The notes under the pieces were generated by a model. The model was not told the DNA's origin, made no database searches, and worked only from the letters and a program-made list of their open reading frames with translations. Shown here piece by piece: positions 1 to 64,000 of a stretch of 64,000 nucleotides of DNA; the stretch's first letter is position 1, and each line of letters opens with the position of its first letter. The position numbers and the translations under genes were made by a program. The stretch lies in the IMG/VR virus record IMGVR_UViG_3300017613_001944, positions 1-64,000 of that record. The stretch is one strand, 5' to 3'. This DNA comes from a virus.

Positions 1-1
1 G

Positions 2-112
2 GGATTGTATAGAATAACAACCGCAGAGGACACGTTCTACTTTATTGTTGGGATGGATCTAAAGAATAAAAACCCCTTTGTCAGAATCACTAACTTCGAG
101 GAGGTGCAGTAG
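2..112 (+). CDS. 3' end of a hypothetical gene truncated by the window edge
   Basis: Open frame GLYRITT...FEEVQ* whose TAG overlaps the GTG of the next gene. Confidence 0.45.
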   Translation, partial: GLYRITTAEDTFYFIVGMDLKNKNPFVRITNFEEVQ

Positions 113-897
113 TGCTAATCGCCATGGCGGTGTTTGATACCAAAGAGAATAAGCGCACTCAGCAGACGGAGGAGACTTTATGGGCGTTAAAGAAAACAGT
201 TAACTTTACAAGACATCGCCTGTTCGTGTGCGATAATGGTAGTTGTGATGAGACCATGAAGCTGTATGAGCGTATGCACAACGAGTTCCTTTTCGAGGTG
301 ATTGAGAATAAAAAGAATCTTGGGACGGCGGTTGCTATTAACAGGGCTTGGGCGAAGAGAGAGCCTGGTGAGCACTGCGTGAAGATGGATAATGATGTGA
401 CGATACACGAATCTGATTGGCCTGACCTGATGGAGTTTGTGTTTGCTAAGGAGCCGAAGATTGGGATATGTGGCCTCAAGCGTAAGGACATCTGGGAGTC
501 ACCGGATACTTCCCACGGCGAATACTACAGGAGCACTCTTGAGTTAATGCCCCACGAGCCGGGAGAGAGGTGGATCATCGTGGAGGATGTCAACCACGTC
601 ATAGGGACCTGTCAGGCGTATAGCTCATTACTGTTAGATGAGATCGGCTATCTTTATCAGATGCAGGACCAGGGCAACCTGTATGGCTTTGATGATAGTC
701 TGGCCTCACTGCGTGCGGAGATTGCCGGGTTCAGAAGGGTCTTTCTCCCTCACATAAGCATAGATCATATTGACCCTGGCGGCACGGAGTTCACCGATTG
801 GAAGAAGGTTAACGCCGGGGATTGGATGGGAGCTTATCATAAGGCGAGAGATGAATACAAATCTGGAGAGCGAAGCATTTTCTATCAAGGACCTTAG
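112..897 (+). CDS. Glycosyltransferase family 2 (GT-A)
   Basis: VCDNGS motif, NLG..AIN, DxD motif KMDNDV, YGFDD; RBS GAGGAGG upstream. Confidence 0.85.
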   Translation: MLIAMAVFDTKENKRTQQTEETLWALKKTVNFTRHRLFVCDNGSCDETMKLYERMHNEFLFEVIENKKNLGTAVAINRAWAKREPGEHCVKMDNDVTIHESDWPDLMEFVFAKEPKIGICGLKRKDIWESPDTSHGEYYRSTLELMPHEPGERWIIVEDVNHVIGTCQAYSSLLLDEIGYLYQMQDQGNLYGFDDSLASLRAEIAGFRRVFLPHISIDHIDPGGTEFTDWKKVNAGDWMGAYHKARDEYKSGERSIFYQGP

Positions 898-908
898 AAG
901 GAGTAGAT

Positions 909-1148
909 ATGGCAAGAGAGACAAGAAATATTCTATCGGTGTGGGCAGACTTTTTCAGTAGTCTCATGGGTGGAACCACGACAAGGATAGACCCCACAGA
1001 GAGAGAACTGGAAATTGATGATGTTATGACTGATCGGCAGATTCGTGATATATGCCGTGGGGAGGATGCTCCCTTTTGGGGCTCCGTCCAAGAAGCTCAG
1101 TTGAAGAATCGCAAGCTCAAAGCTAAGTTCAGAAAAAGAGGAGAGTGA
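909..1148 (+). CDS. Hypothetical protein
   Basis: ORF with AAGGAG RBS, in operon. Confidence 0.6.
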   Translation: MARETRNILSVWADFFSSLMGGTTTRIDPTERELEIDDVMTDRQIRDICRGEDAPFWGSVQEAQLKNRKLKAKFRKRGE

Positions 1149-1149
1149 C

Positions 1150-1299
1150 ATGAACACAAAGATTGATCTGTTGAATGTTGTATGCGAGGCTGTTGAATTA
1201 CTGGATGAGTACATCGCGTATCAGGATCGTGTCAGCACGGTAGATGAAGTGCGCGACACGATGGCTGCTCTGGCAACCGAGATCTTCGAGCGAGGATAA
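1150..1299 (+). CDS. Small hypothetical protein (49 aa, MNTKIDLL...FERG)
   Basis: Not in ORF track; fills the gap exactly; GAGGAG RBS. Confidence 0.55.
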   Translation: MNTKIDLLNVVCEAVELLDEYIAYQDRVSTVDEVRDTMAALATEIFERG

Positions 1300-1301
1300 T
1301 A

Positions 1302-1574
1302 ATGCTTCAGCTAGATGATTATAGGGTATGGTTCAAGCATAACAGAGACCCTGTGGGGATTCCCAATAGCTCCTATACCGCCCAGGGAATGACCACCTGT
1401 ATCATTGAGCGCAGCGAGATTGTAGTGTCTACGGGTAAGGCGTGGTGCTCATTTAGTGATATTTTCTGTAAGGGGACTGGAAGGAAGTTATCTTTTACCA
1501 GGGCGCTCTCCGCCTTTGATCGTCCTACCCGCGCGGCATTCTGGAAGGAATACCTTGGAAAAACATCCCCATGA
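1302..1574 (+). CDS. Hypothetical phage protein
   Basis: ORF coupled by ATGA to the next gene. Confidence 0.65.
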   Translation: MLQLDDYRVWFKHNRDPVGIPNSSYTAQGMTTCIIERSEIVVSTGKAWCSFSDIFCKGTGRKLSFTRALSAFDRPTRAAFWKEYLGKTSP

Positions 1575-2290
1575 CAGCAGTGTGTGTGTTGGGTCTTCAC
1601 TGCGGAGGGACTAGCGCCGTCGCCGGGGTTCTCCATCATCTAGGGGTATTCATGGGCGACGATCTCCTGGGTCCTAACTATAATAATCCCAAGGGACACT
1701 TTGAGGATCTCGAGTTTACAAGGTTTCATGACCAGATGATAGGCGACTGGAAGAGGCCCAGTAATGGATATGAGATAAACGATGAGTATGGTGCTCTTAT
1801 TGATAAACGCGCCAAAGAGCATGCTCTATGGGGAGTAAAAGACCCAAGAATGATATGGTGCTATTGTCAATTCCTTCATCATATCAATCAGGTAGACGAG
1901 ATACCATTAACTTTATTCGTTTATAGAAAGCCAAGCATCTGTGGACAGAGTCTTTATTTCAGAGGGGGACATGATCCAGCAGAGGCCCTGGGCATCTCGT
2001 ATAGATACTATCTTCGTATGTCGGAACATATGAAGGGTATCAAGTGGGAGAAGCTCTATGGACTAAGCACCGCAGGGAATGTCACTGGACCTAGCTTTCA
2101 GTCGAAGGATGGCTCTTGCGCCATAGTCAACTTTGACAACCTAATAAATCATACGAGAGAGGTAGTCAAAGGGATCATGTCCTGGATAGGATGGGTAGGC
2201 GGAGAGTGGCCCTTTGACGATTACGCACTGGATAGAGCTATTGATTTCATAGATCCAGAACTGCGTCATTGGAGGGAGGCAAATGGGTAA
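1571..2290 (+). CDS. Sulfotransferase-family protein
   Basis: VLGLHCGGTSAVAG (PAPS-loop-like), NPKGHFED, WGVKDPR, VYRKP. Confidence 0.8.
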   Translation: MTAVCVLGLHCGGTSAVAGVLHHLGVFMGDDLLGPNYNNPKGHFEDLEFTRFHDQMIGDWKRPSNGYEINDEYGALIDKRAKEHALWGVKDPRMIWCYCQFLHHINQVDEIPLTLFVYRKPSICGQSLYFRGGHDPAEALGISYRYYLRMSEHMKGIKWEKLYGLSTAGNVTGPSFQSKDGSCAIVNFDNLINHTREVVKGIMSWIGWVGGEWPFDDYALDRAIDFIDPELRHWREANG

Positions 2291-2573
2291 ATCAACTAGA
2301 CGTGAGTTTCTACGGAACTCGATTACTGGATTGATAGCACTGACAGGGGCGAAGCTCCTCAAGCCGGTGGAGGGGATGCCAGAGGAGTTCTTAGAGGATG
2401 TTGAAGCAGAGTCTCTGGATACCGATGTCCCAAGTGATATGGAGTGGGTGCATGTTGCATACAGCGATGGTATGTCTAGCGCTTTCAGTTATTGGACTCC
2501 CCGTGTTCCAGACCCTGGGAGTTTTGAAGGTACAATCTTTATTAATGGCGTTCCCATGCGGAGGATAGGATAA
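2283..2573 (+). CDS. Small protein with twin-arginine (Tat) signal-like N-terminus
   Basis: STRREFL followed by hydrophobic ITGLIALTG. Confidence 0.65.
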   Translation: MGKSTRREFLRNSITGLIALTGAKLLKPVEGMPEEFLEDVEAESLDTDVPSDMEWVHVAYSDGMSSAFSYWTPRVPDPGSFEGTIFINGVPMRRIG

Positions 2574-3863
2574 ATGAATATCTGTTATATTGGAGGGGCT
2601 GGTAGACTTGGTTATCCACTGGCCTATTGGAGTGCTCAGTGTGGCTTTGATGTGATTATCGCTGATACCAACGAAGACGCCGTAGAGGAGATCAACGAAG
2701 GACGATACGAGCCCTACGAAAAAATCTCTAGTGCTCCAAAGTTCGCCGGAAGCATTGTAGCAACCGTAGACATCATCAAGGCAGTCTCTGTGTGTGAGTT
2801 GGTCTTTGTGATTGTTCCAACGCCCAGCGAGACCAGCGGCGCGTTTAACATCGAGTATGTACTTGATACTTGCGCCGAGATCGGTGAGGCCATATCCCAA
2901 GATGACATTTACCGCACCGTCGTCATCGTGTCCACGGTTAATCCCGGCGACACCGATTCTCTCATCCGTGCTAAGATACAGAAGCACGCCGGTAAGACAA
3001 AGAGAGTCGGCGTTGACTTTGGTCTGGTATACAGCCCAGAGTTCGTGAGGCAGGGCTCCATCATGGATGACTTTGCACATCCAGACGTGCTCCTGCTGGG
3101 CTCTACCCACAAGAAAGATTCAGTCCATCTGGTGAAGAGCTACTACAATGTTGTTACTGGACACAGTGTCGCTCCCGAGAGTGTACACTACATGAGTCCC
3201 ATCTCCGCAGAGATTGCCAAGATCACCCTGAATACCGCCCTCAATGCAAAGATGGCGGTAGCTAACCAGACGGCTTGGTTGTGCCACTTGATGCCGGGGG
3301 CTGACGCTAAAGACGTACTCGCCGCCGTAGGAGGGGATAAGCGTATTGGCCCCCAGTTATTGAAACCAGGTACACCTCCCGGTGGCCCTTGTCTTCCCAG
3401 AGATAACCGCGCTCTAGCCAGTATATGCCACACGAAGAACGTGGGCGGCTTTTTACCAGTAGCTGCCGCAGAGTTCACCGAGTGGCAAGTATCAGCTATC
3501 TGCCTGGTCCTGGGCGGGATGATGACAACCGCCAATAAGAACAAGCCCTGTATCCTTGGCCTCACCTACAAGACGGGTGTGGACATCTATGAGGAGAGCG
3601 CGGGGATGAGGGTGTTCAACGCCTTTGCAGATGTGCCGATGGAGTGCTTGAGCTACGACCCTGGCATTGATGGACCTGGCGGGTTAGCCGGGGCAATCGA
3701 GGGATGTGACTTCCTGGTCATCATGACGCCCTGGGAGGAGTTCAAGGAGTTGCAGGATATGGACTTGAGCGGTGTCGTAGTCTTTGATATGTGGCGCATG
3801 TTTGAGGATCTCGACTGTGAGACATACGTACCGTTCGGGGTTGGGAGAGTTCGGAGTGAATAA
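2574..3863 (+). CDS. UDP-glucose/GDP-mannose dehydrogenase family nucleotide-sugar dehydrogenase
   Basis: Rossmann GGAGRLG, VPTP, STVNPG, SPEF, AEIAK, catalytic GGPCLPRD, GLTYK. Confidence 0.92.
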   Translation: MNICYIGGAGRLGYPLAYWSAQCGFDVIIADTNEDAVEEINEGRYEPYEKISSAPKFAGSIVATVDIIKAVSVCELVFVIVPTPSETSGAFNIEYVLDTCAEIGEAISQDDIYRTVVIVSTVNPGDTDSLIRAKIQKHAGKTKRVGVDFGLVYSPEFVRQGSIMDDFAHPDVLLLGSTHKKDSVHLVKSYYNVVTGHSVAPESVHYMSPISAEIAKITLNTALNAKMAVANQTAWLCHLMPGADAKDVLAAVGGDKRIGPQLLKPGTPPGGPCLPRDNRALASICHTKNVGGFLPVAAAEFTEWQVSAICLVLGGMMTTANKNKPCILGLTYKTGVDIYEESAGMRVFNAFADVPMECLSYDPGIDGPGGLAGAIEGCDFLVIMTPWEEFKELQDMDLSGVVVFDMWRMFEDLDCETYVPFGVGRVRSE

Positions 3864-4236
3864 TCTTGACATTCTTGTTGCTGAGAAGGTCATGGGTTGG
3901 ACCTTGATGAACTACGAAGACGAGAAGGTATCAGATGATTATGCAGGAGCTAGGGGCAATGACGGATGGTACTGGGAGGGGGTAAATTACGAAGTCTGGG
4001 AATGGTGCCCATCAGAGAAGATCGAGTGCGCCTGGGAAGTAGTAGAAGAGATGGTTCGACTGGGCAGATTTGTATCCATTGAGGCCCACGGCAATAAAGA
4101 GTCAATACCCGGTGACTGGGGATGGCGAATTGGAATCCAGGTCTCCGAAAGAATAATTGATTTTCACTATGCCGAAACCGTCTGTCTTGCTATCTGCGAA
4201 GCTGCACTAAAGGCGATGGAGAAAGAATATGCGTAA
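3856..4236 (+). CDS. Phage ABA-sandwich (BC1872-like) domain protein
   Basis: LDILVAEKVMGW...PSEKIECAWEVVE...LAICEAAL pattern; GTG start overlapping upstream stop region. Confidence 0.6.
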   Translation: MNNLDILVAEKVMGWTLMNYEDEKVSDDYAGARGNDGWYWEGVNYEVWEWCPSEKIECAWEVVEEMVRLGRFVSIEAHGNKESIPGDWGWRIGIQVSERIIDFHYAETVCLAICEAALKAMEKEYA

Positions 4237-5200
4237 CGTACTTGTCACTGGCGGGGCAGGCTTCATAGGGCACCACCTATGCCGTTATCTGAAAGGGCTT
4301 GGGTACCAGGTCTACGGCGTAGACATCAAGCCGCTGGAGGAAAGCTGGGGCAACCCAACCGATTATGATGTGTATGAGCAAGTGGATCTACGCAACTACC
4401 TCTCGGCACACAAGCTGATGTTCATGGGGGAATTTGACGATGTGTATGCTCTAGCCGCCGACATGGGCGGCATGGGCTTTATTGGCGAAGAGAGTAACAA
4501 CATGGCAATAATGAGGAACAACTCTCTCATTAATATCAATACCCTAAACACTGCCAAAAGATGCGGAGTGTCACGCTACCTCTTCACCAGCAGCGCCTGT
4601 GTATATCCAGAGCACCTGCAACTTGCCACGGATGCCTCTCCTCTCAAAGAGCACGACGCTTACCCGGCACTCCCTGACACTGTGTATGGATGGGAGAAGC
4701 TGTTCTCCGAGATCCTAGCTAGCCAGTATGCCCCCTATATGGACATTCGTATTGCCAGGTTCCATAACATCTTTGGACCCGAGGGCTCCTGGGACGATGG
4801 TAGGGAGAAGCTCCCGGCGGCTGCTTGCAGGAAAGTGGCTATGGCAAAGGGAGACCATGACATTGAGGTTTGGGGGGATGGAGAACAGACCAGGAGCTTC
4901 TGTTACATTGATGATTGCCTGGAGATGCTCTACGCACTGATGAACTCAGACTACGACCAACCCCTCAACATCGGCACAGATCGTTCTGTGACGGTGAATG
5001 AAATGTTTGATATTGTAGCCGACATCGCAGGAATCAAGATCAGCAAGGTGCACGATCTAACCAAACCTCAAGGGGTGCGCGGGAGAAATGCAGATCTCTC
5101 CCTGATGAAGAAGGTATTGGGCATTGAACCTATATACACCCTTGAGGCTGGACTCGAGAAGACCTATAGATGGATAGCAGAGGAGCTAAACAATGGGTAG
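4229..5200 (+). CDS. NAD-dependent epimerase, GDP-mannose 3,5-epimerase-like
   Basis: TGGAGFIG, LAADMGGMGFI, SSACVYP, YGWEK, GREKLPAAACRK, GVRGRN. Confidence 0.92.
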   Translation: MRNVLVTGGAGFIGHHLCRYLKGLGYQVYGVDIKPLEESWGNPTDYDVYEQVDLRNYLSAHKLMFMGEFDDVYALAADMGGMGFIGEESNNMAIMRNNSLININTLNTAKRCGVSRYLFTSSACVYPEHLQLATDASPLKEHDAYPALPDTVYGWEKLFSEILASQYAPYMDIRIARFHNIFGPEGSWDDGREKLPAAACRKVAMAKGDHDIEVWGDGEQTRSFCYIDDCLEMLYALMNSDYDQPLNIGTDRSVTVNEMFDIVADIAGIKISKVHDLTKPQGVRGRNADLSLMKKVLGIEPIYTLEAGLEKTYRWIAEELNNG

Positions 5201-5318
5201 AAAGAAACCAGCTACTTGTCCAACGTGCGCGGGAAATAAAGAGATCTATGTGAACGGGAAGTGGGAGAAATGCAAAGAGTGCAAGGGAATAGGATTTATC
5301 CTGGTAGACGATAAGTAG
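5193..5318 (+). CDS. 41-aa zinc-finger protein (DnaJ-type CxxCxG repeats)
   Basis: MGRKKPATCPTCAG...KCKECKGIG; GAGGAG RBS; overlaps both neighbours; absent from ORF track. Confidence 0.65.
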   Translation: MGRKKPATCPTCAGNKEIYVNGKWEKCKECKGIGFILVDDK

Positions 5319-6166
5319 TGGATAAGCTCATTATAGCAACATCGAGAAAGCTGATAGTATGGGATGGTGATGCCACCACTTTCGCGGAGACTACGGCTCC
5401 CTGGCAATACTTCTACGGTATTACCTGGGAGCCTGGTAGGTTATACGCAGTGTTTGGCGGAAACGTCCTTACCTTCACCCCCACGCTGATCCCCGGCAAG
5501 GATGTACCACTTGGCTTTGGTCTCTCTTCTCCCCGGCAGATATTTTCTGTAAAGGGCGAGTTGTATGTCTGCGAGGAGACGGGACATCTTTGGAAGTGGA
5601 ATCGCTCGACGGAAAGGACCACTCTTATCAAGCATTTCAAGAAGGAAACTTGCCTCAATTCGATATGGAACGATGGCGAGTTTTTTTACATTGTGGGAAG
5701 CTGTGGCACCAACATACCAAAGATGGTAGCTATTTACGATGGGAATTGGAGAGAGCAGGATAGATACCTGATTGACAGGGATGTCTTCCGCGACGGGATG
5801 TACTCCAACATCTATAATGTTTACATGGAGCGCGGAATCATATATACTCTAGCTAGAGGAACACTCATTCAGATAGATACAAGAACAGGCAAGACACAAA
5901 GCCTTTTCTTCTCCGACAAGATGTGCTTGAGAGGGTTGGCAAGAACGGGTCACTACTTCTACGTAGGTGTCTCGGATATGGCTCTCCCTGAAAATCACAC
6001 GAAGGGGAACTCCTCAATAATCGTACTGGATGATGATCTGGATTACGTGAATACTATAGAGCTCCGGGGCACAGGACAACTATATGATATCAGGGCGATA
6101 GACAGCCTTGATCTTGCCCATAACAGAATCAGATGTCCCATAAAGGGAGAGAGATGGAAGCGATAG
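5318..6166 (+). CDS. Putative beta-propeller protein, paralog of 8044-8934
   Basis: Shared YGITW, LNS.W.D, I.NVY, LRGLART, FYVGVS, TGQL.DIR, AHNR..CP.KG. Confidence 0.65.
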   Translation: MDKLIIATSRKLIVWDGDATTFAETTAPWQYFYGITWEPGRLYAVFGGNVLTFTPTLIPGKDVPLGFGLSSPRQIFSVKGELYVCEETGHLWKWNRSTERTTLIKHFKKETCLNSIWNDGEFFYIVGSCGTNIPKMVAIYDGNWREQDRYLIDRDVFRDGMYSNIYNVYMERGIIYTLARGTLIQIDTRTGKTQSLFFSDKMCLRGLARTGHYFYVGVSDMALPENHTKGNSSIIVLDDDLDYVNTIELRGTGQLYDIRAIDSLDLAHNRIRCPIKGERWKR

Positions 6167-6774
6167 TAGTCGTGGATATGTGGGAGAGGCACTGGTGCAG
6201 AACCGCTGCTGCCAGAATGACGCTGTTGGCAAACAAGATGCACAATGCCCTTCTCACTGCCAGAGATTTCAACATGCCCATAATATTTGCCGGTGTAGAG
6301 GATGATCCTGACGCTTTCCTTCTCCCGGAAAAGAAAAAAGCGCCGATTAAGCCAGTCCCCGAGATCCATGTCCATGTAACCAGTGTACCCTATGTCATAT
6401 GCGAGTGTTCCGGTTCTGTATGTGAGCTTGGCGGGTCCAATAAAGAATTGAACAAGAACATGGTGACAGCGCCGGGGGATTATCAAGTCCATGACATTGA
6501 CCACCTTTATGGACTCTGCCAGCAGAGAAATATCTCCAAGCTATACTACATGGGAGCTGCTGCCAATATGTGTATTCTCCACAAGAGCTATGGAATGATA
6601 ATGGCGCATTACTGTCTTGGGCTAAAGTGTGTACTCGTCAGGGATCTAGCCATTCCATGGTTGCCAGACTACAAGGATAACAGGATCACAGGGGAGGCCC
6701 AGGTGATCCGCGACATTGAGAAGTACCTTGGGCAAACAGTTAACAGGCGCGAGATGATAGATGGCCTCTCTTAA
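6154..6774 (+). CDS. Isochorismatase-like cysteine hydrolase
   Basis: IVVVDMW and GAAANMCI motifs, VLVRDL. Confidence 0.7.
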   Translation: MEAIVVVDMWERHWCRTAAARMTLLANKMHNALLTARDFNMPIIFAGVEDDPDAFLLPEKKKAPIKPVPEIHVHVTSVPYVICECSGSVCELGGSNKELNKNMVTAPGDYQVHDIDHLYGLCQQRNISKLYYMGAAANMCILHKSYGMIMAHYCLGLKCVLVRDLAIPWLPDYKDNRITGEAQVIRDIEKYLGQTVNRREMIDGLS

Positions 6775-8044
6775 AGATGAAGTAAGGAGCTTTTGGTATA
6801 ACAATGTGCCTGGATCAATCCACGGTGTGAGCCGCCAGGAGATCCAGCTCTACGGTGGCCCCTCAAATAAATACGATGGGTGTGAGATGTGTCAGCGTTC
6901 AGAGTGGTTCTCACGCATTTACCAGAAGAATACTTTCGAGGAGCACAAGTGTGGTACGTCAGTGGAGTGCAAGGGCGTGTGTGCTCTACAGGGGAAAGAA
7001 GAGTGGGTGCACAGGCATCACGACTTTACATTCTCTCTTGGAATAGACCAGGGCCTCCCCGCCCCAAAGTGTCTTTTTCTTTTTCCTTACGCACCGGAAG
7101 GCGAAGTACATGCACGCTTTACAAGCATTGGCTGCGACCACTGGATGCTGAACTTGCGTCGGCAACTGGCACAGACGTGCCAGGTTGGGATACGTGGTCC
7201 AAGACCAACCGATTGCAATGAGTTTGACTTTGCGCTGGTGTTCAATCATCCAAGAGCTACAGACTTCACCAGGCCAGACATCCCAATTGTGATGTATGGA
7301 CATGATTTAAGAAAGGATCACGGGTTTATAGATCATCTACGACCAGACTATTTACTGACTCCTTGTCCAACCGCATGGCCCCAGGTGAACAAATTTCCAG
7401 AGAAGACAAAGGTAAGGTTCTATTGCCAGAGTCCCAGTGAGTATTTCACCAGAACAAATCTCGACATAAAGCACATAGACCTTCTGGCAACCGGAACTAT
7501 TCACGGGAGTACCTACAGATTCAGAGATGCACTTAATACACAGCTCTCTGCTCTTCCCAGCAAATATATTGTTCGGTGCTCAAATAACCTGGGGATGTTT
7601 AGTGCTCACTGTAGCGGAGAGACACAAACAGAGAATTGGGATGGAACAATAGACACAGATATCTCCTACCATTATCTGAACGCATACTCGGCTCTTTTGG
7701 GATCTGCCAAGTTTGTAATCTTTGGTCATCTTGCCGGGGAGCATCAGTTAGTACTCGCCAAGCACTACGAGTGTCTTGGAAGTGGAGCTATCCCCATAAT
7801 GCCAGGGTCCCCCGATCTACATCTACTGGGCGTTGAGCCAATGGTACACTACATCCCCCTGGAGTTTGTTTGGGAGGACAACACACAGCTTGAGTATTAC
7901 TTGTCCAATTACGAGGACTTCAGGTATATAGCATTTAACGCCGCAGGATGGCACCGAGAGAATGTGGACAGAATGCTCTTTGATGACTTTGAGAATTTTG
8001 TGCAAGAGGTGACAGACCACAAGTATCCCCGGAGATTAGTGTAA
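6761..8044 (+). CDS. Putative GT-B glycosyltransferase (CgeB/Glyco_trans_1_2-like C-terminus)
   Basis: YSALLGSAKF...KHYECLGSGAI...HYIP...IAFNA pattern. Confidence 0.7.
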   Translation: MASLKDEVRSFWYNNVPGSIHGVSRQEIQLYGGPSNKYDGCEMCQRSEWFSRIYQKNTFEEHKCGTSVECKGVCALQGKEEWVHRHHDFTFSLGIDQGLPAPKCLFLFPYAPEGEVHARFTSIGCDHWMLNLRRQLAQTCQVGIRGPRPTDCNEFDFALVFNHPRATDFTRPDIPIVMYGHDLRKDHGFIDHLRPDYLLTPCPTAWPQVNKFPEKTKVRFYCQSPSEYFTRTNLDIKHIDLLATGTIHGSTYRFRDALNTQLSALPSKYIVRCSNNLGMFSAHCSGETQTENWDGTIDTDISYHYLNAYSALLGSAKFVIFGHLAGEHQLVLAKHYECLGSGAIPIMPGSPDLHLLGVEPMVHYIPLEFVWEDNTQLEYYLSNYEDFRYIAFNAAGWHRENVDRMLFDDFENFVQEVTDHKYPRRLV

Positions 8045-8934
8045 TGGATAAGCTATTGATCTCGACTTCTAAGCGCTTGGTCTTGTGGGACAAGGTAGCT
8101 CATACTCTTATGGAGATGGATGACCCCAATCATCTTTTCTATGGGATTACCTGGAGCCCCGAAGAGATATATGTAGTAGCGGGTCCCGACGTTCTAACAT
8201 TCGACAAGGACTTCAATCCAACCGGCAAGCTACCCTTCCACGATCTATGGGGTGCTCATCAGTGTTATTGGTGGGACGGCAAGGTGTATGTCTTCCAGTC
8301 CCCCACCAATGAGATATTCGTATGGGACGGCAAGGAAGTTACCACGCTGCCCTACCCCTATTTCAAGAAAGGGATAGAGGACCCGCACTTAAATTCAATG
8401 TGGTGTGACGACAACTTTTTCTACGTAGCAGAGCACTGGCAGCAGGAGCTCCCGAAGATCATCAGAGTGTTCGATCTGGATTGGAACCCGGTTACTACAG
8501 TCGAGATAGAGGAGGAGGCGTTTGGAGAAGGTGGTCACTCCGGCATCCATAATGTCTACTGGGAGGGTGGGTATATCATCACTCTTGGCCCCGGTGTTAT
8601 CATTTGCGCCAGGAGTCAGGACCTCACTGTTGGCATTGGTGTGGATGTCAGGGGTTATGAGGGATTACCCAATCTCACATTTACCAGCTACCTGCGTGGC
8701 CTTGCAAGAACAAACAGCAACTTCTACGTGGGGGTATCTCAGCTAGCCGGGAGAGACCAGAGGCACCTTGGCGGGGACGCTATGGTTCTAAAACTCGATG
8801 ATTCGCTAGGGCTTGAGGATGTTATCTTATTGAAGGACACAGGGCAACTCTGTGATATACGTTGCATAGATCCGTTGGACCACGCTCACAATAGAGTGCC
8901 ATGTCCATATAAGGGGAAGAATGTTACCATTTGA
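8044..8934 (+). CDS. Putative beta-propeller protein, paralog of 5318-6166
   Basis: Same motif series as 5318-6166. Confidence 0.65.
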   Translation: MDKLLISTSKRLVLWDKVAHTLMEMDDPNHLFYGITWSPEEIYVVAGPDVLTFDKDFNPTGKLPFHDLWGAHQCYWWDGKVYVFQSPTNEIFVWDGKEVTTLPYPYFKKGIEDPHLNSMWCDDNFFYVAEHWQQELPKIIRVFDLDWNPVTTVEIEEEAFGEGGHSGIHNVYWEGGYIITLGPGVIICARSQDLTVGIGVDVRGYEGLPNLTFTSYLRGLARTNSNFYVGVSQLAGRDQRHLGGDAMVLKLDDSLGLEDVILLKDTGQLCDIRCIDPLDHAHNRVPCPYKGKNVTI

Positions 8935-10306
8935 TTTGGAGGATGCAGTGTCTCTTAACAAGGCGAGAATGGCTCATCTGGGATCTCTGGGGTTAGATTT
9001 TAAATCCAAGAGGGTACTGGAGGTGGGCGCAGGGGTGGGCTATCTCACAGGGTTCTTCGAGGCCAACAAGTGTGATATCGTTATAACCGAGGGGCGAGAG
9101 GAGAATGTCAAAAGGATAATTGAGAGATACCCACACAGAGCCGACAACACATTCGTGCGAGACCTGACGGTACCCGGATCACACGAGGAGTTTGGTGAGT
9201 TTGATGTTATCTTCTGTTACGGTACTCTGTATCACGTATCAGATCCCGCCTTCGTTATCGCAGAGCTTGCTAAACTTTGCACGGGGATGTTCCTGGTCTC
9301 AATGGTTGTGCATCCCAGTGACGATAACGCCTTTCTTCCCTGCCCCGAGGATGGGGGCGCAGATCAGAGCATGCACGCAATGGGATGCAGACCAGGTAGA
9401 CAGTTGGTGATGGATGAATTAAAAAAGCATTTCGAGTATGTCTATCACACTACAACGCAACCCTTCCACCATAACTTTATCATAAGTTGGCCTGCTGTTT
9501 CTGGACACACACGCTCTATCTTCGTAGCCTCAAGGGAAAAGCTAGATAGCAGGTTCCTCTCTGAAGAGTTACAGATGGATCAACAACGCTATGGGCGTAT
9601 ACTTGGAGGGGAGTTCTGTGGAAGTCCTGCCGAGGCGGTTCTGGTAGGTCCAGGGTCTGTGGGACATGGAGGTTCTTGGTCCCAGGCCAACGGCGAGATA
9701 CTGGCTTGGGATATTGCGTTGGTGACACACTTCTATAAAGAGATGAAGAAGCTAGATGATCCTATCATCCTTGATATTGGAGCCAGCACCGGCAGCTTCT
9801 CACTCTTGCCAGCCATAGACACCACTGCTGCCTGTCACTCCTTTGAGCCGTACCCCTTCGTCAATAAGATACTGAGGGAGAACGTCAGGATGAATGGGCT
9901 GGATGACAGGGTGACAATCTATGATTGGGCACTCTCCGACAGGAATGGAAGCGCCGTCTTCGTGGCTCCTCCCAAGAACAAGCAGATAGGCCATGCCAGA
10001 CTAGACTCGAATCATCAGCCGGGGGAGTGGCCTGAGATAGAGGTGCAGTGCAGGACACTGGACTCGCTCAATCTTGGCAAGGTAGACTTGGTAAAAATAG
10101 ACGTGGAGGGTCACGAGTTGCAGGTACTTCGCGGGGGAGAGGCCACTATCAGAGAGAACATGCCAGGGCTAATAGTTGAGCTCTACCCAGACCACGCCCA
10201 TCTATTCGACTATGAGGTAGAAGATGTAACCGATCTACTGGCGTCCTGGGGATATAATCACTTTGAAAGGGTGACATCGTGGGATACGTGGGCAAAAAAG
10301 ATATAA
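8921..10306 (+). CDS. Two-domain methyltransferase (class I SAM MTase + FkbM-family MTase)
   Basis: VLEVGAGVG and FCYGTLYH; ILDIGASTG, SFEP, KIDVEGHE. Confidence 0.85.
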   Translation: MLPFDLEDAVSLNKARMAHLGSLGLDFKSKRVLEVGAGVGYLTGFFEANKCDIVITEGREENVKRIIERYPHRADNTFVRDLTVPGSHEEFGEFDVIFCYGTLYHVSDPAFVIAELAKLCTGMFLVSMVVHPSDDNAFLPCPEDGGADQSMHAMGCRPGRQLVMDELKKHFEYVYHTTTQPFHHNFIISWPAVSGHTRSIFVASREKLDSRFLSEELQMDQQRYGRILGGEFCGSPAEAVLVGPGSVGHGGSWSQANGEILAWDIALVTHFYKEMKKLDDPIILDIGASTGSFSLLPAIDTTAACHSFEPYPFVNKILRENVRMNGLDDRVTIYDWALSDRNGSAVFVAPPKNKQIGHARLDSNHQPGEWPEIEVQCRTLDSLNLGKVDLVKIDVEGHELQVLRGGEATIRENMPGLIVELYPDHAHLFDYEVEDVTDLLASWGYNHFERVTSWDTWAKKI

Positions 10307-11145
10307 TAGACGTTCAAAACTATTGGGACGATTTGCCTTGCAACATCAGACACTCTCAAACCCCATTACAGGAAGATCCCTTAGTATATAGTCATGAGGT
10401 CTCATTCCGCAAGTATCTGGTCGAGCCCCATATCCCATTTTTTGCAGAGCATGGTCTCTGGGAGAATAAGGAGGTTCTGGAAATGGGGTGTGGTATTGGC
10501 ACGGATACTATCCAATTCGCACTCTCGGGGGTAAAGAAAATACTGGGAATGGATATCTCCAGGGATTCGTTGGACATTGCCTTCCAGCGTCTTCAGGCAG
10601 AGAAACCGCCAGATAACTGGACCCTGGTACAGGGAGATATAGAGAATCTACGGGAGAATGAACACTGCTTTTTCTGGTCAGACTCCTATGACCTAGTCTA
10701 TTCCTTCGGCGTGATTCATCATACTCCCAGGCCCTGGAGGGCAATAGCCGAGGCGTACAGGATGCTCAAGCCGGGAGGGGAGTTCCGCTTGATGGTGTAC
10801 AACCGCTACTCCTGGAAGGCTTTTTGGATTATAATGAAGTATGGCAAGGGGAGATTCTGGAAATGGAAGGAACTGATCCCGAAGTACAGCGAGGCGCAGA
10901 CTGGATGTCCCATTACCTGGACGTTCACTCCAAGGGAGATGAAACATTTATTGGAGGCCAATGGTTTCCAAGTGGAATCTGTCACGAAGGACCACATTTT
11001 TCCATATCGGATCAAGGAGTATATCAACCACCAGTACAGGATGACGTGGTACTGGGAGATGTGCCCACCGAGACTCTTCGATTGGTTGCAGTCGAAATTC
11101 GGGTGGCACTTACTTATAAAGGCGAGGAAGCCGAAAGGACGATAG
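10279..11145 (+). CDS. Class I SAM-dependent methyltransferase
   Basis: VLEMGCGIG, YDLVYSFGVIHH, LKPGG. Confidence 0.88.
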   Translation: MGYVGKKDIIDVQNYWDDLPCNIRHSQTPLQEDPLVYSHEVSFRKYLVEPHIPFFAEHGLWENKEVLEMGCGIGTDTIQFALSGVKKILGMDISRDSLDIAFQRLQAEKPPDNWTLVQGDIENLRENEHCFFWSDSYDLVYSFGVIHHTPRPWRAIAEAYRMLKPGGEFRLMVYNRYSWKAFWIIMKYGKGRFWKWKELIPKYSEAQTGCPITWTFTPREMKHLLEANGFQVESVTKDHIFPYRIKEYINHQYRMTWYWEMCPPRLFDWLQSKFGWHLLIKARKPKGR

Positions 11146-11146
11146 A

Positions 11147-11824
11147 ATGGAAGACCTTCAAATCTATGAAGAGTGGAGACTGGCACTTGCCAAGCTGCAA
11201 GGAGGAAGAACCTACTACCGGGACCAGACTCCTGAAAGTATCAAGCAACTGGTTGATCTGGCAAGAGCTTACGAACCAAACAAAATTATTGAGATAGGCA
11301 CCTCTTATGGCCTCTCTCTGAGAGCGTGGCTGCACGCATTGCCGGAGGTGCACGTCACCGCCATCGACTTTACATTCAACCCGCTCCGCATGACCACAGA
11401 TGTTGTGCCATACGATGAGAGCCGGGTCACTCTGGTGGAGAGTGACGTATCTAATGTGGAGCTTCCGATGTACTGGCACGGCACCGACAAGGTGATCCTG
11501 TTCTTCGATTGCCACGGTGCGGCTAATATGCGCTACACCCTGAAACACGCGGAGTCGTTACCCAAGGGCAGTGTCTTCGCCGTGGACGATATGTGGTATA
11601 GCGAAGAGAAGCTTCACGAGGGCAACCTTGAAGAGTTCTATGACAGGGTTGTTCTGCCGACAGTAGATCCCCACTGCCCTGTCAGGCCAGTGGACTATAG
11701 TGACTATTGGGTTGGTGGTTCATTCTATTGCTTCGATGAGGTTCATCCTCTGATGAGGTATCTCGAGAGGAACCGAATCGTAGCAACCCATGAGCCGCCC
11801 AAGTTACTTTACTGGGAGGTATAA
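11147..11824 (+). CDS. Class I SAM-dependent methyltransferase (Methyltransf_24-like)
   Basis: IIEIGTSYGLS, FFDCH, AVDD. Confidence 0.75.
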   Translation: MEDLQIYEEWRLALAKLQGGRTYYRDQTPESIKQLVDLARAYEPNKIIEIGTSYGLSLRAWLHALPEVHVTAIDFTFNPLRMTTDVVPYDESRVTLVESDVSNVELPMYWHGTDKVILFFDCHGAANMRYTLKHAESLPKGSVFAVDDMWYSEEKLHEGNLEEFYDRVVLPTVDPHCPVRPVDYSDYWVGGSFYCFDEVHPLMRYLERNRIVATHEPPKLLYWEV

Positions 11825-11825
11825 G

Positions 11826-12449
11826 ATGGAGTACTTACAAGATCCATTTTCTGTGATATGTGATCTTGAGGGCAATCCAGTCTACACTCAACACGTCATC
11901 AAGTATCAGGCGACCTACGGCTTTCCTCTCTATTCGCAGAGAGATCCGCAGTGGGCAGGAGATCAGTTGGGCTACGGTACTACCACGATTGGACAACAGG
12001 GCTGTCTTGTTACCGCCCTCTCCGAAGCGCTGACGGTGGTTTATCAAGAGCCTATCACACCCAACGTCCTCAATGAGAAGTTGAAAGAGATCAACGGTTT
12101 CTCTGGGAGCAATCTCTACTGGACAAGGGTGACAAAGGCGTATCCCTCCTTTCAGTTCGTTGAAAGGGTATATTGTAAATTGGTCCCCGCCCCTGCCGCA
12201 GAGATTGAGACTTGGCTTGGGGAAGGGCAGTACGTAGTTGTGGAGATAGATATGAATCTGAAGACCAAGGCAGTAGATCAGCATTGGCTACTGCTGGTCG
12301 GCGGCGACAAGGATCAGTTTGTCTATCACGACCCCTGGCTGACGGTAAATCAGCAGGAGGCCAGGACTATGCCTCCCGGCTACTGCAAGCAGGACTGGGA
12401 CCCGGCGAGAGCCATCTTCCAATACGCACGTTACAGGATGACACCATGA
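11826..12449 (+). CDS. C39-family peptidase, possible endolysin
   Basis: YSQRDPQW, GCLVTAL (Cys), HWLLLVG (His), HDP (Asp); GGAGG RBS. Confidence 0.8.
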   Translation: MEYLQDPFSVICDLEGNPVYTQHVIKYQATYGFPLYSQRDPQWAGDQLGYGTTTIGQQGCLVTALSEALTVVYQEPITPNVLNEKLKEINGFSGSNLYWTRVTKAYPSFQFVERVYCKLVPAPAAEIETWLGEGQYVVVEIDMNLKTKAVDQHWLLLVGGDKDQFVYHDPWLTVNQQEARTMPPGYCKQDWDPARAIFQYARYRMTP

Positions 12450-13237
12450 TAACACTATTCACCACACTGAAGCCCAGCGATAACGGTGGGCGCATCGACG
12501 TAATTCAGTACAACGCCCTGATGAGTTGGTCCTATCTGCCAGCAGAGATTATGGTCTTCGGGGATGAAACTGGAACCAAGGAACTGGTGGAGGAGGTCTC
12601 GTTGAGATCTGCTTACAACAAACGTCCCGCCACCTTTGCCTCAGTTCAAGAGCACCGGGGCGTGAATGAGTTTGGCACACCGTTGATCGAGCCAATGTTT
12701 CGACATGCCAGTGACGTAGCCCAATATGACATCCTGGGCTATGTCAACGGGGACATCATTTTGAAGCCCAGCTTTACCTTGGCTGTCAAGCTGTCCAGCG
12801 TTATAAATAAGTTTCTGATGGTCGGCAGACGCATAAACCTGGAGGTCAAGGAGAAGCTGGACTTTGAGGGCGACTGGCGACTTGAACTGGATGCTATGAT
12901 AGACAACGATGCCTACGCCGCAGTTGGTGCTGCCATTGACTACTTTGTTCACACCCGCTACCTATGGGATAACATTCCTCCCGAGCTTGCCATAGCGCGT
13001 TACTATTGGGACAACCATCTAACATGGCTGGTCGGGACAGAGCTACGCTTGCCGGTGATAGACGCAACGGGTGTTACGCTTGCCGTGCACCAGTCCCATG
13101 GGCAACCGATTGGGTTCGATTCGCCGGAGGGTTTAAAGAACAGAGACGTGGTGGCATACAGGATGGCGGGGGTGGAGCATTCCACTCATCATCTAAACTC
13201 TGATGGCGCAGTCGCGCCGGGGGCATACAATGGATAA
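12446..13237 (+). CDS. Putative GT-A glycosyltransferase
   Basis: ITLFTTLKP, GTPLI, YVNGDII, IDYF, WDNHL, HQSH. Confidence 0.65.
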   Translation: MITLFTTLKPSDNGGRIDVIQYNALMSWSYLPAEIMVFGDETGTKELVEEVSLRSAYNKRPATFASVQEHRGVNEFGTPLIEPMFRHASDVAQYDILGYVNGDIILKPSFTLAVKLSSVINKFLMVGRRINLEVKEKLDFEGDWRLELDAMIDNDAYAAVGAAIDYFVHTRYLWDNIPPELAIARYYWDNHLTWLVGTELRLPVIDATGVTLAVHQSHGQPIGFDSPEGLKNRDVVAYRMAGVEHSTHHLNSDGAVAPGAYNG

Positions 13238-13493
13238 AGTAGCTTGTGCCATTGAGAACCTTGCAAAGAGTATGGATAGAATGGCGCTGTGTCAGCTATT
13301 CGATGCTGGCATTATCACACTGGATGAAGCGAGAGACTTGCTTGGTCTTCCCGAGGTCACAGAACACCGTCGCCTACAGTTACGTCGTGCAACAAACTTT
13401 ACCTACAACAGTGCATTGGTCCTACCGGGTTATGCACTGAGCGAGATTGGTGTAAGGCGTGAACAGGAGCCCTCAAAGAATGAGCCTGAATGA
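13230..13493 (+). CDS. Hypothetical protein upstream of terminase
   Basis: Coupled ORF; GIITLDEARDLLGLP helix-turn-like segment. Confidence 0.5.
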   Translation: MDKVACAIENLAKSMDRMALCQLFDAGIITLDEARDLLGLPEVTEHRRLQLRRATNFTYNSALVLPGYALSEIGVRREQEPSKNEPE

Positions 13494-15237
13494 CGAAGAG
13501 AGATACATCATCTCTGAGGCATCCAAGGGGAATATGGGCCTCTTTATAGAGTACTATTTCCGTCTCCCGTTTTCAGGAACCTGGTTCACTACGGAAGATC
13601 GTGTTGAGCAATACGACATTCTCCATCAGGTGTGGGTAGGATTGGGCAAGCCGGATGAGATATTCGACGCGGAGATAGGGGACAAGCTAGCTGAGATAAG
13701 GATTACGTGGGACCCCTACTATGGCGAGTATCCCATGTTCCTCCTTCACCACGGTTTCAAGACACTGGAGTGGATGCAGAAGTTCCTGTCTCCAGGCGTC
13801 ACCCACGGCGTGGCTACTACTGGGACTGGATCGGGTAAGACTGCCGGGGTAGCCGTTTATGCACTGGCATGTTGCGCCGTGATCCCAGGGTTCAGGTTCC
13901 ACAACGCTGCCCCTACTCAGTACCACGCTAACTTGATGTTGGGAGAGATCACCAAGTGGGTTGGGACTGACGCTGACAAGTTCCGCAAGTTCATCAAGTT
14001 GAGCAAGGGAGCCAATGAGCTGTGGAATGAGAGAGAGGGCTATCCGGTAATCACCATTCAGTCTCCTCTCAATCCCAAGATACAATCCTCATTCTCTTGC
14101 CAGACTGTAGGTCAGAATGCCAATAGCATCCTGGGGAGGGAGCAGGACTGGATCAACATTGAGGAAGCGCAGTTGATGTATAACATCACTGATGCGGAGC
14201 CGAAGCTAGCCACTCGTTTACGTGGCACCAGGGCCACTGGTTTGCCACGCTGGTCCAAGCAAACCTGGATCTCAAACCCCGGAGATAATCCCGAGTTCAT
14301 TGGTCTCATCGAAAAGTACAAGGAATTGGAAAAGGACGGGATGGCGGGGGTCTTGGTTCTTGAGGATGTACCATCAGATGTCAATCGTTACATCACCAAA
14401 CGCCAACTAGAGAAGCAGCGCTTGACCATGAGTCAGCGGGAGATTGACAGGTGGATGGGTGGACAGATGTCTGCGGTAAGAGAAGATTCTGAGATCACCA
14501 CCGCAATGCTGGAAGCCTGCAAGAGCGACGAGCTCACCAAGGAGGTGGATAAGGTGGGCAAGTTTGCCGATGACCTTGGCCTGGTGCGCTATGAGCTGCC
14601 CCATGAACCTGACAGACACTATGTGGTGGTGGGTGATGTTGGGAAGAGCCCACGATCTGCCTTGAGCAGTATGAACGTCCCGGCTATAATGGTCTTTGAT
14701 GTGACCAACTTCCTAGAGGAGCCCTGTAGATTGGTGGCATTACGATGGATAGATGGCAAGGGATCTTACGAGCCGTTCGTCACGTCTATGAAGTATCTGA
14801 TCCTCAAGTACAGGGCCAGGGGCTATTACGACGCGGGTAACGTACAGACTGCCTTTGAGGATGTGGGCGGCTTCGAGGATGTTCCCTACACGGAGCCTGT
14901 CAGCTTTGCTGGTCACGCCTCCATTAAAAAGTGGGCTGTGGCAGTAACAAGCATCTTGATGCAGAATGGATTGTTTGAGTGGCCCTACATAAAGGCGCTA
15001 TGGTATCAGGGCAGGATCTTCAGAGTCGCCTCCAAGAAAAATCCCGATGACCTGATAGCCTGTCTCTTGGTATTCTCGAGGGTACTACAGATAGAGGGAA
15101 CACTGTGGAACAGGTTTGTGAGCAGATTCGATTGGGACGTGGAGGACATTAAAGAGGATGAAGTGGACGAAGAGGATGATTACGAAGTTTCGCGTGGCCC
15201 TGTTTTTGATAGGCACACAAGAATACCGACGCGATAA
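13480..15237 (+). CDS. terL: Terminase large subunit
   Basis: Walker A GTGSGKT, Walker B WINIEEA, coupling motif WISNP, RNase H-like VVVGDVG and DDLI; upstream of portal. Confidence 0.85.
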   Translation: MSLNDEERYIISEASKGNMGLFIEYYFRLPFSGTWFTTEDRVEQYDILHQVWVGLGKPDEIFDAEIGDKLAEIRITWDPYYGEYPMFLLHHGFKTLEWMQKFLSPGVTHGVATTGTGSGKTAGVAVYALACCAVIPGFRFHNAAPTQYHANLMLGEITKWVGTDADKFRKFIKLSKGANELWNEREGYPVITIQSPLNPKIQSSFSCQTVGQNANSILGREQDWINIEEAQLMYNITDAEPKLATRLRGTRATGLPRWSKQTWISNPGDNPEFIGLIEKYKELEKDGMAGVLVLEDVPSDVNRYITKRQLEKQRLTMSQREIDRWMGGQMSAVREDSEITTAMLEACKSDELTKEVDKVGKFADDLGLVRYELPHEPDRHYVVVGDVGKSPRSALSSMNVPAIMVFDVTNFLEEPCRLVALRWIDGKGSYEPFVTSMKYLILKYRARGYYDAGNVQTAFEDVGGFEDVPYTEPVSFAGHASIKKWAVAVTSILMQNGLFEWPYIKALWYQGRIFRVASKKNPDDLIACLLVFSRVLQIEGTLWNRFVSRFDWDVEDIKEDEVDEEDDYEVSRGPVFDRHTRIPTR

Positions 15238-15366
15238 GAGGATCTACTATCAGAGATGTTTCTTCAGAGCAATTATAAACATACTGGAGTTCGGGGTGAG
15301 GGACAGGATCAGGGACGGGTTACACAGAAACGCTTATCCAATGTACGACGATAGACATTGGAGGCA

Positions 15367-15396
15367 TTGACATTCATCTTTCCTTAATGGTAAAAT
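15367..15396 (+). promoter_or_regulatory. Sigma70-type promoter upstream of portal gene
   Basis: TTGACA-18 bp-TAAAAT with extended -10 TG, in intergenic gap before GGAGG RBS. Confidence 0.7.
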
Positions 15397-15413
15397 GAAT
15401 TGTGGAGGAGATT

Positions 15414-16940
15414 ATGAGCGATAAAGATATTTGGAATGATGAGGAATGGATAAAGCGCCGGAGTGAGAGCAACACTTATCGACGCAGGTATGCCGGTAAG
15501 CATCTGGATGAACTGCTGCCGGGTAGAGATCGCGATAGTGGAGATGCTGCCAAGCGCTTTCCATTACGCCTGAACCTGGATAAGCTGGCGTGTGACATCC
15601 ACCGAGACATCACCCGTGGGGTCCCCAACGACGATGACACACTTTTCGTCAAGTCGATTATTGGTCGGGGGGAAGACCCGGAACGCGCAGAGTTGATAGA
15701 GGACATCATCAACGAGGGTGTGTGGAGGCCATCCAGCGCCGGAGCTATTCAGCAAGAGGCGCTGCTCTCTATGAACATCTATGGGGGAACCGCCTTCAAG
15801 CTGTCCTGGGAGCCGTGGCTATTCGACTTACCATATAGCTTGGCTGTTAGACCTATCAAAGATCCCGCTTTGATAAACCCCAAGATGGACTTCCTCAATC
15901 CGTGGCGAATGACTGAGTGTTACTTTGGCTATGAGATTGACAGAGATATAGCGGAAGCCAAGTACGGCATCGCTCCCAGTAGCGCAGATAAGTGCTTGTA
16001 TATGGAGCATTGGACGGAGAATGCGTGGAAGATTCAGGTGGACGACCAAGTACCCACCATCAAGTTTGGGAATGGGCAGAAGGTGGAGTTGCAGGGGGAG
16101 AACATCTTTGGATTCGTCCCCTTCTACTACATCCCCCACGAGCGCACTGTTGAGATGTATGGCGAAAGCCAAGCCTTCGGTAAGGATGGTCTCACCCGAG
16201 AGGTGAACAGCCGAACAGTGTCCATCTCTGACCTGGTGGCCTCCATCAAGTCTGACGTGTTGTATGGTACCGATATGCGCGGGACCACGGGGCAGTTCAA
16301 GATGATGTCCTACGAAGGGCAACCGATGAAACTGGTCTTGGATCTTGGGGATACCAAGGCTATGCAGAATGCCAAGACACCGGCGCTTCACGCCATCCCC
16401 ATGCCGGATATCCCAGGCAACCTTGTCGATTGGCCTATGCAGCTCTTTAGCTTGTGGATGATGATAGAGCGTGTGTCACCCGCCGCCTTCGGGTTGGATG
16501 ACACAAGCAGTGGCAGGATCACAGGACCCGCAATCTCCCAGAGAATGTGGACCAGTGTAGCCCACTGTGTGACAGAGCGCACCAACTTCAGCACGGCTAA
16601 AACGATGATCGACAGAGACATCATCAGGATGTTGGCGAATGAGCAATTCAAAAAGGATCTGGAACTCTACGGGATAGACGTTCCTGATATTAACGAGAAA
16701 GATGCTAGACGTAAAGTAAAACAAAACTGGCCTACCATGCTCCCCATTGATAGGGCGGAGAGACACAAGGAATTGATAGAGATGCTGAGAGAACGCGGCA
16801 TGTCCATCGAGGAATATGTGGAAGAGCGTGGCAAGGAAGACATCACAAGAATACGCCAGGAGATTCTGGACTGGCAGAGGGATTTAGCAGAAGTGGCACC
16901 AGTCAACAGGCCACCTATGATAGCAAATGAAAAAGATTAA
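15414..16940 (+). CDS. Portal protein
   Basis: ~510 aa immediately after terL; FGFVPFYYIPH...YGES, ITGPAI and helical C-terminus resemble portals. Confidence 0.75.
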   Translation: MSDKDIWNDEEWIKRRSESNTYRRRYAGKHLDELLPGRDRDSGDAAKRFPLRLNLDKLACDIHRDITRGVPNDDDTLFVKSIIGRGEDPERAELIEDIINEGVWRPSSAGAIQQEALLSMNIYGGTAFKLSWEPWLFDLPYSLAVRPIKDPALINPKMDFLNPWRMTECYFGYEIDRDIAEAKYGIAPSSADKCLYMEHWTENAWKIQVDDQVPTIKFGNGQKVELQGENIFGFVPFYYIPHERTVEMYGESQAFGKDGLTREVNSRTVSISDLVASIKSDVLYGTDMRGTTGQFKMMSYEGQPMKLVLDLGDTKAMQNAKTPALHAIPMPDIPGNLVDWPMQLFSLWMMIERVSPAAFGLDDTSSGRITGPAISQRMWTSVAHCVTERTNFSTAKTMIDRDIIRMLANEQFKKDLELYGIDVPDINEKDARRKVKQNWPTMLPIDRAERHKELIEMLRERGMSIEEYVEERGKEDITRIRQEILDWQRDLAEVAPVNRPPMIANEKD

Positions 16941-17994
16941 AGTAATAGGTTTTGTCAGGGACACACCTAATGGAGGACTGAGCCCAGTGAATTACTACAG
17001 GGCCTACCTTCCTTTAAGGGCACTGCAAGAATTAGACAAGCGCTTCGAGGTGACCATCTTCAGTCAGGCGCAGGTAGGAGAATTGATAAGGCAATACGGG
17101 TCCCGCTCCGAGGAGATCCTCATGGGGCGGGATCTGTACGTTATCTCGAGACTGTTCACCCGTCAGTACCTGGACAGGTTCGTTGACGCTATCCATGAGG
17201 ACGGCGGCAAGGTTATCTTTGATACAGATGACGATCTCACAGACGACTACCGTGATCTGGGTAGAGGTGAGGACTTTAAGATCACTATTGGGGCGATGGA
17301 TCTGGTCACTGTGTCAACCCCATTCCTCTCCAAGAGAATACACAGATACGTGAACCACAAACCTCCCATACTGATGAATCACATCGACTTCAAGTGGTTC
17401 AGCAAGGAGAGCAGGAAGGCTCCCAGAACTGTCCCCGGCTTAACGGTGGGGCTGGTGGGAACAGCCTCTCACTACGATGACTGGATCTATCCGGTGAGAG
17501 CTTTGAGGAAGTTAGCTGAGGAGAGCACGGATATTAACCTGGTTGTTGCCGGGTTTTTCCCAGACTACCTGGATGATCTGCCGAACCTGCATCAGATCAA
17601 ACCAGTTCCCTATTTAAAGTATCCCGGCATGATTAGGCAATTTGACATCATCTGCTGCTCGTTAGATCCCGATGATATGTTCAATAAATCCAAGTCGGCA
17701 ATTAAGGCCATAGAGGCCATGTCGTCGGTACGACGCCTCAGTGATGGGAGATGGGGAGGAGCTGTGCCGGTATGCACCAACATGCCGGTGTACCGGAGGG
17801 CTGTGAACCACATGCACAACGGGATCTTGACATCGAATGACGGCTGGTACGATGCTCTCTCGGAGATGATACACAACACCAAGCTACGAAATAATATTGC
17901 TGTAAATGGAACGAAGTGGGTTCAAAAGAATAGGGACATCAACGTAGGGTATAAATCCTGGGCGAAACTCTACAAGAGGGTATCGCGTGGCTAA
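16927..17994 (+). CDS. GT-B glycosyltransferase
   Basis: YYRAYLP, IFDTDDDL, VTVSTPFL, FNKSKSAIKAIE. Confidence 0.8.
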   Translation: MKKIKVIGFVRDTPNGGLSPVNYYRAYLPLRALQELDKRFEVTIFSQAQVGELIRQYGSRSEEILMGRDLYVISRLFTRQYLDRFVDAIHEDGGKVIFDTDDDLTDDYRDLGRGEDFKITIGAMDLVTVSTPFLSKRIHRYVNHKPPILMNHIDFKWFSKESRKAPRTVPGLTVGLVGTASHYDDWIYPVRALRKLAEESTDINLVVAGFFPDYLDDLPNLHQIKPVPYLKYPGMIRQFDIICCSLDPDDMFNKSKSAIKAIEAMSSVRRLSDGRWGGAVPVCTNMPVYRRAVNHMHNGILTSNDGWYDALSEMIHNTKLRNNIAVNGTKWVQKNRDINVGYKSWAKLYKRVSRG

Positions 17995-18202
17995 CCTCTT
18001 TACTGCGGCGGAGAAATATGCTATACTGCAAGACAAGGTTGATGTGCGATGCCCAAATTGCGCGAAGCTATTGCTGAGGGCCTTTGCCCTGGAGTCTAAA
18101 AATGAGCTTCCGGCGGCTTGGGCACTCGCCCTTGAGATAGTATGTCCTAGATGTAAAACTAAAACAGTGGCACCAACGCTAACACTGCCAGCAGAGAAAT
18201 AA
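17987..18202 (+). CDS. Mu Com-like zinc-finger regulator
   Basis: VRCPNCAKLL...LEIVCPRCKT. Confidence 0.7.
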   Translation: MANLFTAAEKYAILQDKVDVRCPNCAKLLLRAFALESKNELPAAWALALEIVCPRCKTKTVAPTLTLPAEK

Positions 18203-18247
18203 GAGCGCCGAGAGCGCCAAGAACAAATCAGAACGCCCCTGAGCGTC
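18203..18247 (+). repeat. Four GARCGYC heptamer repeats
   Basis: GAGCGCC 18203, GAGCGCC 18212, GAACGCC 18231, GAGCGTC 18241. Confidence 0.8.
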
Positions 18248-18271
18248 GTGAGCTCAGGGGTCTTTTTATTT
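18236..18271 (+). terminator. Intrinsic terminator/attenuator
   Basis: Stem CCCCTGAGC/GCTCAGGGG, 7-nt loop, followed by TCTTTTTATTT. Confidence 0.8.
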
Positions 18272-18283
18272 CAGGAGGATCAG

Positions 18284-19684
18284 ATGACAGGAAACAGGAA
18301 GTATCTACAAACCGCAGCAGCAGCGACAGGAAATGGCAGTCCCTTTGAAGTGAGGGGTTATGCCACAACGGTGATACAGATCACCGGAACCTTTGTCGGA
18401 ACAGTCACATTTGAGAGCTCTCTTGACGGGGCTAACTGGGTTGCTGTCCAGGCTGTCAATCTCAATGATGGCACGGTTGGAACCACGGCAACCGCCCCTG
18501 GACTTTACAGGATTCCAACGGCAGCGCTAGCAGACATTCGCGCCAGGGTCTCCGCTTGGACCAGTGGCACTATCACTGCTCAGGCTCGTGGCGTCAAGCA
18601 GGGCGCAGGATTGAGCTTGGCTGACGTTGACATCGGCGATGTGGAAGATGTCATCATCACAGACATCGAGGGCTTTGATACCGTCAAGGGCCAAGCTACG
18701 ATGGCAGAGTCTCTCCCCGTAGTAGTCGCCAGCGACCAACCTGGGCTGTCTGTGGTAGGCGGTGGCACAGAGGCGGCTGCCCAGCGGGTCACAATAGCCA
18801 ACGATTCAACCGGCCTGGTAAGCGTAGACGATGGGGGAGGGGCGCTCACGGTAGACGGAACCGTGACGGCAAATCTTAGCGTAACGGACAACGCAGTCCT
18901 AGATCAGATAGAGCTTAATACTGATCCATTGCTGGTTGTGGGCGGCGGCACGGAAGCAACCGCGCAAAGAGTCACTATAGCCAACGATTCAACCGGCCTT
19001 GTAAGCGTAGACGATGGTGGTGGTTCTTTCACTGTAGATCAGGCCACTCACGACAACCTCAACGCAAATGCAAATCTCCAGGTAGCCGACGCTGATGTAG
19101 CTGCTGGCAACCCTGTATTCACAGACATGCGTGCCATCTCGGGGATTGCCCCGGTACTATTACTTCTCGATGGTGACAGGCATGGTCAGATGGACGTGCT
19201 CACTATTGCCGCCGGGGAAAACCACATAGGCCAGGTGGGCAGTACGGGGATATCAATCGCCCAGATACCCACCGTTACAGCAGGGGCTTACGCTGCCGAC
19301 GATAATGTCGGTGGGCTCTTGACCTTCGCCAATGCCGCCAGAGTTAGTGGTGGCGGTGGGGTCATCAAGACTGTGACTATCGTAGATGACGCCGAACAAG
19401 ATTCCCAACTGGAGTTGTGGCTCTTTAACCAGACCTTTACCCAGGGGGCTGACAACGCTGCTTGGACGGCGGTGGAGGCTGATCTCGAGAACGTGGTAGC
19501 TATCATCAGCACTACGGGGGGAGAGTACTTCTCGGGTAATGGAAACTCTGTTTGCACCATAGAATGCTCTCTAAGATTTGACCTGGACGCCACAAGCCTT
19601 TTCGGAAGACTGGTGACCAGAGACACACCCACCTACGCGGCAACAGATGATGTCACGGTGATAGTTGGACTACTCCAGGACTAA
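18284..19684 (+). CDS. Putative virion structural protein (head fibre/decoration-like) with internal repeat
   Basis: AGGAGG RBS; G/T/A/V/D-rich beta composition; between portal and capsid genes. Confidence 0.6.
   Translation: MTGNRKYLQTAAAATGNGSPFEVRGYATTVIQITGTFVGTVTFESSLDGANWVAVQAVNLNDGTVGTTATAPGLYRIPTAALADIRARVSAWTSGTITAQARGVKQGAGLSLADVDIGDVEDVIITDIEGFDTVKGQATMAESLPVVVASDQPGLSVVGGGTEAAAQRVTIANDSTGLVSVDDGGGALTVDGTVTANLSVTDNAVLDQIELNTDPLLVVGGGTEATAQRVTIANDSTGLVSVDDGGGSFTVDQATHDNLNANANLQVADADVAAGNPVFTDMRAISGIAPVLLLLDGDRHGQMDVLTIAAGENHIGQVGSTGISIAQIPTVTAGAYAADDNVGGLLTFANAARVSGGGGVIKTVTIVDDAEQDSQLELWLFNQTFTQGADNAAWTAVEADLENVVAIISTTGGEYFSGNGNSVCTIECSLRFDLDATSLFGRLVTRDTPTYAATDDVTVIVGLLQD
18752..19024 (+). 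repeat. In-frame duplication of a ~30-aa unit (VVGGGTEA.AQRVTIANDSTGLVSVDDGGG), 183 bp apart
   Basis: Copies start at 18752 and 18935; near-identical DNA core atagccaacgattcaaccggcct.gtaagcgtagacgatgg. Confidence 0.9.
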
Positions 19685-19690
19685 AAGCAT

Positions 19691-20395
19691 ATGTTATCAG
19701 GAATAGGCGCTTATCACGACGTAGTAAACACGGTACTGGCTACAGACCCCATAGCTTTCTGGCCGTTGTGGGAGGGGACTGGTGCAACAGCTGCCTGTCT
19801 CATCAACCCTGCTCAAAACGGCACTTACACAGGAGTGACTCTTGGAGATACTCTGACGCCGTGGGGAGAGCAAGCACCGTTCTGGGATGGAGCTACCGAC
19901 TTTTGTTCCATCCATTCGGCAACTCTTGAGACAGCATTTAACGATGATGAAGGATCTGCTGCGATATGGGCACAAGTGTTCAATGCCGGTGTATGGACTG
20001 ATGGTGTGACACGCAGGGCATTACAGATCCGAGACAGTGGCGCAAACCAACTGTTTTTCACTAAAGTGGTTGCGAATGATACACTCACGTTTTCATACAC
20101 GGCAAAAGACATCGCTAAGAACCCCATATCTACGACCTCTTGGATGTTTCTTGGTATGAGCTGGTCGCTATCTGCTAATGAAGTTAAGTACTTTTATAAC
20201 GGAGCTCAGGAAGGCGCTACGCAAATCTATGCTGGTGGATGGACAGGATCAACTCCGACACGTTGGAATATAGGCTGCTTTGATAACTCTATCCCCAACC
20301 TAATTTGGCACGGCTGGCTTGCCGGTGTTACTCTTTGGGACACGGTACAGGCAGAGGCCACGCTATTATCCATCTACAACACAGGGACACCCTAA
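19691..20395 (+). CDS. LamG/concanavalin A-like domain virion protein
   Basis: PIAFWPL.E, WMFLGMSW, YFYNG, WHGWLAGV.LW. Confidence 0.7.
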   Translation: MLSGIGAYHDVVNTVLATDPIAFWPLWEGTGATAACLINPAQNGTYTGVTLGDTLTPWGEQAPFWDGATDFCSIHSATLETAFNDDEGSAAIWAQVFNAGVWTDGVTRRALQIRDSGANQLFFTKVVANDTLTFSYTAKDIAKNPISTTSWMFLGMSWSLSANEVKYFYNGAQEGATQIYAGGWTGSTPTRWNIGCFDNSIPNLIWHGWLAGVTLWDTVQAEATLLSIYNTGTP

Positions 20396-20450
20396 TGAGA
20401 AGTGATCGCCCAGGGTTTTTGCCCATTAAAGAAAAAGATCAAGGAAATAA

Positions 20451-23400
20451 ATGGGACTTCTAACAGGAACAAGACGCGGATTAATAGGCGGAACAAGAAT
20501 AAGACCCTTCGACTTCGACCTGGATGCCACCACCTTCACCGCAGGGATGGCAAAGCGTACTGCGCCAGGCCCCTTCACCGCCGCCCCGATTGTGCAGGGG
20601 ACTTGGGCATCTGAGGTGACGACCAGGGACCAGCTTACCGGTCCCGTTGCAACAGCTGTCCATGATCTTTTTGAGGACACTGGCGACGCCTATCAAGGCA
20701 CTTTTGTTTTTTGGGTAACGCCAGAGTGGGACGGTGATGATGGAAAAGAGCACCGGTTAGTTGGGTTAGGCAATCATGCCTACGTTTTCAAGAGTACTGG
20801 TGGCTACCTTGTCTTTATGTTCAACGATGATGGAGCTTGGTCTAGTACGAGCGTTGATATTTCTGGCTGGTCGGCAGGTGCTACTTATAATGTGGTGGCC
20901 AGATGGGATGTCAAGAACACGCTAGATGGGACTAATTATGCCTGCATTTCCATCAATGATGTTCATTCTTTTGGATACACAACAGCAATAACTCCAGCCG
21001 ACATGGATAGGGTGCTGGTTGGGGATTACTCAAACAACAAGCCACCCAATGCCATCATCGAAGGACTCACCATCTACCGCCGCCCCCTCTTCGACGGCAC
21101 TTACGGCGTGGACGCCAACAGCGGAGTGGATGAGATCAACGCCATCTACGCGGCGGGTGCTGGCGCAGACCCGTGCTTGATAACGGGTTCGTGGGATGCG
21201 GTGTTCTGTCTGCCCACTGACAGCGCGGTAGGCGCGTTGGCGACGGGAACGGGTGAGGCGTGGAGCCACCCGCACAGTTCGGCGGTACTGAACCACTGGA
21301 TAGCGGAGGATGGCTATTACGGTGGTGGGCAGTGGGCGCTTATCGGTAACGCATCCAATACAGGGGTCAACTGCGGAAGCGCGGCGGCTTTGGATGATTT
21401 ACCACTGGCTGACTTTACCGTGGAAGGTTGGTTCCGCTGTGATGGGGGTGGAAGTGGTCACGACGGGGCGCTTGTATGGAAAAGCGGTGGATGGGACACT
21501 GACGGATTTTATCTTAATATCTACAATGGATATATCTCTGTAAGAATCAATTTTAACAATACTGATGTCGTGATGAACACTACCCCGACCTACAACGACA
21601 GTGCTTGGCATCACTGGGCGCTAGACTGGGATCAGGGAACTCTCACTGCCACACTATACGTGGATGGTAAAGAGGAGGCCACCGGCACGGCTGTCGGTGC
21701 GTATCAATCAGATGCAGCCGCAGAGTTCAGGATTGGAGTAGAGGGTGATTGGGGCAATCCGTTCAATGGCGCTATGGGTTGGGTGCGTCTTTCTGATGTT
21801 AGGCGCTACACAGCCGATTTCTTACCTTCCCGCGCATTTCCTGGTGCTGACGGTAACACTGTTGAGGCGTGGAATATAAACGACGGAACCGGCGCAACAG
21901 TGGTTGCACAAGTCACATCGCCGGGGAACGACGGAACCGCTGCCAATCCCGAGTGGGAGCAACAGTGGTGGCCCACCGGCACGCCGGTGATCGCGCCGTG
22001 CTTGAACTTGACAGCAGATTGGGCAAATGTGAATGGTGGATCAGGGGCCAATATTGACGATATGCCAACAGGTGATTTTACGGCAGAGCTTTACTTTTGC
22101 TATACAGATGCTGTTGCCTGGAATGTTATTGCTCAGAAGAAAACGGGGGGACTGGGCTGGTCCCTTAGTTTTGGCAGCAGTAATAAAACGCTCTTTACTA
22201 CTTTTGAATTTAATACAACAGATGCGGCTTCAGAAACAGTGGCTAATACAGTCCAACCTGGTAGATGGTATCACATCGCAGTCACTTTTGATGGCGGCAC
22301 AACCGATACGCCTATAATCTATGTGAACGGAATAAACAGATCGTCTTATTCGACTGCTGGTGTTGGTGTGTACCAAGCTGATGCTGCACAGAACTTTCTT
22401 GCCAGTAATGCAGCGACTAGAAATTTTAGATATGGCTGGCTTCGCCTCTCTGATTCAATTCGATACACTGATACCTTTGTTCCCAACAGCAGGGCCAACC
22501 CGCCAGGAAATGACGCCAATGCACAATTGCTTTGGAATATGGACGACGGAGAAGGCACAACCGTTACAGATACAAGTGGAAACGCTTATCACGGCTCTAT
22601 GTCGGCGGCAACTTCCGAGGGCTGGCTCAACACCCCCGACATGCCCACAGTCGCACCCGGCGCACGCGAATACCAGTGGGGCTACGCCATCGGCAGCGAC
22701 GGCGCTAACGACGGGGTGATCCAGAACTTGGCAGGACTGAGCGCGGGTGATGATTTCGTGGCTCGCATCCCCATTCGGTATGAGGATGTGAACGCGCAGC
22801 CGAGCATCCTTGTGTACGACGAGATTGGCGCGGCTAATATCACCAACTTCCTTGGACCCAAGCTCACAGGCGTTCACAGCGGTGGGAACAACAGCGCAAC
22901 TCTCATCGTCGCGACAGGCGCTTTCCCTCAGAGCCTAATAGGAGCTGCACTATACAACATCACCGATGGATCAAGCACTACCATCACCGCTGTGTCAGGA
23001 GACATGACGACGATCACAGGTGTGTTGTCTGGCGGCACCGACGACGATTGGGACACGAACGATGTGTTTATGATCGTCCCTGATCCGACGTGGGTGTGGT
23101 GCGAGACGTTCACCTGGGAGCTTCCGGCAGGCTGTACGGAGATGAGCGTGCATCTGCGTAACGCGGCGGGGTTGGGCGTGCTGTACTGGAACCAGGCGGA
23201 GGTTCAGGAGAATCTTGTCACTAATCCGTCAATGGAAGATCAGCGGTTGTGGGACATTGATCTTGAAACAGCAGACTTTTCCCAGTTCGACGCCACCACG
23301 GATGTGGACGGAGATATGACAGTGGGAGGCGCTGGCGCATTAGCCGGTTCTTCTAACGGCATCTCGTTCCTTGTTGATGATGCTAACGTCATGTATGCTG

Positions 23401-24782
23401 ACAAGAACCAGACTAACCCAGCGTCTGACGAGTTTAGGCTCCGCTTTTTTGTTGACCCTAACGGGTATACGCAAAACGACACTCAGGAAACAAGGTTGGC
23501 GCAGTGGCTGGATACCGGGGCTGGACTTTACACATGCATTATCGCTCTTAGGGATGATGCAGGAGCGCCGTCCTTCAAGATGCACTATTGCGATGACGCC
23601 GGTTACGGAGGCGGTGACGTTTCGGCAGAAATCACGGATGATCCACACTATGTAGAGTTCCACGTTGTTAGAGCGACAGGCGCTGTCGCCGCTGATGGGA
23701 CGGTACAGTGGTGGATTGATGGAGTGGACCAGGGGACAGTCACAGGTATAGACAACTGGGACCTGTTCGCAAACATGGACGTAGTTCGTGTGGGGGCAGA
23801 AGCAGTTGGGACTGGCGGATCAGGTACGATCTTTATTGACGAGATCACGGCTAACGACACAGGAGAAGAAATTGGACCTACGTACATTCCGATGGGGTGG
23901 AGTAATTCAGGTCTTGGTGCAGGGGATTCGGTTCAAGATAATGCAGAGCCGCATTCTGACTCGTCTTGCGTGGAATTTGTTACCGCACCGAACGCTTCTG
24001 CACTTTATTACAGCGTTAGTTTTGCTCCGGCTCCGGCGTTCGTTGGCATAGGTGGGTGGGCGCGTGAAACCGCAGGCAATATTATGTTGCGCGATGCTAG
24101 TCAACGAGCGATTCAAAACACACTCAGCACTAGAGCAGAGCTTGAAGCCTCTGGCGATGTGTGGCAACACCTTACTGGTGTTGTGAGACAAGATAGTGGC
24201 GGTGGCTGGTTTGCTTTGCGTAGTCATGAAGCCAGCTCCAGTGGTCGTTTTGATGACGTTTATGGTTTCCGTCTCGACGACGTATCCCTCACCGTCACCC
24301 CCGCGTCGGAGGCGAACAGCCTGGAAAGCGGCGGGATTCGGGTGGATGGAACGGATGACTTAGCTCAGCCCCTTTTAGGAATGACGCCAACGCGATTCCG
24401 CATTCGCTGGCGTTGTATTCCAAGGCACGGCGCAGGCGATTTTGAAAAGTTCGGCGGTGATGTATGGATGTATGCTTGGCAGGGTGTGGGCGGCGAATAT
24501 CTCTATGTGGATTGTGTGTCTGACACAACCATTAGGCTCGGTTTTGACGATGGCGGGGGTTTTCACGGCGCAAACTGGGACGCAACGGGAGTTATTGCAG
24601 CCGATACGGAATACCTGTTTGAGATTAGAACTGTTCCTACTCGAATGCAGCTTCTTGTTGATGGTGTTGTAAGGTCTACAATAAATACACCGATAAACTT
24701 TGGTGACTTTCCCGCCAATATCCATTGGGGTGTGGATGCTTGGTCGCTGGGTCAAATTGACGCCGTATTCCTTGAGCCATAG
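20451..24782 (+). CDS. Large multi-LamG (lectin-like) virion protein, 1443 aa
   Basis: Repeated FTVEGW/WHHWA/LYVDG/FNGAMGWVRLSD and FTAELY/WYHIAVT/IYVNG/WLRLSD units. Confidence 0.75.
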   Translation: MGLLTGTRRGLIGGTRIRPFDFDLDATTFTAGMAKRTAPGPFTAAPIVQGTWASEVTTRDQLTGPVATAVHDLFEDTGDAYQGTFVFWVTPEWDGDDGKEHRLVGLGNHAYVFKSTGGYLVFMFNDDGAWSSTSVDISGWSAGATYNVVARWDVKNTLDGTNYACISINDVHSFGYTTAITPADMDRVLVGDYSNNKPPNAIIEGLTIYRRPLFDGTYGVDANSGVDEINAIYAAGAGADPCLITGSWDAVFCLPTDSAVGALATGTGEAWSHPHSSAVLNHWIAEDGYYGGGQWALIGNASNTGVNCGSAAALDDLPLADFTVEGWFRCDGGGSGHDGALVWKSGGWDTDGFYLNIYNGYISVRINFNNTDVVMNTTPTYNDSAWHHWALDWDQGTLTATLYVDGKEEATGTAVGAYQSDAAAEFRIGVEGDWGNPFNGAMGWVRLSDVRRYTADFLPSRAFPGADGNTVEAWNINDGTGATVVAQVTSPGNDGTAANPEWEQQWWPTGTPVIAPCLNLTADWANVNGGSGANIDDMPTGDFTAELYFCYTDAVAWNVIAQKKTGGLGWSLSFGSSNKTLFTTFEFNTTDAASETVANTVQPGRWYHIAVTFDGGTTDTPIIYVNGINRSSYSTAGVGVYQADAAQNFLASNAATRNFRYGWLRLSDSIRYTDTFVPNSRANPPGNDANAQLLWNMDDGEGTTVTDTSGNAYHGSMSAATSEGWLNTPDMPTVAPGAREYQWGYAIGSDGANDGVIQNLAGLSAGDDFVARIPIRYEDVNAQPSILVYDEIGAANITNFLGPKLTGVHSGGNNSATLIVATGAFPQSLIGAALYNITDGSSTTITAVSGDMTTITGVLSGGTDDDWDTNDVFMIVPDPTWVWCETFTWELPAGCTEMSVHLRNAAGLGVLYWNQAEVQENLVTNPSMEDQRLWDIDLETADFSQFDATTDVDGDMTVGGAGALAGSSNGISFLVDDANVMYADKNQTNPASDEFRLRFFVDPNGYTQNDTQETRLAQWLDTGAGLYTCIIALRDDAGAPSFKMHYCDDAGYGGGDVSAEITDDPHYVEFHVVRATGAVAADGTVQWWIDGVDQGTVTGIDNWDLFANMDVVRVGAEAVGTGGSGTIFIDEITANDTGEEIGPTYIPMGWSNSGLGAGDSVQDNAEPHSDSSCVEFVTAPNASALYYSVSFAPAPAFVGIGGWARETAGNIMLRDASQRAIQNTLSTRAELEASGDVWQHLTGVVRQDSGGGWFALRSHEASSSGRFDDVYGFRLDDVSLTVTPASEANSLESGGIRVDGTDDLAQPLLGMTPTRFRIRWRCIPRHGAGDFEKFGGDVWMYAWQGVGGEYLYVDCVSDTTIRLGFDDGGGFHGANWDATGVIAADTEYLFEIRTVPTRMQLLVDGVVRSTINTPINFGDFPANIHWGVDAWSLGQIDAVFLEP

Positions 24783-24862
24783 GAGAGTATGAGTGAGTGG
24801 ATCGTGCGGTATTTTATCTAGTAGAGGAAAAGACTTTTCTGATAATTTTCAGGAGGGACAAA

Positions 24863-25273
24863 ATGACAGAGTATGATTTCAGATATCAGTTGGAGGCTCT
24901 CGAGGCCAAGAACGATGGGACTGGAGTAATCAAGCATCAAACTGCTGCGGTGTCCAGACCATCCGACGCTTTGCCAGAGGATGGTTGGAGTGTGATTGGC
25001 GGAAGACGCAAAGAGATTCAGATCCATCACGTTGACTTGGCTGTGGTTAATGCCATGGACCCCGGCGCTGCGCGGAACCAGGCTTACAAGGCGTTGCTGG
25101 TGTCAAGTCTTAACTCAACCTTTGAGCCGGTGCTTGGGTGGGATGGGGATTCTTTGGCGCTCTTCATGGCAGAGAATGATGCTGCTATGTCGGTGTGTGA
25201 GGATGCTGTGGCATACCTGGCTACCATCGGGGCTTTCAATTTCCCAGAAAATCCTATTCCCTTTAACGTGTAG
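24863..25273 (+). CDS. Hypothetical protein
   Basis: AGGAGG RBS before ATG 24863. Confidence 0.65.
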   Translation: MTEYDFRYQLEALEAKNDGTGVIKHQTAAVSRPSDALPEDGWSVIGGRRKEIQIHHVDLAVVNAMDPGAARNQAYKALLVSSLNSTFEPVLGWDGDSLALFMAENDAAMSVCEDAVAYLATIGAFNFPENPIPFNV

Positions 25274-25282
25274 GAGGTCGGT

Positions 25283-25651
25283 ATGATTGTGCCAGATGCG
25301 TATTCTCTTAAAATGATTATCAATATCCTTGCTGATGGGCGTACTGTCTCGTCACCAGGTCCCAGGGCGGCGGAGACAGGTACTTTAACGGAGGGGTATG
25401 GCGGCTTACCGTTCCTGGTGAGCCCCGGCTCAACCACGCCTGTTGGCCTTGGCACGATCACTAGACCAAAGTTTGTCGGGGTGTGGGGGGATGAGGGGAT
25501 TAGCTTCAAAACCTCTGGCAGCGGAGATGAGATCAGCGCCAACCCCTTCGCCTTCATCGCGAATATCAGTGATGGTATGGATGTCGTCAGTCTTCAGATT
25601 GTTAACGCAGATACAGTCTCTCATAACGTGATAGTTATGGCGGCAGAGTAA
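25283..25651 (+). CDS. Hypothetical (probably structural) protein
   Basis: AGGAGG RBS; beta-rich. Confidence 0.65.
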   Translation: MIVPDAYSLKMIINILADGRTVSSPGPRAAETGTLTEGYGGLPFLVSPGSTTPVGLGTITRPKFVGVWGDEGISFKTSGSGDEISANPFAFIANISDGMDVVSLQIVNADTVSHNVIVMAAE

Positions 25652-25884
25652 TGACTAAAAGAAAGACCACTAAGAAAAAGAAGTGGATCGGCAAGGCTTC
25701 CAAGAGTATCAAGAAGAGGGGTACTGCTGGCAGCTTTACCGCATATTGAAAGAGGGTGGGATATGGTGGCGTGACCACCGCCTGTATCGCCCAAGGTCTC
25801 AGGAGTAAAAATCCGTCTATCCGTAAAAAGGCACAATTCGCCAAGGCAAGTAGGACTATAGCGCGGAGGAAAAAGAAGAAATGA
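25651..25884 (+). CDS. Small Lys/Arg-rich protein with in-frame TGA at codon 33 (candidate selenoprotein; alternatively a pseudogene)
   Basis: MTKRKTTKKKKWIGKASKSIKKRGTAGSFTAY[TGA]KRVGYGGVTTACIAQGLRSKNPSIRKKAQFAKASRTIARRKKKK; TAATG and ATGA coupling at both ends. Confidence 0.65.
25754..25792 (+). promoter_or_regulatory. SECIS-like stem-loop downstream of in-frame TGA (25747-25749)
   Basis: Upper stem GGTGG/CCACC with CGTGA loop 20 nt after TGA; lower stem GGGT..GATAT/GTATCGCCC. Confidence 0.5.
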
Positions 25885-26276
25885 TTCCGGTTATTAAGAC
25901 TAAAGAGGATATCCTGACTGTGATGCGGCAGAACCGGCGATGGCGTCGGCGTCAGCGCATCTTTGCACTGCGACAGTGTGTGAAAACCCTGGGGCTCCTG
26001 CGCCAAAAGCTGGAGATAGATGCCAACGAAGGCTTTAGCATCCGTAGGCCATTACTCCTTATGTTGAAGAGGGAGGAAAAGATCTGGCAGGAACGGGGCG
26101 GCGAATGGCCTTTAAAGAAAGGGAAAAAACTGCCAGCAGAGAAGAAAGTAATAACAACGGGTCCCGCTAGGAAAATGGCTAAAGAGCATGATGTACCACT
26201 AGCCATACTTGAAGGGACAGGAAAGAATGGAAAGATCACCGTGAAGGATGTAAGGGAATATGTCCAAGCCCAGTAG
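25881..26276 (+). CDS. Basic protein with C-terminal E3-binding (peripheral subunit-binding) domain
   Basis: TTGPARKMAKEHDVPLAILEGTGKNGKITVKDVREYV matches PSBD consensus. Confidence 0.8.
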   Translation: MIPVIKTKEDILTVMRQNRRWRRRQRIFALRQCVKTLGLLRQKLEIDANEGFSIRRPLLLMLKREEKIWQERGGEWPLKKGKKLPAEKKVITTGPARKMAKEHDVPLAILEGTGKNGKITVKDVREYVQAQ

Positions 26277-26613
26277 TGTCAAGATAGTACAGGGTGACAC
26301 GGTTTATGATACCGTACATGCTGCGTGGCTGTCCAATGGTCAGCCATCTCAGTTTGAGCGTTACGGAGAGTTTGGTGGAGCTCTATACAGGGTGCTAGAC
26401 ACCACAGAAACGTATCCAGATTTCTACCAGTTCGGTTCACTGGGGCCAACAGTGTTCAGTGAGGACAGCGCCAGTGAAAGGCCAACCGAAAGAGGTTGGC
26501 ATATCCTCAATAGACGTTATCACTACTTGAAGGCGAAGTGGAAGTTCAATGGGAGGGTCAAGATAACCGCCCCCGAACTTCCGAATGAGTTGAGTCCAGA
26601 TGAAACAGCGTAG
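26260..26613 (+). CDS. Hypothetical protein
   Basis: Overlap-coupled ORF. Confidence 0.6.
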   Translation: MSKPSSVKIVQGDTVYDTVHAAWLSNGQPSQFERYGEFGGALYRVLDTTETYPDFYQFGSLGPTVFSEDSASERPTERGWHILNRRYHYLKAKWKFNGRVKITAPELPNELSPDETA

Positions 26614-26908
26614 TGATACTCTCAGGTTCAACAGCGAAGGCCAGGTAGTTCTTGGTGATATAAGAAAACCTGGACATGACTATCTGTGTGATATGTGCGC
26701 CGAGTTATTTGAGGTGAGATACAGCCAGGACAAGAAACCTATTGCCGTGACCTGTCCCATCTGCGGTTCTGGACGCACAAACAAGGTGTTGAATATGCCA
26801 GCCACCAGCATTTGGTGGAAAGATGCTATGTCTAGCAGTGATGTGGGGGACTTGACTCCCAGAATGAGACGTGCATCAAAGAACAGGCATATTCAAAGAG
26901 ATGAGTAG
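26600..26908 (+). CDS. FmdB-like zinc-ribbon protein
   Basis: DYLCDMCAELFEV...TCPICGS...KVLNMP. Confidence 0.7.
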   Translation: MKQRSDTLRFNSEGQVVLGDIRKPGHDYLCDMCAELFEVRYSQDKKPIAVTCPICGSGRTNKVLNMPATSIWWKDAMSSSDVGDLTPRMRRASKNRHIQRDE

Positions 26909-26917
26909 GAGGGTTGT

Positions 26918-27301
26918 ATGGCAACTACTACCAGTTTTCTACAGTCTCGAGCCGTAAGAGAAGCGACGTTTACACTTGTCTTTGGTGATATAGCTGCTGC
27001 CAGGATGTTTACTCTCCCGGCGGGAGCGCGGATCATCCACTGGATTGTAAATGTCAAAACAGCCTTTAGTGGCGGTACAACTACCATAGATGTTGGTACT
27101 ACCAGTGCCAGCAGCAATGAGATTATCGACGGTGAGTCGGTAGCCGCAGTAGGAAATATTGACATTGGGGTTCATCTTCTTTTACCGGGTCACGAGACGA
27201 CGGCGGTTACCGATATCTATGCGGTAGTCGGCGCTTCAAACTCAGCGGGTGAGGTTGATGTAAGCTGCGTGTTCTCACTAGAAGTAGACACGCCGAGATA
27301 A
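26918..27301 (+). CDS. Putative head decoration/minor capsid protein
   Basis: LPAGARII..V.V.TAF.G.....DVG beta-sandwich pattern; GGAGG RBS. Confidence 0.6.
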   Translation: MATTTSFLQSRAVREATFTLVFGDIAAARMFTLPAGARIIHWIVNVKTAFSGGTTTIDVGTTSASSNEIIDGESVAAVGNIDIGVHLLLPGHETTAVTDIYAVVGASNSAGEVDVSCVFSLEVDTPR

Positions 27302-27314
27302 GGGAGGAATAAGT

Positions 27315-27881
27315 ATGGCTGATGCGATTTTTGCACGCAAAGAGAGGGCCACTGATACCACATACGTGACCTTCAAACAAGTCCATTCCTACCGTGATGT
27401 CCTGGAAGGCGACGCCTCCAGTGATGTCGATACCGGCAAGTCCCCAGTTACTCGCTGGCTCACGTATGTCTTTGACTACGCTGACCTCGCCAGCAATACT
27501 GGCGGAACTGCTGTTGTAACCAACTGTCTGGTTCCACGCGGATCTCTGATCGTAGACTGCTTCTTGCGTCTCGATGAGGCATTCGATGGCGACGGTGCGG
27601 ATACAGTCGATATCGGTGACTCCAATGTCGCTGACGGATATGCGGTGGACTTGGACCTAACCACAGCTCCAGGTACTACGGCTCTGTGGTTCCGAGATGC
27701 GAATGCCGTTTACATTAACAAGGCAAGCGACATTTCGGCGGGGGCCACTGGCGCTCAGTACTACAGAGAGGGTGGCGCAGTAATTGTCGCCATCGGAGAA
27801 ACAGTACCTACTCAGGGTAAAGCCATCGTGTTCTTGGTATCACCAAGCTACAACGAGCCGCTTAACTCAGAGTGGACCTAG
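27315..27881 (+). CDS. Putative head decoration protein, distantly related to 26918-27301
   Basis: VPRGSLIV....L.EAFDG....VDIGD pattern. Confidence 0.55.
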   Translation: MADAIFARKERATDTTYVTFKQVHSYRDVLEGDASSDVDTGKSPVTRWLTYVFDYADLASNTGGTAVVTNCLVPRGSLIVDCFLRLDEAFDGDGADTVDIGDSNVADGYAVDLDLTTAPGTTALWFRDANAVYINKASDISAGATGAQYYREGGAVIVAIGETVPTQGKAIVFLVSPSYNEPLNSEWT

Positions 27882-27893
27882 CAGGAGAGTTAA

Positions 27894-28676
27894 ATGACTG
27901 AAGAGCAGACCACGAATGTGACGGATGGAAATGCTGCACCGGCAGTAACACCTGTTCCTGCTGTAACTACTCCCACTCCGCCGCCTTCAGGCCAGCAAAC
28001 TACTTCTTCCAAGCCGAATTCAGATGTTGTGGATGCCGACGGGAAAAAGTGGAAAGATAAGTTTTATGGTCGCGAAGGTGCGATTGGGCAGTTGCAGAAA
28101 GAAAAAGCTGAGTTAGAGGGGATGTTTAAAACCCGCCTCGATTCCGCCCAACAACAGTTGGACGAAAGAGATGCGAGTATACTCGTCCTGCAAACCCAGG
28201 TTGGAGATCTACAACCCCAGATCGAAGCCATTGGCGACCTCCAGGAACAAATCGACAATCTTAGTAAAGAAGCCGGGTTAGCCACCAAATACAAAATATT
28301 GACTGAGTACCCAACGCTGCTTGGTATGCAGGTAGAAGAAGAGATCCCCGCAGAGGGAGAGGGAGAACCCACGAAAGTGTTAGTTAACCCTCTAGTAAAT
28401 CTCGTGGAGAACTCAACTTTAGAGGGAGATGCACTGCGTGCAGAGATTGCGCGTCTTGCAACCCTTTATAGTAGCGTCCCCCAGCAAGAGACGCCACCTC
28501 CTGCTGCACCAGTAGCTCCCACACCCGCTGAACCCGTTCAGGACAGTCCTCAGTTCCATTACAACAAAGCAATGGAGATAAAGGACAGAATGAACTCGGG
28601 AGAGGGCGGGTTGATGGATGAGTTTAGGGAGGCTTGGGAGCAGTACAACAAATCGAATGCGGCAGCAACCGGCTAA
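27894..28676 (+). CDS. Putative capsid scaffolding protein
   Basis: Pro/Thr-rich ends, central coiled coil, directly before capsid candidate. Confidence 0.65.
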   Translation: MTEEQTTNVTDGNAAPAVTPVPAVTTPTPPPSGQQTTSSKPNSDVVDADGKKWKDKFYGREGAIGQLQKEKAELEGMFKTRLDSAQQQLDERDASILVLQTQVGDLQPQIEAIGDLQEQIDNLSKEAGLATKYKILTEYPTLLGMQVEEEIPAEGEGEPTKVLVNPLVNLVENSTLEGDALRAEIARLATLYSSVPQQETPPPAAPVAPTPAEPVQDSPQFHYNKAMEIKDRMNSGEGGLMDEFREAWEQYNKSNAAATG

Positions 28677-28688
28677 GGAGGATTAAGT

Positions 28689-30143
28689 ATGGCAGGCGAA
28701 GTTGAAAAATACCTCGACTCCCATCCATTTCGGATCTGGGATCAAAATAGTTGGGATGAGCGTTCTGCCTTGATCGACGTAGCTTTTCACGGCACCGACG
28801 TGTTGTTCACCCCTCTCATTGGCTCGACAATGACGATGCCAGCGGGGGTTGGTTGGAACGACTATTGGTACGCGGGAGCTGAGTTGGTCAAAAGCCATGT
28901 GAACCACGAAACCATTGGTCGATACCAGAGAATGATGAACCCGCTATACGTGGACACACGACAGCGCAGGCTGCGTGCACGTTATCGCTGGGGCGTTAAG
29001 GCTCAGTACGATCAAATGGATGAGATGGTCACACGGTACGGCAACGACAGCGATCAGTTCATCAGCCGAGTATTGCAAGCTCAGTTAGCCGACCAGATCG
29101 TCGGCATTACCGAGAAGGTAGCTCGTGACGGCATTCTCGACAACGCTCTTCACAAGTTTATCTTCGACGGTAGGGCCTTCGTGAATGGCACTGCTGACTA
29201 TAGCGATATCGGCACCACCGCCGCAAGTGCCTTCAGCGTCAAGATGTTGGAAGACATCGCCCTCCGCATGAGCTATCGTGCAGAGGAGACTACGAAGGCT
29301 TGGGGCGACTACGCACAACCCGTCCCTGGAAGCAACTTCCGAGGCTCAGTACTCGTGATGGTCACCACTGGTGTCTATGACAGTATCTGGAACTCTGAGG
29401 AGCAAGACTGGATGATCGACCTGCGACAGTTGCAGGATGATCGGATCATCAATGGTGGTCGTGTGCAGTATCGCAACATGACTATCCAGGATACGGGGCA
29501 CACCATGGTGCAATGGAATGCTGGCAATATCACCAGGCAGGTAGGCGTTAACGCTCCCATTCAATGGGGAGATGGCGCACCTGATCCTGATAGCACACTG
29601 GTTGACAGTGTGTGGCTGGCAGGACAGAGCTCCAGTGACATGGTTCACTATGTGAGCTGTACGGATCTAGGCACGTCCCAGTTTGCTGCTGGTGACTTTG
29701 TCTCGATTCACACACAGCGCACCAGTGCAAACGGTGTCACGAACGCTTGTGATCCTCTACACGGTAAGACCTTCCTTGCGGAGGTTTACAGTGTTGATGA
29801 GGATAACGAACGCTTGACGTTCCGCAAACCCATCACCGAGCAGTATCTCGATGCGTTCAATGATGCTACCCATGGTCAGGTGTATGCTTACGTGACCAAG
29901 GCCCAGCACATTCACCCCATCGTCATAGTCGCTGCAAGGGAAATGGTGCAGTTCGTAAAGCGCAATCACACTGATGGCAGCTTCATCCAGTTCAACCGCC
30001 CCACCGATAACGACGTGGACTTCCCGTCGATTGAGCGTGTGACGGCTAACTGGTATGGCGAAGTCAACCCGTGGTCACTGGACCTCTTTGAGGTTTGGTA
30101 CGCCGCTGGACGCTTCGGAAACCGTGGTGCTGTGAGCTACTAG
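28689..30143 (+). CDS. Putative major capsid protein
   Basis: Strong AAGGAGG RBS, 484 aa, position between scaffold and neck genes. Confidence 0.65.
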   Translation: MAGEVEKYLDSHPFRIWDQNSWDERSALIDVAFHGTDVLFTPLIGSTMTMPAGVGWNDYWYAGAELVKSHVNHETIGRYQRMMNPLYVDTRQRRLRARYRWGVKAQYDQMDEMVTRYGNDSDQFISRVLQAQLADQIVGITEKVARDGILDNALHKFIFDGRAFVNGTADYSDIGTTAASAFSVKMLEDIALRMSYRAEETTKAWGDYAQPVPGSNFRGSVLVMVTTGVYDSIWNSEEQDWMIDLRQLQDDRIINGGRVQYRNMTIQDTGHTMVQWNAGNITRQVGVNAPIQWGDGAPDPDSTLVDSVWLAGQSSSDMVHYVSCTDLGTSQFAAGDFVSIHTQRTSANGVTNACDPLHGKTFLAEVYSVDEDNERLTFRKPITEQYLDAFNDATHGQVYAYVTKAQHIHPIVIVAAREMVQFVKRNHTDGSFIQFNRPTDNDVDFPSIERVTANWYGEVNPWSLDLFEVWYAAGRFGNRGAVSY

Positions 30144-30144
30144 T

Positions 30145-30816
30145 ATGGCAACTGGAACATGGGATTCAGTTAACGATAAGCTGGATTTGTTTCTGGGTAA
30201 ATCCTGGGAGGCAGATGGCACGAATCTAAAGTCATTGCCTCTCAGGATAGAGGCGTGGAACTGGGCACAACGGGTGTTTGTGCACCACACGCCGCTGCAA
30301 CAATATGCCACTCTGTCCTTCCTAGCAGGAGGGCGTTCAGCGCTTTTACCAGAAGACTACTATGCTATAGACGGCATATACGATTCTACGGAGGAGCGTT
30401 GGTGGAAGCCTATGCGCCGTCGTCCAGGCGACATTAGGTACGTAGATGATGAGGTACTGGAGTATTGGGTGTGGGCTGACAAGATCATTCTCGAGAATGA
30501 ATACACTGTCGGTGCTACGGATCTTACCCTTTACTACTGGGCTTATTATCCAGACGTTACTTATAATGTCGAGACGGTTGGCGAAGATGTGCTGATGACA
30601 CCAAGATGGGCAGAGTTGGCATTGGCGCACCTGACCACTGCTAATATCATGCAGCCGATGGAGGTCTTTGCATCTGATATCAATCAGTACAAGATCCGCA
30701 TCGAGTCAGGCAACCCGGAACACAATCCAAGAGCACAATCTGCACTATACCATCTCAATTGGTACAATATGCTGTTGTCTCTACACCCACCAGCAAACAT
30801 GGAGAGGTCTGGATGA
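30145..30816 (+). CDS. Putative head-tail adaptor
   Basis: Position; LPEDY, LTLYYWAY.P pattern seen in adaptor proteins. Confidence 0.55.
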   Translation: MATGTWDSVNDKLDLFLGKSWEADGTNLKSLPLRIEAWNWAQRVFVHHTPLQQYATLSFLAGGRSALLPEDYYAIDGIYDSTEERWWKPMRRRPGDIRYVDDEVLEYWVWADKIILENEYTVGATDLTLYYWAYYPDVTYNVETVGEDVLMTPRWAELALAHLTTANIMQPMEVFASDINQYKIRIESGNPEHNPRAQSALYHLNWYNMLLSLHPPANMERSG

Positions 30817-31367
30817 CACGTCCCGATAACGTGCCGACCACTCTCGAGGCGATGATTGCCGATGGATTGGAGGGTGCATGTACTGAGTACTGCATCACTA
30901 ACGTCGATGACGACGATCCATCAATGTCAGACCACGTTATTCTTGGTAAGCCTACGGAGGAGTTGGCTGACGAAATCGTAGTATCTATTCACATGCAACA
31001 CCCTTTTGGCCCAACGATGGACAAAGACTCGGCTATCACAGGCAAGACTGGTGTTACAGGCTTTCACTTCCCGGATGAGACTATCGGTGGTGGGCGAGTG
31101 GATCAGATAATGGGAGCCGTGCAAGTTAATATACGTCAGGATCTAGAATATGCTGACGCTATGTGGATTAGCGCGGTAGTCGTGGAGCGTGTCAAACAGG
31201 CCATCAATCTCCATCCAGATGTGCGGAGCTTGACGGATAGTTACGGTAATGTCATGTTCAAACTGCAAACTTTTAGAGCGATTGGCTATGCTAGCGGCGG
31301 TGGCGATGTCTCTGTCTATTTTAGATGGGTTGACTTTGTCGCTTACGTCAGCTACACCAATTGCTAG
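30813..31367 (+). CDS. Putative neck/tail-completion protein
   Basis: Position before tail tube; ATGA coupling. Confidence 0.5.
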   Translation: MTRPDNVPTTLEAMIADGLEGACTEYCITNVDDDDPSMSDHVILGKPTEELADEIVVSIHMQHPFGPTMDKDSAITGKTGVTGFHFPDETIGGGRVDQIMGAVQVNIRQDLEYADAMWISAVVVERVKQAINLHPDVRSLTDSYGNVMFKLQTFRAIGYASGGGDVSVYFRWVDFVAYVSYTNC

Positions 31368-31379
31368 GAGGGATAGGTT

Positions 31380-32567
31380 ATGGCTGGGTTACAAATGCCA
31401 AATGAGACCAGGTTTGGCTTGGGCATTCAACAGGGAGGTGGAGGCCAAGGTGTCTCTGACTACTTGAAGATGGCCCTGGGCTATGAGCATGTGGTCTCGA
31501 ACAACGACAACTTTTCATATTTCCCTCTAACCGACGTTGGTATCTCCCCTGTTAAAACTATGGGAACTCTTCCACCGGAGATTGGTGGACGAGCCCTGGC
31601 GACAGGAGCTTATGCAACCGGCACTTGGGCTGCTGGCCCAGTGACAATGATCCCACGCTTGGACAATCGGCTGGGGTGGTTGCTATTGGCTGGAATGGGG
31701 GATGTCAGCACAGTTGCGGATACGAAAGCTGAGAATCTCGCCATCCTTGGCGGGGTACACGGCGCTGATGCTGGTATCAACAGCCACATCTTCCAGTTCA
31801 ACATTGACGATCAGTACTTCGTCCCGTGGCTCACGCTACGTCGTTTGCTTCCGCATTCGACCACGGCGCTGCGCTTGGGCGAGACGTTCCAAGATGGAAA
31901 GATGGCTACCTTCACGCTCACGGCAACCGCCGGAGCGCCCTTGCAAGTAGACGTTGACTTCCTGGCTAGATTGAAGCAGAGTAACTACATCTTTGACTTT
32001 GATCCAAGCTGGGGTACGTTCGTCAACGATGACTTTGACAAGTTCGGCGTTACGAGTTGTGATGGTCACTTTAACGTGGAAGACGTGGCATTCGATGTCA
32101 CTGCGGTTACGATCACGGTAGGTAACATCTTGTTGCCTCCAACCCAATCAATCATCATAGGAACCACACATCCTGTTGACTTCCCGAATCTCAACAGGAC
32201 GATGACGGTGACGGCTTCCTTCCTGGTGAGCACTTGGGACTTCTATGTCAGCACTTTCGCTGGGTCTGCGGTTACGGCTACAGATTCCAATGTTGAGTGT
32301 GCGGTTTACAAGGCAGACATAGATGTGATGTTGGCGAGTCAAGTTAACATCACCGGATCTGAACCGTATCGTATTCGGATACTGTCCAACCCGAACGAGG
32401 ATAATGCGGCTTGGACTGTTCAACCCGTTAGGATCATGCCTAACAGACCAGTGGTTGTTCAGGCTAACTGCACCGTCCTGGCGTTGGAGGGATCAAGTTG
32501 GGAGAACCATCCGGTTTTCATCGTTCTTCAAAACGACAAAGCCGACTACAACCTTCCAACACCATAG
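31380..32567 (+). CDS. Putative tail tube (major tail) protein
   Basis: Position before chaperone/TMP; beta-rich; AGGAGG RBS. Confidence 0.65.
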   Translation: MAGLQMPNETRFGLGIQQGGGGQGVSDYLKMALGYEHVVSNNDNFSYFPLTDVGISPVKTMGTLPPEIGGRALATGAYATGTWAAGPVTMIPRLDNRLGWLLLAGMGDVSTVADTKAENLAILGGVHGADAGINSHIFQFNIDDQYFVPWLTLRRLLPHSTTALRLGETFQDGKMATFTLTATAGAPLQVDVDFLARLKQSNYIFDFDPSWGTFVNDDFDKFGVTSCDGHFNVEDVAFDVTAVTITVGNILLPPTQSIIIGTTHPVDFPNLNRTMTVTASFLVSTWDFYVSTFAGSAVTATDSNVECAVYKADIDVMLASQVNITGSEPYRIRILSNPNEDNAAWTVQPVRIMPNRPVVVQANCTVLALEGSSWENHPVFIVLQNDKADYNLPTP

Positions 32568-32579
32568 GGGGTTAGAGAA

Positions 32580-32888
32580 ATGGTACTGACTGTGGGCCAA
32601 ATGCTCCAGTTGGTGCGTGCTGATCTTGAGAGTGAGACAGTTTCCATGAGCAGGAATGCTTGTATAAGGAAACTGTCTCATCTCGAGGGTCAGCTTGGAC
32701 CTAGACTGGGGAAAGGGATTAACATCCCGGTAGAAGAAAAGGATGAGAGGCTTGTCCCATCTGAGGATTTTTCAAAGCGCTCTCAGAAGCAGAGCGTCGT
32801 CGCGGAAGATCCAAAAGATGCGGAAACTGTTGAGGAAAAAAAGAAACCAACCAGAAAAAGAAGGACATATACTAAGAAAGAGGTGTAA
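32580..32888 (+). CDS. Hypothetical protein with basic C-terminus
   Basis: ORF in tail operon. Confidence 0.55.
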   Translation: MVLTVGQMLQLVRADLESETVSMSRNACIRKLSHLEGQLGPRLGKGINIPVEEKDERLVPSEDFSKRSQKQSVVAEDPKDAETVEEKKKPTRKRRTYTKKEV

Positions 32889-32890
32889 TA

Positions 32891-33376
32891 ATGGCTATCA
32901 AAGTCGCGCCTATCTTCTCGGAGCCGCTGTATCTCGGTGATCTGAGCGAAGAAGTGGCTAAGATGGAGAAGGATTGTGACCAAAACGACAGAGCATGGAT
33001 AAAAGCACGGCAAGCGACAGAATCTGATGAGATGGAGATCAGTTCACTGTACTCTAAATCAAAGACTGTGTGGACTGGTGAGGCTACGGAACAGGTCCAA
33101 GAAATCAACCCCAGGGAACGGCAGGCCATGGAGATCTACCTGTGTATGGTAGACGCCGGTAACATTGACGATGAAGATGGCCCACTGTTCACCTTTGTAG
33201 AAAATGGACCTTACGCCAAAGTGGACGGAGGCTTCCAGATATTCAAGGAAGCATACGGAAGACTTCCATCCGAGGCCACATTAGCTATGTTGCGTGCCGT
33301 GTATACTGTTAACCCCGGCTGGGGTTGGTGGTTGAGCCAAGAGAAATCGGAGGGGGAAGCGAAGACGGGGGAGTAA
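32891..33376 (+). CDS. Tail assembly chaperone (lambda G-like)
   Basis: Between tail tube and TMP; ends in slippery sequence. Confidence 0.65.
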   Translation: MAIKVAPIFSEPLYLGDLSEEVAKMEKDCDQNDRAWIKARQATESDEMEISSLYSKSKTVWTGEATEQVQEINPRERQAMEIYLCMVDAGNIDDEDGPLFTFVENGPYAKVDGGFQIFKEAYGRLPSEATLAMLRAVYTVNPGWGWWLSQEKSEGEAKTGE

Positions 33377-33717
33377 ACCCCCTTCTACAGCATCTCGATG
33401 TACTGGAGAACGCAGTTCTTGAGTGGTTAGAGAGGAGCTTCTATGAGACGGCTGACCACGAGCTCCAGAAAGCTCTACGTAAACAAGCGCTGCTCCCAGT
33501 AAATATGCAAGCCGAAATGCCGGAGGCTTACCGCATCTGGCGTACCTGTCAAAGACATAGTGAGTTGTTCTGGCCTGGTGGTATAGCCAATCAACCGGCA
33601 ACCCTTATGTTAGAGATGGAGGCTTGCGAGAGAGTTTCAAACCAGTTCCAGGATCAAATCAAGCGAATGTACGGCATTATCGAGGATAAAGGCAGTGGCG
33701 CTTCGCCCATCGGATAA
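33325..33717 (+). CDS. Frameshift extension of tail chaperone (lambda T-like)
   Basis: -1 frame relative to 32891-33376, no clear own RBS; WPGGIANQP motif. Confidence 0.65.
   Translation: MVVEPREIGGGSEDGGVNPLLQHLDVLENAVLEWLERSFYETADHELQKALRKQALLPVNMQAEMPEAYRIWRTCQRHSELFWPGGIANQPATLMLEMEACERVSNQFQDQIKRMYGIIEDKGSGASPIG
33352..33382 (+). promoter_or_regulatory. Programmed -1 frameshift signal
   Basis: In-frame G GGG GAA at 33352-33358, then GGGGG-AGTAAA-CCCCC hairpin 8 nt downstream; -1 frame open to 33717. Confidence 0.7.
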
Positions 33718-36700
33718 CCCAGGGAGAGCTCTGCAAGACAGGGCAGAACAACGCGCTCAACAGCTTATGCGTGAGCGGCGTGGTTGGTCTTATTCTGCTG
33801 CACTCAACTTTGCTATGAATGAGTTGACGTATCAGCAGCAGCATGTCGTCCTGGATGTTGAGACAACGGGTGTAAAGAAGGGCGAGAACGAGCTCATCCA
33901 GATTGGTGCCAGGAAGTTTGGTCCTGGTGGAAAACCCGGAGAGACCTATCAAACCTTTGTTGATCCAGGTGGTCCAATTCCCCAGGACATCACTAATCTA
34001 ACCGGCATCAGCACCCAGATGGTAATGGGTGCTCCCTCTCCACAACAGGCAGTCTCAGAACTGTCTCAGTTTGTAGGCAATCTCCCCGTCGTTGGTCACA
34101 ATGTTGGCTTTGACATTGGCTTCCTGGGGATGCACGGCTTTGAAGCATCAACAGCAGCAGACACTCTAGCTGCATCCAGAGCCGCTATGCCACAACGTCG
34201 CAGCCACTCTCTTGCCAACATCGCCGCAGAGCAGGGGTGGGGAATACAACAGCACGAGGCCATGGCTGATGTTGGCATGACCTCCTTACTTCATAGTCAG
34301 CTAGCAACAATGTATCAAGGAGGTGTTCCTCCACCGAGTGGACCACCTCCACCTGCAAACATCTCCCGCTCCATGGGACCCACGCAAAGGGCGTTGCCCC
34401 CAGCAGTGCACGGCGCTGCTATGCAGTTGGGGATAGACGCACAGCAGGCTTCTGAGATCGTCAGCTCGGCTGGTGGTGGATCTATCCGCCAGCAGATAGA
34501 AGCCGTACAACAGTTTGTATACAACAAGATAGGCAAACCCGCCCCCTTTGGCGGTAGTGCAGATCCCATGCAGGCTCTCTCCCCCACACAGTGGGTGCAA
34601 ACCACAGAGAGTGGGCGTGCGATGACACGCACCATGACACCCTTGCCATCATCCTTTGATCCAGCTAAAGCGCAGGAGACATGGGACCCAGGGCAGATAT
34701 CCTATCCTGGGAACAAGATGCAACTTGATCTTGAGCGCAGTCTTGGTGCTTCGATATGGCCTGTTCGAGGTGGGGCGATTCAGACGGGACTAGAAAAGCC
34801 TGAACAATTCCCCAAGCGAATTAAGCAAGCAATCTCGAACTATCAGCAGATTTATCTCAAGGACATGGAGATAGAGGAGGCTCCGTGGTTGACAGGGCCA
34901 ACCTCTCAAGCTCCCGAGAAGGGGCAGACTCTTCGCACTGCTGTGGTGTTTGGCGGCTTTGCTCCCGAGGGCATGTCCTACATTAAGCAGGATCTGGGCT
35001 CCGCCGGGGACTTCAAGTATCACAAGCTCCCTATTCCAGCAGGGGTGGTGCCAGAGGATATAGCTCCTGTCGGAACTGCATTTACTAGATCTCAGGGGGC
35101 ACAGCTATTCAAGGGGCACACCGGCATCAAGTTTGGTGACTGGGAAGAGCAGCATGTTCAGGACATTAGATTTGAGCCTGGAGCCATCAACCAGCCAGGC
35201 GCTCTACACGTCAGAATGGGAAGGGGCATTCCTCTAACACGCGGTATCGGCTACTCGATGCACTCTGGTAAGGAGTTGCTGGTGGGTGCCGATGTCGAGA
35301 AGATGACTGGCAGAAGCGACATCCAGGTGGTGAAAGCTGGTCCCAGGGATGTGCTTGGTCTGGCATTCCAGGCATACAGCTCCATGGCTCCAGCCGAATA
35401 CGAGAGGGTAACTGGCAAGCCGCGCCCTGCCACTTGGCAACAAGCTGCCGCAGATGAAGAGTCTATGGCAGCTTTTGATCGGATGGCTAGTGACAACGCC
35501 ACGATGCTCCAGTTCCCCGACCAAATTATCTCTAAAGCCAACCTTGAGGCTTTTAAAGAGGGCAATAGGATAGTTCCCGGCACATTAGAAGAGCTCGGCG
35601 GCGAGAGATACCGTGCCACCCTGGAGTATCCAGCGGTGGTAATGGATCTCTTTACCCAGTTCACCCGTGGGGCCTATGAGCATGGTCAACCATTTGTTGG
35701 GGAGGGTACTCTCCGGCGAATAAGAGACGCCAACCCTCAACTCTACAACCAGATGATGGGTGAGGGAAAGCAGCAGCGTGAGTGGAGACAGCAAAACGTC
35801 CAGGCATACACTGCCAGCAGAGGAATACCGGGATTAAGGCAAGCTCCAGACCAATACACTATGGCAAGGGATCTTCCCTGGACTAACATTACACAAGACG
35901 CTACTCGCAGAGCCATGAAGATCAGCGGTGTTGATCGCCCCGAGGATATCCCTTACGGCGCAGAACAAGCAGCACTGTTACAACGAATCCCTCTAACTCA
36001 CGAGGGTCGAGCCACAGGAGCTCTCGCCTTCGAGAGCCGTGGCAAGGATTATTTCTTCCCCCATCCCAGGCATGTCCCCGCCGTACCAGGGACCTTGGGC
36101 TATGAAGAACGAAGCGCCTATAGGCACCGCTACGCAAATCTACTCCAGGAACAAATGAGGTATCAAGAGACTGGTGAGGAGGAGCCGTATCGCTCTGCCC
36201 TTGCTGGTACAATGCTAGCTAGTCACCGTCTTGTAAGCTCCGGCGAATTTCTAAAGCGCACGCTGGGCGTAGAGCCACGAAGTCTATATGGTGGCATGGG
36301 TGCTGCATCTTTCGCCAATCTTCCCGAAGAGCTGTATATGCCAACAGAGGCTGCTGCAAGAGCCAGTGGTATCAAGGTTGGCACTCCCGAATATGAAAGA
36401 TTCCAGCGCAATTTCGAGTCAGGCGGTTATCAGTTTGCTGCCTCTGTATTCCGGGAGCCTACCACTGATACGGCGGGAGTGCTGGTGAAGGGACTGGTCA
36501 AGTGGATAGGCACACATCCAAACGAAACTCTTCGGGACGCACGTATACCAGTCTTGTCTGCGGAGATGGGCCAGACACTAAGAGGCGACTTTGACAAGGA
36601 CGCCTACACCATTGCCAGGGAGTGGGGCATTGATCTAGCAGATGCCCAAACTCTCAAGATACAAATGCGCGACTTCAATCTTTCAAATGCCCAGGCTGAC

Positions 36701-39700
36701 AAGGCAGGACAGCGAGACAAGCAATTCAAGGAGATTGGAAAGTTTGGCACTATTAGATCCATGCTGGATAGAATAGGCCAGAGAACAGCAATACCTCTTA
36801 GAGATGCTATTGGGCAGATGAGCGAGAGGTCCAGTGTCGGCAGACAGATGGGTTATGGCTACAATATTCAGCAAGAGCTAGAAATGTCGGCGGTAGATCC
36901 AGAATCCAAGGCAGCAGCAGAGCTATTGGGCTCCAATATGTATATGCAGGGCCAGGACTTTGAGAAGTGGAGCAAGGAGCTTGAAAGTCTGGTAGTGCAT
37001 CGCAGTGCCAACCTTGCAACAGGCGGTGCATATAATATCATTACTGGTGAGCCGTCACGCATCCCATTCGGCAGGTCAGAGACGGGAATGATGCTCTCTG
37101 CCATTAGGATGGGATCAAATCTCCCAGGCTTGAGCTCCAGAGAGAAGGCAGCAATGATGACCCCTGCTGGTAATGAGGGGCTTCGTGCAGCAGTGGAGGG
37201 AGCTCTTGAGTCTGGTGACATTGACTCAATAGCACACTTATTGGAGGGTGCTCTTCCCGGCGGGGCACAGGAATGGGGAGAGAATACATTATTAGGGCGA
37301 CAAGTGTTAGGTCGCGCAGCAGATTTAGGACAAAGGAAAGGTGCCAAAGGAATCCGTGAATCACTAGCAGAAATCGGCAGATCATTAAGGTCTGTCGGTG
37401 CAGTAAGACGTTCTTATCCATTTAAGGGACGTGTGGAGGCGCTTAGAGAAAGAATGCGTCTAGGCGGAGAGCCTCCATCACCCGTTATGCAGGCTCTCTT
37501 GCCTGGCAGCGAAGCGCCTCTGGATGTCTCAGGTATGACACCAGAGGAGCAAGATGCTATGGCTATAAAAGCAGCCTCAGCCTCCTCTGGTAGGGGGCAA
37601 GGGCAAACACCAGAAGAAACAAGACGATTCGCTGATCGACAAATGGAGTGGCAAGCTGAGATAGCAAGAGGTACCGCTGACCCAGCAAACTATCCCGATC
37701 TATTCCCAACGAAGGAAGAGTACGCGAGATACGCGGCTCAAAGAGCCGGGGCACCCCCACGCCCACCCGATCCGGCACGTTCTGCCGGTTCAGGCGGTAT
37801 GGGAGGTGGAAGATTACCGCCTGTCACCACCGCTACCCCAGATCCGTCAGATCCACGTCAGTCTGGTGAAGGTGATCCCAAGAAGTGGGTTGTCAACCTG
37901 AACTATGGTGCTGTGAAGATAGGAGACTTTAACCGAGCAATTGAGACAATGACCAGCCGACTTGGTGATTGGTCTGAAGAAATGGACCCGATTGTCACCG
38001 GCGGTAAGCAGTTCACAAAAGCCCAGCAGCAGATGACTGAGAAGTTAATCTCTGCACGCAGAACTCTCGAAAGAGCAGATAGAGGCGAGGGGGATTTTAC
38101 GTCTGCACAGATACAAGCTGCCCAGCAAGCTCTTGCCACGCCTGGTATGGGTGTTCTTGGGCAAGCAGAAGAGCAGATCACCAATCGCTGGTGGGGCCAG
38201 AGAATGGATCAGGGCGCAAGAGGGCGCGTAGGTCGCTTCTATGAGCGCTTTGGTTCACGAGGAATGGGAGACGCCTCACCAACAGAGCGCATGGAGCGCG
38301 GATTCAGAAGTGTATTCTCTGGATGGGAGCTCATGCGCTTACAGCGTATGTGGGGTCTGACTGGTGGACGAGCGTTTGGCGCTATGCCAGTTGCCGCAGA
38401 AGCACAGCAAGGTGCTATGCAAGCCGCCATGGTTGGACAGCCTATGGGCCAGTTTGGGATGGGCGATATCACTGCTGGCTTACTTGAGACGGGTGCAAGA
38501 CAACAACAGTTCCAGGTTCAGATGGGCACTGCTACTAACCAGGCTTGGGGCTGGATGCCTAGAGCTATGGCAAACACAGGACTGGGCACAGCGGCTGGCA
38601 TTGGATTACCTGCACTTGGCATGGGTGCTGCTGCTGGATGGGGAGCTGGGGTACTTGGACTTGGCGCTCTTTCTACTCCCCTTGGTTTAGGGGTTGCAGC
38701 AGGAGCGGGTATATATGGCGGGATCAACTATCTAAGAAATAGGCCAGAAGAGGACATAGATGTTGCGGCAGCGGAGCAACGAAAGCGAGATCTGACGCGA
38801 CAAATAGCGACACCTCAAGGGCTGGAGCGCTTCAGGCCACCGGGATGGATGGGTGGTGCCTTTGGCCCAAGCGTTGAAGGCTACTCTGAAGAACAAGCAG
38901 AGAGAGGCGAAACGATCCTTAGCGGAGAGCTAACTGGTCTTTCTGTTCCACAACGGATGAAGGCCATTCAGGAAGCATATCAATATGCTCCGCAATGGAT
39001 GGAGCCAACGGCTGCACAGGGCCTTGCTCAACAGTGGATGCGCTATGATCCCGAAGCAACTAACATCAGAGAAATCTACGAGGACCCACGCTTCGAGGCA
39101 ATGGCTGCACGCGGCACTGATGTTGAAACCTACGCTAAAATGGCAGAGGGTTTTGGTATGCGCCCAAGCCAAGCCTTTGATATTTACAGTATCATGGCTG
39201 GCGTGTCAGAGCAAGAGTTTGGTCCAGTTTCTGAGACTGCTCAATCGTGGATGGGACTTGGTAGAGCTGCTGGCATGAAGCCAGAAGACATCTTAAGTCG
39301 CTCCAAGCCAAGAACACAGACTCCTGGGGATACCCGGTGGGGTGATGTATATAATCCTGAGCGACTGGCGGGACCAAGATTGGAGCGATTGTCAGGCGAT
39401 CCGATGGTACAGCAAAGAGCGCAAGCTATCGAAGGTATGATGATACAGCGGCGCACAGCAGGGATGGAGATCCCGTTTGAACCCCCCACCACTGAAGCGG
39501 CGGTGATGGATATCTACCAAGGTGGGCAGATGCAGCTAGGCACTGCTGGATTGGGGCTTGCCAATCAGTTTATGGGAATGGGAGCTACTCCGCTAACTGC
39601 CGGGGCTGGTGCTGGTGCCGCAGAGCGTTACGGTATGATGGGGGTACGAGGTGTCAGTGGCTTTATGGGCGGGGACAGGAACATAATGGCTATGCTTGGT

Positions 39701-40942
39701 CAGGCCAATGTTCAAGGTCCATTCTCCCAGGTGAATGTCGGTGGTGGAATGCAATATAACGCAGGTCCACTGCGACAGGGCATCGAGGACGCCCTGGCAC
39801 AAGTCATGTCCCCAGAGGGAGCACAGAGTATAAGGGGAATGATGGGGGATATTCGCCCCTTAGTGGAACCAGAGACTGGCATGCAGATGGGTACCACTCG
39901 CATGTACGAGGGTTTCGCTGATGAATACCAGTTGCCTAGAGGCACAGATCAAGGAGCGTTTGATAAATATACTCAAATGCTGGTTACTGGTGGTAGACGT
40001 GACGTTGAGCGGGAAAAGGCCAGTCTCCAAGGTGACTTCCGAACATTCCAGCAAGATCAGCAAAGAACACAGCTAGAGTTACGCGGTGTATCTCAGTTCG
40101 GTGGGACCTTTGAGTCGCCCTACGGTGGTACATTAGATACCAAGGGCACCTTTGAGCTCACGCGGGAGATGAGAAATCTCTCCAGGACCTTCCAGGACTA
40201 TAACCAAGAGTACAATCAGGAGTCTCGACAACTGGGCTACAACCAGTTCCAAGAGAATTGGCAAGTACGAGCTCAGAGAATGCCTATCCAATTCCAGAGG
40301 CAGCGTGAAGACCTGGCTTTCCAGGGCAACCAGGCGGCTATGGGCTTCGGTTGGCAGATGGAAGACATCCAGGAGAACCTGCGCTTTGCCACTGGCAGGG
40401 ACAGGCGACGGCTATTACGCCAGCAAGAGCGTGCAGCCATCAGCTTTGGGATGGGACAGGGCCAGCGAGAAACACAGGCTGGACGAATAGACCAGAATGA
40501 GCGCTGGGCTGCTGAAGATCTTGAGCGACAGAAGCGACATTTTGAAGAGCGCTTCCGCTTACAGGATGATTACCAGGAAAGGTACCGTCAGTACACAGAA
40601 GAGCGTAGGGCAATAGAGGATCAGCTCCAAGAGATCCAGGAATTCAATGCCCAGTACAACTTAGAGGCTTCGACAGAGCAGCTAGACAAGTCCATCGCTC
40701 TCAACGAGCAGCTAAACGGGATACAAGAAGCATACACGGCAATGAACCAGGATCTCGAGAAGCAGGTTGGACTACAGCAACAGATCGTCAAGAACATCGA
40801 GTACTTGATAGCTCAATTTGCCGATGATGGTAGAGCAACCAACGCATTCAACGGTTTCATTTCACACATCGAGAACTCCTTCTCTCGGGAATCCGCCGAG
40901 ATAGGGCTGATGATCGACAGAATTTACGGCAACGATAGCTAG
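33695..40942 (+). CDS. Tape-measure protein fused to N-terminal DEDDh exonuclease and putative two-barrel RNA polymerase (2415 aa)
   Basis: LDVETTG/HNVGFD/HEAMAD; GQTLRTAVVFGGFAPEG, MHSGK, FREP, GDFDKD; Gly/Ala hydrophobic segment and long Q/E/R coiled coil; TMP locus. Confidence 0.8.
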   Translation: MALRPSDNPGRALQDRAEQRAQQLMRERRGWSYSAALNFAMNELTYQQQHVVLDVETTGVKKGENELIQIGARKFGPGGKPGETYQTFVDPGGPIPQDITNLTGISTQMVMGAPSPQQAVSELSQFVGNLPVVGHNVGFDIGFLGMHGFEASTAADTLAASRAAMPQRRSHSLANIAAEQGWGIQQHEAMADVGMTSLLHSQLATMYQGGVPPPSGPPPPANISRSMGPTQRALPPAVHGAAMQLGIDAQQASEIVSSAGGGSIRQQIEAVQQFVYNKIGKPAPFGGSADPMQALSPTQWVQTTESGRAMTRTMTPLPSSFDPAKAQETWDPGQISYPGNKMQLDLERSLGASIWPVRGGAIQTGLEKPEQFPKRIKQAISNYQQIYLKDMEIEEAPWLTGPTSQAPEKGQTLRTAVVFGGFAPEGMSYIKQDLGSAGDFKYHKLPIPAGVVPEDIAPVGTAFTRSQGAQLFKGHTGIKFGDWEEQHVQDIRFEPGAINQPGALHVRMGRGIPLTRGIGYSMHSGKELLVGADVEKMTGRSDIQVVKAGPRDVLGLAFQAYSSMAPAEYERVTGKPRPATWQQAAADEESMAAFDRMASDNATMLQFPDQIISKANLEAFKEGNRIVPGTLEELGGERYRATLEYPAVVMDLFTQFTRGAYEHGQPFVGEGTLRRIRDANPQLYNQMMGEGKQQREWRQQNVQAYTASRGIPGLRQAPDQYTMARDLPWTNITQDATRRAMKISGVDRPEDIPYGAEQAALLQRIPLTHEGRATGALAFESRGKDYFFPHPRHVPAVPGTLGYEERSAYRHRYANLLQEQMRYQETGEEEPYRSALAGTMLASHRLVSSGEFLKRTLGVEPRSLYGGMGAASFANLPEELYMPTEAAARASGIKVGTPEYERFQRNFESGGYQFAASVFREPTTDTAGVLVKGLVKWIGTHPNETLRDARIPVLSAEMGQTLRGDFDKDAYTIAREWGIDLADAQTLKIQMRDFNLSNAQADKAGQRDKQFKEIGKFGTIRSMLDRIGQRTAIPLRDAIGQMSERSSVGRQMGYGYNIQQELEMSAVDPESKAAAELLGSNMYMQGQDFEKWSKELESLVVHRSANLATGGAYNIITGEPSRIPFGRSETGMMLSAIRMGSNLPGLSSREKAAMMTPAGNEGLRAAVEGALESGDIDSIAHLLEGALPGGAQEWGENTLLGRQVLGRAADLGQRKGAKGIRESLAEIGRSLRSVGAVRRSYPFKGRVEALRERMRLGGEPPSPVMQALLPGSEAPLDVSGMTPEEQDAMAIKAASASSGRGQGQTPEETRRFADRQMEWQAEIARGTADPANYPDLFPTKEEYARYAAQRAGAPPRPPDPARSAGSGGMGGGRLPPVTTATPDPSDPRQSGEGDPKKWVVNLNYGAVKIGDFNRAIETMTSRLGDWSEEMDPIVTGGKQFTKAQQQMTEKLISARRTLERADRGEGDFTSAQIQAAQQALATPGMGVLGQAEEQITNRWWGQRMDQGARGRVGRFYERFGSRGMGDASPTERMERGFRSVFSGWELMRLQRMWGLTGGRAFGAMPVAAEAQQGAMQAAMVGQPMGQFGMGDITAGLLETGARQQQFQVQMGTATNQAWGWMPRAMANTGLGTAAGIGLPALGMGAAAGWGAGVLGLGALSTPLGLGVAAGAGIYGGINYLRNRPEEDIDVAAAEQRKRDLTRQIATPQGLERFRPPGWMGGAFGPSVEGYSEEQAERGETILSGELTGLSVPQRMKAIQEAYQYAPQWMEPTAAQGLAQQWMRYDPEATNIREIYEDPRFEAMAARGTDVETYAKMAEGFGMRPSQAFDIYSIMAGVSEQEFGPVSETAQSWMGLGRAAGMKPEDILSRSKPRTQTPGDTRWGDVYNPERLAGPRLERLSGDPMVQQRAQAIEGMMIQRRTAGMEIPFEPPTTEAAVMDIYQGGQMQLGTAGLGLANQFMGMGATPLTAGAGAGAAERYGMMGVRGVSGFMGGDRNIMAMLGQANVQGPFSQVNVGGGMQYNAGPLRQGIEDALAQVMSPEGAQSIRGMMGDIRPLVEPETGMQMGTTRMYEGFADEYQLPRGTDQGAFDKYTQMLVTGGRRDVEREKASLQGDFRTFQQDQQRTQLELRGVSQFGGTFESPYGGTLDTKGTFELTREMRNLSRTFQDYNQEYNQESRQLGYNQFQENWQVRAQRMPIQFQRQREDLAFQGNQAAMGFGWQMEDIQENLRFATGRDRRRLLRQQERAAISFGMGQGQRETQAGRIDQNERWAAEDLERQKRHFEERFRLQDDYQERYRQYTEERRAIEDQLQEIQEFNAQYNLEASTEQLDKSIALNEQLNGIQEAYTAMNQDLEKQVGLQQQIVKNIEYLIAQFADDGRATNAFNGFISHIENSFSRESAEIGLMIDRIYGNDS

Positions 40943-40951
40943 AGGTGAACC

Positions 40952-41377
40952 ATGGCGGCAAGTGTGCATAGCAGTATCAGGTTAGACTGTGATCTTACCG
41001 GAGAGTTACCAACAAACGAGTACGGCGTGACATTTGATGGCCTATCTCAGATGTATGAACCTGCCATTGTGGTGGAGCGCTCTCTCACCGGGACCATGCA
41101 CGTACACCGCATCCTCACCGGCAGTACCCCAATGGTATTCGACGGGTTTGAGTATGTTCTACTGCTCACCAGGGCAGAGAAAACTCAGCTTGCAGAGGAC
41201 CTGGGCAAACTGGTGTACTTTATGCCTCACTATCGAGACGAGAGTGATGTAGACGCCTATCGCAGTGTGATGTTATTCAGGGGTATGCAGGATGTTCGGA
41301 ATCTCGATCCTCACCTGGAGTACTATCACGCCACAATCATCTTAGAAGAGGCAACAGGACGGGTAGCTGATTCATGA
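40952..41377 (+). CDS. Putative distal tail protein
   Basis: Small gene directly after TMP; GAGGTG RBS. Confidence 0.5.
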   Translation: MAASVHSSIRLDCDLTGELPTNEYGVTFDGLSQMYEPAIVVERSLTGTMHVHRILTGSTPMVFDGFEYVLLLTRAEKTQLAEDLGKLVYFMPHYRDESDVDAYRSVMLFRGMQDVRNLDPHLEYYHATIILEEATGRVADS

Positions 41378-44300
41378 TAACGAAGAGTGGAGACCTCACT
41401 TGGTGGCTGCAAGCCGCCTACGATAACTTTGTCAGTGATACGGGAGATCCCGTGTTCCAGTTCTTGTTGGAGGCATACAGCCTCTCCATCTCATCTGTCT
41501 CAGAGGTGAGTGGTAGTGGCTACGCGCCGGTAAGTGAGGTTGACGCTATTGTCTGCGGTGATACCATCATCAAGGCTTGGGTGGTAGATCCGTGGGCACA
41601 GGGGGGTGGCCTTCACATCGCAACCCTGGCTGATGAAGATGCTGCCGATCAAACCTGGACAGAACAAATACTCATTGATGTAAACCTTGACGAGACGGTT
41701 CCCCCCTCTCTGGCAGTAGATGGCAACACCGCCAGGGTGTTTTACTACGATGGTACCAGCATCGAGTATTTCGAGAGTGCTGATAAGGGGGCGACTTGGG
41801 GGGCCTCCCAATCAGTACAGGCTATCAACAACTGTACCTTTATCGCGGCGACTACCCTCACGAGGGTGCATTATATGTATGAGACGGCGGAGCATAACCT
41901 CCTACTGGGGGTACTCAACTATGCCGCCGCTGTATGGACGGCTACGGATAGTGATATCTACTGGCCCTTCAGACCCGGCTCATTCGACGCTATCACCGGC
42001 AACCAACTGGATGATGGAGCAGCCTCCGATAATGACATAATAGCCTTCACCACAGACTTTCCGCCGTTAATAGCAATGAGGGTTGACGGTACGGAGACAG
42101 TGAGGTTCTATGAAAGAGTGCAGGGGATAGCCGTTATACGTTATCAGAACGGTAGATGGAGTGACCACTACGAGTTTGATGTAGTGGACAACCAGCCGAC
42201 TATCCCGGCAAGAACAAATCTGCGTCTATCCAAGTACGGTGAGTTCATGTTCATGACCTACTTGCGTGTCGATGGCACAGAGAACTACCCTCACAACTCT
42301 CTGGCTCTCTCCCGCTCTAGGACAGGGCTGGACTGGGAGATGCCCTACCTTATGCCGTCCAGCGTTGTGGGTACGGCGGCTGTTTTACTGAAGCGTGGGA
42401 TATATGCGTATCTGGTGGACTCCACCGGGAAAAAGATGCGCTCCTACTCCTGCGGCTACGTGGGAGATCCCTACATAATCCATGATCTCTCTGACTACTG
42501 CCTCTCCGTGGACACCCGCATGGGGGACCTGAAGGAAGTCTCTATCACTTTGGGTAACCCCAACGGCGTTCATAATGACATATTCGATGATGAGATAATG
42601 TGGCAGATGCGGGTCAAGCAGGGCTACCATATCGACGCATCAGACTATATCATAGATACTGCCGTAGCCGACCTGTATGAGATCTCCCGTGATCGTAATA
42701 TCCCCACGGATCACCTTGTCCTTACTGGTAGGTGTGAATTGGGTAGAACAACTTCTCTGCGTGCAGATACGGTGCAGGAGAGGGAGAGCCACCAGATAGG
42801 TGGGGATGACTTTGAGAGCATGGACGGTACCAAGTGGTCTGGATTGAGGCACACCGCTGCCTTCGTGGGCTACTATGAGGCGGAGAACAACATCCTGTAT
42901 CTTAAACCCACCGCCAACCAGGGTGTTGCCTTTACCACGCTGGTCTCTGAGGTGTGGAATGGAGCTGTTCAGTCGGGTATTTACGTGGCTGGTACCGATG
43001 CCCAGGACTATGCCGGTGTGATCTTCAGGGGCTATGACCTCTATAATTTCTGGTTTGCCGCTTATAGGGCAGATACCGATAAGATCATCCTTGCCGAGAG
43101 GGTGGATAATGTAGACACGGTGATTGCCTCTGTCTCTAACATGGGCTGGTCGTTCGGGACCTGGTATTATATCAAGGTGGTGTTCCGTTACAACTACATC
43201 AAAGTCTACAGTTCTACCGATGGTAAGACGTGGACAGAGAGGATTGCCTTCCAGATAGATGGTACCCCCTCTACTGCTGACTGGACCACCTTTGGCGGCA
43301 TCTCTGTGATGTCAGGAAGTATGGGATACTGCGGCTATGGCTACTCGGAGGAAGAAACCTACTATCCTGACCCACCTGACCCACCTCCTCCGCCTGTTGT
43401 GGACCCCGTGTGGCCCAGTATTGTCATGGTTGCCACTCAGGGAGGGACTGGGAAAGTGGGCGGAATCTATCTAACGGAGGATTTTACTGAACCCGGTGGT
43501 ACAATGCCTACCTGGACGGCAGCTAATACCGGCTTGCCTGATGGTGCCGGTGAGCCGGATATACGATTACTGGGAGTTGATACATTCCATAGAGCCTATC
43601 GGCAATACTGCTTGACTGAGGATGGTCGAGAGCTGTATGTACGCACCACCTCTGATCTCGGGGGTGATGGTTCCTGGAGTTTGATCCTCAACAGAAGCAT
43701 GATTATAGACCAGTTCACCGGGGATTTCGCCCTGGCACAGATTCTCTATTTCGACACAGACCCACAGAATGATGGGCACATCTACGTCCTGTTCCAGCAC
43801 ACTACCGGAGCCGCCAGGGTACCCTTTGTAGCCAAGTCTACCGACTATGGGGCTACATGGGAGAATATGGGACAGGTGAAGTACGATGAAGCAGGCAGTT
43901 TATTCTACCGTATCTGCTCCATTCACGCTTATGGCGGCAAGGTGTTCGTCCTAGTTAACAGATCCTACACTCCGTGGGGTGTGTGCATATACTACAGTGA
44001 TGATGGAGCCGCCAACTGGGTGGATAGGAGCGAGAGGGTCGGCAATTACCGGGGTACCTACGACACTCTTGGCAATTTCAATCACACCGAACCCGATATA
44101 CTGCACATGCAAGCATACGAGGTGACACATCCCATTGAGTTTACCCAATACGACCTATGGTTATGGCAGAATGTGGGTAGTGGGGTTGACACATTTGAGT
44201 GTGGTCATGATGCTATTACTGGGCTGAGGTTGGGGGTCAACAGACCTGACTTTATCTGCTATGATCGTAGTGTTGCGGCTAATGCCAAGATGATTAAACT

Positions 44301-44664
44301 TGGTGATCCTACTACTGTCCCGGCGAGAATGGCAAAATACTACATAACCACCTTGCGTTTCAAGACTCTGACCAATGGTATAGCCGATTTCTCTAACTGG
44401 AATGTCATGTGCTACGCCTCTGAGGGTGGTACCTCCTGGGTGAATGACGCCGATGACAGTATGCTGATCTATGGGGCGAATAACTGTGACCACAGCCACG
44501 CCTCAACGACTCGCCATCACATCCTGGCGGCGGATACCACCGTAGATCACACCACCACCTCTGGAAAAGCAGGGTCAAACGTGACAAATGGACCAGCTTA
44601 TACCGACTCGATCCCATACGCTGCTGGCGGAGTTAGTTGGCGTGGAATCCAGGTGCTAAAATGA
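41374..44664 (+). CDS. Tail tip protein with Asp-box (BNR) propeller regions
   Basis: SADKGATW, STDGKTW, STDYGATW, SDDGAANW; Pro-rich linker PDPPDPPPPP. Confidence 0.65.
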   Translation: MITKSGDLTWWLQAAYDNFVSDTGDPVFQFLLEAYSLSISSVSEVSGSGYAPVSEVDAIVCGDTIIKAWVVDPWAQGGGLHIATLADEDAADQTWTEQILIDVNLDETVPPSLAVDGNTARVFYYDGTSIEYFESADKGATWGASQSVQAINNCTFIAATTLTRVHYMYETAEHNLLLGVLNYAAAVWTATDSDIYWPFRPGSFDAITGNQLDDGAASDNDIIAFTTDFPPLIAMRVDGTETVRFYERVQGIAVIRYQNGRWSDHYEFDVVDNQPTIPARTNLRLSKYGEFMFMTYLRVDGTENYPHNSLALSRSRTGLDWEMPYLMPSSVVGTAAVLLKRGIYAYLVDSTGKKMRSYSCGYVGDPYIIHDLSDYCLSVDTRMGDLKEVSITLGNPNGVHNDIFDDEIMWQMRVKQGYHIDASDYIIDTAVADLYEISRDRNIPTDHLVLTGRCELGRTTSLRADTVQERESHQIGGDDFESMDGTKWSGLRHTAAFVGYYEAENNILYLKPTANQGVAFTTLVSEVWNGAVQSGIYVAGTDAQDYAGVIFRGYDLYNFWFAAYRADTDKIILAERVDNVDTVIASVSNMGWSFGTWYYIKVVFRYNYIKVYSSTDGKTWTERIAFQIDGTPSTADWTTFGGISVMSGSMGYCGYGYSEEETYYPDPPDPPPPPVVDPVWPSIVMVATQGGTGKVGGIYLTEDFTEPGGTMPTWTAANTGLPDGAGEPDIRLLGVDTFHRAYRQYCLTEDGRELYVRTTSDLGGDGSWSLILNRSMIIDQFTGDFALAQILYFDTDPQNDGHIYVLFQHTTGAARVPFVAKSTDYGATWENMGQVKYDEAGSLFYRICSIHAYGGKVFVLVNRSYTPWGVCIYYSDDGAANWVDRSERVGNYRGTYDTLGNFNHTEPDILHMQAYEVTHPIEFTQYDLWLWQNVGSGVDTFECGHDAITGLRLGVNRPDFICYDRSVAANAKMIKLGDPTTVPARMAKYYITTLRFKTLTNGIADFSNWNVMCYASEGGTSWVNDADDSMLIYGANNCDHSHASTTRHHILAADTTVDHTTTSGKAGSNVTNGPAYTDSIPYAAGGVSWRGIQVLK

Positions 44665-45890
44665 CAGATTATGAGTGCGTAAAGTTCAAGTCGTCTTTCT
44701 TCACCGATCACAAGCATCCAATGACGCTGGAGGATAGCATCCGTTGGGCGGGTGCTTACTCTGGAGCTCACAAGTGGGACTTTCAGAATAAAATAGACGA
44801 GACCTTTGGGGGCGATCTGAGTGAGTGGACTGACGATGACAACATAGGCACCATTGTGGGCGGGGAGCTCTCCATCACTGGTACGGCGGCTGTTGGCTCT
44901 TGGCAGTCTATGTACCACGATACCCAGGTTCCCCCCTCCTTTCTAGCCTCTTTTGACAGGATTTCTGGAGAGGGTGCGTTCTGCTTCCGGCACAATCAGA
45001 CCACATCAGAGTGCTTTTTGGCCTGGTGGGGTACTGCCACCTGCGGAGTGGCCTATGTGGACAGTGACGGTGTGGGGCACGACCTCTCCACTATGCCATA
45101 CGGGATAAGTACTAGCGCTTCTCGCATCCAGGTGGAGGTAAAGTACTCCCTTGACAGTCTGGATGATGAGCGGAAGTGGCTACAAGTGGGCCTCTTTGCC
45201 GATGGGCGCTATCTGGTGGGTTTCGCCAAGGATATTGGAGAGACAGAGCTCGACTGGGAGGGCGATGGAGTAGGGTTTGGTGTCTATCACGACGCCACAT
45301 TTGTGGTGGATAACCTAACCATATCAGAAATTCACCGTATTGCAGAATGGACCACCATAGATGTGGGCAAGACCCCTGGGTCAGGTATCTCCCGTGTCGT
45401 AGGCACCACAAGGCTACAGTATATGACCCGTTACGATGGCACCGTCAGGGTGTGGCGTCCTGGGAACAGGGACGTGGATTGGACAGCGCCCTCCGGCTAT
45501 GCCAGTATCGTCAGAATGTCTAATAGAACCAGTGCCGTAGCACCCACTCACGCCAGGGTGCAAGCTGCCCTACATGAGGCTGACGGATTTGATGATACCG
45601 GCGGCGAGGCCAGGATGCACAGGTTCATCATTCACAACGATCCTAACATTATGACTGAGTGGGAGACCTACGACGAGACGGCTAGAGTGCTACACGACTT
45701 CAAGGAGAGGAAGAGCTCGGTTCGTGTGAGGATGCCTCCCAACTGGACACTCGAGCCCAATGACAGAATCACCATAGATGGTACCGATTACAGGGTTTTG
45801 TCGATTGGCACCGTTCTAATGAAGACTGAGGGGGGTGTTGAGGTGGCCTGTCAGATAGAGGCACAAGTTTACCTGGAGTTGAGCTTATGA
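44661..45890 (+). CDS. Putative tail hub/baseplate protein
   Basis: Position; C-terminal LEPNDRITIDG hub-like motif. Confidence 0.55.
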   Translation: MTDYECVKFKSSFFTDHKHPMTLEDSIRWAGAYSGAHKWDFQNKIDETFGGDLSEWTDDDNIGTIVGGELSITGTAAVGSWQSMYHDTQVPPSFLASFDRISGEGAFCFRHNQTTSECFLAWWGTATCGVAYVDSDGVGHDLSTMPYGISTSASRIQVEVKYSLDSLDDERKWLQVGLFADGRYLVGFAKDIGETELDWEGDGVGFGVYHDATFVVDNLTISEIHRIAEWTTIDVGKTPGSGISRVVGTTRLQYMTRYDGTVRVWRPGNRDVDWTAPSGYASIVRMSNRTSAVAPTHARVQAALHEADGFDDTGGEARMHRFIIHNDPNIMTEWETYDETARVLHDFKERKSSVRVRMPPNWTLEPNDRITIDGTDYRVLSIGTVLMKTEGGVEVACQIEAQVYLELSL

Positions 45891-48163
45891 CCACCGGCAG
45901 AAAACCAAGAGTTATGCCTGTCAGAAGGGCAGGTAGGCGAGAAGGCATACCAAATCTCACGATTGGCTATGTCACCAACCGTCCTCCCGGCTCTACCAGG
46001 GCCAGTGTGCGCTTGTCAGGCCAGTCCTCACGCGCAATCCGCAATGTGAAGGCGGCTGACGGGGTTGAGTTCAGGAGTGGGGATCAGGTTCTTGTCGCCA
46101 ACATCGCAGACTCTCAGGAATGGGTGATTGTAGCACGTATTTTGGACGTTTCCGAAGCAGCCGGATATTTGGCTAGTGGCGCTGCATCTAGCCAATTGCA
46201 CCCGCCGTCGGGATTCACTGTTTTTGGGGCAATTGGTGCTGTTGTAGCCAATTGGCAAAGCTGGTCGGGTAGTACTGTCTGCTGGCAGGTACAATATAAT
46301 AGTTCAGCCTCCGAATCTGGTGCATCTACACTCTATACTTACGGCTCTTATTTCTTTTATCACGCCGCATCTCCCGCAACTCAGTACATTCGGGTGCGCG
46401 GCATCAGATACGATGTCTCCACAGGCAGCGCTCACTACTCCGGGTGGACGGAGTGGGCTGGAGACACCTCTCTGGCAACTGCTGAAAGCCTGGAGGTCAA
46501 CAATAACACCATAGTAGCCACTGCCGGTGGAAATTACTCTATCATTCAATCAGCCGTCAGTGCCAACCCAGACACTACCATCATCACCGCTCCAGGGGAC
46601 TATGGGGAGGACATCACTCTTACTGAGAGTGGCACTACTTTAATTGGACAGGCTCCCACATTCCAGGAATATGGTGGGGATGTGCGTGTGACAGGGTCTG
46701 GTCTCGAGAATGACCCGGTTCTAGCCGCCCTAGCCAACTGCTCCATCTCTGGTTACATCCTGGAGGGTGTACTTACAGACTCTCTTGCCTCCGAACCCAC
46801 CTTCCCAATAGTGGAGTGCAGTGAGGTGAGCATGGTTTACTTCACGGATGTCACAATCAAGGGAGATGCTGGCGATACAGGTCGGGATCTCACCGGGATC
46901 AAGATACACACTGGTGGGCTGTCCCGGTGCAGCATCACCGTAGAGAATGAGGGTAGCGGTTACGCAGCAGAGCTCCTGGGTGGCACTGTTTCGCTGGATA
47001 ATTGCCTGGTAACAGGGGACATCTGCGCTACAGCCGCCTCCGATCTCTACCTTTACAGTGGCTCCGTTACTGGAGACGTGACTGGCATGGCTGGGAGTGC
47101 CCTGTACTTGAGAGGATCACCCCATATATCAGGGACTGTTTCCGGCTGGGACTCTGTTGTCGGTGAAGAGACGAAAGGAGCACCTTTAACCGTTTACAAG
47201 GACACCAGGGCGAATGTAGAGGCGGATCATACCGACGCCGGTATGATCGCCTATGCCACGGATACCGGCAGACAGGGCTATTATGATGGCGCAGTGGGTC
47301 AGTGGGTGTGGTTATCCACTGGGGGAGGTGTGTCTGGTGGAGATGCGGCTACTGTAGATGGTTATAGTGCTTCAGGCACCCCGGTTGCCAACTTCTTACT
47401 AGCTCTGAACAGTGATGCACAGTTCACCAGTGAGGTGATTCCATCGGAGATCAACGCCCTCTGCTACCCTCCCGTCTGGAAGTTTGATATAGATGAGCCC
47501 AAGGAGTTCTCTACTTCATTTGATGATGACTTTACCAGTGGGTCATTGGACGGTAAATGGACTGTTGTTGATGGTACGCTGGGCGCAGTGGATCTGTTTG
47601 GAGTATTAGCCGGGGGGAATGGACTTTATGACCTCTCCACTCGTTCAGGACAGCTCCTCATTCAGGGTAGGGACAACGATGAGGTTCTTTTCCGGCAAGA
47701 CTATACTCTCCCTGATGGGCATAGCATTATATTGGCAGTGGCTGCTTCGGTGAACCTTGCAGGCAGTGTTAGCTCTGACGAGCTGATTGTTGGCGTGAGC
47801 CTCAATGACAACGACACGGATTTTAACGCTGGCAATTGCGCCTATATGTGCTATGATGCCCAGGCAGGGGGTTATCAGTATCAGTACGTCACCAGTGGCA
47901 GTGGGGAGGTAGGCGCTACAGAGGAGGATGGGCCATTTACATCATCTATGGTGTATCTCAGGATATCCAGAGTCGGAACCGCTTATTACGGCTTCTTTAG
48001 CATAGATGGTCAGATGTGGGCACCCTTCGGCAGTGACGATATGAGCGTCGTGATGGACAATGTGTGGATCTTTGTGATGGGCACCGCCGCGATGAGTGGT
48101 CCAATACCCATTCAGGCGGTGAACTGGATACGCCAGGGCTCAAATGAGGTCGATCCCTGGTAG
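45887..48163 (+). CDS. Putative tail fibre/receptor-binding protein
   Basis: OB-like N-terminus, FN3-like segment, beta-helix-like middle (IQSAV...APGDYGE), DAATVDG, lectin-like C-terminus. Confidence 0.65.
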   Translation: MTTGRKPRVMPVRRAGRREGIPNLTIGYVTNRPPGSTRASVRLSGQSSRAIRNVKAADGVEFRSGDQVLVANIADSQEWVIVARILDVSEAAGYLASGAASSQLHPPSGFTVFGAIGAVVANWQSWSGSTVCWQVQYNSSASESGASTLYTYGSYFFYHAASPATQYIRVRGIRYDVSTGSAHYSGWTEWAGDTSLATAESLEVNNNTIVATAGGNYSIIQSAVSANPDTTIITAPGDYGEDITLTESGTTLIGQAPTFQEYGGDVRVTGSGLENDPVLAALANCSISGYILEGVLTDSLASEPTFPIVECSEVSMVYFTDVTIKGDAGDTGRDLTGIKIHTGGLSRCSITVENEGSGYAAELLGGTVSLDNCLVTGDICATAASDLYLYSGSVTGDVTGMAGSALYLRGSPHISGTVSGWDSVVGEETKGAPLTVYKDTRANVEADHTDAGMIAYATDTGRQGYYDGAVGQWVWLSTGGGVSGGDAATVDGYSASGTPVANFLLALNSDAQFTSEVIPSEINALCYPPVWKFDIDEPKEFSTSFDDDFTSGSLDGKWTVVDGTLGAVDLFGVLAGGNGLYDLSTRSGQLLIQGRDNDEVLFRQDYTLPDGHSIILAVAASVNLAGSVSSDELIVGVSLNDNDTDFNAGNCAYMCYDAQAGGYQYQYVTSGSGEVGATEEDGPFTSSMVYLRISRVGTAYYGFFSIDGQMWAPFGSDDMSVVMDNVWIFVMGTAAMSGPIPIQAVNWIRQGSNEVDPW

Positions 48164-48165
48164 TA

Positions 48166-48194
48166 TTGACTTTCGACAATCGAGATGGTAGTAT
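48166..48194 (+). promoter_or_regulatory. Sigma70-type promoter upstream of holin candidate
   Basis: TTGACT-17 bp-TAGTAT with extended -10 TG; AGGAGGT RBS follows. Confidence 0.6.
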
Positions 48195-48214
48195 TCTAGT
48201 AGGAGGTAAGCAAA

Positions 48215-48526
48215 ATGGAATGGACTTGGTTGGCAGTACCTGGTGGAATTGGTCTTCTCTTGGGCGCTCTCATTGAAGTTTTGAAAGCGTTCGGCATCGT
48301 GAAGGACTCCTTTGGCGGCATTCTTGCTATGGGTGGCAGTATTATCATCGCTGCTGTTCTCACACTTGCCGTTGAAATTGGTGGCCTTGATGTAGCCAAT
48401 GAGCAGTACGTAGCTCTTGTGGAGTTGGCAGGGTTGATGGGACAAATACTTGTGACGTTCCTGGGATCTTTCGTTACACACAAGACTGCAAAGACTGCGG
48501 AGCTTTTGCCACAGTACAGGGAATAG
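48215..48526 (+). CDS. Putative holin
   Basis: 103 aa, about three hydrophobic segments, charged C-terminus, after tail genes. Confidence 0.7.
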   Translation: MEWTWLAVPGGIGLLLGALIEVLKAFGIVKDSFGGILAMGGSIIIAAVLTLAVEIGGLDVANEQYVALVELAGLMGQILVTFLGSFVTHKTAKTAELLPQYRE

Positions 48527-48533
48527 GGGAGCC

Positions 48534-48563
48534 GGGGAGCTAGTTTCGGCTAGCTCCCCTTCT
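48534..48563 (+). terminator. Stable hairpin (terminator or mRNA-stabilising)
   Basis: GGGGAGCTAGT-TTCG-GCTAGCTCCCC with UUCG tetraloop; weak T tract. Confidence 0.6.
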
Positions 48564-48576
48564 CACAGGAACAGCT

Positions 48577-48960
48577 ATGGAAAATATTGAAGTAATAAAA
48601 GAGTTAACACCGCATTTAACAGATATGTTAAATCGTTCAAATGATGGCGTTATAGAGTATAGTGTTGAGTGTGGAACCGTGATAGGCTTTGGCCTATTTC
48701 ACAATGATGTTGTTGCTGTGCAGAGGGCATTTGCATCTTTCGGTTCACTTTTCTCCCGTCACGAGCACGCCGAGCACGAGATTCTGATTGTTATCTCGGG
48801 TCACATGGTGGTTATTTATGACGATGAGACTAAGGTATCACTCAATTCTGGAGAGTCAGTCAATATACCTCCAAACACACCTCATAGGGTGGATGTTCTG
48901 GATGACACCTGGATGATAGGTGTTACGGTGCCAGCGTCGGAGGGATACCCGGATGCCTAG
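48577..48960 (+). CDS. Cupin-domain protein
   Basis: HEHAEHE.LIVISG and GESVNIPPNTPHRV. Confidence 0.85.
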   Translation: MENIEVIKELTPHLTDMLNRSNDGVIEYSVECGTVIGFGLFHNDVVAVQRAFASFGSLFSRHEHAEHEILIVISGHMVVIYDDETKVSLNSGESVNIPPNTPHRVDVLDDTWMIGVTVPASEGYPDA

Positions 48961-49270
48961 TGGATTGAAACCAGATACAGGCAGTCTCCAAGCAGAGTGG
49001 ATGAGGCGTGTCTCTAGCGAGTTGGCAGAGATGAACGTCAATAGCAAGAATGAGGCGGAGAAACTCCACGAGCTCGACAAAGACATCATTCGCCTCCAGG
49101 TTAAAACAGGCACCCTAAATGAGACTGTCAGTAAAATCACTGTACTCGAGGAGAGAATTGCCGCACTGGAAAGTGGGCAAGCCGCTCTCAACGTCAAAGC
49201 TGGTGTGTTCGGGGGCCTAGCAGGCTTGATATCGGTTGCTATAGCGTTGGCTGCTGGGTTGTTAAAGTAA
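48953..49270 (+). CDS. Coiled-coil protein with C-terminal TM helix (lysis-associated, XhlA-like)
   Basis: Heptad region then GVFGGLAGLISVAIALAAGLL. Confidence 0.55.
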   Translation: MPSGLKPDTGSLQAEWMRRVSSELAEMNVNSKNEAEKLHELDKDIIRLQVKTGTLNETVSKITVLEERIAALESGQAALNVKAGVFGGLAGLISVAIALAAGLLK

Positions 49271-49289
49271 CTCTCAAAGGAAAACACTA

Positions 49290-50135
49290 TTGACTGTCAT
49301 ACTTGCTGTAAATGCGGATAAGCACAGTGGATCAAGGCTGGGCTTATGTCCTCCGTACTTTGAGTTCACTGATGGGGGGATGTATAGGGCCAACAAGGGA
49401 CAATTGTGGGCCTGGGAGAGGTGGCTAGGCTACTGGGATTACGTGGCTGCTCTCAAAGAATCTCTGCTGGCAGTTGATCCAAGTACAGAGGTGTGGTCTA
49501 TTGACAATGGTGATGCTCAGGAGAGGGGAAAGCATGCCTCTCATCAGTATATCACCTCAAATAAGACAGATGTTGAGCGGTTGGCTGTGAGGGTAAATGA
49601 GCCAACCGCTCCTGTTGTGGATAAGTACTGGTTTTCCCGTGGAACAGGCGCTCACGATGGTAAGAGTGGCTGGATGGCGGAGTGGCTAGCCGAGGACTTG
49701 GGCGGAGAACGCCCCGACGATAAGGCTTGGTCGTGGTGGTACATCCCTATGGAGATAGAGGGGATACTGATAGACTTCTACCATCGCCCTCCGACCAGCG
49801 GAAGAATGCCCTGGACGGAGAATGCTGCTGCATCCAGGGCTTCAGCCATTATCAGGACACGCTGTGTAGAGATAGGAGATCCTGTGCCGGATCTGTGTGT
49901 CTTCAGCCACTTTCACTACTACGCTGACAGTGGTAGGGCCAAATATCCACGGGTTCTCTACACTCCTAGCTGGGCGCTGCCCTCTGACTGGATTCACGAT
50001 ATTGGAAAGGGCGTTTACCCACCAAGAATTGGTGGGCTTATTTTTGTTATCACGGAAGGAACATACAAGCTAGATGATAGCCAGTTGTTCCGACCCAAGA
50101 GGACACCAAGATGGAGTTTACAGAGCAGGAACTAG
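49290..50135 (+). CDS. Calcineurin-like metallophosphoesterase
   Basis: ADKHSG, NGDAQE, GTGAHD, YH, SHFH. Confidence 0.8.
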   Translation: MTVILAVNADKHSGSRLGLCPPYFEFTDGGMYRANKGQLWAWERWLGYWDYVAALKESLLAVDPSTEVWSIDNGDAQERGKHASHQYITSNKTDVERLAVRVNEPTAPVVDKYWFSRGTGAHDGKSGWMAEWLAEDLGGERPDDKAWSWWYIPMEIEGILIDFYHRPPTSGRMPWTENAAASRASAIIRTRCVEIGDPVPDLCVFSHFHYYADSGRAKYPRVLYTPSWALPSDWIHDIGKGVYPPRIGGLIFVITEGTYKLDDSQLFRPKRTPRWSLQSRN

Positions 50136-50365
50136 CTGATCTGGTAGCCGCCATAAAGGAGGAGTACCCCGAAGGATTTACATCTCGGGAGTACTGCACT
50201 GCTCGTGGGTGGGATTACGACATTAGCTACCGTGCCGCTAAAGCAAGAACAGAGCTACGAAAGCTCTGTTCTAAGGGAAAGATAGAAGCGGTGCATGTTA
50301 CTCGTGAGGATATTCATGGGCGAGAGTATCCAGCCCTTGGTTTTCGGATTCTAGGTCCTTTCTAA
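50111..50365 (+). CDS. Small hypothetical protein (winged-helix-like)
   Basis: GFTSREY...ARTELRKL..KGKI; GAGG RBS. Confidence 0.55.
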   Translation: MEFTEQELADLVAAIKEEYPEGFTSREYCTARGWDYDISYRAAKARTELRKLCSKGKIEAVHVTREDIHGREYPALGFRILGPF

Positions 50366-51338
50366 TCAGGTTTATCTTTTCGGGGTGTTCCTCTATATGA
50401 TTCATCACACCCCCCTCACTCTCCCATCCCTTTAAATGGAAACCAATCTCTTCGTCGGGACGCCAATCGTACCACGCCCCCCTCTGCTCTATGACTGTGC
50501 CCTTGGCGGTTTCCATCACGTCAAAGTTTACGTCTAGTCCCCTGTCAAACTTGATTCTATAATTGGCCTGTAGGTATGGGGGTCCTGCTTGGTTCTTCTG
50601 GAAGTAGGCTCTGGCGTCAATGCCAATGGTGTTTTTGCCCCTCTTTACTCTACCCACCTGCTGTAGTTTCATTATCATGATGTTATCCTGCATGACGACC
50701 CTTCCGCCGGGGATGGTCTCGGGGTTGGCTCCAGGCATCGACGCAAACTTATAGCGCATCTGATTGGTCATTAGGAACACGCAGTTACTAGCTCCCAGTA
50801 TGGACTTCAGCGCCTTCATGTTGGGGCTCAGGAGCTTGGAAAGGTGGGCAGGAAAGTTGTCACCGGCTGAGTTAGCATCAAGCACATTGGCGGGGACCAG
50901 GTGATAGATGCTATCCAGTATCACTGCATCCACTACGGGGACCATTCCCCTGATGACATCCAGGGCCTGGGGGCCTGTCTCTGGTTGAGCGATATAAAGC
51001 TCATCGGGGTTCACATCGTACTGAGAGATGCAGGTACGTATCCAGTCCTCTGATCCCTTCTTCTCCATATCCACAAATAGGGGTGTCCCTCCGCCACGGA
51101 TAACACTGGCGGCGAAGCATTGGGCCAGTGTGGTCTTACCGCCATTCTCTTTGCCCCAGTACATGACTGAATGTTTTCGCGGAAACCCCCCTATTCCCGT
51201 CGCCTGGTCAATAGCCATACATCCCGATGAGATCACATCGAACTTCATGGGCTTGTCTTTTAGCTTGAGGATAATGTCACCCCCAAACTTTTTACGGAGT
51301 GTCTTTAGCTGGGCCTTTACCTTGCTTTGATCCGCCAT
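50298..51338 (-). CDS. recA: RecA/UvsX-family recombinase
   Basis: SSG...ID...GIGGFPR, GKENGGKTT, ILDSI, TNQMR, ETIPGG, GAWY. Confidence 0.92.
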   Translation of the reverse strand: MADQSKVKAQLKTLRKKFGGDIILKLKDKPMKFDVISSGCMAIDQATGIGGFPRKHSVMYWGKENGGKTTLAQCFAASVIRGGGTPLFVDMEKKGSEDWIRTCISQYDVNPDELYIAQPETGPQALDVIRGMVPVVDAVILDSIYHLVPANVLDANSAGDNFPAHLSKLLSPNMKALKSILGASNCVFLMTNQMRYKFASMPGANPETIPGGRVVMQDNIMIMKLQQVGRVKRGKNTIGIDARAYFQKNQAGPPYLQANYRIKFDRGLDVNFDVMETAKGTVIEQRGAWYDWRPDEEIGFHLKGWESEGGVMNHIEEHPEKINLIRKDLESENQGLDTLAHEYPHE

Positions 51339-52089
51339 CTTCTTCCTTTCCGCATACCAGATCAGCGATTGTGCTGTCAGGCCATCCCGTGTCTGAGGTG
51401 ATGTCGATTAACATTGACTCTGGGTCCCCCAGACTTTTCAATAGGTTGTGTCTATCCTTCGCCAGATAGCGTATGTTCCCTCTGGTTAGAGGTTGCTTTA
51501 CTACATAGCGCTTTGCCTTTTCCTCCGCAATGACGTGTAGAGTGAGAGAGAACCATCCTGGTAGCTCATCCCTTAAAGCACCCTTCACTGCCAGCATAGC
51601 ATCCTTCACTCTGGCGTCATCGTCTCCCCTCACCTTTACGTGCCCCACCACGACTACTGTGATAGGCAGTCCCGACCACTCGAGAACGATAGGGTACATG
51701 GTGTTTAGCAGCGTACCCCAGTCTCGCATCTGCATGGTGGTCTTGGTGCCCAGGATCTTAGTCTCGGCGGCACGCTGTATTTGATCTATGGGGTCAATAA
51801 CCAGTGTTCTCACAGGTCCAGTCTCTAGCTGGTAGGCCCCATTCTCAAACTTGCTGCTCTTGAGCCTCTTGATAGCAGCGATGGTGTCCTGGACGGTGTT
51901 GGACGATAGTGGTAACACGATTCGCGGGGTTGGTACTGGTCTGGCAGTGGTAGCGCCGTCACTCTCAATGTCGATGAACAGTGGATCGGGGAATGTACCG
52001 GCAAGACGCGTCTTGCCTGTACCCGGTTCTCCTAAGATGAGCACTCTCGCAGGGTCTCGCTCTCCCGATTCAGTTAATACGATCTTCAT
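51292..52089 (-). CDS. AAA-family ATPase (Sak4/AAA_24-like)
   Basis: GEPGTGKT, LFIDIE, TLVIDPI, DWG, VVGH, AKDR. Confidence 0.8.
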   Translation of the reverse strand: MKIVLTESGERDPARVLILGEPGTGKTRLAGTFPDPLFIDIESDGATTARPVPTPRIVLPLSSNTVQDTIAAIKRLKSSKFENGAYQLETGPVRTLVIDPIDQIQRAAETKILGTKTTMQMRDWGTLLNTMYPIVLEWSGLPITVVVVGHVKVRGDDDARVKDAMLAVKGALRDELPGWFSLTLHVIAEEKAKRYVVKQPLTRGNIRYLAKDRHNLLKSLGDPESMLIDITSDTGWPDSTIADLVCGKEEDGGSKQGKGPAKDTP

Positions 52090-52092
52090 TTA

Positions 52093-52139
52093 ACACCTCC
52101 CATACTTTTGTACAGTATAGCATGGGGTATGGGAGGTGT
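52093..52139. repeat. Perfect 13-bp inverted repeat covering RBS and promoter
   Basis: ACACCTCCCATAC (52093-52105) / GTATGGGAGGTGT (52127-52139). Confidence 0.9.
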
Positions 52140-52142
52140 CAA
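52114..52142 (-). promoter_or_regulatory. Near-consensus sigma70 promoter for AAA-recA
   Basis: Minus strand TTGACA-17 bp-TATACT with extended -10 TG. Confidence 0.8.
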
Positions 52143-52144
52143 GT

Positions 52145-52324
52145 TTATGTTCCAAACACTGCCATGATTATGATGAACACCAACAGTGCAGCAACCGCCG
52201 ATCCCACCATGGCCTTGAGAAAGTCTCCCTTGGCAAGGTAGTACGGCGCTCCCCTGGGGTATTCGTCACGCCAGCAGTCCCCAGCATAATCATAATCTAC
52301 ATCATCGTAACCATTGTCACTCAT
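52145..52324 (-). CDS. 59-aa membrane protein (acidic N-terminus, C-terminal TM)
   Basis: MSDNGYDD...AVAALLVFIIIMAVFGT; ATGA coupling; not in track. Confidence 0.55.
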   Translation of the reverse strand: MSDNGYDDVDYDYAGDCWRDEYPRGAPYYLAKGDFLKAMVGSAVAALLVFIIIMAVFGT

Positions 52325-52521
52325 TTTGCCTCCTCCATTGCAGTATTCAGCTTTGCTTGTAGCTCTCGTGCTTCTCCGAATGCTTGTTGCATTATCTCTA
52401 GTGTGTATTCAGACTGGATGTCGAGCTCTTGCTTGGCCCCGTACATCTCACGAAACCATCTTGCCCAGAACAAAAGATACAAGCCAATCACGACAAGCGA
52501 AAACACTACCTTCAGCACCAT
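52321..52521 (-). CDS. Small membrane-anchored protein
   Basis: N-terminal TM then helical tail. Confidence 0.6.
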   Translation of the reverse strand: MVLKVVFSLVVIGLYLLFWARWFREMYGAKQELDIQSEYTLEIMQQAFGEARELQAKLNTAMEEAK

Positions 52522-52522
52522 T

Positions 52523-53179
52523 TCACAATCCCATCAGGTACTCTAGCCAGTACCCTTCATCTAGTAAGAACCTCACTCTACCTGTGTCTATCCCTGCCCA
52601 TGTCTTGGGGACAGAGCCTTTTGCCCACTTGGGCCTACTCCCCTGCCAGCGGGTCACGATCAATGCACGGATGTCTCTAGCTCGAGATGTCCCTGGTTGA
52701 TCTATCCACTCTTCATCAGGCGGGAGGGTAGCGCCATGCAGGTGTGCACCCAGTTCAAGATATTTGAATGAAGTACTCATGCGTGTATGCTTTGGATCGA
52801 GTAACAACCCTTTTGGTACATGTAGCATCATCTCTTCCCAAAGACTCTTGTACCACCTACCAACTCTGCTGGCAGTTATTCTTTGGGCGACCATGAATAA
52901 ACACTTCTGTTTCGTCCCCCTGGTTTGTCCTTCTTGCATGTGGCAAGTCGCACATACAGGGCAGCAGTTTTCTGGAACGAAGATGAGATGCTGTTTTCCC
53001 TTCGGGACTGCACTCCTCTTGACAAGGTATTCGTGGAGGTGCCACTCCCCGGCGCGAACGCCACAGATGGGACAGTCAACACCTGACCCCTTTCCAGTAT
53101 CCCACCTGCTATAGAGGTGTTGTACCTCTTGCTTTAATGCGTTTCTTCTATCGGCAACATCCATATCGTTCTTCCACAC
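52523..53179 (-). CDS. HNH-like zinc-binding nuclease domain protein
   Basis: CPICG...HLHE...ENCCPVCATCH; start uncertain. Confidence 0.55.
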   Translation of the reverse strand: MWKNDMDVADRRNALKQEVQHLYSRWDTGKGSGVDCPICGVRAGEWHLHEYLVKRSAVPKGKQHLIFVPENCCPVCATCHMQEGQTRGTKQKCLFMVAQRITASRVGRWYKSLWEEMMLHVPKGLLLDPKHTRMSTSFKYLELGAHLHGATLPPDEEWIDQPGTSRARDIRALIVTRWQGSRPKWAKGSVPKTWAGIDTGRVRFLLDEGYWLEYLMGL

Positions 53180-53337
53180 TCTGGGCAGAGATCAACTGCT
53201 AGAAAACCAAGCAAGTTAATCCCCACTCCAGAGTTCCTATCTCCACAGGTACAGAATCCATAGAATAGCTGTAGGTTGAGATCCTGTGCTTCTTCCTTCG
53301 CCGTTGCGAGTGCCTCATCAAAGACACTCTTCGGCAT
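53134..53337 (-). CDS. Small Zn-ribbon hypothetical protein
   Basis: CTCG...CPECG; TAATG coupling. Confidence 0.5.
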   Translation of the reverse strand: MPKSVFDEALATAKEEAQDLNLQLFYGFCTCGDRNSGVGINLLGFLAVDLCPECGRTIWMLPIEETH

Positions 53338-53675
53338 TACAGGTAACTCAACTGGGTCCCGAACGTCTCTGTCAGCCAAGATTCAAGCTCCTTTCCATTT
53401 TCCTTCGCCCACTTCTCAAGATAGTGTAGCTCGGAATCGGTGAGTTGATTGTAGCTCTGGAGGCTCTCTTTATTTAGAGCGTCCTTTGCTAGCTTGATCC
53501 TAGCATACCGGAATCCGCCGCCAAATTCAAGGGGTGGGGAGAGTCTAGCCGCAGCCCTCTCTAAGGCATCGTCTATGCTGCCCACACGCCAGCCTCTCCC
53601 TCCCTTGGTGAGTTCGTAACCTAACTCCTTCTTGGCGTCTCTACGAATCAGTCTTGCTCTTTGATCGAGCTCCAT
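53337..53675 (-). CDS. Hypothetical protein
   Basis: Coupled ORF. Confidence 0.6.
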   Translation of the reverse strand: MELDQRARLIRRDAKKELGYELTKGGRGWRVGSIDDALERAAARLSPPLEFGGGFRYARIKLAKDALNKESLQSYNQLTDSELHYLEKWAKENGKELESWLTETFGTQLSYL

Positions 53676-53964
53676 CCTTCTCCTTTGCTGGCGGGTAGCG
53701 CCACGTCTCTATAGCACCTCCGCAACTTGGGCAATCGTGCCCTTCCTCCAGCCCACCACGCCCAACCGTGCTATTCATCATGCCCATGCACCATGGGCAG
53801 ATGGGAGGGGACAGTAGCTTGATTACGTCTTGGTCTAGCATAACCTCTACTGCTGGTATCCCCTCGGGGAGTAGCTGCCTACCCTCTATCGCTCTGATGG
53901 TGATCCCTGCATTCTGTATCGCTTCATAGTCTTCCAGGCTCATACGAAATTCTATTATCTGCAT
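53641..53964 (-). CDS. Hypothetical Zn-finger protein
   Basis: CPWC...CPSC; AGGAG RBS. Confidence 0.6.
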   Translation of the reverse strand: MQIIEFRMSLEDYEAIQNAGITIRAIEGRQLLPEGIPAVEVMLDQDVIKLLSPPICPWCMGMMNSTVGRGGLEEGHDCPSCGGAIETWRYPPAKEKDGARSKSKTDS

Positions 53965-53973
53965 ATCATTCTC

Positions 53974-54789
53974 CTAGTAATCTTCTCCTTCTATGAATGG
54001 ACCTTCGCCCAGTTGAGGCCAGCATTTATGGAACCATTGGCAAGCAACTGCCTTTCCCTTCAGGGCCTTCACGTTCTTTGTGCAAGCAAAGTTTTCTGTA
54101 AATGGGCTATCGTATGTGGGCGGCAGCTCTGTCTCCCCCCAATGCTCTTCGTAGAGGGACATCTCTGCTGGCAGTGTTGTGTCCAGTGACCCTGATCTTA
54201 TCCTTCGGTTAACCTGCCCCTCATACCCGATACCGTCATCAGTCTCGAACACTTCAAACTGGGCGAAGTTGTTCCAGCAGCGATAGTATAGGACCACCGG
54301 CAGCATCCCGCCATGGGTCTCGTAGTACAGCTTCTGGTAGGCCAGCGCAGATAGAACGTGGTGCTTGTAGGGTAATCTCTTGGCGTGGAAATTCCAGGGG
54401 GCAGTACCCTTGTGCTCGATGATGACACCACTGGGGAAGTCTTCGCAGGTCTCGACCACGAAGTCAATTCTCCCCGACCAGATGTCATTCCTCACACTTA
54501 CCTGCTCGTGCAGATTGTCTTTGAAGATCCAGCGGAAGGTCTCTTGACTGTTGAGCTCGAGCTCGGTGCCCATACGCATCACCTCGATGACGTAATCATC
54601 GAACGGATTGGTCACCTTGTTACCCGTCCTTACCCTGAAAGCGTCCAGGTATGCCTTCCTCACGCACATCCCTAGACTGGATACGAATAGCCGGGGGTCA
54701 GTGCCGTCGTGCTCAATCTCCCATGCCTCGTCCCTCAGTCTTGACGCATCCTTGTACTCCTTTACCATCAAGTCATGTAATTGAATCAT
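53974..54789 (-). CDS. PD-(D/E)XK exonuclease, Cas4/AddB-like
   Basis: SSLGMC.RK, GRIDFV, IEHKG, C-terminal C...CQWFHKCW. Confidence 0.75.
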   Translation of the reverse strand: MIQLHDLMVKEYKDASRLRDEAWEIEHDGTDPRLFVSSLGMCVRKAYLDAFRVRTGNKVTNPFDDYVIEVMRMGTELELNSQETFRWIFKDNLHEQVSVRNDIWSGRIDFVVETCEDFPSGVIIEHKGTAPWNFHAKRLPYKHHVLSALAYQKLYYETHGGMLPVVLYYRCWNNFAQFEVFETDDGIGYEGQVNRRIRSGSLDTTLPAEMSLYEEHWGETELPPTYDSPFTENFACTKNVKALKGKAVACQWFHKCWPQLGEGPFIEGEDY

Positions 54790-55035
54790 TTACTCCTCCA
54801 TCTTGTTTAGCAGATATACTCCGTATGTGTCTCGTGGAACCCAGATACCCTCCTCAACCTCCACGAAGCACCCGTTGATGAGCCTGAACTTGACATTAAG
54901 ATCAATATCGCCCTCCAGAGCCCTGCATGCAACGTAGTTTCCCGTCTTCTCAATTGTTATCCCCAGTGCGATCAGTGCTACTAAGAAGAGAGCCACTATT
55001 AGCACTGCACATGTTACAGAGTACGACTCACTCAT
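54790..55035 (-). CDS. Small membrane-anchored protein
   Basis: GGAGG RBS, N-terminal TM. Confidence 0.6.
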   Translation of the reverse strand: MSESYSVTCAVLIVALFLVALIALGITIEKTGNYVACRALEGDIDLNVKFRLINGCFVEVEEGIWVPRDTYGVYLLNKMEE

Positions 55036-55127
55036 CTTCCCTCCTTTAGCCAGTATATCATCAGCAGGACAATTAGTATAATGTCCAGCCCACACAGAAA
55101 CATCGCCATAACTCTATCTCTTTTCAT
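55032..55127 (-). CDS. 31-aa single-TM peptide
   Basis: MKRDRVMAMFLCGLDIILIVLLMIYWLKEGR; ATGA overlaps both ends. Confidence 0.5.
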   Translation of the reverse strand: MKRDRVMAMFLCGLDIILIVLLMIYWLKEGR

Positions 55128-55216
55128 GGTGGAGGAAACAGTATCAGCAGACTAATCACAATAATAGTCAAAAGCAATGCTGCGACGATGTACTTTTCCA
55201 TTGTTTTATTCATCAT
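55124..55216 (-). CDS. 30-aa single-TM peptide
   Basis: MMNKTMEKYIVAALLLTIIVISLLILFPPP; AAGGAGG RBS. Confidence 0.55.
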   Translation of the reverse strand: MMNKTMEKYIVAALLLTIIVISLLILFPPP

Positions 55217-55222
55217 TCCTCC

Positions 55223-55381
55223 TTATACCAGACTAGCTCTTATCGCCCATAGGATTACGAATGCAACTAACCCAACACCTATAGACAGATCCAGTGGTAC
55301 CCCGAGATTGTATGCAATTGCCCCTGCCAAAAGTGCCCCTGCTCCCATGCCAATAGCATCTTCTACAAACTCACGTAGCAT
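55223..55381 (-). CDS. 52-aa two-TM peptide
   Basis: MLREFVEDAIGMGAGALL...WAIRASLV; AGGAGG RBS. Confidence 0.55.
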   Translation of the reverse strand: MLREFVEDAIGMGAGALLAGAIAYNLGVPLDLSIGVGLVAFVILWAIRASLV

Positions 55382-56168
55382 CTGGTAATCCCTCCTGACT
55401 GAGTGCCTCCCCGTCTGTTGTCACAATCTCTACTAGTGGACTTGCCTTCCTGAACTCGAAATCTCTTGTGTCCAGCGAAGAGGTTTCTATGATCCCTCCA
55501 GTAGCCTTCTGCCACTTCTTGTATACTCTGGAGTTGGTTGGCCCATGGTGTGGCGTACTTAGCCCATATTGACAGCTCATTTGCGGCATAATCATCACGC
55601 CTCCGCGTTCTGCAATACGGATGGAGATCTCTGCCACCATCAGGTCTGCCTTGCCTTGATATGACAGCCAGTCTGTAAGATCCTTGTTAATCCCTGGCGG
55701 ATTGCCAAATGGTGGATTACTCACTGCAACATCGAATGGTCCATAGGCTTGCTTTAAATGCTGAAGCAGCGGGAGATCAAACACGTCTCCTTCCACCCAC
55801 ATTACGTCTGGGAACAGTCGCTTGCCCACCTTTACAAACTCTGGGTTGATCTCAATGGCTGCTACTTCATCGTAGTCCTTTCTCCAGGGATCTGAATGGT
55901 ACAGCCCATAGATCAGAGATCCTATCCCCGCGCAGAGATCAATCACCCTGGCGACATCATGGTTGATCTCGAGTTGCATCATTGCCAGACTCATCTCTAC
56001 CGGCGTGAAGAATGATGCACCTATTGTTTGAATGTTCTTGGCGTCGGGATACCAATGGCGGAGGACAAACTCAATCTCCTCATCCTTCAATATCCTACCA
56101 TTGGTATCCCACAGGATAGCCTCAGCCTCCTGAAATAGCTTGGCCTCCTGTTTAGTCAGCTTTGCCAT
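55371..56168 (-). CDS. Amino (N6-adenine) DNA methyltransferase
   Basis: FFTP, VIDLCAGIG, IEIN, SNPPFG. Confidence 0.85.
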   Translation of the reverse strand: MAKLTKQEAKLFQEAEAILWDTNGRILKDEEIEFVLRHWYPDAKNIQTIGASFFTPVEMSLAMMQLEINHDVARVIDLCAGIGSLIYGLYHSDPWRKDYDEVAAIEINPEFVKVGKRLFPDVMWVEGDVFDLPLLQHLKQAYGPFDVAVSNPPFGNPPGINKDLTDWLSYQGKADLMVAEISIRIAERGGVMIMPQMSCQYGLSTPHHGPTNSRVYKKWQKATGGIIETSSLDTRDFEFRKASPLVEIVTTDGEALSQEGLPDAT

Positions 56169-57190
56169 TACCGTTGTTGACTCCTCGTCACCAGTACTGC
56201 CCCTGCCATCAACTGCATATCAGCCGCCTCGGTGGGGTCATCCATCCTGTTGGCAGCGTGACTAATACCCTGCACCACACCAAACAGAGACTCGTGACCC
56301 TCACTGCCGATCAGAATCTCGTCACGGGTCTCAGTCGTGAAGCTGTATTCCTCTGCTAGACTGTCGATGTAATCAGCAAAGTCAGGAATCTCCTGCTCTT
56401 CAGCCCTTAATAGAAGATCCAATCCTTCGGCAGCGCCCTTCAGCACTTCAAAGATAGCCCCCATAAAGAGGCTACGAAGTACTGCCCTACTACCAGTGTG
56501 GTTGTGCTCCCAGCTAAACTCATCTTTGGGGATCACGATGGAGTTGGTGCAACTGTGCCTCTGGATCAGTGGATATGCGCCAATGCGCCGGTTACCGATC
56601 TCCCCGGTGGTGAAGTACCCACCAACAGCATAGCCTCCATCATTGACATCCTTGAACAGCACCCGCAGGTGCAAGATGTCTGGTGTGACAATGGGGTTAT
56701 GGATCACTGGTGTCAAGCCATTACCCTTGGAATCGAGAGCTTGCTTCACCCAGCCAAGTGTCTCCGTTACGTCAACGACGGAGAACCTATTGGACAGTAC
56801 AGCCCTACAGGTGCTGCCATCGTCATAACCCCTGACAAACCACTCCTTAGCCGTACCGTTCTGATTGTCGGGTAGTCTCTTGACCCAGTGGTTGAGTTGT
56901 CGTGCCCTCATGCTGGAGGGGCACTGAAGTAGATACTCTCCCGGCAGAGATTTATTCTCCCCAGGCCAACAAGCTACACCCAGCTTCTGACAAATCTGGT
57001 TCTTGAATGCCCAGTCAGTGGGTAGCATTCTGACTTCACTCTCGCCGCTCATGGTGCTCATCAAATCCGGCGGAAGCACTAGCTCTGCGGTGACATCATC
57101 AAACTGCACCATCTCTCTAGCTGGCACTGGTCCATAGTCCCTTTTCAACTCATCGAACTCGCAACTGGTGTTAATCAATTCATCTAACAT
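56168..57190 (-). CDS. DUF932-like phage protein
   Basis: RAVLSNRF..VD, GEIG, CTNS, H.G, SLFGVVQGIS; AGGAGG RBS before ATG 57190. Confidence 0.6.
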   Translation of the reverse strand: MLDELINTSCEFDELKRDYGPVPAREMVQFDDVTAELVLPPDLMSTMSGESEVRMLPTDWAFKNQICQKLGVACWPGENKSLPGEYLLQCPSSMRARQLNHWVKRLPDNQNGTAKEWFVRGYDDGSTCRAVLSNRFSVVDVTETLGWVKQALDSKGNGLTPVIHNPIVTPDILHLRVLFKDVNDGGYAVGGYFTTGEIGNRRIGAYPLIQRHSCTNSIVIPKDEFSWEHNHTGSRAVLRSLFMGAIFEVLKGAAEGLDLLLRAEEQEIPDFADYIDSLAEEYSFTTETRDEILIGSEGHESLFGVVQGISHAANRMDDPTEAADMQLMAGAVLVTRSQQR

Positions 57191-57593
57191 TCTGCACCTC
57201 CTGTAGAAAATCTGCAAACTGTTCGGCTTGCTCTTGGGTGAGAGATATAACAGTGTGTTTGTATCCGGGACGTACATCTAATCCCTCTATTGGAATTAGA
57301 TCTTTTATCTTGTCGCTTAGTTTCTGCCTTTCTCTTGATCTTTCTCTTGCTTTTTCGTGCTTTTTCTCTCTCTCTTCTACTAGCTCGACTTCCTTATCCC
57401 ACGTATGCTTTAGGTTGCGTGCAGGGATATTTCTCTCTGAGAGACTTCTGACATCCTGTACCCTTACACCTGGATATGTGTAATAACCCAGCTTGACACC
57501 TTTTTCTATTACCATCACTCTGTTTGGCTTCCAGTCGCCTCTCCATTTGCAGTAGGCGTACTCTTTCCCGACCTCTATATCTGTGTATCTCAT
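57180..57593 (-). CDS. Hypothetical protein
   Basis: SH3-like N-terminus plus coiled coil; ATGA coupling. Confidence 0.6.
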   Translation of the reverse strand: MRYTDIEVGKEYAYCKWRGDWKPNRVMVIEKGVKLGYYTYPGVRVQDVRSLSERNIPARNLKHTWDKEVELVEEREKKHEKARERSRERQKLSDKIKDLIPIEGLDVRPGYKHTVISLTQEQAEQFADFLQEVQNVR

Positions 57594-57697
57594 TTGGTCT
57601 CCCACTTATACCAGCCGCACATCTTGCAGCGATACCAACCGTCCCTCCACTCGAATGGCCTAGCACGTTTACATCCCTCACAGTACCAGATAATCAT
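57590..57697 (-). CDS. 35-aa Zn-ribbon peptide
   Basis: MIIWYCEGCKR...YRCKMCGWYKWETK; ATGA coupling both ends. Confidence 0.55.
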   Translation of the reverse strand: MIIWYCEGCKRARPFEWRDGWYRCKMCGWYKWETK

Positions 57698-57864
57698 TTA
57701 TCTTGACTCCACTCCGCCGCGACACAGGCTTCGTCAAAGAGCAGTTCCATCTGACAAAAGTCACACATCTCAAGATGTTCTACCCAGCAATCCAGACACA
57801 TATTGGATCTGAATGGATTCTCCATTCCCTCTTGCACATGCACACAGGTGTCTTCGCAGTTCAC
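57694..57864 (-). CDS. 56-aa Cys-rich peptide
   Basis: CEDTC, CLDC, CDFC; GTGA coupling. Confidence 0.5.
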   Translation of the reverse strand: MNCEDTCVHVQEGMENPFRSNMCLDCWVEHLEMCDFCQMELLFDEACVAAEWSQDK

Positions 57865-58286
57865 TGGCGCTCCTTTATAGCATACTCTTCAGATGTCTCT
57901 ACTACATATTCTGCGATGGCACTTCTCATCTTACGCATCGCCTTCCATAATGGGGTTTGATCTGCCGTACCCTCACTGCATTGGTACAGCCAGCTTCTCA
58001 GGAATTTGTATATTTGCATGGTTGTGACGTTAAGAGTGAATGCCCACTTGAAGTTGAGCTCCCTGAACTCACTTGCTTGCCCAGGGCCATATCTAGCATC
58101 GACGGCTCTGACATTCAGGTCAAACATATCATGAGCTAGTCTTGCCTCATCTCCGCTCTCAAGATGGTAACCAATGGGCTCCAGGATGGTTCTATAGCTG
58201 CGCTCAAAGTGAGGATCTCTCTGCTTGAGTATCAGCCAAGACACTACCTCATTGATAACTCTATCGTCCACTACAAAGGCGCTCAT
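57861..58286 (-). CDS. Hypothetical phage protein
   Basis: MSAFVV...N..AVDARY...YQCSEG. Confidence 0.65.
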   Translation of the reverse strand: MSAFVVDDRVINEVVSWLILKQRDPHFERSYRTILEPIGYHLESGDEARLAHDMFDLNVRAVDARYGPGQASEFRELNFKWAFTLNVTTMQIYKFLRSWLYQCSEGTADQTPLWKAMRKMRSAIAEYVVETSEEYAIKERQ

Positions 58287-58534
58287 TCTTGCCCCGCTAT
58301 CGTGTTCCAGTTCTCAAAGAAGTAGTCGTAATAGATACAGCCGTAGTATGCAAATGAGGTTGACATACTACCATCATCCTCCTCATCAGGGCGTGTCTCA
58401 AACCGAATGTCTATAAAGCGGTTGTCCTCCATGTTCTTGACGAACCAAGCCATGTCTTTCAGTAACTCGGCGGGGTCTCCATTCAAAAACTCTACACTCT
58501 TTGATCTGCCGTATCTATACGTTATCTTCGTCAT
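58283..58534 (-). CDS. Hypothetical protein
   Basis: GGAGGT RBS. Confidence 0.55.
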   Translation of the reverse strand: MTKITYRYGRSKSVEFLNGDPAELLKDMAWFVKNMEDNRFIDIRFETRPDEEDDGSMSTSFAYYGCIYYDYFFENWNTIAGQE

Positions 58535-58706
58535 CTAGCACCTCCATAAACTCAGGCCATAGGTGTACCGAGTACATGCTAACCTTGTCCCACAGCCCCA
58601 TCCTTGCCTTTTCTATTGCTACCTCTTTACTGAATGCGGATACGTGAAGGATAAACTCTCGCCGGTACTGTATCAGATATTCTTTTTGCAGCTTACTCTT
58701 CGACAC
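58515..58706 (-). CDS. Hypothetical protein
   Basis: Coupled ORF. Confidence 0.45.
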   Translation of the reverse strand: MSKSKLQKEYLIQYRREFILHVSAFSKEVAIEKARMGLWDKVSMYSVHLWPEFMEVLDDEDNV

Positions 58707-59118
58707 TCGGGTTTGTCCTTTCCATTTCGTAGAATGGACCTAGCTTGTTGGGATGCTTTCTAATTGTGAGAAACTTCTTCACATTCTCTCCTGCCCTCCA
58801 CTCCCAATAGTGAGACTCTGTCTCACATTTCCAGAAAGGTCCCTGACATCTGAATGGGAATGTCACTTCAATGTCATGTCCACACACTGGGCACGTTTCT
58901 GGAATATTCCGAATGAGAACCTTCCCTTCGACGCGGGTAGCTCTCTTCCCGCCGTCCTTGAGGTAATTCTCAACTGCTTTGATGTGCTTGCACACTGCAT
59001 ACTCTGTCCCGCCGCAACTGCACTTCTTATCGGTATTGACAGAGTGCATGTGCAGCATGGTACCATCCCACTCTGATGTGAAGTAGTGCCACGTTCTAGG
59101 CGTTACGTCTATCGTCAT
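58693..59118 (-). CDS. SWIM-like zinc-finger protein
   Basis: CSC...CKH plus CPVC. Confidence 0.6.
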   Translation of the reverse strand: MTIDVTPRTWHYFTSEWDGTMLHMHSVNTDKKCSCGGTEYAVCKHIKAVENYLKDGGKRATRVEGKVLIRNIPETCPVCGHDIEVTFPFRCQGPFWKCETESHYWEWRAGENVKKFLTIRKHPNKLGPFYEMERTNPSVEE

Positions 59119-59402
59119 GTTTTCTCCCAGCAGTCCCGGTATATGGGATTGTGGCTCACTATTCTTGCCTCTCCATCAAGCCCCTTCTCGATGATCTTAC
59201 AAGAGAACTTTGGCATATCTAGGATGCAGGGCCAGGTACCGTAAGAATTGTCATTCTTCCAGGCCAGGTACCTGGCTTGACTGTGGTTTCTGGCTATCAC
59301 CAACTCCGCTATGCAGTATGGCTCATAGTAGAATACGTTACCCTCACGGCATATCCACATCTTATCCTGTAGTTCTTCTGATAGCACGAAGTATAGATTC
59401 AC
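59115..59402 (-). CDS. Hypothetical protein
   Basis: GAGGAGG RBS, GTG start. Confidence 0.55.
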   Translation of the reverse strand: MNLYFVLSEELQDKMWICREGNVFYYEPYCIAELVIARNHSQARYLAWKNDNSYGTWPCILDMPKFSCKIIEKGLDGEARIVSHNPIYRDCWEKT

Positions 59403-59557
59403 TAGTCCTCCTCTTCGTCATCTTCTTCAAGGTCTTTACCGCCGCAGTTGGGACAGTAGCTAAAGTCCTGGTCATCCAGATCATCAGTCAGAGCAACCAG
59501 TTCGTCTGGTTCCCCTTGCCAAAGGCACTCATTGCATATCAGATACACAGTCATCAT
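59402..59557 (-). CDS. 51-aa acidic Zn-ribbon peptide
   Basis: CNEC...CPNCG, acidic tail; AAAGGA RBS; not in track. Confidence 0.55.
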   Translation of the reverse strand: MMTVYLICNECLWQGEPDELVALTDDLDDQDFSYCPNCGGKDLEEDDEEED

Positions 59558-59595
59558 ATTTCCTTTCACCCAACCCCCGCCGGAGGCGACAACGG

Positions 59596-60957
59596 TTACA
59601 CTATTGCAATCCCCTCCACAATACGGCGGTGCCTGGTCTCAATCCAGTAGTCCTTGTACTTCTCGCGTGGGTCTATGGTATGTCCATTCTCATCTACAAG
59701 GATGGTTGCTCTCGCCTTCCAGCACTTCCCTCTCATCATCTTGTTACCCATGGCGTCGATGAGGTTCATCGACCAGAGATGGATCATCGTTGACGCAATG
59801 TTTTGGACTACTGATCCACCAAACTGGGCGTCAGGTCCCCTCTCCTCCTCCTGCCGAGCCCCCTTGGTGTACTGGTTTAACATCACACCGACGTGATTGT
59901 TTCTGCTAACTGCTTGCAGAGTTTTTGAGAACAGGGATATGTACCTTTGGTACTCCCTCATATTGCTAGCTGCCTCGCTTTGTCCTACGATAGCGAAGGC
60001 GTGGTCTATTATCACTAGGCTTGGTTCTGTAATGGATGAGACGATTGATACTACTTCGTCCTCTCCACGGCTAGTCCTGTATATTCTTATTGGCAAATCT
60101 CCGTAGTACTCATCCCATAAGTCACGCACTTTCTTTAGATTGTTCTTGGTTCTGTATCCAAAGTCGTAGCGTATTCTCTGGGCGAAGCTGGCATCCAATT
60201 TGCCTGTCTGTAATAGCATACCCATCTTGATCTCGAGCTGATCCGTCTCTGCTGCAATTATCACAGTTGATACAGGTGGACGCGGCTTGAAACCTGGCGG
60301 GTCCATGATGGTTATACCTCTAACGTTGGCTGTCGCCATCTGGATAGCACCAGTAGTCTTACCTGCCCCCGGATCTCCCGCTATGAAGTGGAGTTCTCCC
60401 GACACTAAACGTAACCACTCATCAATGAACGGTATTCCGGTGAAGGTGAACCATCCATCGGCACCCTCCAACTGATCTGCTGGGTTGGTGGTGAGAGGAT
60501 TCCTCATCCTCACGTAGCGTGTACTGAGCCTGTCTAGCTCTGACTGAGAGACAACAATCCTCTCCTGGGGATCTGTCTCCTCATCGTAGGCTGATGTGAT
60601 TAGCTCCCTGCCCACCAGGATCTCCTCCCGGCGCACAGCCTTGCTGATTACAATCTTGATCCAAGTCTCCACTTCATCTAGTGGTACCTCTGGCGGCTCC
60701 TTCAATAGCTTCTGTACTTTAGTGTTCCACCTGTCTCTTATTACCAGGTATTCATACAGTGTCTCTGGTGTAACTACATCACCATCGTCCCTGAGTGCCA
60801 CGATGCCCTCCCACATCCAGCCAAGGTATATCCAGTGAAAATCTTCCACACTCAGCCCTCTTCCCTGAGCCATGGGGATCACTTTGTCTGGATAGGACAG
60901 CCCTGCTGTTACAAGTCTTCTCTCTGCCTCAATGCTACGTGGTTGTTCTCTTGGCAT
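59596..60957 (-). CDS. dnaB: DnaB-like replicative helicase (divergent)
   Basis: N-terminal P.SIEAERR...EDF, Walker A AGDPGAGKT, IIDH, LNQ, GGSVVQN. Confidence 0.8.
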   Translation of the reverse strand: MPREQPRSIEAERRLVTAGLSYPDKVIPMAQGRGLSVEDFHWIYLGWMWEGIVALRDDGDVVTPETLYEYLVIRDRWNTKVQKLLKEPPEVPLDEVETWIKIVISKAVRREEILVGRELITSAYDEETDPQERIVVSQSELDRLSTRYVRMRNPLTTNPADQLEGADGWFTFTGIPFIDEWLRLVSGELHFIAGDPGAGKTTGAIQMATANVRGITIMDPPGFKPRPPVSTVIIAAETDQLEIKMGMLLQTGKLDASFAQRIRYDFGYRTKNNLKKVRDLWDEYYGDLPIRIYRTSRGEDEVVSIVSSITEPSLVIIDHAFAIVGQSEAASNMREYQRYISLFSKTLQAVSRNNHVGVMLNQYTKGARQEEERGPDAQFGGSVVQNIASTMIHLWSMNLIDAMGNKMMRGKCWKARATILVDENGHTIDPREKYKDYWIETRHRRIVEGIAIV

Positions 60958-61334
60958 GATGCTCCTTCCTGTACTTTATACCAGTCAGCCCACTGCCCAC
61001 AGTAGCCGTGTCTCTTCTGCCCTGACACCGCCTCGCCGGGGTTAATTGGCTGTAAACATATCCAGCTATGCTTGACTGCCAGGTCCTTGTATTGCCAGTG
61101 ACAATTGCAGCAGCATTTCCCCAGTATCTCAAGTCTACACTCCGGGTCAGTGATACGCTTCTTTGTTGATCCGATCACGCGCCATATAGCACCCGACGCA
61201 CGCTCCTTAATCACCATCCCAATAGGCCAACAGCCTATTGACAGTGTCTCTGCGAAGTCTAGCTTACCAAACTTTGCCCCACTGTACATCCTGTCGGGGC
61301 AGTAGATCACCTTGAACGCATTACTTGTTGTCAT
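60909..61334 (-). CDS. Hypothetical Cys-rich protein
   Basis: GAGGAG RBS; CCCNC. Confidence 0.5.
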   Translation of the reverse strand: MTTSNAFKVIYCPDRMYSGAKFGKLDFAETLSIGCWPIGMVIKERASGAIWRVIGSTKKRITDPECRLEILGKCCCNCHWQYKDLAVKHSWICLQPINPGEAVSGQKRHGYCGQWADWYKVQEGASCQENNHVALRQREDL

Positions 61335-61940
61335 TTACTCCTCGACTATGAAGGTGTAACCGTATTGTCTGCTCTTGGCTAGTCCCAGTGAACGACCATT
61401 CTGGCGACCATCTCTGTTGTGCCAGTACACCAGGACAGGAGCATAGAGGATGAGATCATCTACTTCTTGATCCCGTTGACTGTATGAAAAGTTAATTATC
61501 TGTGAGTGGTGGACAAAGAACACAATATGTCCTTCGTCTCTCATTGTTCTTGCCAAGATCCCAGCGTACTCACTGGAGTCCTTGCTTGGTGGCTTGAGCA
61601 TTGGCTCCTTGCTAACCCCCAAGGGGTTTCTCTCCAGGCCACTGTAGTATTCCTCTACTTTGATCTTGGCTGTGGATGCTATCCTGCTCTTGTTCCATAT
61701 CTTTGGGATTGGATAGCTTAACCCGGCAGCTTGAATTGCCCACTGTGCTTCTTTTGATCGGTGTTCCCACTCGTGATAGGGGCAGCGCCGGGGCTCATTA
61801 TCTACGAATAGATTGGGCCATGTACCTTCTGCGTTATCACAGGCACACGTTGCTCTCTCTTTATAGAAATGTATATACGATAGGCAGATGCTGCGGATCA
61901 CGGGGGTCTTTATGGTGGCGTAATCAAAGGATGTTGTCAC
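61335..61940 (-). CDS. Hypothetical protein, possibly degenerate helicase loader
   Basis: N-terminal Cys/His cluster, upstream of dnaB; no Walker A. Confidence 0.45.
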   Translation of the reverse strand: MTTSFDYATIKTPVIRSICLSYIHFYKERATCACDNAEGTWPNLFVDNEPRRCPYHEWEHRSKEAQWAIQAAGLSYPIPKIWNKSRIASTAKIKVEEYYSGLERNPLGVSKEPMLKPPSKDSSEYAGILARTMRDEGHIVFFVHHSQIINFSYSQRDQEVDDLILYAPVLVYWHNRDGRQNGRSLGLAKSRQYGYTFIVEE

Positions 61941-62370
61941 CCACTTTCTCCTCTCTAATTCCTTGCTTACGTGCTTTCTTGTGAAGTGTGTTGATGGTGA
62001 AGGCCATGGTACCTCTGCCCTTGCGTTGCTTTACGCAGTAGTCTATGGTTCTACGTACATCAGAATCACTTAGCGTGGACACCGCCTCACTCCAGCGGTG
62101 GTACTGTGCGCCATTCTTGAATTTCTCTGTCCCTACTTGTTCCATCAGGTATATAGCTAGATCTGTTTCTGGAAAGAGGAAAAGTTGGTCCCACTCTTTG
62201 CTGTAGAGCCACACTACCCGCTCATCACACACTTCACATCTGTCTACCTGTTGTGTCAGTTGTTCCCCGCATTTGCAGTACCCCGTGTATTCGGATGCGA
62301 TGAACGGATCGTAGTGGTCCCCGAGTCCTCGTGTGATATTTCGTAAGTTGAGTGTTGTGTACTTCCGCAT
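61924..62370 (-). CDS. Hypothetical Zn-binding protein
   Basis: CKCG...CEVC. Confidence 0.55.
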   Translation of the reverse strand: MRKYTTLNLRNITRGLGDHYDPFIASEYTGYCKCGEQLTQQVDRCEVCDERVVWLYSKEWDQLFLFPETDLAIYLMEQVGTEKFKNGAQYHRWSEAVSTLSDSDVRRTIDYCVKQRKGRGTMAFTINTLHKKARKQGIREEKVGDNIL

Positions 62371-62454
62371 CTACATTTACACCTCATCGCTTCACTATAG
62401 GATCTGCACGGTTCTTTCCTTTGCTTGCCGCAGTTCAGACAAGTCACATAGATC

Positions 62455-63336
62455 TCAGGTGATGACAATTTCCACGCTCCCTTTCTTCCGACGGATGTCT
62501 GCTACTACCAGGTCCCACTCTACTTGCTGGCCCAGTAGTCTAACCGCTGGACCAATGCTATCCTTGTCGGCAAAGTGGACGACTATGAAAGCATCCTCTC
62601 CATTCACGTTCACACTGGCGTGACCAGGCTTGTCTCTCTGCTGTCGAAACTTGGTCCTCACCGCATCTCTCGTGGGGATCTTCTGTATTTCCTCGAGTAC
62701 CTTTGCAATCCTCTTGGGCGATTGCTTCTCTTTCACCATCCCACGGATAGCGGATACCGCCTCCATTGTCTTGCCCAGGTGCTCCTTGGTGAGGTTGTCC
62801 TCAATGGCTACGTCACCTGCATCCAGGTAGGGTACGATTTGTGACAGGGCTACCAACTCATAGAATCTACTGGTGCCCTGGATACCGGCATTCCTCATGA
62901 AGTCTTTGATGTCCTGCATCTTATCGGGGTACATCGCGGTGGGGGGATGGTATAACCATAGCTGCTCTCTTGCCACCTTGAGGACTACTGCTACTTGCAT
63001 CTGACCAAGACTGAGCTTGCGGTTCTCGATCTCGGTTAGCATATTCATTGCCACCTTGGATTGATATGTCCTCGCCTCAGCGTCTGGGTCATCAGCGGTG
63101 GCGGTGAGCTCTGCCTCTGCGGAGATCTCCAGATAGGTACGCTCTAGCTGTGTCATGCGTACTATTTCCTCTGCTGGCAGTTCTCCCATATCCACTTCTA
63201 AATACTCAGTACCCCCTCCCATTCCTGCCGCCTTCTTCGCTTCCTTCTCACTATCGTATAAGATGGGTGCGTTGTCCTCATCCGTCAATGTCAGACCCTC
63301 AAAGTCAAAAGCATGCCATCTGTCAACCTTTACCAT
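62455..63336 (-). CDS. Hypothetical protein
   Basis: 293-aa ORF, AGGAGGAG RBS. Confidence 0.7.
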   Translation of the reverse strand: MVKVDRWHAFDFEGLTLTDEDNAPILYDSEKEAKKAAGMGGGTEYLEVDMGELPAEEIVRMTQLERTYLEISAEAELTATADDPDAEARTYQSKVAMNMLTEIENRKLSLGQMQVAVVLKVAREQLWLYHPPTAMYPDKMQDIKDFMRNAGIQGTSRFYELVALSQIVPYLDAGDVAIEDNLTKEHLGKTMEAVSAIRGMVKEKQSPKRIAKVLEEIQKIPTRDAVRTKFRQQRDKPGHASVNVNGEDAFIVVHFADKDSIGPAVRLLGQQVEWDLVVADIRRKKGSVEIVIT

Positions 63337-63344
63337 AGCTCCTC

Positions 63345-63899
63345 CTATGTTGCTGGGTGTGTGTAAGGTACGGTGATCTTTCCGCCCTCGTAGACTAGCT
63401 TGTAGTGGTAGAACTGTGAGACAATATCGTATCGTACTATCGGGGATTCCTCTCCCTTCTTCAACCTAAAGGGGATTGACTTTTCGCCCAGGGATTCCAC
63501 CTCTTTCCAGAAAATCCATGGCACAAGATAGGCTGCAACTAGCGTGTCTTTACTCTTCTGTTTGTCGATGATCCCCAGCCCAATGTAGGCTATCTCCTCT
63601 ATCTTATCTAGCTTGTCCCTCTGGTCACTGGTGATACGCCCAAACGCAAATGACTTGGCATCCTTCAGCTTGAGAACCTTAGCCTCCATCGCCATACCCA
63701 CTCCCTGCTCACGAAGGAACAGGACATCGGGGACCCCGCTGGGCGGGACTATCAGGGTGCCGCACTTGTAGCACTTGGCGGCATCCCGTTGCTTGTACCA
63801 TTCATACCCATGCTCATGTAACCCGTGACAAATCTTCAGTCTGACAAACGCTTCGTCCATTGACTGCCTTGTACCTTCGTGCACACCCCACCTCTCCAC
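63345..63899 (-). CDS. RecU-like PD-(D/E)XK Holliday junction resolvase
   Basis: GVPDV, MEAK, F.RI..DQ motifs; start uncertain. Confidence 0.6.
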   Translation of the reverse strand: MERWGVHEGTRQSMDEAFVRLKICHGLHEHGYEWYKQRDAAKCYKCGTLIVPPSGVPDVLFLREQGVGMAMEAKVLKLKDAKSFAFGRITSDQRDKLDKIEEIAYIGLGIIDKQKSKDTLVAAYLVPWIFWKEVESLGEKSIPFRLKKGEESPIVRYDIVSQFYHYKLVYEGGKITVPYTHPAT

Positions 63900-64000
63900 A
63901 CTCTTCTACCAAGCCCTGCTCCTGCAACTTGAGGATGGTATGACGTGCACTACTTCGCCAATTGATCTCGTCCACTGCTTCTACTATCTCCGCCAGCGTC

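What the first reader, a model, noticed from the sequence alone, without database searches (positions are those of the whole stretch)
25651..25884. Candidate phage selenoprotein: in-frame TGA followed by a SECIS-like hairpin
Seen in sequence: a gene missed by the ORF track starts in the upstream stop (TAATG) and ends overlapping the next start (ATGA). It is Lys/Arg-rich on both sides of one in-frame TGA (25747-25749, ...GSFTAY*KRVGYGGVTTAC...). Directly downstream the mRNA can fold a two-tier stem-loop (25754-25792) whose apical loop CGUGA starts 20 nt after the UGA, with G at loop position 2. Established: bacterial SECIS elements lie just 3' of the UGA, within the coding region, with a G early in the apical loop. 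TGA is an ordinary stop elsewhere in this window, so global recoding is excluded. Inference: UGA encodes Sec using host SelB/tRNA-Sec and pairs with Cys45. From memory, related small basic phage proteins have Cys here (FT.YCK), which is unverified. This could make a late gene depend on host selenium status.
Basis: partly seen in the sequence, partly recalled or inferred. Interest (0 to 1): 0.82.

Follow-up and report, generated by a model that had tools for sequence, protein, structure and literature searches.

The report
Phage selenoprotein with conserved SECIS hairpin
A small, very basic phage protein has a UGA codon where its relatives have a cysteine, followed by a conserved RNA hairpin, so it is very probably a selenocysteine protein encoded by viruses of bacteria, which I did not find described in the papers I could search.

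Summary
Window 25651-25884 (+) is a 77-codon ORF with one in-frame TGA (25747-25749). It fills the only 229-nt hole in a tightly packed late-gene array.

The TGA lies at an invariant Cys of a family of small basic phage proteins: 76 viral contigs have TGY there. Besides the window, 39 public loci keep TGA at exactly this codon with the frame and protein conserved downstream, giving 28 distinct sequences in all (GC 0.32-0.60).

All 28 have a hairpin in one register, with a 5-nt N-G-U-N-A loop starting 20 nt after the UGA. Its stem covaries through changes that alter the encoded amino acids. None of 71 Cys-form sequences has the full stem. 24 of 28 meet the published bacterial SECIS consensus.

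Sec forms sit in both major clades of the family tree. TGA is an ordinary stop elsewhere.

The phage carries no tRNA or selB. A syntenic relative is binned with an Anaerolineales MAG that has selA, selB, selC and selD.

The function is inferred: a virion-internal, DNA-associated protein (homologous segment in crAss001 cargo protein gp45) with a Sec...Cys pair.

The parts
25651..25884 (+). Whole gene: 77 codons plus stop, read through one UGA. It encodes a small basic protein (27 K+R, 0 D/E).
   Evidence: It fills the only 229-nt gap in a stretch where gaps between genes are 9-14 nt. Homologs align over both halves.
25649..25653 (+). TAATG: the stop of the upstream gene (25283-25651) overlaps the start codon, suggesting coupled translation.
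25747..25749 (+). In-frame UGA, the predicted selenocysteine codon (residue 33), at the position of an invariant Cys in the family.
   Evidence: A public-run contig is identical across it.
25764..25780 (+). Conserved SECIS-like hairpin. The stem pairs 25764-25769 with 25775-25780 (6 bp in the window). The loop CGUGA is at 25770-25774, and its G-U are nucleotides 25-26 counted from the U of UGA.
   Evidence: RNAalifold finds this hairpin and nothing else as the consensus structure.
25754..25792 (+). The lower tier is specific to the window and is not conserved.
   Evidence: MFE fold; consensus lacks the lower tier.
25783..25785 (+). TGT for Cys45, the second invariant cysteine, 11 residues after Sec33. 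It is the candidate partner in a selenenylsulfide bond.
   Evidence: C33 and C45 invariant in 86 proteins; L010 lacks both. Bonding is inferred, not shown.
25881..25884 (+). ATGA: the gene's own stop is TGA and overlaps the start of the next gene (25881-26276, which has an E3_binding domain).

Best explanation
The gene encodes a small (about 8.6 kDa), extremely basic phage protein in which UGA33 is decoded as selenocysteine. Decoding would use the host's SelB and tRNA-Sec, directed by a bacterial-type SECIS hairpin inside the coding sequence. That hairpin has a 5-6 bp stem and an N-G-U-N-A loop that starts 20 nt after the UGA. The phage supplies only the mRNA signal. Without selenium or a Sec-competent host, translation would stop after 32 residues.

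The protein belongs to a widespread family of phage proteins that normally have Cys at this site. The Sec and Cys forms have interconverted several times.

Shown here by comparison: UGA is conserved at the Cys site; a covarying hairpin is specific to the UGA forms; and the element fits the published bSECIS consensus.

Inferred: Sec insertion itself. Also inferred, with lower confidence (about 0.35), is that the protein is a virion-internal, DNA- or portal-associated 'cargo' type protein in which Sec33 and Cys45 form a redox-active or stabilising Se-S bond.
For: 1. Cys/UGA pairing. The same degenerate DNA pattern finds 76 viral contigs with TGY. With TGA it finds 5 viral contigs, 33 of 33 metagenome stretches and 1 of 2 genome contigs stretches. 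With the window this gives 28 distinct 66-nt sequences. All stay in frame, with G37, G40, V41, T42, C45 and A64 invariant downstream.

2. Hairpin specific to the UGA forms. I scored the four stem pairs that the conserved residues do not fix. Among UGA forms, 18 of 28 have 4/4 and 10 of 28 have 3/4. Among Cys forms, 0 of 71 have 4/4 and 14 of 71 have 3/4. Local MFE is -8.4 versus -2.9 kcal/mol (Mann-Whitney p about 1e-11, not corrected for relatedness).

3. Covariation. 83.5% of cells are paired, against 33-45% when the partners are slid. 26 cells are changed on both sides, against 7.4 +/- 2.5 in shuffles (0 of 500 shuffles reach it). Pair 27:37 occurs as CG 14, UA 8, AU 3 and GC 1. RNAalifold predicts the same 6-bp hairpin on its own. 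The compensating changes alter residues 39 and 43, for example AGC/GCU, GGU/ACC and UCU/AGU.

4. Fit to the published bSECIS model (criteria quoted from PMC13188914). 24 of 28 meet all criteria. The loop has G at position 2 followed by U in 28 of 28. The spacing is 20 nt.

5. Repeated origin. Sec forms occur in both major clades (8 of 38 and 18 of 48 rows). The best tree needs 14 changes, and well-supported branches force at least 3. The sister pairs L014 (Sec) / L100 (Cys) and L045 (Sec) / L105 (Cys) differ in the hairpin.

6. No genome-wide recoding. TGA ends 14 of 65 long ORFs in the window and 9 of the 28 family genes themselves. Under the standard code, coding density is 0.78-0.96 in 16 loci.

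7. Sec machinery in a candidate host. The window is collinear (about 40-70% amino-acid identity over 9.7-46 kb) with a 105.7-kb contig of an Anaerolineales MAG that carries the UGA form. That MAG has tRNA-Sec with anticodon UCA (71.9 bits), SelB (329 bits), SelA (562) and SelD (380), all above their cut-offs. SelB is above its cut-off in 59 of 101 genomes sampled from that order.

8. The TGA is present in a contig of a marine-sediment run with 0 differences.
Against: - There is no direct evidence of selenium incorporation or of a full-length product. No RNA run holds the stretch.
- The host of this particular phage is unknown. The link to Anaerolineales rests on binning of a related, apparently all-phage contig, since both contig ends match phage genes. 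No spacer-like match to 20 kb of that contig was found in the MAG. With SelB in about 58% of that order, its presence in this MAG adds little.
- On the window alone the hairpin is no better than shuffled sequence.
- 4 of 28 UGA forms have an internal mismatch and miss the requirement of 4 or more contiguous base pairs.
- The loop G-U is also fixed by the invariant Val codon, so loop conservation alone cannot be separated from protein constraint.
- The independent-pairs test on the tree is underpowered: 3 supported pairs, none opposite, p >= 0.25.
- The run may be the sample of origin, at depth 2.
Confidence: 0.86

Rival explanations
1. Programmed stop-codon read-through without selenium. The hairpin would stimulate near-cognate decoding of UGA (Trp, Cys or Arg), giving a mixture of a 32-residue peptide and a full-length protein.
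For: UGA and a downstream hairpin are both conserved. No experiment here distinguishes which amino acid is inserted. The host's Sec machinery is not established for this phage.
Against: The UGA sits exactly at an invariant Cys, which is the classic Sec/Cys signature. A read-through switch could sit at any codon. The hairpin fits the bSECIS consensus in spacing, loop size and G-U. Trp is the usual bacterial UGA misreading (recalled), and it would replace an invariant Cys. TGY would give Cys more cheaply, yet UGA plus a hairpin arose at least 3 times.
Confidence: 0.07
2. UGA is a true stop. The locus would make two separate small peptides (32 aa, and about 42 aa from an internal start), or only the first, and the hairpin would serve another role such as mRNA stability or re-initiation.
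For: The window has a GTG at 25756 that opens a 42-aa ORF. Gene callers would split the gene in this way.
Against: Both halves align in one frame with single-chain Cys-form proteins in 86 sequences. No start codon is conserved after the UGA across the 28 forms: the next codons are AAG/AAA and similar, and the window's GTG at 25756 is not shared. The invariant Cys-site codon would have no reason to be the break point in at least 3 lineages.
Confidence: 0.04
3. A sequencing or assembly error, or a recent nonsense mutation (pseudogene).
For: TGT or TGC to TGA is a single-base change. The window is a metagenome assembly.
Against: 27 other distinct sequences from many assemblies share the TGA, at a mean column identity of 73%, with an open and conserved downstream frame. 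A public-run contig is identical to the window here.
Confidence: 0.01
4. The phage or its host uses a genetic code in which TGA is a sense codon (tables 4 or 25).
For: Stop-codon reassignment is known in phages (a search listing only).
Against: TGA ends 14 of 65 long ORFs in the window and 9 of the 28 family genes. The standard code gives 0.96 coding density in the window. No suppressor tRNA or any other tRNA was found in the 82-kb record. Trp or Gly at an invariant Cys would be unexpected.
Confidence: 0.01

Closest known systems
Bacterial selenoprotein genes with an in-ORF SECIS read by SelB (archetype E. coli fdhF; consensus bSECIS model as quoted in PMC13188914)
   Same: An in-frame UGA at a Cys-homologous site. 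A hairpin lies immediately downstream within the coding region. The apical loop is small, with G then U near its 5' side. The spacing of 20 nt falls within the 16-37 nt range. The gene depends on selA, selB, selC and selD.
   Different: The gene is carried by phages, not by a cell. The product is a tiny, highly basic protein with no recognisable oxidoreductase fold or UxxC/CxxU motif (the Sec...Cys spacing is 11 residues). The loop G-U lie at nucleotides 25-26 from the U of UGA, against 23-24 in fdhF (the fdhF numbering is recalled, not from a call).
Poxvirus glutathione peroxidase selenoproteins (molluscum contagiosum, fowlpox; passages of PMC8310308)
   Same: A virus-encoded selenoprotein that relies wholly on the host's Sec machinery. 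In fowlpox the SECIS also lies in the coding region.
   Different: Those are eukaryotic viruses with eukaryotic-type SECIS elements and captured host enzymes. Here it is a virus of bacteria, a bacterial-type SECIS, and a protein family native to phages.
crAss001 gp45, cargo protein 1 (PDB 7qog and others; PMC10172136)
   Same: A profile of the family matches gp45 residues 373-424 at E = 3e-16, including both cysteines. gp45 is packaged in the virion and proposed to be ejected. The matching segment lies directly before the portal-bound domain (residues 425-552).
   Different: In crassviruses the motif is an internal segment of an 842-residue protein, always in the Cys form, and with a loop 4 residues shorter. 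No UGA form with that spacing exists in viral contigs: 0 of 9 pattern hits were real. The segment itself is not resolved in the structure.
Fusellovirus VP2 (Pfam PF25632), a small basic protein of SSV1 (search listing only; that it binds DNA in the virion is recalled)
   Same: Similar size and basicity. There is a weak match of the N-terminal motif of about 20 residues (K-K-W-I-Q-K-A-V-K-K-P-G type) in 17 of 86 family members, best E = 6e-5.
   Different: In the 10 members scanned singly the scores are 13.6-20.7 bits, below the curated cut-off of 27 bits. The matches do not cover the Cys/Sec core. The window's own protein does not match.
Predicted tRNA-Sec genes in huge phages (PMC10747093) and T7 evolved with an engineered Sec code (PMC8923235)
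   Same: Both link phages with selenocysteine. The T7 study tested whether Se-containing bonds could stabilise virions.
   Different: Neither reports a natural phage selenoprotein gene. The T7 lines fixed no Sec-specific adaptation. This phage has no tRNA at all.

Membership tests
Bacterial-type selenoprotein gene (Sec-UGA plus bSECIS) | An in-frame UGA inside a conserved ORF, with coding conservation on both sides | tested here: met
   All 28 distinct UGA forms are open and conserved downstream.
Bacterial-type selenoprotein gene (Sec-UGA plus bSECIS) | Homologs with Cys aligned to the UGA | tested here: met
   76 viral contigs with TGY, and C33 invariant in the 60 Cys-form rows.
Bacterial-type selenoprotein gene (Sec-UGA plus bSECIS) | bSECIS consensus: loop of 3-9 nt, stem of 4-16 bp, G in the first two loop positions, 16-37 nt from the UGA, MFE <= -7.5 kcal/mol (PMC13188914) | tested here: met
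   Window: 6-bp stem, loop CGUGA, spacing 20 nt, constrained MFE -17.9 kcal/mol (the bare hairpin is -7.2). 24 of 28 forms meet all criteria; 4 have an internal mismatch.
Bacterial-type selenoprotein gene (Sec-UGA plus bSECIS) | The hairpin is conserved by covariation and is absent from Cys-form homologs | tested here: met
Bacterial-type selenoprotein gene (Sec-UGA plus bSECIS) | The expressing cell has selA, selB, selC and selD | tested here: inconclusive
   The phage has no tRNA and no selB. A MAG that holds a syntenic relative has all four genes, but the link is by binning only.
Bacterial-type selenoprotein gene (Sec-UGA plus bSECIS) | Selenium is incorporated at the UGA position | not testable with these tools
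   This needs 75Se labelling or mass spectrometry.
crAss001 gp45-type cargo-protein segment | Significant sequence similarity to gp45 residues 373-424 | tested here: met
   E = 3e-16; tblastn E = 2e-4 for the window's protein.
crAss001 gp45-type cargo-protein segment | The protein is packaged in the virion and ejected | not testable with these tools
   Only the gene's position between the large terminase (13459-15237) and the tail tube (31380-32567) speaks for a late or structural role.
Pfam PF25632 Fusello_VP2_Capsid | Score at or above the curated cut-off (27 bits) | tested here: not met
   (the window's protein has no hit). In the 10 members scanned singly, 8 match at 13.6-20.7 bits, N-terminal residues only. 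Across all 86 members, 17 match, best E = 6e-5.
Genome-wide TGA reassignment (codes 4 or 25) | TGA is not used as a stop, and ORFs are fragmented under the standard code | tested here: not met

The most novel reading that the evidence does not exclude
Tailed phages from several lineages have repeatedly turned a structural cysteine of a packaged, DNA-associated virion protein into selenocysteine, evolving a SECIS hairpin inside the gene each time. The resulting Se-S link would have a lower redox potential than a disulfide. It could hold in reducing, anoxic habitats or in the cytoplasm, or it could act as a redox latch released on ejection. On this reading, virion assembly and host range would depend on the host's Sec machinery and on selenium supply, and the Sec or Cys state of this gene would mark the Sec capacity of the host.
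Probability: 0.25. Interest if true: 0.9.

Novelty: new variant of a known kind. Interest (0 to 1): 0.82.

Why it matters
Selenocysteine recoding is well known in cells. Among viruses, the review I read names only two poxvirus enzymes (PMC8310308).

Three recent surveys of the prokaryotic selenoproteome do not contain the words phage, virus or viral: PMC13188914, PMC9312934 and BSepDB PMC13326102. Five literature searches turned up no natural phage selenoprotein.

If confirmed, this family would show four things:
- Viruses of bacteria exploit host SelB and tRNA-Sec using their own SECIS elements.
- Sec can be selected in a small structural or DNA-associated protein rather than an oxidoreductase.
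- Phage gene callers systematically split such genes.
- Selenium availability or host Sec competence may gate production of a late phage protein.

The family also offers a compact natural SECIS, with 28 variants and built-in compensatory changes, for studying SelB recognition.

Tried and rejected
- Family libraries. Pfam and PHROGs scans of the read-through protein found nothing. Rfam at gathering thresholds found nothing in the window or in the remaining 18 kb.
- Close relatives. Megablast of 12 kb against known phages gave no match.
- Fold energy. The z-score on the single sequence was not significant.
- Tree test. The independent-pairs test of Sec against hairpin had only 3 supported pairs and could not reach significance.
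- Host link by CRISPR-like matches. A search with 20 kb of the related contig against its MAG found only the contig itself.
- UGA forms with the shorter crAss-type spacing. There were 9 pattern hits in viral contigs, and 0 were real.
- Other TGA-interrupted genes in the window's 11 larger intergenic gaps. Nothing convincing besides this gene.
- Phage-borne tRNA-Sec or suppressor tRNA. There were 0 tRNAs in the 82-kb record. Across 28 related loci there was only one tRNA-Arg.
- Expression. No RNA holder is listed, which is not evidence either way.
- Names for the family. A search with a natural Cys-form relative returned 9 proteins, all unnamed or 'hypothetical protein', with no Pfam domain.
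- Prior description. I could not check whether the 'hypothetical protein GOS_A' or 'GOS_B' selenoprotein families of PMC2398784 are this family. Their sequences are in figures and supplements that I could not see, so prior description under such a label is not excluded.
- Rows left out of alignment A2 and the tree. 2 of 28 Sec rows were dropped (L021, L041: truncated). 9 of 69 Cys rows were dropped (L008, L109, L115, L117, L127: near-copies; L053, L055, L099: longer variants; L069: cut by the contig end).

Full report
**What is in the window.** Bases 25651-25884 on the + strand form one reading frame of 77 codons. Its ATG overlaps the stop of the upstream gene (TAATG), and its terminal TGA overlaps the next start (ATGA). 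It has a single in-frame TGA at 25747-25749. Standard ORF listing splits it into a 32-aa and a 42-aa piece. The frame fills the only 229-nt hole in a run of genes otherwise separated by 9-14 nt. The read-through product has 27 Lys+Arg, no Asp or Glu, and a pI near 11.9.

The window is an IMG/VR viral record of 82,211 bp, estimated 84% complete. It has no close relative among deposited phages. The large terminase is at 13459-15237 and a tail-tube protein at 31380-32567, so the gene lies in the late, structural part of the genome.

**The single-sequence evidence is weak.** It is no more stable than shuffled sequence: z = -0.22, and 75 of 200 shuffles fold as well. In this window, 716 of 2321 TGA trinucleotides are followed by some hairpin that meets loose bacterial-SECIS criteria. 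Only 6 of 2321 have one in this exact register. Taken alone, the observation would therefore not be convincing.

**The UGA sits at an invariant cysteine.**
- tblastn of the read-through protein against deposited phages found 39 records. The alignments cross the TGA position.
- In crAss001 gp45, phage DAC17 and an Aquificae hot-spring virus, the aligned residue is Cys.
- Of 8 loci in IMG/VR, 6 have Cys at both conserved cysteine positions. One (L010) lacks both. One (L012) matches only the N-terminal part.
- A degenerate DNA pattern for G-x-F-T-x-[aromatic]-TGY...G-V-T-x-x-C found 76 viral contigs.
- In an alignment of 86 family proteins, G27, F29, T30, C33, G37, G40, V41, T42, C45 and A64 are invariant.

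**The UGA itself is conserved.** I ran the same pattern with TGA in place of TGY.
- Viral contigs: 5 contigs.
- Metagenome contigs: 33 stretches, all 33 with the family's motifs beyond the pattern.
- Genome contigs: 2 stretches, one real and one a chance match without a frame.

Some of these are the same contig filed twice. After collapsing duplicates there are 28 distinct 66-nt sequences including the window, at a mean column identity of 73%. They come from contigs with GC 0.32 to 0.60. Every one continues in frame for 37-52 more codons with the conserved residues intact. This excludes a sequencing error or a pseudogene. A 223-nt contig of a marine-sediment run also matches 25671-25893 without a difference. 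That run may be the sample of origin, so I give it little weight.

**A hairpin goes with the UGA.** All 28 UGA forms can form a hairpin in one register. The loop is CGUGA in 22, AGUUA in 5 and UGUAA in 1, and it starts 20 nt after the UGA. Two G-C pairs and the loop G-U are fixed by the invariant Gly-Val-Thr codons, so they prove nothing.

The informative pairs are the four beyond those. They involve the third base of the Thr codon and the whole codons 39 and 43.
- UGA forms: 18 of 28 have all four pairs and 10 of 28 have three.
- Cys forms (71 distinct): none has four and 14 have three.
- Local MFE: -8.4 versus -2.9 kcal/mol. The p value of about 1e-11 ignores relatedness.

Within the UGA set the pairs covary. 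83.5% of cells are paired, against 33-45% when the partners are slid by 1-3 columns. 26 cells are changed on both sides, against 7.4 +/- 2.5 in shuffles, and 0 of 500 shuffles reach that number. One pair occurs as C-G (14), U-A (8), A-U (3) and G-C (1). These changes swap amino acids at positions 39 and 43 (Ser/Ala, Gly/Thr, Gly/Ser, Ser/Ser, Arg/Ser, Lys/Leu). That is what an RNA constraint laid over a coding sequence looks like.

RNAalifold, given only the alignment, returns this 6-bp hairpin and nothing else.

Measured against the published consensus model quoted in PMC13188914, 24 of 28 forms pass all criteria, and the window passes. The criteria are a 3-9 nt loop, a 4-16 bp stem, G in the first two loop positions, 16-37 nt spacing and MFE <= -7.5 kcal/mol. 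The other four forms have an internal mismatch in the stem.

**Repeated Cys/Sec switches.** On a maximum-likelihood tree of 86 proteins (69 columns, so resolution is poor), the two major clades have 99% support. They hold 8 Sec forms among 38 rows and 18 among 48. The best tree needs 14 changes of state, and the well-supported branches alone force at least 3. In the sister pairs L014/L100 and L045/L105 the Sec member has the full stem and the Cys member has 2/4 and 0/4 pairs. A formal independent-pairs test has only 3 supported pairs. None is opposite, but it cannot reach significance.

**Not a changed genetic code.** TGA ends 14 of 65 long ORFs in the window. It is the stop of 9 of the 28 family genes, including this one. 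The standard code gives coding densities of 0.78-0.96 in 16 UGA-form loci.

The 82-kb record has no tRNA, no Rfam hit and no SelB. In 28 related loci the only tRNA is one tRNA-Arg. The phage therefore has to rely on its host for UGA decoding.

**Host.** The one real genome-contig hit is a 105.7-kb contig of an Anaerolineales MAG. The window is collinear with it over 9.7-46 kb at roughly 40-70% amino-acid identity, and the small gene is in the same place. The MAG has tRNA-Sec with anticodon UCA, plus SelB, SelA and SelD, all above the curated cut-offs.

Both ends of that contig look like phage sequence, and no spacer-like match was found, so the link is by binning only. SelB passes its cut-off in 59 of 101 genomes sampled from that order. 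The lineage is therefore Sec-rich, but the MAG's machinery adds little by itself. The host of this window's phage remains unknown.

**What the protein may do.** No library names the family. A profile of it matches residues 373-424 of crAss001 gp45 at E = 3e-16. gp45 is 'cargo protein 1', which is packaged in the virion. Residues 425-552 are bound to the portal inside the capsid, and an N-terminal part is already in the tail, so it is proposed to be ejected first (passages of PMC10172136).

Seventeen of 86 members weakly match only the N-terminal part of the Pfam family for fusellovirus VP2 (best E = 6e-5). The 10 members I scanned singly all scored below the cut-off.

Together with the extreme basicity and the late-gene position, this suggests a small virion-internal protein that lies on DNA or near the portal. 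Sec33 and Cys45 are both invariant, and both are absent in one divergent relative. A Se-S or S-S link, or a shared metal site, is plausible but untested.

**Literature.** I ran five searches and read passages of ten papers.
- Three surveys of prokaryotic selenoproteins contain no occurrence of phage, virus or viral.
- A marine survey states that the other families it examined, selenoprotein families among them, lack or have very few viral sequences (PMC9402790).
- A review of viral recoding names only two poxvirus glutathione peroxidases.
- One paper reports predicted tRNA-Sec genes in huge phages but no selenoprotein gene.
- An evolution experiment that offered Sec to T7 fixed no Sec-specific change.
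- I could not see the sequences of the unnamed GOS_A and GOS_B selenoprotein families. Identity with one of them cannot be excluded.

**Verdict.** By the standards of the field (Cys/UGA pairing plus a conserved bSECIS), this is a predicted selenoprotein family. It is carried by phages of several lineages. Selenium incorporation, the host and the function still need experiments.

Noticed in passing
window 25881-26276 (+): The gene immediately downstream encodes a 131-aa Arg-rich protein. Its C-terminal residues 92-125 match the E3_binding (peripheral subunit-binding) domain (Pfam PF02817, E = 4e-10, above cut-off). There is no lipoyl or catalytic domain.
   Followed up: partly
window 33695-40942 (+): A 2415-aa protein just after the tail-tube gene carries an N-terminal RNase_T/DnaQ-type exonuclease domain (Pfam E = 6e-23; PHROG 'DNA polymerase exonuclease subunit', E = 5e-34). 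The other ~2200 residues or so match nothing. An exonuclease fused to a giant protein in a tail module is unusual.
   Followed up: no
window 26600-26908 (+): A 102-aa protein has a CxxC...CxxC zinc ribbon that is weakly similar to Zn_ribbon_8 (29 bits, below the cut-off of 34). A marine survey lists an FmdB-family putative regulatory protein with a CxxU motif among its selenoproteins (PMC2398784); that Zn_ribbon_8 is the FmdB-type domain is recalled. Here all four positions are Cys.
   Followed up: no
window 20451-24782 (+): A 1443-aa protein with Laminin_G_3 / concanavalin-like lectin domains (E = 2e-23) lies two genes upstream. It is probably a receptor-binding or fibre protein.
   Followed up: no
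G001:C13 (loci L151, L152): The two ends of the 105.7-kb MAG contig both match window 40-46 kb at different identities. They also share a 93-nt repeat at 94.6% identity (positions 1-93 and about 97.6 kb). The contig may be a wrap-around or mixed-strain assembly of a phage of about 97.6 kb.
   Followed up: partly
loci L053 and L055 (Cys-form relatives): Some Cys-form relatives are longer and have extra cysteines next to the second conserved Cys (C-E-C-I-C) and in a C-terminal extension. This hints at a metal- or disulfide-rich variant of the family.
   Followed up: no
locus L002 (Aquificae Joseph's Coat Spring virus, 1447-1674): In this hot-spring virus the Cys-form gene sits between thymidylate synthase and ribonucleotide reductase, not in a structural module. 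The genomic context of the family is therefore not uniform.
   Followed up: no

Follow-up and report, generated by a model that had tools for sequence, protein, structure and literature searches.

A tail protein of an uncultivated phage that joins a DEDDh exonuclease to a predicted two-barrel RNA polymerase module

The locus and its tail genes

The window (the whole stretch of 64,000 nucleotides analyzed) comes from an 82-kb IMG/VR phage record that is 84% complete. It contains a giant open reading frame (ORF) of 2415 residues that begins with GTG and has zero internal stops; the sequence listed as P0001 in the protein collection is identical to its product. The features of the ORF and its neighbors are:

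31380-32567, + strand: tail tube gene, upstream of the ORF (Pfam Phage_tube_2, E 9.1e-8)
32891-33717, + strand: chaperone-like pair, 32891-33376 and then 33325-33717 in the -1 frame, overlapping
33695-40942, + strand: whole ORF (2415 aa), comprising exonuclease, RNA polymerase (RNAP)-like module and tape-measure part
33845-34282, + strand: DEDDh (DnaQ/PolC-type) 3'-5' exonuclease domain, aa 51-196 (Pfam RNase_T)
34295-34399, + strand: Pro-rich linker 1, aa 201-235 (from composition)
34568-37594, + strand: conserved RNAP-like module of ~1000 aa, aa 292-1300 (alignments A1 and A2)
34916-34984, + strand: beta-like block 1, aa 408-430, E..GQxLR...PEG.S.I (alignments A1 and A2)
35003-35230, + strand: flap/wall-like beta domain, aa 437-512 (structural match to beta/Rpb2)
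35240-35272, + strand: beta-like block 2, aa 516-526, RG.G.S.H.GK (alignments A1 and A2)
36281-36619, + strand: beta'-like double-psi beta-barrel (DPBB-A), aa 863-975 (conservation, model and profiles)
36587-36601, + strand: candidate catalytic loop DFDKD (D965, D967, K968, D969), invariant in 5/5 family members
37745-37894, + strand: Pro/Gly-rich linker 2, aa 1351-1400 (22% Pro, 18% Gly)
37895-40942, + strand: tape-measure part proper, aa ~1401-2415 (synteny and BLASTP)
38576-38725, + strand: Gly/Ala-rich hydrophobic stretch, aa 1628-1677, of a length that would accommodate a membrane hairpin
40172-40765, + strand: conserved C-terminal domain, aa 2160-2357 (FGWQMED...RFATGR...), common to 11 viral loci
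40952-44664, + strand: downstream tail genes for products of 141 and 1096 aa, in synteny with L002 (BLASTP 1e-13 and 3e-71)

The order of tube gene, chaperone-like pair, giant ORF and tail genes is matched in two other viral loci, L002 and L130. Tail tube homologs lie upstream of the giant ORF in L002, L130 (49% identity) and L134, and a chaperone-like homolog immediately precedes the giant ORF of L130 (42% identity), with a weaker one in L135. The preliminary description of this DNA had assigned the ORF to the tape-measure slot, following a tube gene and a frameshifting chaperone. The tube gene before it and the tail genes after it agree with this assignment, but the chaperone overlap contains no canonical XXXYYYZ slippery heptamer, just a G run at 33367-33371, and for this reason a -1 frameshift between the two chaperone-like ORFs is, from the sequence, no better than plausible.

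The position between the tube and chaperone genes and the distal tail genes, the length and the hydrophobic segment are all those of a tape-measure protein. In BLASTP, residues ~1401-2415 match the carboxy-terminal portions of further giant slot proteins as well as a 1445-aa protein in L134, which follows a tube gene and has the C-terminal domain without the module. The Gly/Ala hydrophobic stretch and the coiled-coil-like composition noted earlier are both present, the latter as a Q/E/R/K-rich, Gly/Pro-poor stretch at residues 2251-2340. Comparable hydrophobic stretches occur in L127-L129, L134, L135 and L137, and none was found by the same criterion in L130-L133 and L136. Since no tape-measure family model in Pfam, PHROG or NCBIfam matched at E values up to 1, membership in the tape-measure proteins rests on synteny and composition.

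The amino-terminal exonuclease

Residues 51-196 match the Pfam RNase_T family (PF00929) with an E value of 5.8e-23 (82.7 bits, where the cut-off is 24), PHROG 192 (E 5.3e-34), the PolC-type family of NCBIfam (E 4.6e-30) and, in the PDB, the PolC exonuclease 2p1j_A (E 3.6e-13). The five DEDDh catalytic residues (D54, E56, D140, H187 and D192) are all present, and the characteristic motifs are VLDVETTG at 52, GHNVGFD at 134 and HEAMAD at 187. The domain is thus intact, as had been proposed, and the two Pro-rich linkers said to divide the protein are found at residues 201-235 and 1351-1400. The domain is as complete, and has the same five residues, as other DnaQ/PolC-type exonucleases, which include the Pol III epsilon subunit, the PolC domain, and the DinG-fused and Cas2-fused forms; here, however, it occupies the amino terminus of a tail protein and has no attached DNA polymerase.

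A tblastn search of 50,697 phage records matched 79, all within the exonuclease, with a match span of query residues 19-208 in the 25 of these 79 records listed. Within the family, just two of the four close relatives with a complete amino terminus carry the domain, which is missing in P0002 and P0004, and a scan of six distant giant ORFs found it in none. The first of these observations leads us to take the exonuclease as accessory cargo, and its absence from P0002, P0004 and the distant ORFs argues that the polymerase-like module does not require it as a partner.

A conserved module with RNA polymerase motifs

The module was found in four other giant proteins among 1.84 billion representatives (E 4.9e-184 to 3.2e-66). 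The five family members are 28-40% identical overall and share 94 invariant columns out of 1009, 35 of which fall within residues 842-991. Together with these four close proteins, the relatives comprise giant slot proteins on six further viral contigs, which form three distant subfamilies less than 25% identical. With its filters off, the HMM built from alignment A2 matches L132/L133 (E 1.2e-10) and L130 (E 1.8e-8) in their giant slot ORFs, and an extended HMM matches the slot ORFs of L127-L129 (E 3.3e-6). Searches of the protein collection for homologs returned the protein itself, the protein and P0004, or nothing; a single-protein search of the viral contigs, 344 pattern matches in metagenome contigs and 330 in genome contigs yielded no relatives.

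Every motif quoted in the preliminary description is present at the residues it named. Beta-like block 1, which includes GQTLRTAVVFGGFAPEGMSYI (aa 410-430, nt 34922), has invariant residues E408, Q411, G420, P424, E425, G426 and S428, and is in register with GQNMRVAF of Escherichia coli beta (hhalign E 0.066). Block 2 contains GIGYSMHSGK (aa 517-526), ends at K526, and has R516, G517 and K526 invariant; its placement relative to the flap is that of GDKMAGRHGNKG at 1063-1074 in E. coli beta. DPBB-A, which includes FREP (aa 919-922) and LSAEMGQTLRGDFDKD (aa 954-969), conserves S872, N875, P877, E878, E879, Y881, R920, P922, H941 and P942. The GDxDKD, RxP, PEG.S and K526 elements are invariant in 5/5 family members (alignments A1 and A2), and this conservation exceeds chance because the members are merely 28-40% identical.

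The distant subfamilies carry DFDLD, DADGD and DKDDD at the aligned loop, such that DxDxD is kept in L130, L132 and L127. Conservation of K526 is not clean in L130, L132 and P0005. The first beta Lys, which the preliminary description had seen as apparently replaced by Gly, does not keep its position. One could ask whether the module is a catalytically dead descendant of a two-barrel RNAP whose remaining role is to add bulk or to plug the tail. The lost first Lys, the unusual loop Lys (K968) at the Gly position of DFDGD, and the replacement of the RxP Arg by Gly in two distant subfamilies (L130 and L132) would suit such a relic; against it, the three Asp are invariant in all five members and persist in the three distant subfamilies, and the invariant residues are concentrated in the barrel. 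This pattern suggests that the candidate catalytic site is under selection, and we reject the relic, to which we allow hardly any chance.

The two AlphaFold models are both of low confidence (pLDDT 55.0 and pTM 0.31; pLDDT 57.9 and pTM 0.46). Residues 841-1010 are modeled as a double-psi beta-barrel that aligns over ~95-100 residues with the barrels of RNAP beta'/Rpb1, with the alignments stopping at the NADFDGD loop; a beta'-type barrel with a DxDxD metal loop is what characterizes two-barrel RNAPs. Residues 437-512, in the same low-confidence modeling, match the flap/wall of the second-largest subunits (beta/Rpb2). This domain lies between the GQxLR/PEG and H.GK blocks, an arrangement also seen in E. 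coli beta, where the flap (830-1057) has GQN (797) on one side and GDK...HGNKG (1063-1074) on the other. The conserved blocks that flank the domain here include the invariant R516 and K526. The cores of the barrels, including the strands of the putative beta-type one, have pLDDT under 50 in the large model, and in the small model a helix follows DFDKD where beta' has a strand. Past the beta'-type barrel, where two-barrel RNAPs have the bridge helix and trigger loop, a helical region (aa ~1049-1231) has pLDDT 61-91 in blocks of ten, mostly >80, and is preceded by a 31-residue helix (aa 1035-1065), mostly <50; this part gave no specific bridge-helix match. When the two barrel regions were predicted together as two chains, the score was 0.01 against a mark of 0.32, a result that we weigh on neither side.

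The AlphaFold and Foldseek comparison suggested in the preliminary description came out in part: RNAP chains top the lists for both models, with the beta' and beta domain matches described above, but no match reaches E <= 0.001. DNA-dependent RNAP beta'/Rpb1 and beta/Rpb2 account for the longest structural matches and for the largest number of them, and the match of highest sequence identity (23%) is 8h2m_A; 6VR4 and QDE-1 (2J7N) are absent among the structural matches listed.

The sole profile link of the module that reaches significance, a weak one, is to the gp96 RNAP of Thermus phage P23-45. The extended DPBB-A profile aligns with the gp96 family in hhalign with Prob 44-50% and E 1.6-2.3e-4 over 64-79 columns (DPBB-A alignments to gp96 range from E 1.6e-4 to 3.9e-3), whereas mismatched domain pairs, used as a control, gave E 0.16-0.9. 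The alignment is in register, pairing FREPTT with FRNPVMG and GDFDKD with VDFDGD. Over the full length of the module, hhalign against gp96 gave a Prob of 0.2%. A profile of 71 bacterial beta' sequences was not found by the 5-sequence DPBB-A profile (E 0.17), and the same beta' profile is matched by gp96 with Prob 68.9% and E 4.5e-5. For the module, nothing came out of hhalign comparisons with the individual E. coli beta and beta' sequences, nor of searches of Pfam (at E 1 with the entire protein, at E 10 with three of its fragments), PHROG and NCBIfam; the PDB, by sequence and profile, gave only citrate synthase (E 1.6), and the ESM Atlas no usable match.

Tape-measure proteins often carry wall-degrading domains, and the barrel might in principle be a non-polymerase DPBB of this kind, such as an RlpA/MltA/expansin-like domain whose acidic loop binds metal or substrate. 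The RNAP alignments, however, are longer (~95-100 versus ~70-78 residues) and stop at the DxDxD loop; upstream of the barrel, amid the beta-like motifs, there is an independent further element specific to RNAPs, the flap/wall; the gp96 profile match is in register; and the conserved unit of ~1000 residues is much bigger than a muralytic domain. No Pfam DPBB_1, 3D or other muralytic family matched, even at E 10. We consider a muralytic domain very improbable and reject it on these grounds.

Our analysis thus upholds the polymerase reading of the preliminary description, through conserved motifs, the DPBB and flap/wall fold matches in low-confidence models, and the weak but in-register match to gp96. 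The module is very probably a highly diverged RNAP of the cellular type, with putative activity. It shares with the multisubunit enzymes the GQxxR, H.xK, RxP and DxDxD blocks in register, but it is a single chain in which most other beta/beta' domains are unrecognizable, and its sequence or profile scores to them are not significant (best E 0.018).

A polymerase of another specificity, that is, a PolD-like DNA polymerase or primase, or a QDE-1-like RNA-templated enzyme with the DEDDh domain as its proofreading or 3'-trimming partner, is in our view improbable. Archaeal PolD and QDE-1 have the two-barrel fold (PMC10770324), the exonuclease is nearest to PolC/epsilon proofreading domains, and the loop reads DFDKD instead of the canonical DFDGD. 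The predominance of DNA-dependent RNAPs among the structural matches, the restriction of significant profile similarity to gp96, and the relatives that lack the exonuclease all count against it.

A possible virion-borne transcription enzyme

The P23-45 gp96 protein is an experimentally active, virion-borne RNAP fused to the tape measure, with a flat, clamp-less form, and its type is also found in P74-26, G20c and TSP4 (PDB 8H2M and 8H2N; PMC10770324). As in the gp96 type, the polymerase-like module here is part of a protein encoded in the tape-measure slot, has ~800-1000 residues, and places a putative beta-type barrel (DPBB-B) before DPBB-A with its DxDxD loop. The differences are that there is no full-length sequence similarity, that the loop is DFDKD with an invariant Lys, that a DEDDh exonuclease is added at the amino terminus, that the protein has half the length (2415 versus 5002 aa), and that the record is not from a Thermus phage. 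P23-45 also has a second RNAP, gp64; a DxDxD scan of all ORFs of the 82-kb record (84% complete) found no second large, non-virion polymerase candidate, and Pfam PF00562 had no match in the phage's own genome. On balance, we think it likely that the protein is an exonuclease, two-barrel RNAP and tape-measure fusion, a novel and widespread form of the gp96 design.

By analogy with gp96, it is probable that this phage sends a transcription enzyme of its own into the cell. In the three-part virion protein that we envisage, the carboxy-terminal ~1000 residues, with the Gly/Ala hairpin and the coiled C-terminal domain, would be the tape measure proper. Before it would come a very diverged, single-chain two-barrel RNAP of ~1000 residues, with a beta-like barrel that has a flap/wall insertion followed by a beta'-like barrel with the DFDKD metal loop, and at the extreme amino terminus the DnaQ/PolC-type 3'-5' exonuclease, connected via the Pro-rich linkers. 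The protein may lie inside the tail tube and exit through the tail at infection, which would bring the amino-terminal enzymes into the cell alongside the first DNA. The polymerase could then transcribe the first phage genes without host RNAP, and the exonuclease, as accessory cargo, could act at this entry stage on the 3' ends of nucleic acids. We infer packaging, ejection, RNA synthesis and the part played by the exonuclease. Counting exact k-mers in 32 intergenic regions, a cruder approach than a proper motif search, revealed no convincing repeated promoter-like motif.

A bolder and rather unlikely proposal is that exonuclease and polymerase are injected as a single machine: when the end of the genome follows the tape measure in, the DEDDh domain would trim a 3' end and so lay open a single-stranded template or promoter, or else remove misincorporated or backtracked 3' nucleotides, and the clamp-poor two-barrel enzyme would then start there. 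If true, this would amount to a 'resect-and-transcribe' entry step and, in its boldest form, to the first case of a two-barrel polymerase that has a proofreading exonuclease joined to it covalently. The role of a 3'-5' exonuclease beside an injected polymerase is a testable question.

[quoted passage not shown] As is proposed for the module described here, these are large polymerases that are delivered with the genome to start transcription; to our knowledge, neither is fused to a tape measure.

Until now, the tape-measure-fused virion RNAP has been known from one Thermus phage group, published in 2024 (PMC10770324). Our literature search found such a polymerase reported only in that paper, its supplementary alignments of 23 RNAP families aside, and nothing on an exonuclease fused to a tape measure; the three-part fusion, which the preliminary description did not recognize, turned up in none of the papers found. 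This locus and its relatives suggest that the fusion of RNAP and tape measure is an ancient strategy, widespread in tailed phages of the environment. Because no current domain library recognizes the family, its genes are annotated as plain "tape measure" or "hypothetical". The amino terminus of the tape measure appears as a cargo position, from which an intact nuclease could enter the cell with the DNA, and the compact (~1000 aa), very diverged predicted two-barrel enzyme with its DFDKD loop offers material for studies of a minimal RNAP core. Cargo may vary within the family: the relative P0004 has a zincin-like HExxH insert, which recalls the metallopeptidase domain of gp96.

The giant gene and its tail-gene setting

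The giant gene is one uninterrupted 2415-codon frame whose GTG start is preceded by a GAGGA box. The window that holds it covers the first 64 kb of a longer sequence, an IMG/VR virus record of 82,211 bp rated 84% complete. The genes concerned are:

31380-32567: tail tube gene, 5' of the giant ORF (Pfam Phage_tube_2, E 9.1e-8)
upstream of the giant ORF: a 102-aa ORF, along with the tube gene and two small ORFs
32891-33376 and 33325-33717: these two small ORFs, overlapping, the latter in the -1 frame
33695-40942 (+): giant ORF
downstream of the giant ORF: 141-aa gene
41374-44664 (+): 1096-aa gene, also downstream

The order tube, small ORF, giant ORF, 141 aa and ~1080 aa is repeated on another viral contig, L002, and the flanking genes of the two match by BLASTP (E 2e-22, 1e-13 and 3e-71). 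This shared order, together with the flanking matches, makes it close to certain that the gene sits in the tape-measure slot of a tail module that is conserved, as the preliminary description had proposed. The frameshift that it placed in the upstream chaperone is plausible: the second small ORF overlaps the first in the -1 frame, and the overlap contains a G run and no canonical slippery heptamer. The 1096-aa protein encoded downstream is probably the tail hub or tip; its homologue in L002 is 31% identical across 670 aa, and its match to BNR_2 (a sialidase-like repeat; E 1.3e-4) falls below the cut-off.

Between the head and tail genes, a 1443-aa ORF (20451-24782, +) contains Laminin_G_3/concanavalin-like lectin domains (E 1.6e-23) and may encode a fibre of the capsid or neck. 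A sugar-modification cassette (2574-10306, +) precedes the structural genes; among its products are a UDP-glucose/GDP-mannose dehydrogenase (E 5e-33) and a double methyltransferase, in which FkbM is joined by a class I methyltransferase domain.

The exonuclease and the polymerase-like module

The exonuclease assignment is secure and close to certain. Residues 51-196 score 82.7 bits with Pfam RNase_T (E 5.8e-23; cut-off 24) and also match PHROG 192 (E 5.3e-34), the NCBIfam PolC-type models (E 4.6e-30) and, in PDB, the PolC exonuclease domain 2p1j_A (E 3.6e-13). The motifs bearing D54/E56, D140 and H187/D192 are all present, and the DEDDh domain is intact, as first described.

Pfam, PHROGs, NCBIfam and PDB sequences yield no match for residues ~230-1350, which include the middle module. 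When all 1.84 billion representatives were screened with HMMER, the module turned up in five proteins, the query and four close relatives:

P0002: 2434 aa, 38% identity
P0003: 818-aa fragment
P0004: 3184 aa, the product of the L002 gene
P0005: 2867 aa

Across the five, 94 of 1009 module columns are invariant, 35 of them within aa 842-991. The motif blocks singled out in the preliminary description are among the invariant residues: E408, Q411, G420, P424-E425-G426 and S428; R516-G517 and K526; S872, N875, P877-E878-E879 and Y881; R920, P922 and H941-P942; and G964-D965-x-D967-K968-D969.

A 1009-residue model from the five sequences is poor (pLDDT 55.0, pTM 0.31), with the barrel cores below pLDDT 50; residues 437-512 are modelled at pLDDT 72-81. 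The flap-like domain is flanked by GQTLR..PEGMSYI (410-430) and RG.G.S.HSGK (516-526), a placement like that of the E. coli beta flap (830-1057) between GQN (797) and GDK..HGNKG (1063-1074). That placement is informative, and the module is predicted to resemble an RNAP in fold.

P0005 likewise starts with a DEDDh domain (Pfam, 1.5e-7), which Pfam does not find in P0002 or P0004. Of the four close members whose N-termini are complete, two have the exonuclease, and it is absent from all six distant giant ORFs that were scanned; it is therefore an optional cargo. P0004 (L002:9383-19018) carries, between its polymerase-like module and tape-measure part, a zincin-type HELGH motif (residues 1373-1423; weak Peptidase_M78 match, E 0.0012) that recalls the metallopeptidase domain of gp96, the tape-measure-fused virion RNAP of Thermus phage P23-45.

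The wider family on other viral contigs

The conserved C-terminal domain (alignment A6), used as a query against viral contigs, retrieved 11 loci among 70 pattern matches, with open frames of 1113 to 3217 aa through the match. These loci, L127-L137, include giant ORFs (2307-3217 aa) that lie in the tape-measure slot of IMG/VR contigs and contain the query's C-terminal domain. L131 is the L002 contig; L132 and L133 give identical results; and L127-L129 look like three copies of a single protein, with 100% identity between L127 and L129 in their first 1500 aa and the same ORF length and HMM matches in L128.

With HMMER filters off and 11 sequences as the search set, the module HMM matches L132/L133 (E 1.2e-10) and L130 (1.8e-8) over ~600 positions, and L127-L129 at 3.3e-6 once those sequences had joined it. 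L135 remains at E 0.035, and L134, L136 (2307-aa ORF) and L137 show no match to the module HMMs. Several of the giant ORFs thus matched carry a distant copy of the module, and at the aligned place of the metal loop stand DADGD in L130, DFDLD in L132/L133, DKDDD in L127-L129 and, perhaps, DSDGD in L135. The proline of RxP is kept in the distant family, the arginine being replaced by glycine in L130 and L132. Pfam finds no domain in the six distant giant ORFs that were scanned.

The L130 giant gene lies directly 3' of a tube gene (49% identity to that of the window) and a chaperone gene (42%). In L134, the 1445-aa protein after a tube gene has the C-terminal domain and a hydrophobic stretch and lacks the module, which supports the view that the tape measure itself is the C-terminal ~1000 residues, with the front part added as cargo.

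Relation to P23-45 gp96 and proposed mechanism

Comparison with gp96 and two relatives gave no match between full-length profiles (Prob 0.2%). The beta'-like double-psi beta-barrel (aa 863-975) matches the corresponding barrel of gp96 in register, at E 0.0039 with the five-sequence profile and, once the family is extended, at E 1.6-2.3e-4 (Prob 44-50%, 64-79 columns); control pairs of mismatched domains give E 0.16-0.9. This suggests a weak homology between the module and gp96. A bacterial beta' profile of 71 sequences, which gp96 matches (Prob 68.9%), is not found by the five-sequence query (E 0.17); the extended profile aligns ..SAEMGQTLRGDFDKDAYT with ..HPLVCAFNADFDGDQMA (E 0.018). Such sparse similarity fits the statement of Chaban et al. 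2024 (PMC10770324) that, outside the DxDxD region, most families of two-barrel RNAPs have no significant similarity in sequence. There, the gp96 RNAP is described as being carried by virions within the full-length protein, as binding and transcribing pre-early genes, and as having a flat, clamp-less structure thought to permit tail passage (PMC10770324).

Architecture, conservation, fold resemblance and the weak homology to gp96 together bear out the original observation and argue that the middle module is quite probably an RNAP. A literature search found no polymerase fused to a tape measure besides gp96, and no exonuclease so fused. As far as the RNAP module goes, the giant protein is likely a variant of the known gp96 type.

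As to the activity, packaging and timing of its enzymes, we infer that the giant protein would be assembled into the tail as a ruler and would exit through the tail at infection, the hydrophobic hairpin (aa 1628-1677) probably aiding formation of a membrane channel. The two N-terminal enzymes, exonuclease and polymerase, would reach the cytoplasm beside the end of the entering DNA, where the polymerase could then transcribe the first genes independently of the host RNAP.

Two repeated elements occur in the genome. The 13-mer ACTGCCAGCAGAG (or its complement) has 10 exact copies and four with one mismatch in 82 kb, mostly within coding sequence and in one orientation relative to local gene direction; window copies are at 18184, 26129, 35810 (within the giant ORF), 49462, 52864, 54163 and 63169. 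The 18-nt element CCCCGCCGGAGGCGACAA has three exact copies on the + strand (genome 59575, 75929 and 78503, the first in the window), each of them intergenic within the minus-strand gene block.

Follow-up and report, generated by a model that had tools for sequence, protein, structure and literature searches.

A DEDDh exonuclease domain at the N-terminus of a likely tape measure-RNA polymerase protein of an uncultured phage

In an uncultured phage, a single open reading frame of 2415 amino acids (P0001, 33695..40942) begins with a DEDDh 3'-5' exonuclease domain, which is followed by a predicted two-barrel RNA polymerase (RNAP) core and a tape-measure-like part, as read from the open reading frame list and the translation. 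The frame lies on the plus strand, as do all features given below with coordinates, in a window of 64,000 nucleotides (positions 1 to 64,000 of IMG/VR record IMGVR_UViG_3300017613_001944). Judged by its residues, the N-terminal module is a genuine and catalytically complete exonuclease of the DnaQ/PolC type, and it is close to certain that a real exonuclease domain is contained in this frame. The protein as a whole is likely a virion tape measure that carries an RNAP. The phage probably injects the exonuclease and the RNA polymerase along with its DNA. Where the genome enters, at the entry complex, 3' ends are probably trimmed by the exonuclease.

The exonuclease domain comprises amino acids 46-205 (33830..34309) and was recognized by Pfam, PHROG, NCBIfam, PDB and PADLOC matches. 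The Pfam family RNase_T (PF00929) matched amino acids 51-196 with an E value of 5.8e-23 (82.7 bits, cut-off 24), covering positions 1-160 of the 164 in the profile. The record from which the window is taken is 82 kb long, 'linear' and 84% complete by CheckV. A six-frame search of this record with PF00929 gave the domain as the sole match (33845-34282, 89.1 bits, zero internal stops, within an open frame of 2442 amino acids), which bears out the exonuclease that a preliminary description of the DNA had placed at 33842-34280. The domain was also matched by PHROG 192 ('DNA polymerase exonuclease subunit', E 5.3e-34), by the PADLOC 'DEDDh' model (E 5.1e-33, 112.7 bits) and by the NCBIfam PolC model NF001688 (E 5e-30). 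PDB matches included the PolC exonuclease 2p1j (E 1.3e-14), 9qpc (E 1.6e-14) and the CRISPR-associated DEDDh/Cas2-DEDDh entries 8fy9 and 8fyc (E 3e-10 and 9.6e-9, respectively); the identity with a PolC exonuclease domain was 37%. Curated cut-offs were reached by none of the 25 NCBIfam models that matched (e.g. 103.9 versus 873; 56.9 versus 71.5 for dnaq), and no RNase T or oligoribonuclease model was found among these 25. By sequence kinship the domain groups with DNA-type exonucleases (PolC, DnaQ, DinG, CRISPR-associated DEDDh) and not with RNase T. It does not qualify as a replicative proofreading subunit, since the equivalog-level score was missed and a replicative DNA polymerase was absent from the 84%-complete record. 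Pfam searches for DNA_pol_A, DNA_pol_B, DNA_pol3_alpha and DNA_pol_B_2 gave no match there, so that the earlier statement that the window shows no DNA polymerase holds for this record at the Pfam level.

All five catalytic residues are present. The ExoI motif VLDVETTG provides D54 and E56 (codons 33854-33856 and 33860-33862; 33854..33862), the ExoII motif HNVGFD provides D140 (34112..34114), and the ExoIII motif HEAMAD extends from H187 (34253-34255) to D192 (34268-34270; 34253..34270). The three motifs were aligned with 2p1j and in a 14-sequence alignment of PolC, phage and other exonucleases. Positions 54, 56, 140 and 187 were identical in all 14 rows; position 192 was identical in 13 of 14 rows, and the slice of the 14th sequence stopped short of that column. 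The same set had been named before, and its numbering is right for a GTG start at 33695. All five are retained in both giant fusions, P0001 and a second protein, P0124. As a separate observation, the residue after the catalytic histidine is Glu in P0001 versus Arg in 11 of 11 comparators.

A proline-rich linker (amino acids 206-240, 34310..34414; 14 prolines in amino acids 201-300) joins the exonuclease to a conserved core, which at about amino acids 240-1340 is predicted to form a single-chain two-barrel RNAP. A first fold of amino acids 226-1350, made with a 5-sequence alignment, had a mean pLDDT of 49.7; VIA matches to RNAPs were sub-noise (Z <= 6.3) and Foldseek returned nothing at E <= 1e-3. 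Amino acids 400-1120 were then refolded with a 10-sequence alignment (AF2 model m8f84449d7e9a). In this model pLDDT values were 60-87 over amino acids 404-661 (34904..35677), which resemble a module of the second-largest RNAP subunit (beta/Rpb2). A Foldseek search of the PDB with this model returned 88 matches at E <= 1e-3, the best at 3.8e-5; all matches listed (ranks up to 50 of 88) were second-largest subunits of RNAP. Long VIA alignments were obtained with 6rfl_B (Z 7.6 over 218 residues), 4c2m_B (Z 6.7 over 212) and also 8q3b_B, while 13 BFVD matches at E <= 1e-3 were viral RNAPs for the most part. The moderate-confidence model thus predicts a beta-like double-psi barrel module (DPBB-B) in P0001. 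Further along the chain, a candidate beta-prime-like catalytic signature consists of R920-E-P922, about 40 amino acids and G-D965-F-D-K-D969 (36452..36601). Its proline and three aspartates do not vary among the ten relatives, and DxDxD is preceded by RxP or GxP in every one of them. The conserved GDFDKD would correspond to the metal-binding DxDxD of a gp96-like RNAP. pLDDT was below 50 around GDFDKD, in the region of the beta-prime-like barrel, and matches to largest RNAP subunits were weak and came from the low-confidence first model (6rfl_A, Z 6.0; 8hil_A, Z 4.7), so the case for this barrel (DPBB-A), with a bridge helix and trigger loop, consists of motifs and weak fold matches. A profile of the middle domain found nothing meaningful among PDB sequences (best E 1.3), and the ESM Atlas returned just unnamed viral clusters for the middle part (<= 0.82). 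The partner polymerase domain assumed in the preliminary description is accordingly placed downstream in the same chain, as fold matches and the conserved motif suggest.

Amino acids 1416-2400 (37940..40894) were assigned as a tape-measure-like part from relatives, hydropathy and language-model neighbours. This part shares 36-46% identity with each of four giant proteins from metagenomes (P0002-P0005); its similarity to P0006 is weaker and partial. It includes a Gly/Ala-rich hydrophobic segment (amino acids 1641-1671, 38615-38707), and at least one hydrophobic segment was found in 9 of 9 giant members scanned. Language-model neighbours of amino acids 1400-2415 include TMP_3 and TMP_2 clusters (0.89-0.90), which serves as a lead only; no tape-measure profile matched P0001 (Pfam, E <= 0.1; PHROG, E <= 0.01). 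P0001 has both the membrane segment and the long C-terminal part of a tape measure protein, and its gene occupies the corresponding slot, after the tube gene and a chaperone-like pair and before distal tail genes. The tail tube protein gene (31380..32567) was identified by Phage_tube_2 (PF18906, E 9.1e-8, 32.5 bits, cut-off 27). The computed frames show two ORFs with a -1 overlap (32891-33376 and a frame open from 33313 to 33717; together 32891..33717), which resemble the pair of tail assembly chaperone genes lying ahead of tape measure genes; neither a family match nor a canonical slippery heptamer was found for them. Two downstream tail genes of 141 and 1096 amino acids (40952..44664) were assigned by tblastn and by their order in a related locus on a viral contig (L002), and they contain a weak BNR_2 match under the cut-off. 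By tblastn, 7 of 20 queried ORFs matched L002 in the same order, including both of these genes. That the exonuclease heads a protein encoded in the tape-measure slot agrees with the earlier assignment of the domain to a virion protein. Such domains had been considered unusual in tail proteins, and indeed no tail or tape measure annotation occurred among the matches listed, 60 of 177 phage records with a similar exonuclease.

A survey of homologous giant proteins, which had been suggested earlier, gave a divided answer. The exonuclease is carried by only two of ten and is absent from the other eight, and it is therefore considered an accessory, optional module. P0124, which comes from a different source (ENA), is 26% identical to P0001 and has the same order of exonuclease, linker and core. 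Homology of P0001 to the relatives without exonuclease begins at amino acids 242-245, and other N-termini are found there: L002 has two CxxCxGxG motifs and P0121 has unrelated sequence. The search for more family members yielded one locus on viral contigs (L002), none from 344 metagenome contig candidates and none from 330 genome contig candidates. No further members were obtained from viral contigs with P0124 as query, and its exonuclease region found nothing besides P0124 among proteins of 1576-5018 amino acids. Two candidate fusions from cultured phages were rejected, as the domain lies in a 599-aa ORF of MT835764 and in a protein of 301 amino acids of Agrobacterium phage OLIVR5; neither is a giant tail protein. 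With each of 12 exonucleases (free, PolC or phage) the P0001 domain reached 76-100 bits, compared with only 43.5 bits for the domain of P0124, which itself is roughly equidistant from most comparators. A maximum likelihood tree of 14 rows gave no resolution and put P0124 on a very long branch. These scores and this tree favour neither one shared origin of the domain nor its independent capture on two occasions.

A virion two-barrel RNAP fused to a tape measure protein has been described as gp96 of Thermus phage P23-45 (Chaban et al. 2024, PMC10770324), with P74-26, G20c and TSP4 in the same group (PMC10770324). It was proposed that gp96 transcribes the entering DNA at the pore (PMC10770324). 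P0001 would be similar, as a giant protein encoded in the tape-measure slot and with an N-terminal half that is modelled as a single-chain two-barrel RNAP. The DxDxD motif is DFDGD at 779-783 in gp96 and DFDKD at 965-969 in P0001, here about 740 residues past the linker, and a hydrophobic segment lies further along in both. Alignment of P0001 with a four-sequence gp96 alignment (hhalign) gave an E value of 0.12 and a probability of 0.5%, with the RxP...DxDxD stretches as top local match; at this E value it was not counted as homology. A tblastn search of phage records with P0001 returned exonuclease genes only and no gp96 match. The proteins differ in that gp96 has 5002 amino acids and a metallopeptidase domain, whereas P0001 has 2415 and none was detected by Pfam. 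The first 326 residues of gp96 are not needed for activity and are largely disordered in the crystal (PMC10770324). In contrast to P0001 with its exonuclease, the words 'exonuclease' and 'nuclease' have 0 occurrences in the main text on gp96 (PMC10770324).

The exonuclease is most like PolC and DnaQ (Pol III epsilon), with which it shares the best profile and PDB matches and the same ExoI, ExoII and ExoIII residues, but unlike them it is neither attached to nor encoded beside a DNA polymerase. Cas2-DEDDh and DinG fusions likewise join a DEDDh domain to a nucleic-acid-handling partner, for which it trims 3' ends; this partner is Cas2 or a helicase, whereas in P0001 it would be a virion RNAP with a tape measure. 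The N4 virion RNAP (vRNAP) is T7-like. With gp66 of phi14:2, which is a crAss-like phage, it has in common with P0001 that a polymerase is part of a very large, genome-delivered protein (PMC10770324); unlike P0001, these two are packed in the head and not fused to a tape measure. The likeness to nsp14 ExoN and to PolD DP1 is conceptual only, namely a separate 3'-5' exonuclease that serves a polymerase. nsp14 ExoN serves an RNA-dependent polymerase of a different fold, and DP1 is Mre11-like and not DEDDh. PolD does illustrate that a two-barrel polymerase can operate with an external exonuclease (PMC4996933, PMC6355029).

By analogy with gp96, P0001 would form part of the tail and pass into the host on infection, and its polymerase would transcribe the incoming DNA at the entry pore. 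In other siphophages the N-terminus of the tape measure points headward. If this orientation applies, the exonuclease would be nearest to the leading DNA end, would enter last and would stay tethered beside the polymerase, where it could trim 3' ends in cis at the entry complex. A DEDDh domain that is joined to a polymerase or a helicase, as in PolC, DinG and Cas2-DEDDh, works on the 3' end that its partner handles, and coupling to the polymerase is proposed here because families of the PolC, DinG and Cas2-DEDDh type are the best sequence matches. We consider it somewhat more likely than not that 3' ends in the entry complex are what the exonuclease acts on. Our best explanation as a whole, trimming in cis by a tethered tape-measure exonuclease with RNA favoured, is put forward tentatively, at slightly under even chances, and the narrower claim that the substrate is RNA is more doubtful still. 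In the favoured ranking of substrates, nascent RNA of the fused polymerase comes first and the incoming DNA end a close second. Nascent RNA 3' ends in stalled or backtracked complexes would be trimmed, either as a Gre/TFIIS-like rescue or as proofreading by a separate domain, as in coronavirus nsp14, whose separate DEDDh domain proofreads for the viral polymerase. In its most specific form, which we consider unlikely, the exonuclease, held on a flexible linker, would be an external 3'-end editor of the two-barrel RNAP that trims extruded backtracked RNA and keeps transcription-coupled entry from stalling. If true, it would be the first separate DEDDh exonuclease to serve an RNAP of cellular-type fold and, in phages, the equivalent of nsp14 or PolD DP1. 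Two-barrel RNAPs cleave RNA in their own active site, and we know of none that uses an external exonuclease. The eight of ten relatives without the domain and the lack of an exonuclease in the main text on P23-45 indicate that the polymerase does not need it, and the nearness of DNA exonucleases together with the absence of RNase T and oligoribonuclease models favours a DNA substrate.

A DNA substrate would suit processing of the genome end, in which the exonuclease resects incoming phage DNA from its 3' end and leaves a 5' overhang, either protecting the end from host end-dependent nucleases or readying terminally redundant ends for annealing by the phage recombinases. Resection is suggested by the best relatives, which are trimmers of DNA 3' ends, by the location of the domain at the extreme N-terminus, and by phage genes for RecA (E 4e-44) and an AAA_24 protein (E 1.5e-19), a family that we take to be Sak4-like annealing proteins. 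However, no terminal repeat of 20-100 nt was found in the 'linear', 84%-complete record, the exonuclease is missing in most relatives, and by strand polarity the template strand for inward transcription would be degraded at the leading end; 3'-protruding cohesive ends, if present, would be destroyed as well. Taken together, we hold this reading to be rather unlikely. Exposure of a single-stranded template for the polymerase was rejected as a purpose: the strand that templates inward transcription enters 3' end first and would itself be removed, so that a 3'-5' exonuclease could not serve it. Host nucleic acids were also considered, with the domain as an injected counter-defence nuclease that degrades defence nucleic acids with free 3' ends at entry, for example ssDNA made by reverse transcriptases or guide nucleic acids. 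The patchy occurrence at a variable N-terminal position, where relatives bear other N-termini, is typical of accessory anti-defence modules, and delivery with the genome would precede any phage gene expression. Against this, a virion has 3-6 copies of the tape measure, and so few tethered copies suit local rather than cell-wide substrates. There was no similarity to described anti-defence proteins, and the PADLOC matches were to DEDDh models of the defence side. On the whole, a counter-defence role is improbable.

In a further reading, the two-barrel enzyme would make DNA, like archaeal PolD, with the DEDDh domain as proofreader, and we give this very little weight. DNA polymerases A, B, C-alpha and protein-primed B were not found in the 84%-complete record, RecA and a DnaB-like helicase are encoded nonetheless, the exonuclease belongs to the type that proofreads for replicases, and in PolD a DNA polymerase of the two-barrel kind is served by a proofreading exonuclease separate from it (PMC4996933, PMC6355029). 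Yet gp96, the only characterised tape-measure-fused relative in kind, is an RNAP (PMC10770324), eight of ten relatives do without the exonuclease, and a late, low-copy structural protein is an improbable replicase. The record is 84% complete, and most of its early genes lack a family match; none of the 10 ORFs tested beyond the window had one. Equally remote is an artefact or a non-functional domain, that is, an assembly chimera, a tape measure start after the domain, or an inactive relic that only binds. In-frame ATGs occur after the domain at amino acids 228 and 244, and the relative P0122 begins at the equivalent of about amino acids 228-242. These ATGs, like those before the domain at amino acids 25 and 41, have no Shine-Dalgarno-like motif by eye, whereas the GTG start (33695), which overlaps the 3' end of the preceding ORF, has a GAGGA motif (33682..33686) upstream at a distance of 8 nt. 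Were the domain untranslated, about 600 nt would stand empty in an otherwise tightly packed operon, which counts against an artefact. No stop codon separates the exonuclease from the remainder of P0001, GC and GC3 are even across all parts, and the composition and codon-use distance of the exonuclease (0.274 versus 0.332 +/- 0.042 for other 480-nt segments) fits the rest of the ORF. An identical protein is recorded on 2 contigs, and P0124 shows the same architecture with the five catalytic residues kept in both fusions. A scan of 32500-35500 found no promoter-like sites and one terminator-like site 5' of the ORF (32502-32519), at chance level.

The literature searched, including term look-ups in the searchable text of PMC10770324 and PMC10684548, contained no tape-measure or virion-RNAP exonuclease fusion, and 'exonuclease domain' had 0 occurrences in the searchable text of the vRNAP papers found. 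In the same literature, tape-measure-fused virion RNAPs are limited to the P23-45 group of Thermus phages (2024). The P0001 locus would represent an uncultured phage lineage, unrelated in sequence to that group, which uses the same strategy, and in part of this lineage a complete exonuclease of the proofreading type appears to have been added before the polymerase. If delivered and active, the exonuclease would be a new kind of injected enzyme, and it could reveal either a new means by which an RNAP of cellular type is kept running or an initial step in the handling of the incoming genome end. The module is compact, with amino acids 1-240 for the exonuclease alone and amino acids 1-1350 when the predicted polymerase is included.

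The giant protein P0001 has an N-terminal domain that matched RNase_T (PF00929) in Pfam over aa 51-196 (profile positions 1-160 of 164; E 5.8e-23, 82.7 bits against a cut-off of 24). The same region was matched by phrog_192 'DNA polymerase exonuclease subunit' in PHROGs (E 5.3e-34) and by the 'DEDDh' model of PADLOC (E 5.1e-33). Matches to 25 NCBIfam families, all below their own curated cut-offs, were led by PolC (E 5e-30), followed by DEDD-exonuclease proteins and DinG; models of RNase T or oligoribonuclease were absent among these 25. Nine distinct PDB sequences were found at E ≤ 0.001, among them the PolC exonucleases 2p1j (1.3e-14) and 9qpc, DnaQ (8h18), Cas2-DEDDh (8fy9, 8fyc), DinG (8zef) and E. 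coli epsilon. VLDVETTG, HNVGFD and H-EAMA-D were paired with the three Exo motifs of 2p1j in the HMMER alignment. When 14 exonuclease sequences were aligned, D54, E56, D140 and H187 were identical in every row and D192 in 13, the slice of the fourteenth sequence stopping short of that column. A six-frame search located the sole PF00929 match of the record at 33845-34282, stop-free and within an open frame of 2442 aa. Based on these library matches, alignments and the six-frame search, the preliminary description, which had placed the exonuclease at 33842-34280, was correct in its coordinates, residue numbers and motif calls. Its identification as a DEDDh exonuclease is likewise supported by the profile matches and the catalytic residues.

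The exonuclease domain falls inside a single ORF of 2415 aa (33695-40942, +). A GAGGA motif lies 8 nt upstream of the GTG at 33695, a start that overlaps with the stop codon of the ORF ahead of it, and the other in-frame starts ahead of the domain (aa 25 and 41) are also located upstream of the exonuclease. Inspection by eye revealed no SD-like motif at the in-frame ATGs just past the domain (aa 228 and 244). GC (0.53) and GC3 (0.50) of the domain are the same as in the remainder of the ORF, and its codon-use distance to the other structural genes was 0.274, whereas 480-nt segments taken elsewhere in the ORF gave 0.332 ± 0.042. An identical 2415-aa protein is on record in two contigs. P0124, a giant relative of 2867 aa from a different source (ENA; ∼26% identity), likewise has the exonuclease first, then the linker and then the conserved core, all in one chain.

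The middle part of P0001 is a predicted two-barrel RNA polymerase core, as judged from models and motifs. A phmmer search with aa 226-1350 against 1.84 billion representatives returned five proteins, the query itself and the giant relatives P0121, P0122, P0123 and P0124; P0002, P0003 and P0006 align weakly to this region and P0004 marginally (E 0.007). All ten proteins contain a DxDxD motif ∼40-50 residues past an RxP or GxP motif. In P0001 the signature reads FREPTT...GDFDKD, with the aspartates within 965-969, and its Pro and three Asp are invariant in the 10-sequence alignment. Such a signature is typical of the double-psi barrel of the beta-prime subunit (R-x-P-[ST]...NADFDGD).

A first AF2 model, built with five sequences, was poor, and searches with it gave sub-threshold RNAP matches only. 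The second model (aa 400-1120, 10 sequences) had a mean pLDDT of 57.7, with model residues 20-250 at 60-87. Foldseek with this model gave 88 PDB matches at E ≤ 1e-3 (best 4wqt_C, 3.8e-5), and the matches listed (ranks up to 50) were all second-largest subunits of multisubunit RNAPs, the sources including bacterial beta, Pol I, III, IV and V, ASFV, vaccinia and plastid. BFVD yielded 13 matches at E ≤ 1e-3, for the most part viral RNAPs. VIA-align produced long alignments with 6rfl_B (Z 7.6, 218 residues), 4c2m_B (Z 6.7, 212) and 8q3b_B (Z 6.3, 209), which sit among short helical-hairpin matches with similar Z. Model confidence was low around the DxDxD motif, and support for the second barrel therefore comes from the motif and from weak matches to RNAP largest subunits obtained with the first model (6rfl_A Z 6.0, 8hil_A Z 4.7).

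The giant protein is probably the tape measure protein of the phage. The ORFs 32891-33376 and 33313/33325-33717 are located directly upstream of its gene and overlap each other in the -1 frame; a -1-overlapping pair of tail assembly chaperone genes ahead of the tape measure gene is the usual layout. The overlap (33313-33376), with a G-rich stretch (GAGGGGGAA, ACGGGGGAG), contains no canonical XXXYYYZ slippery heptamer. A tail tube protein gene was identified at 31380-32567 (Phage_tube_2, E 9.1e-8, above cut-off). The related IMG/VR contig L002 has matches to 7 of the 20 queried window ORFs in conserved order, and this synteny takes in the tube gene as well as the giant ORF with the three genes that follow it. 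P0001 aa 1416-2400 shares 36-46% identity with P0002-P0005, giant metagenomic proteins of 2146-2960 aa, and P0006 (1968 aa) shows weaker partial matches to the C-terminal part (29-35%). A Gly/Ala-rich hydrophobic segment is present at aa 1641-1671, and at least one segment of this type was seen in all nine relatives scanned. The tape-measure models of Pfam and PHROGs had no match in P0001. In a protein-language-model comparison, TMP_3 and TMP_2 clusters were among the neighbours of aa 1400-2415 (0.89-0.90), which serves as a lead only.

The window makes up the opening 64 kb of one virus record of 82,211 bp, which is linear by IMG/VR class and 84% complete according to CheckV. The terminase large subunit gene is at 13459-15237 (phrog_2, E 1.3e-9). 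Directly past the terminase region, a glycosyltransferase-like gene (16927-17994, +; phrog_7162, E 3.5e-13) is found among the structural genes. A 1443-aa protein (20451-24782, +) contains a Laminin_G_3/concanavalin-like domain at aa 315-449 (E 1.6e-23); its gene has packaging genes on one side and tail genes on the other. PHROGs gave no family for any of the ten ORFs adjoining the giant gene, and most structural genes of the record are too divergent for this library.

A fusion of tape measure and polymerase has a precedent. According to the main text of PMC10770324, gp96 of the Thermus phage P23-45 is a 5002-aa tape measure protein whose residues 327-1124 make up a two-barrel RNAP that is active, lacks a clamp and carries DFDGD at 779-783. 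Chaban et al. 2024 proposed there that gp96 transcribes pre-early genes at a tape-measure-formed pore (PMC10770324). Neither 'exonuclease' nor 'nuclease' appears as a word in that main text. The top local hhalign match placed FREP...GDFDKD of P0001 opposite FRNP...VDFDGD of gp96, the latter side consisting of gp96 and three relatives; at E 0.12 this match is not evidence of homology to gp96. A tblastn search of P0001 against 50,697 phage records matched 79, all via aa 19-206 only. Considering both searches, the P0001 lineage appears to be sequence-unrelated to gp96, with the same architecture plus one extra module, the exonuclease. Such a domain had been described as not normally found in tail proteins, and indeed, no annotation as a tail protein was seen among the 60 phage records listed, out of 177 that carry a similar exonuclease; in the two records inspected it was a small protein. 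Judging from titles and abstract starts, none of the papers listed in the literature searches describes an exonuclease fusion of a tape measure protein or of a virion RNAP. The tape-measure-fused virion RNAP is known from gp96, and the added N-terminal proofreading-type exonuclease appears to be new.

In P0001, the DEDDh domain is intact and is joined through a flexible Pro-rich tether to a predicted polymerase core, in a tape-measure context. The giant protein would be expelled at infection, as is thought for gp96. The N-terminus of the tape measure points towards the head in other siphophages. A head-proximal N-terminus would place the exonuclease beside the leading end of the DNA. Inside the cell, the domain would remain next to the polymerase. 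A few tethered copies would allow local action only, so that a 3' end located at the entry complex is the expected substrate. When a DEDDh domain is fused to a polymerase or helicase, it usually serves the 3' end of its partner, and an arrested polymerase at the entry site would block infection. For these reasons, we tentatively favor, as a possible substrate, the 3' end of nascent RNA in complexes that have stalled or backtracked. A role in exposing the template for the polymerase was rejected, because inward transcription reads the strand whose 3' end lies at the entering terminus and the enzyme would remove this template itself.

The closest families of the domain are DNA exonucleases, and the phage encodes RecA (E 4e-44) and an AAA_24 protein (E 1.5e-19), together with a DnaB-like helicase; these genes are at 50298-52089 (-) and 59596-60957 (-). 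Due to this kinship and the presence of RecA and AAA_24, the 3' end of the incoming DNA is another possible substrate, nearly as likely as the RNA. A counter-defence role of the exonuclease seems improbable. The two-barrel enzyme might also synthesize DNA, with the exonuclease as its proofreader. The absence of a DNA polymerase, described before for the window, extends to the whole 82-kb record (84% complete) for the Pfam families A, B, C-alpha and B_2, in line with this idea. However, the record is incomplete and none of the ten ORFs tested beyond the window had a Pfam match; we consider DNA synthesis very improbable. The same low probability is assigned to the domain being an artefact or relic.

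When the giant relatives were scanned with Pfam, PF00929 was detected in two of ten, P0001 and P0124 (32.6 bits, cut-off 24). Homology among the relatives starts at P0001 aa 242-245. P0122 (3.4-kb contig, C-terminus cut) starts right at the conserved core, and P0121 has ∼200 unrelated residues at the N-terminal position. In P0123 (L002 9539-19174) this position is held by two CxxCxGxG motifs, which are probably zinc-binding. Given this distribution and the differing N-termini, the N-terminus appears to be a variable accessory position. P0123 also showed a weak Peptidase_M78 match at aa 1373-1423, below cut-off. P0004 is labelled by NCBI as derived from a Planctomycetota metagenome-assembled genome, which might be a clue to the phage group's host range.

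Among the five core-bearing members, P0124 stands furthest from the rest (30-32% identity, compared to 36-42% for the others). Its exonuclease is 30% identical to that of P0001 over 124 residues (43.5 bits), whereas the P0001 domain scored 76-100 bits against all 12 free, PolC or phage exonucleases. In the exonuclease ML tree the branching was without resolution and P0124 was on a very long branch. These sequence comparisons are compatible both with a single ancient fusion followed by losses and with two captures that occurred separately. Both fusions have an acidic residue directly after the ExoIII histidine (HEAMAD, window 34253-34270; HDALAD, P0124 aa ∼188-195), where all 11 free, PolC or phage comparators of the alignment have Arg. 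The acidic residue may be derived and shared by descent, or it may reflect convergence.
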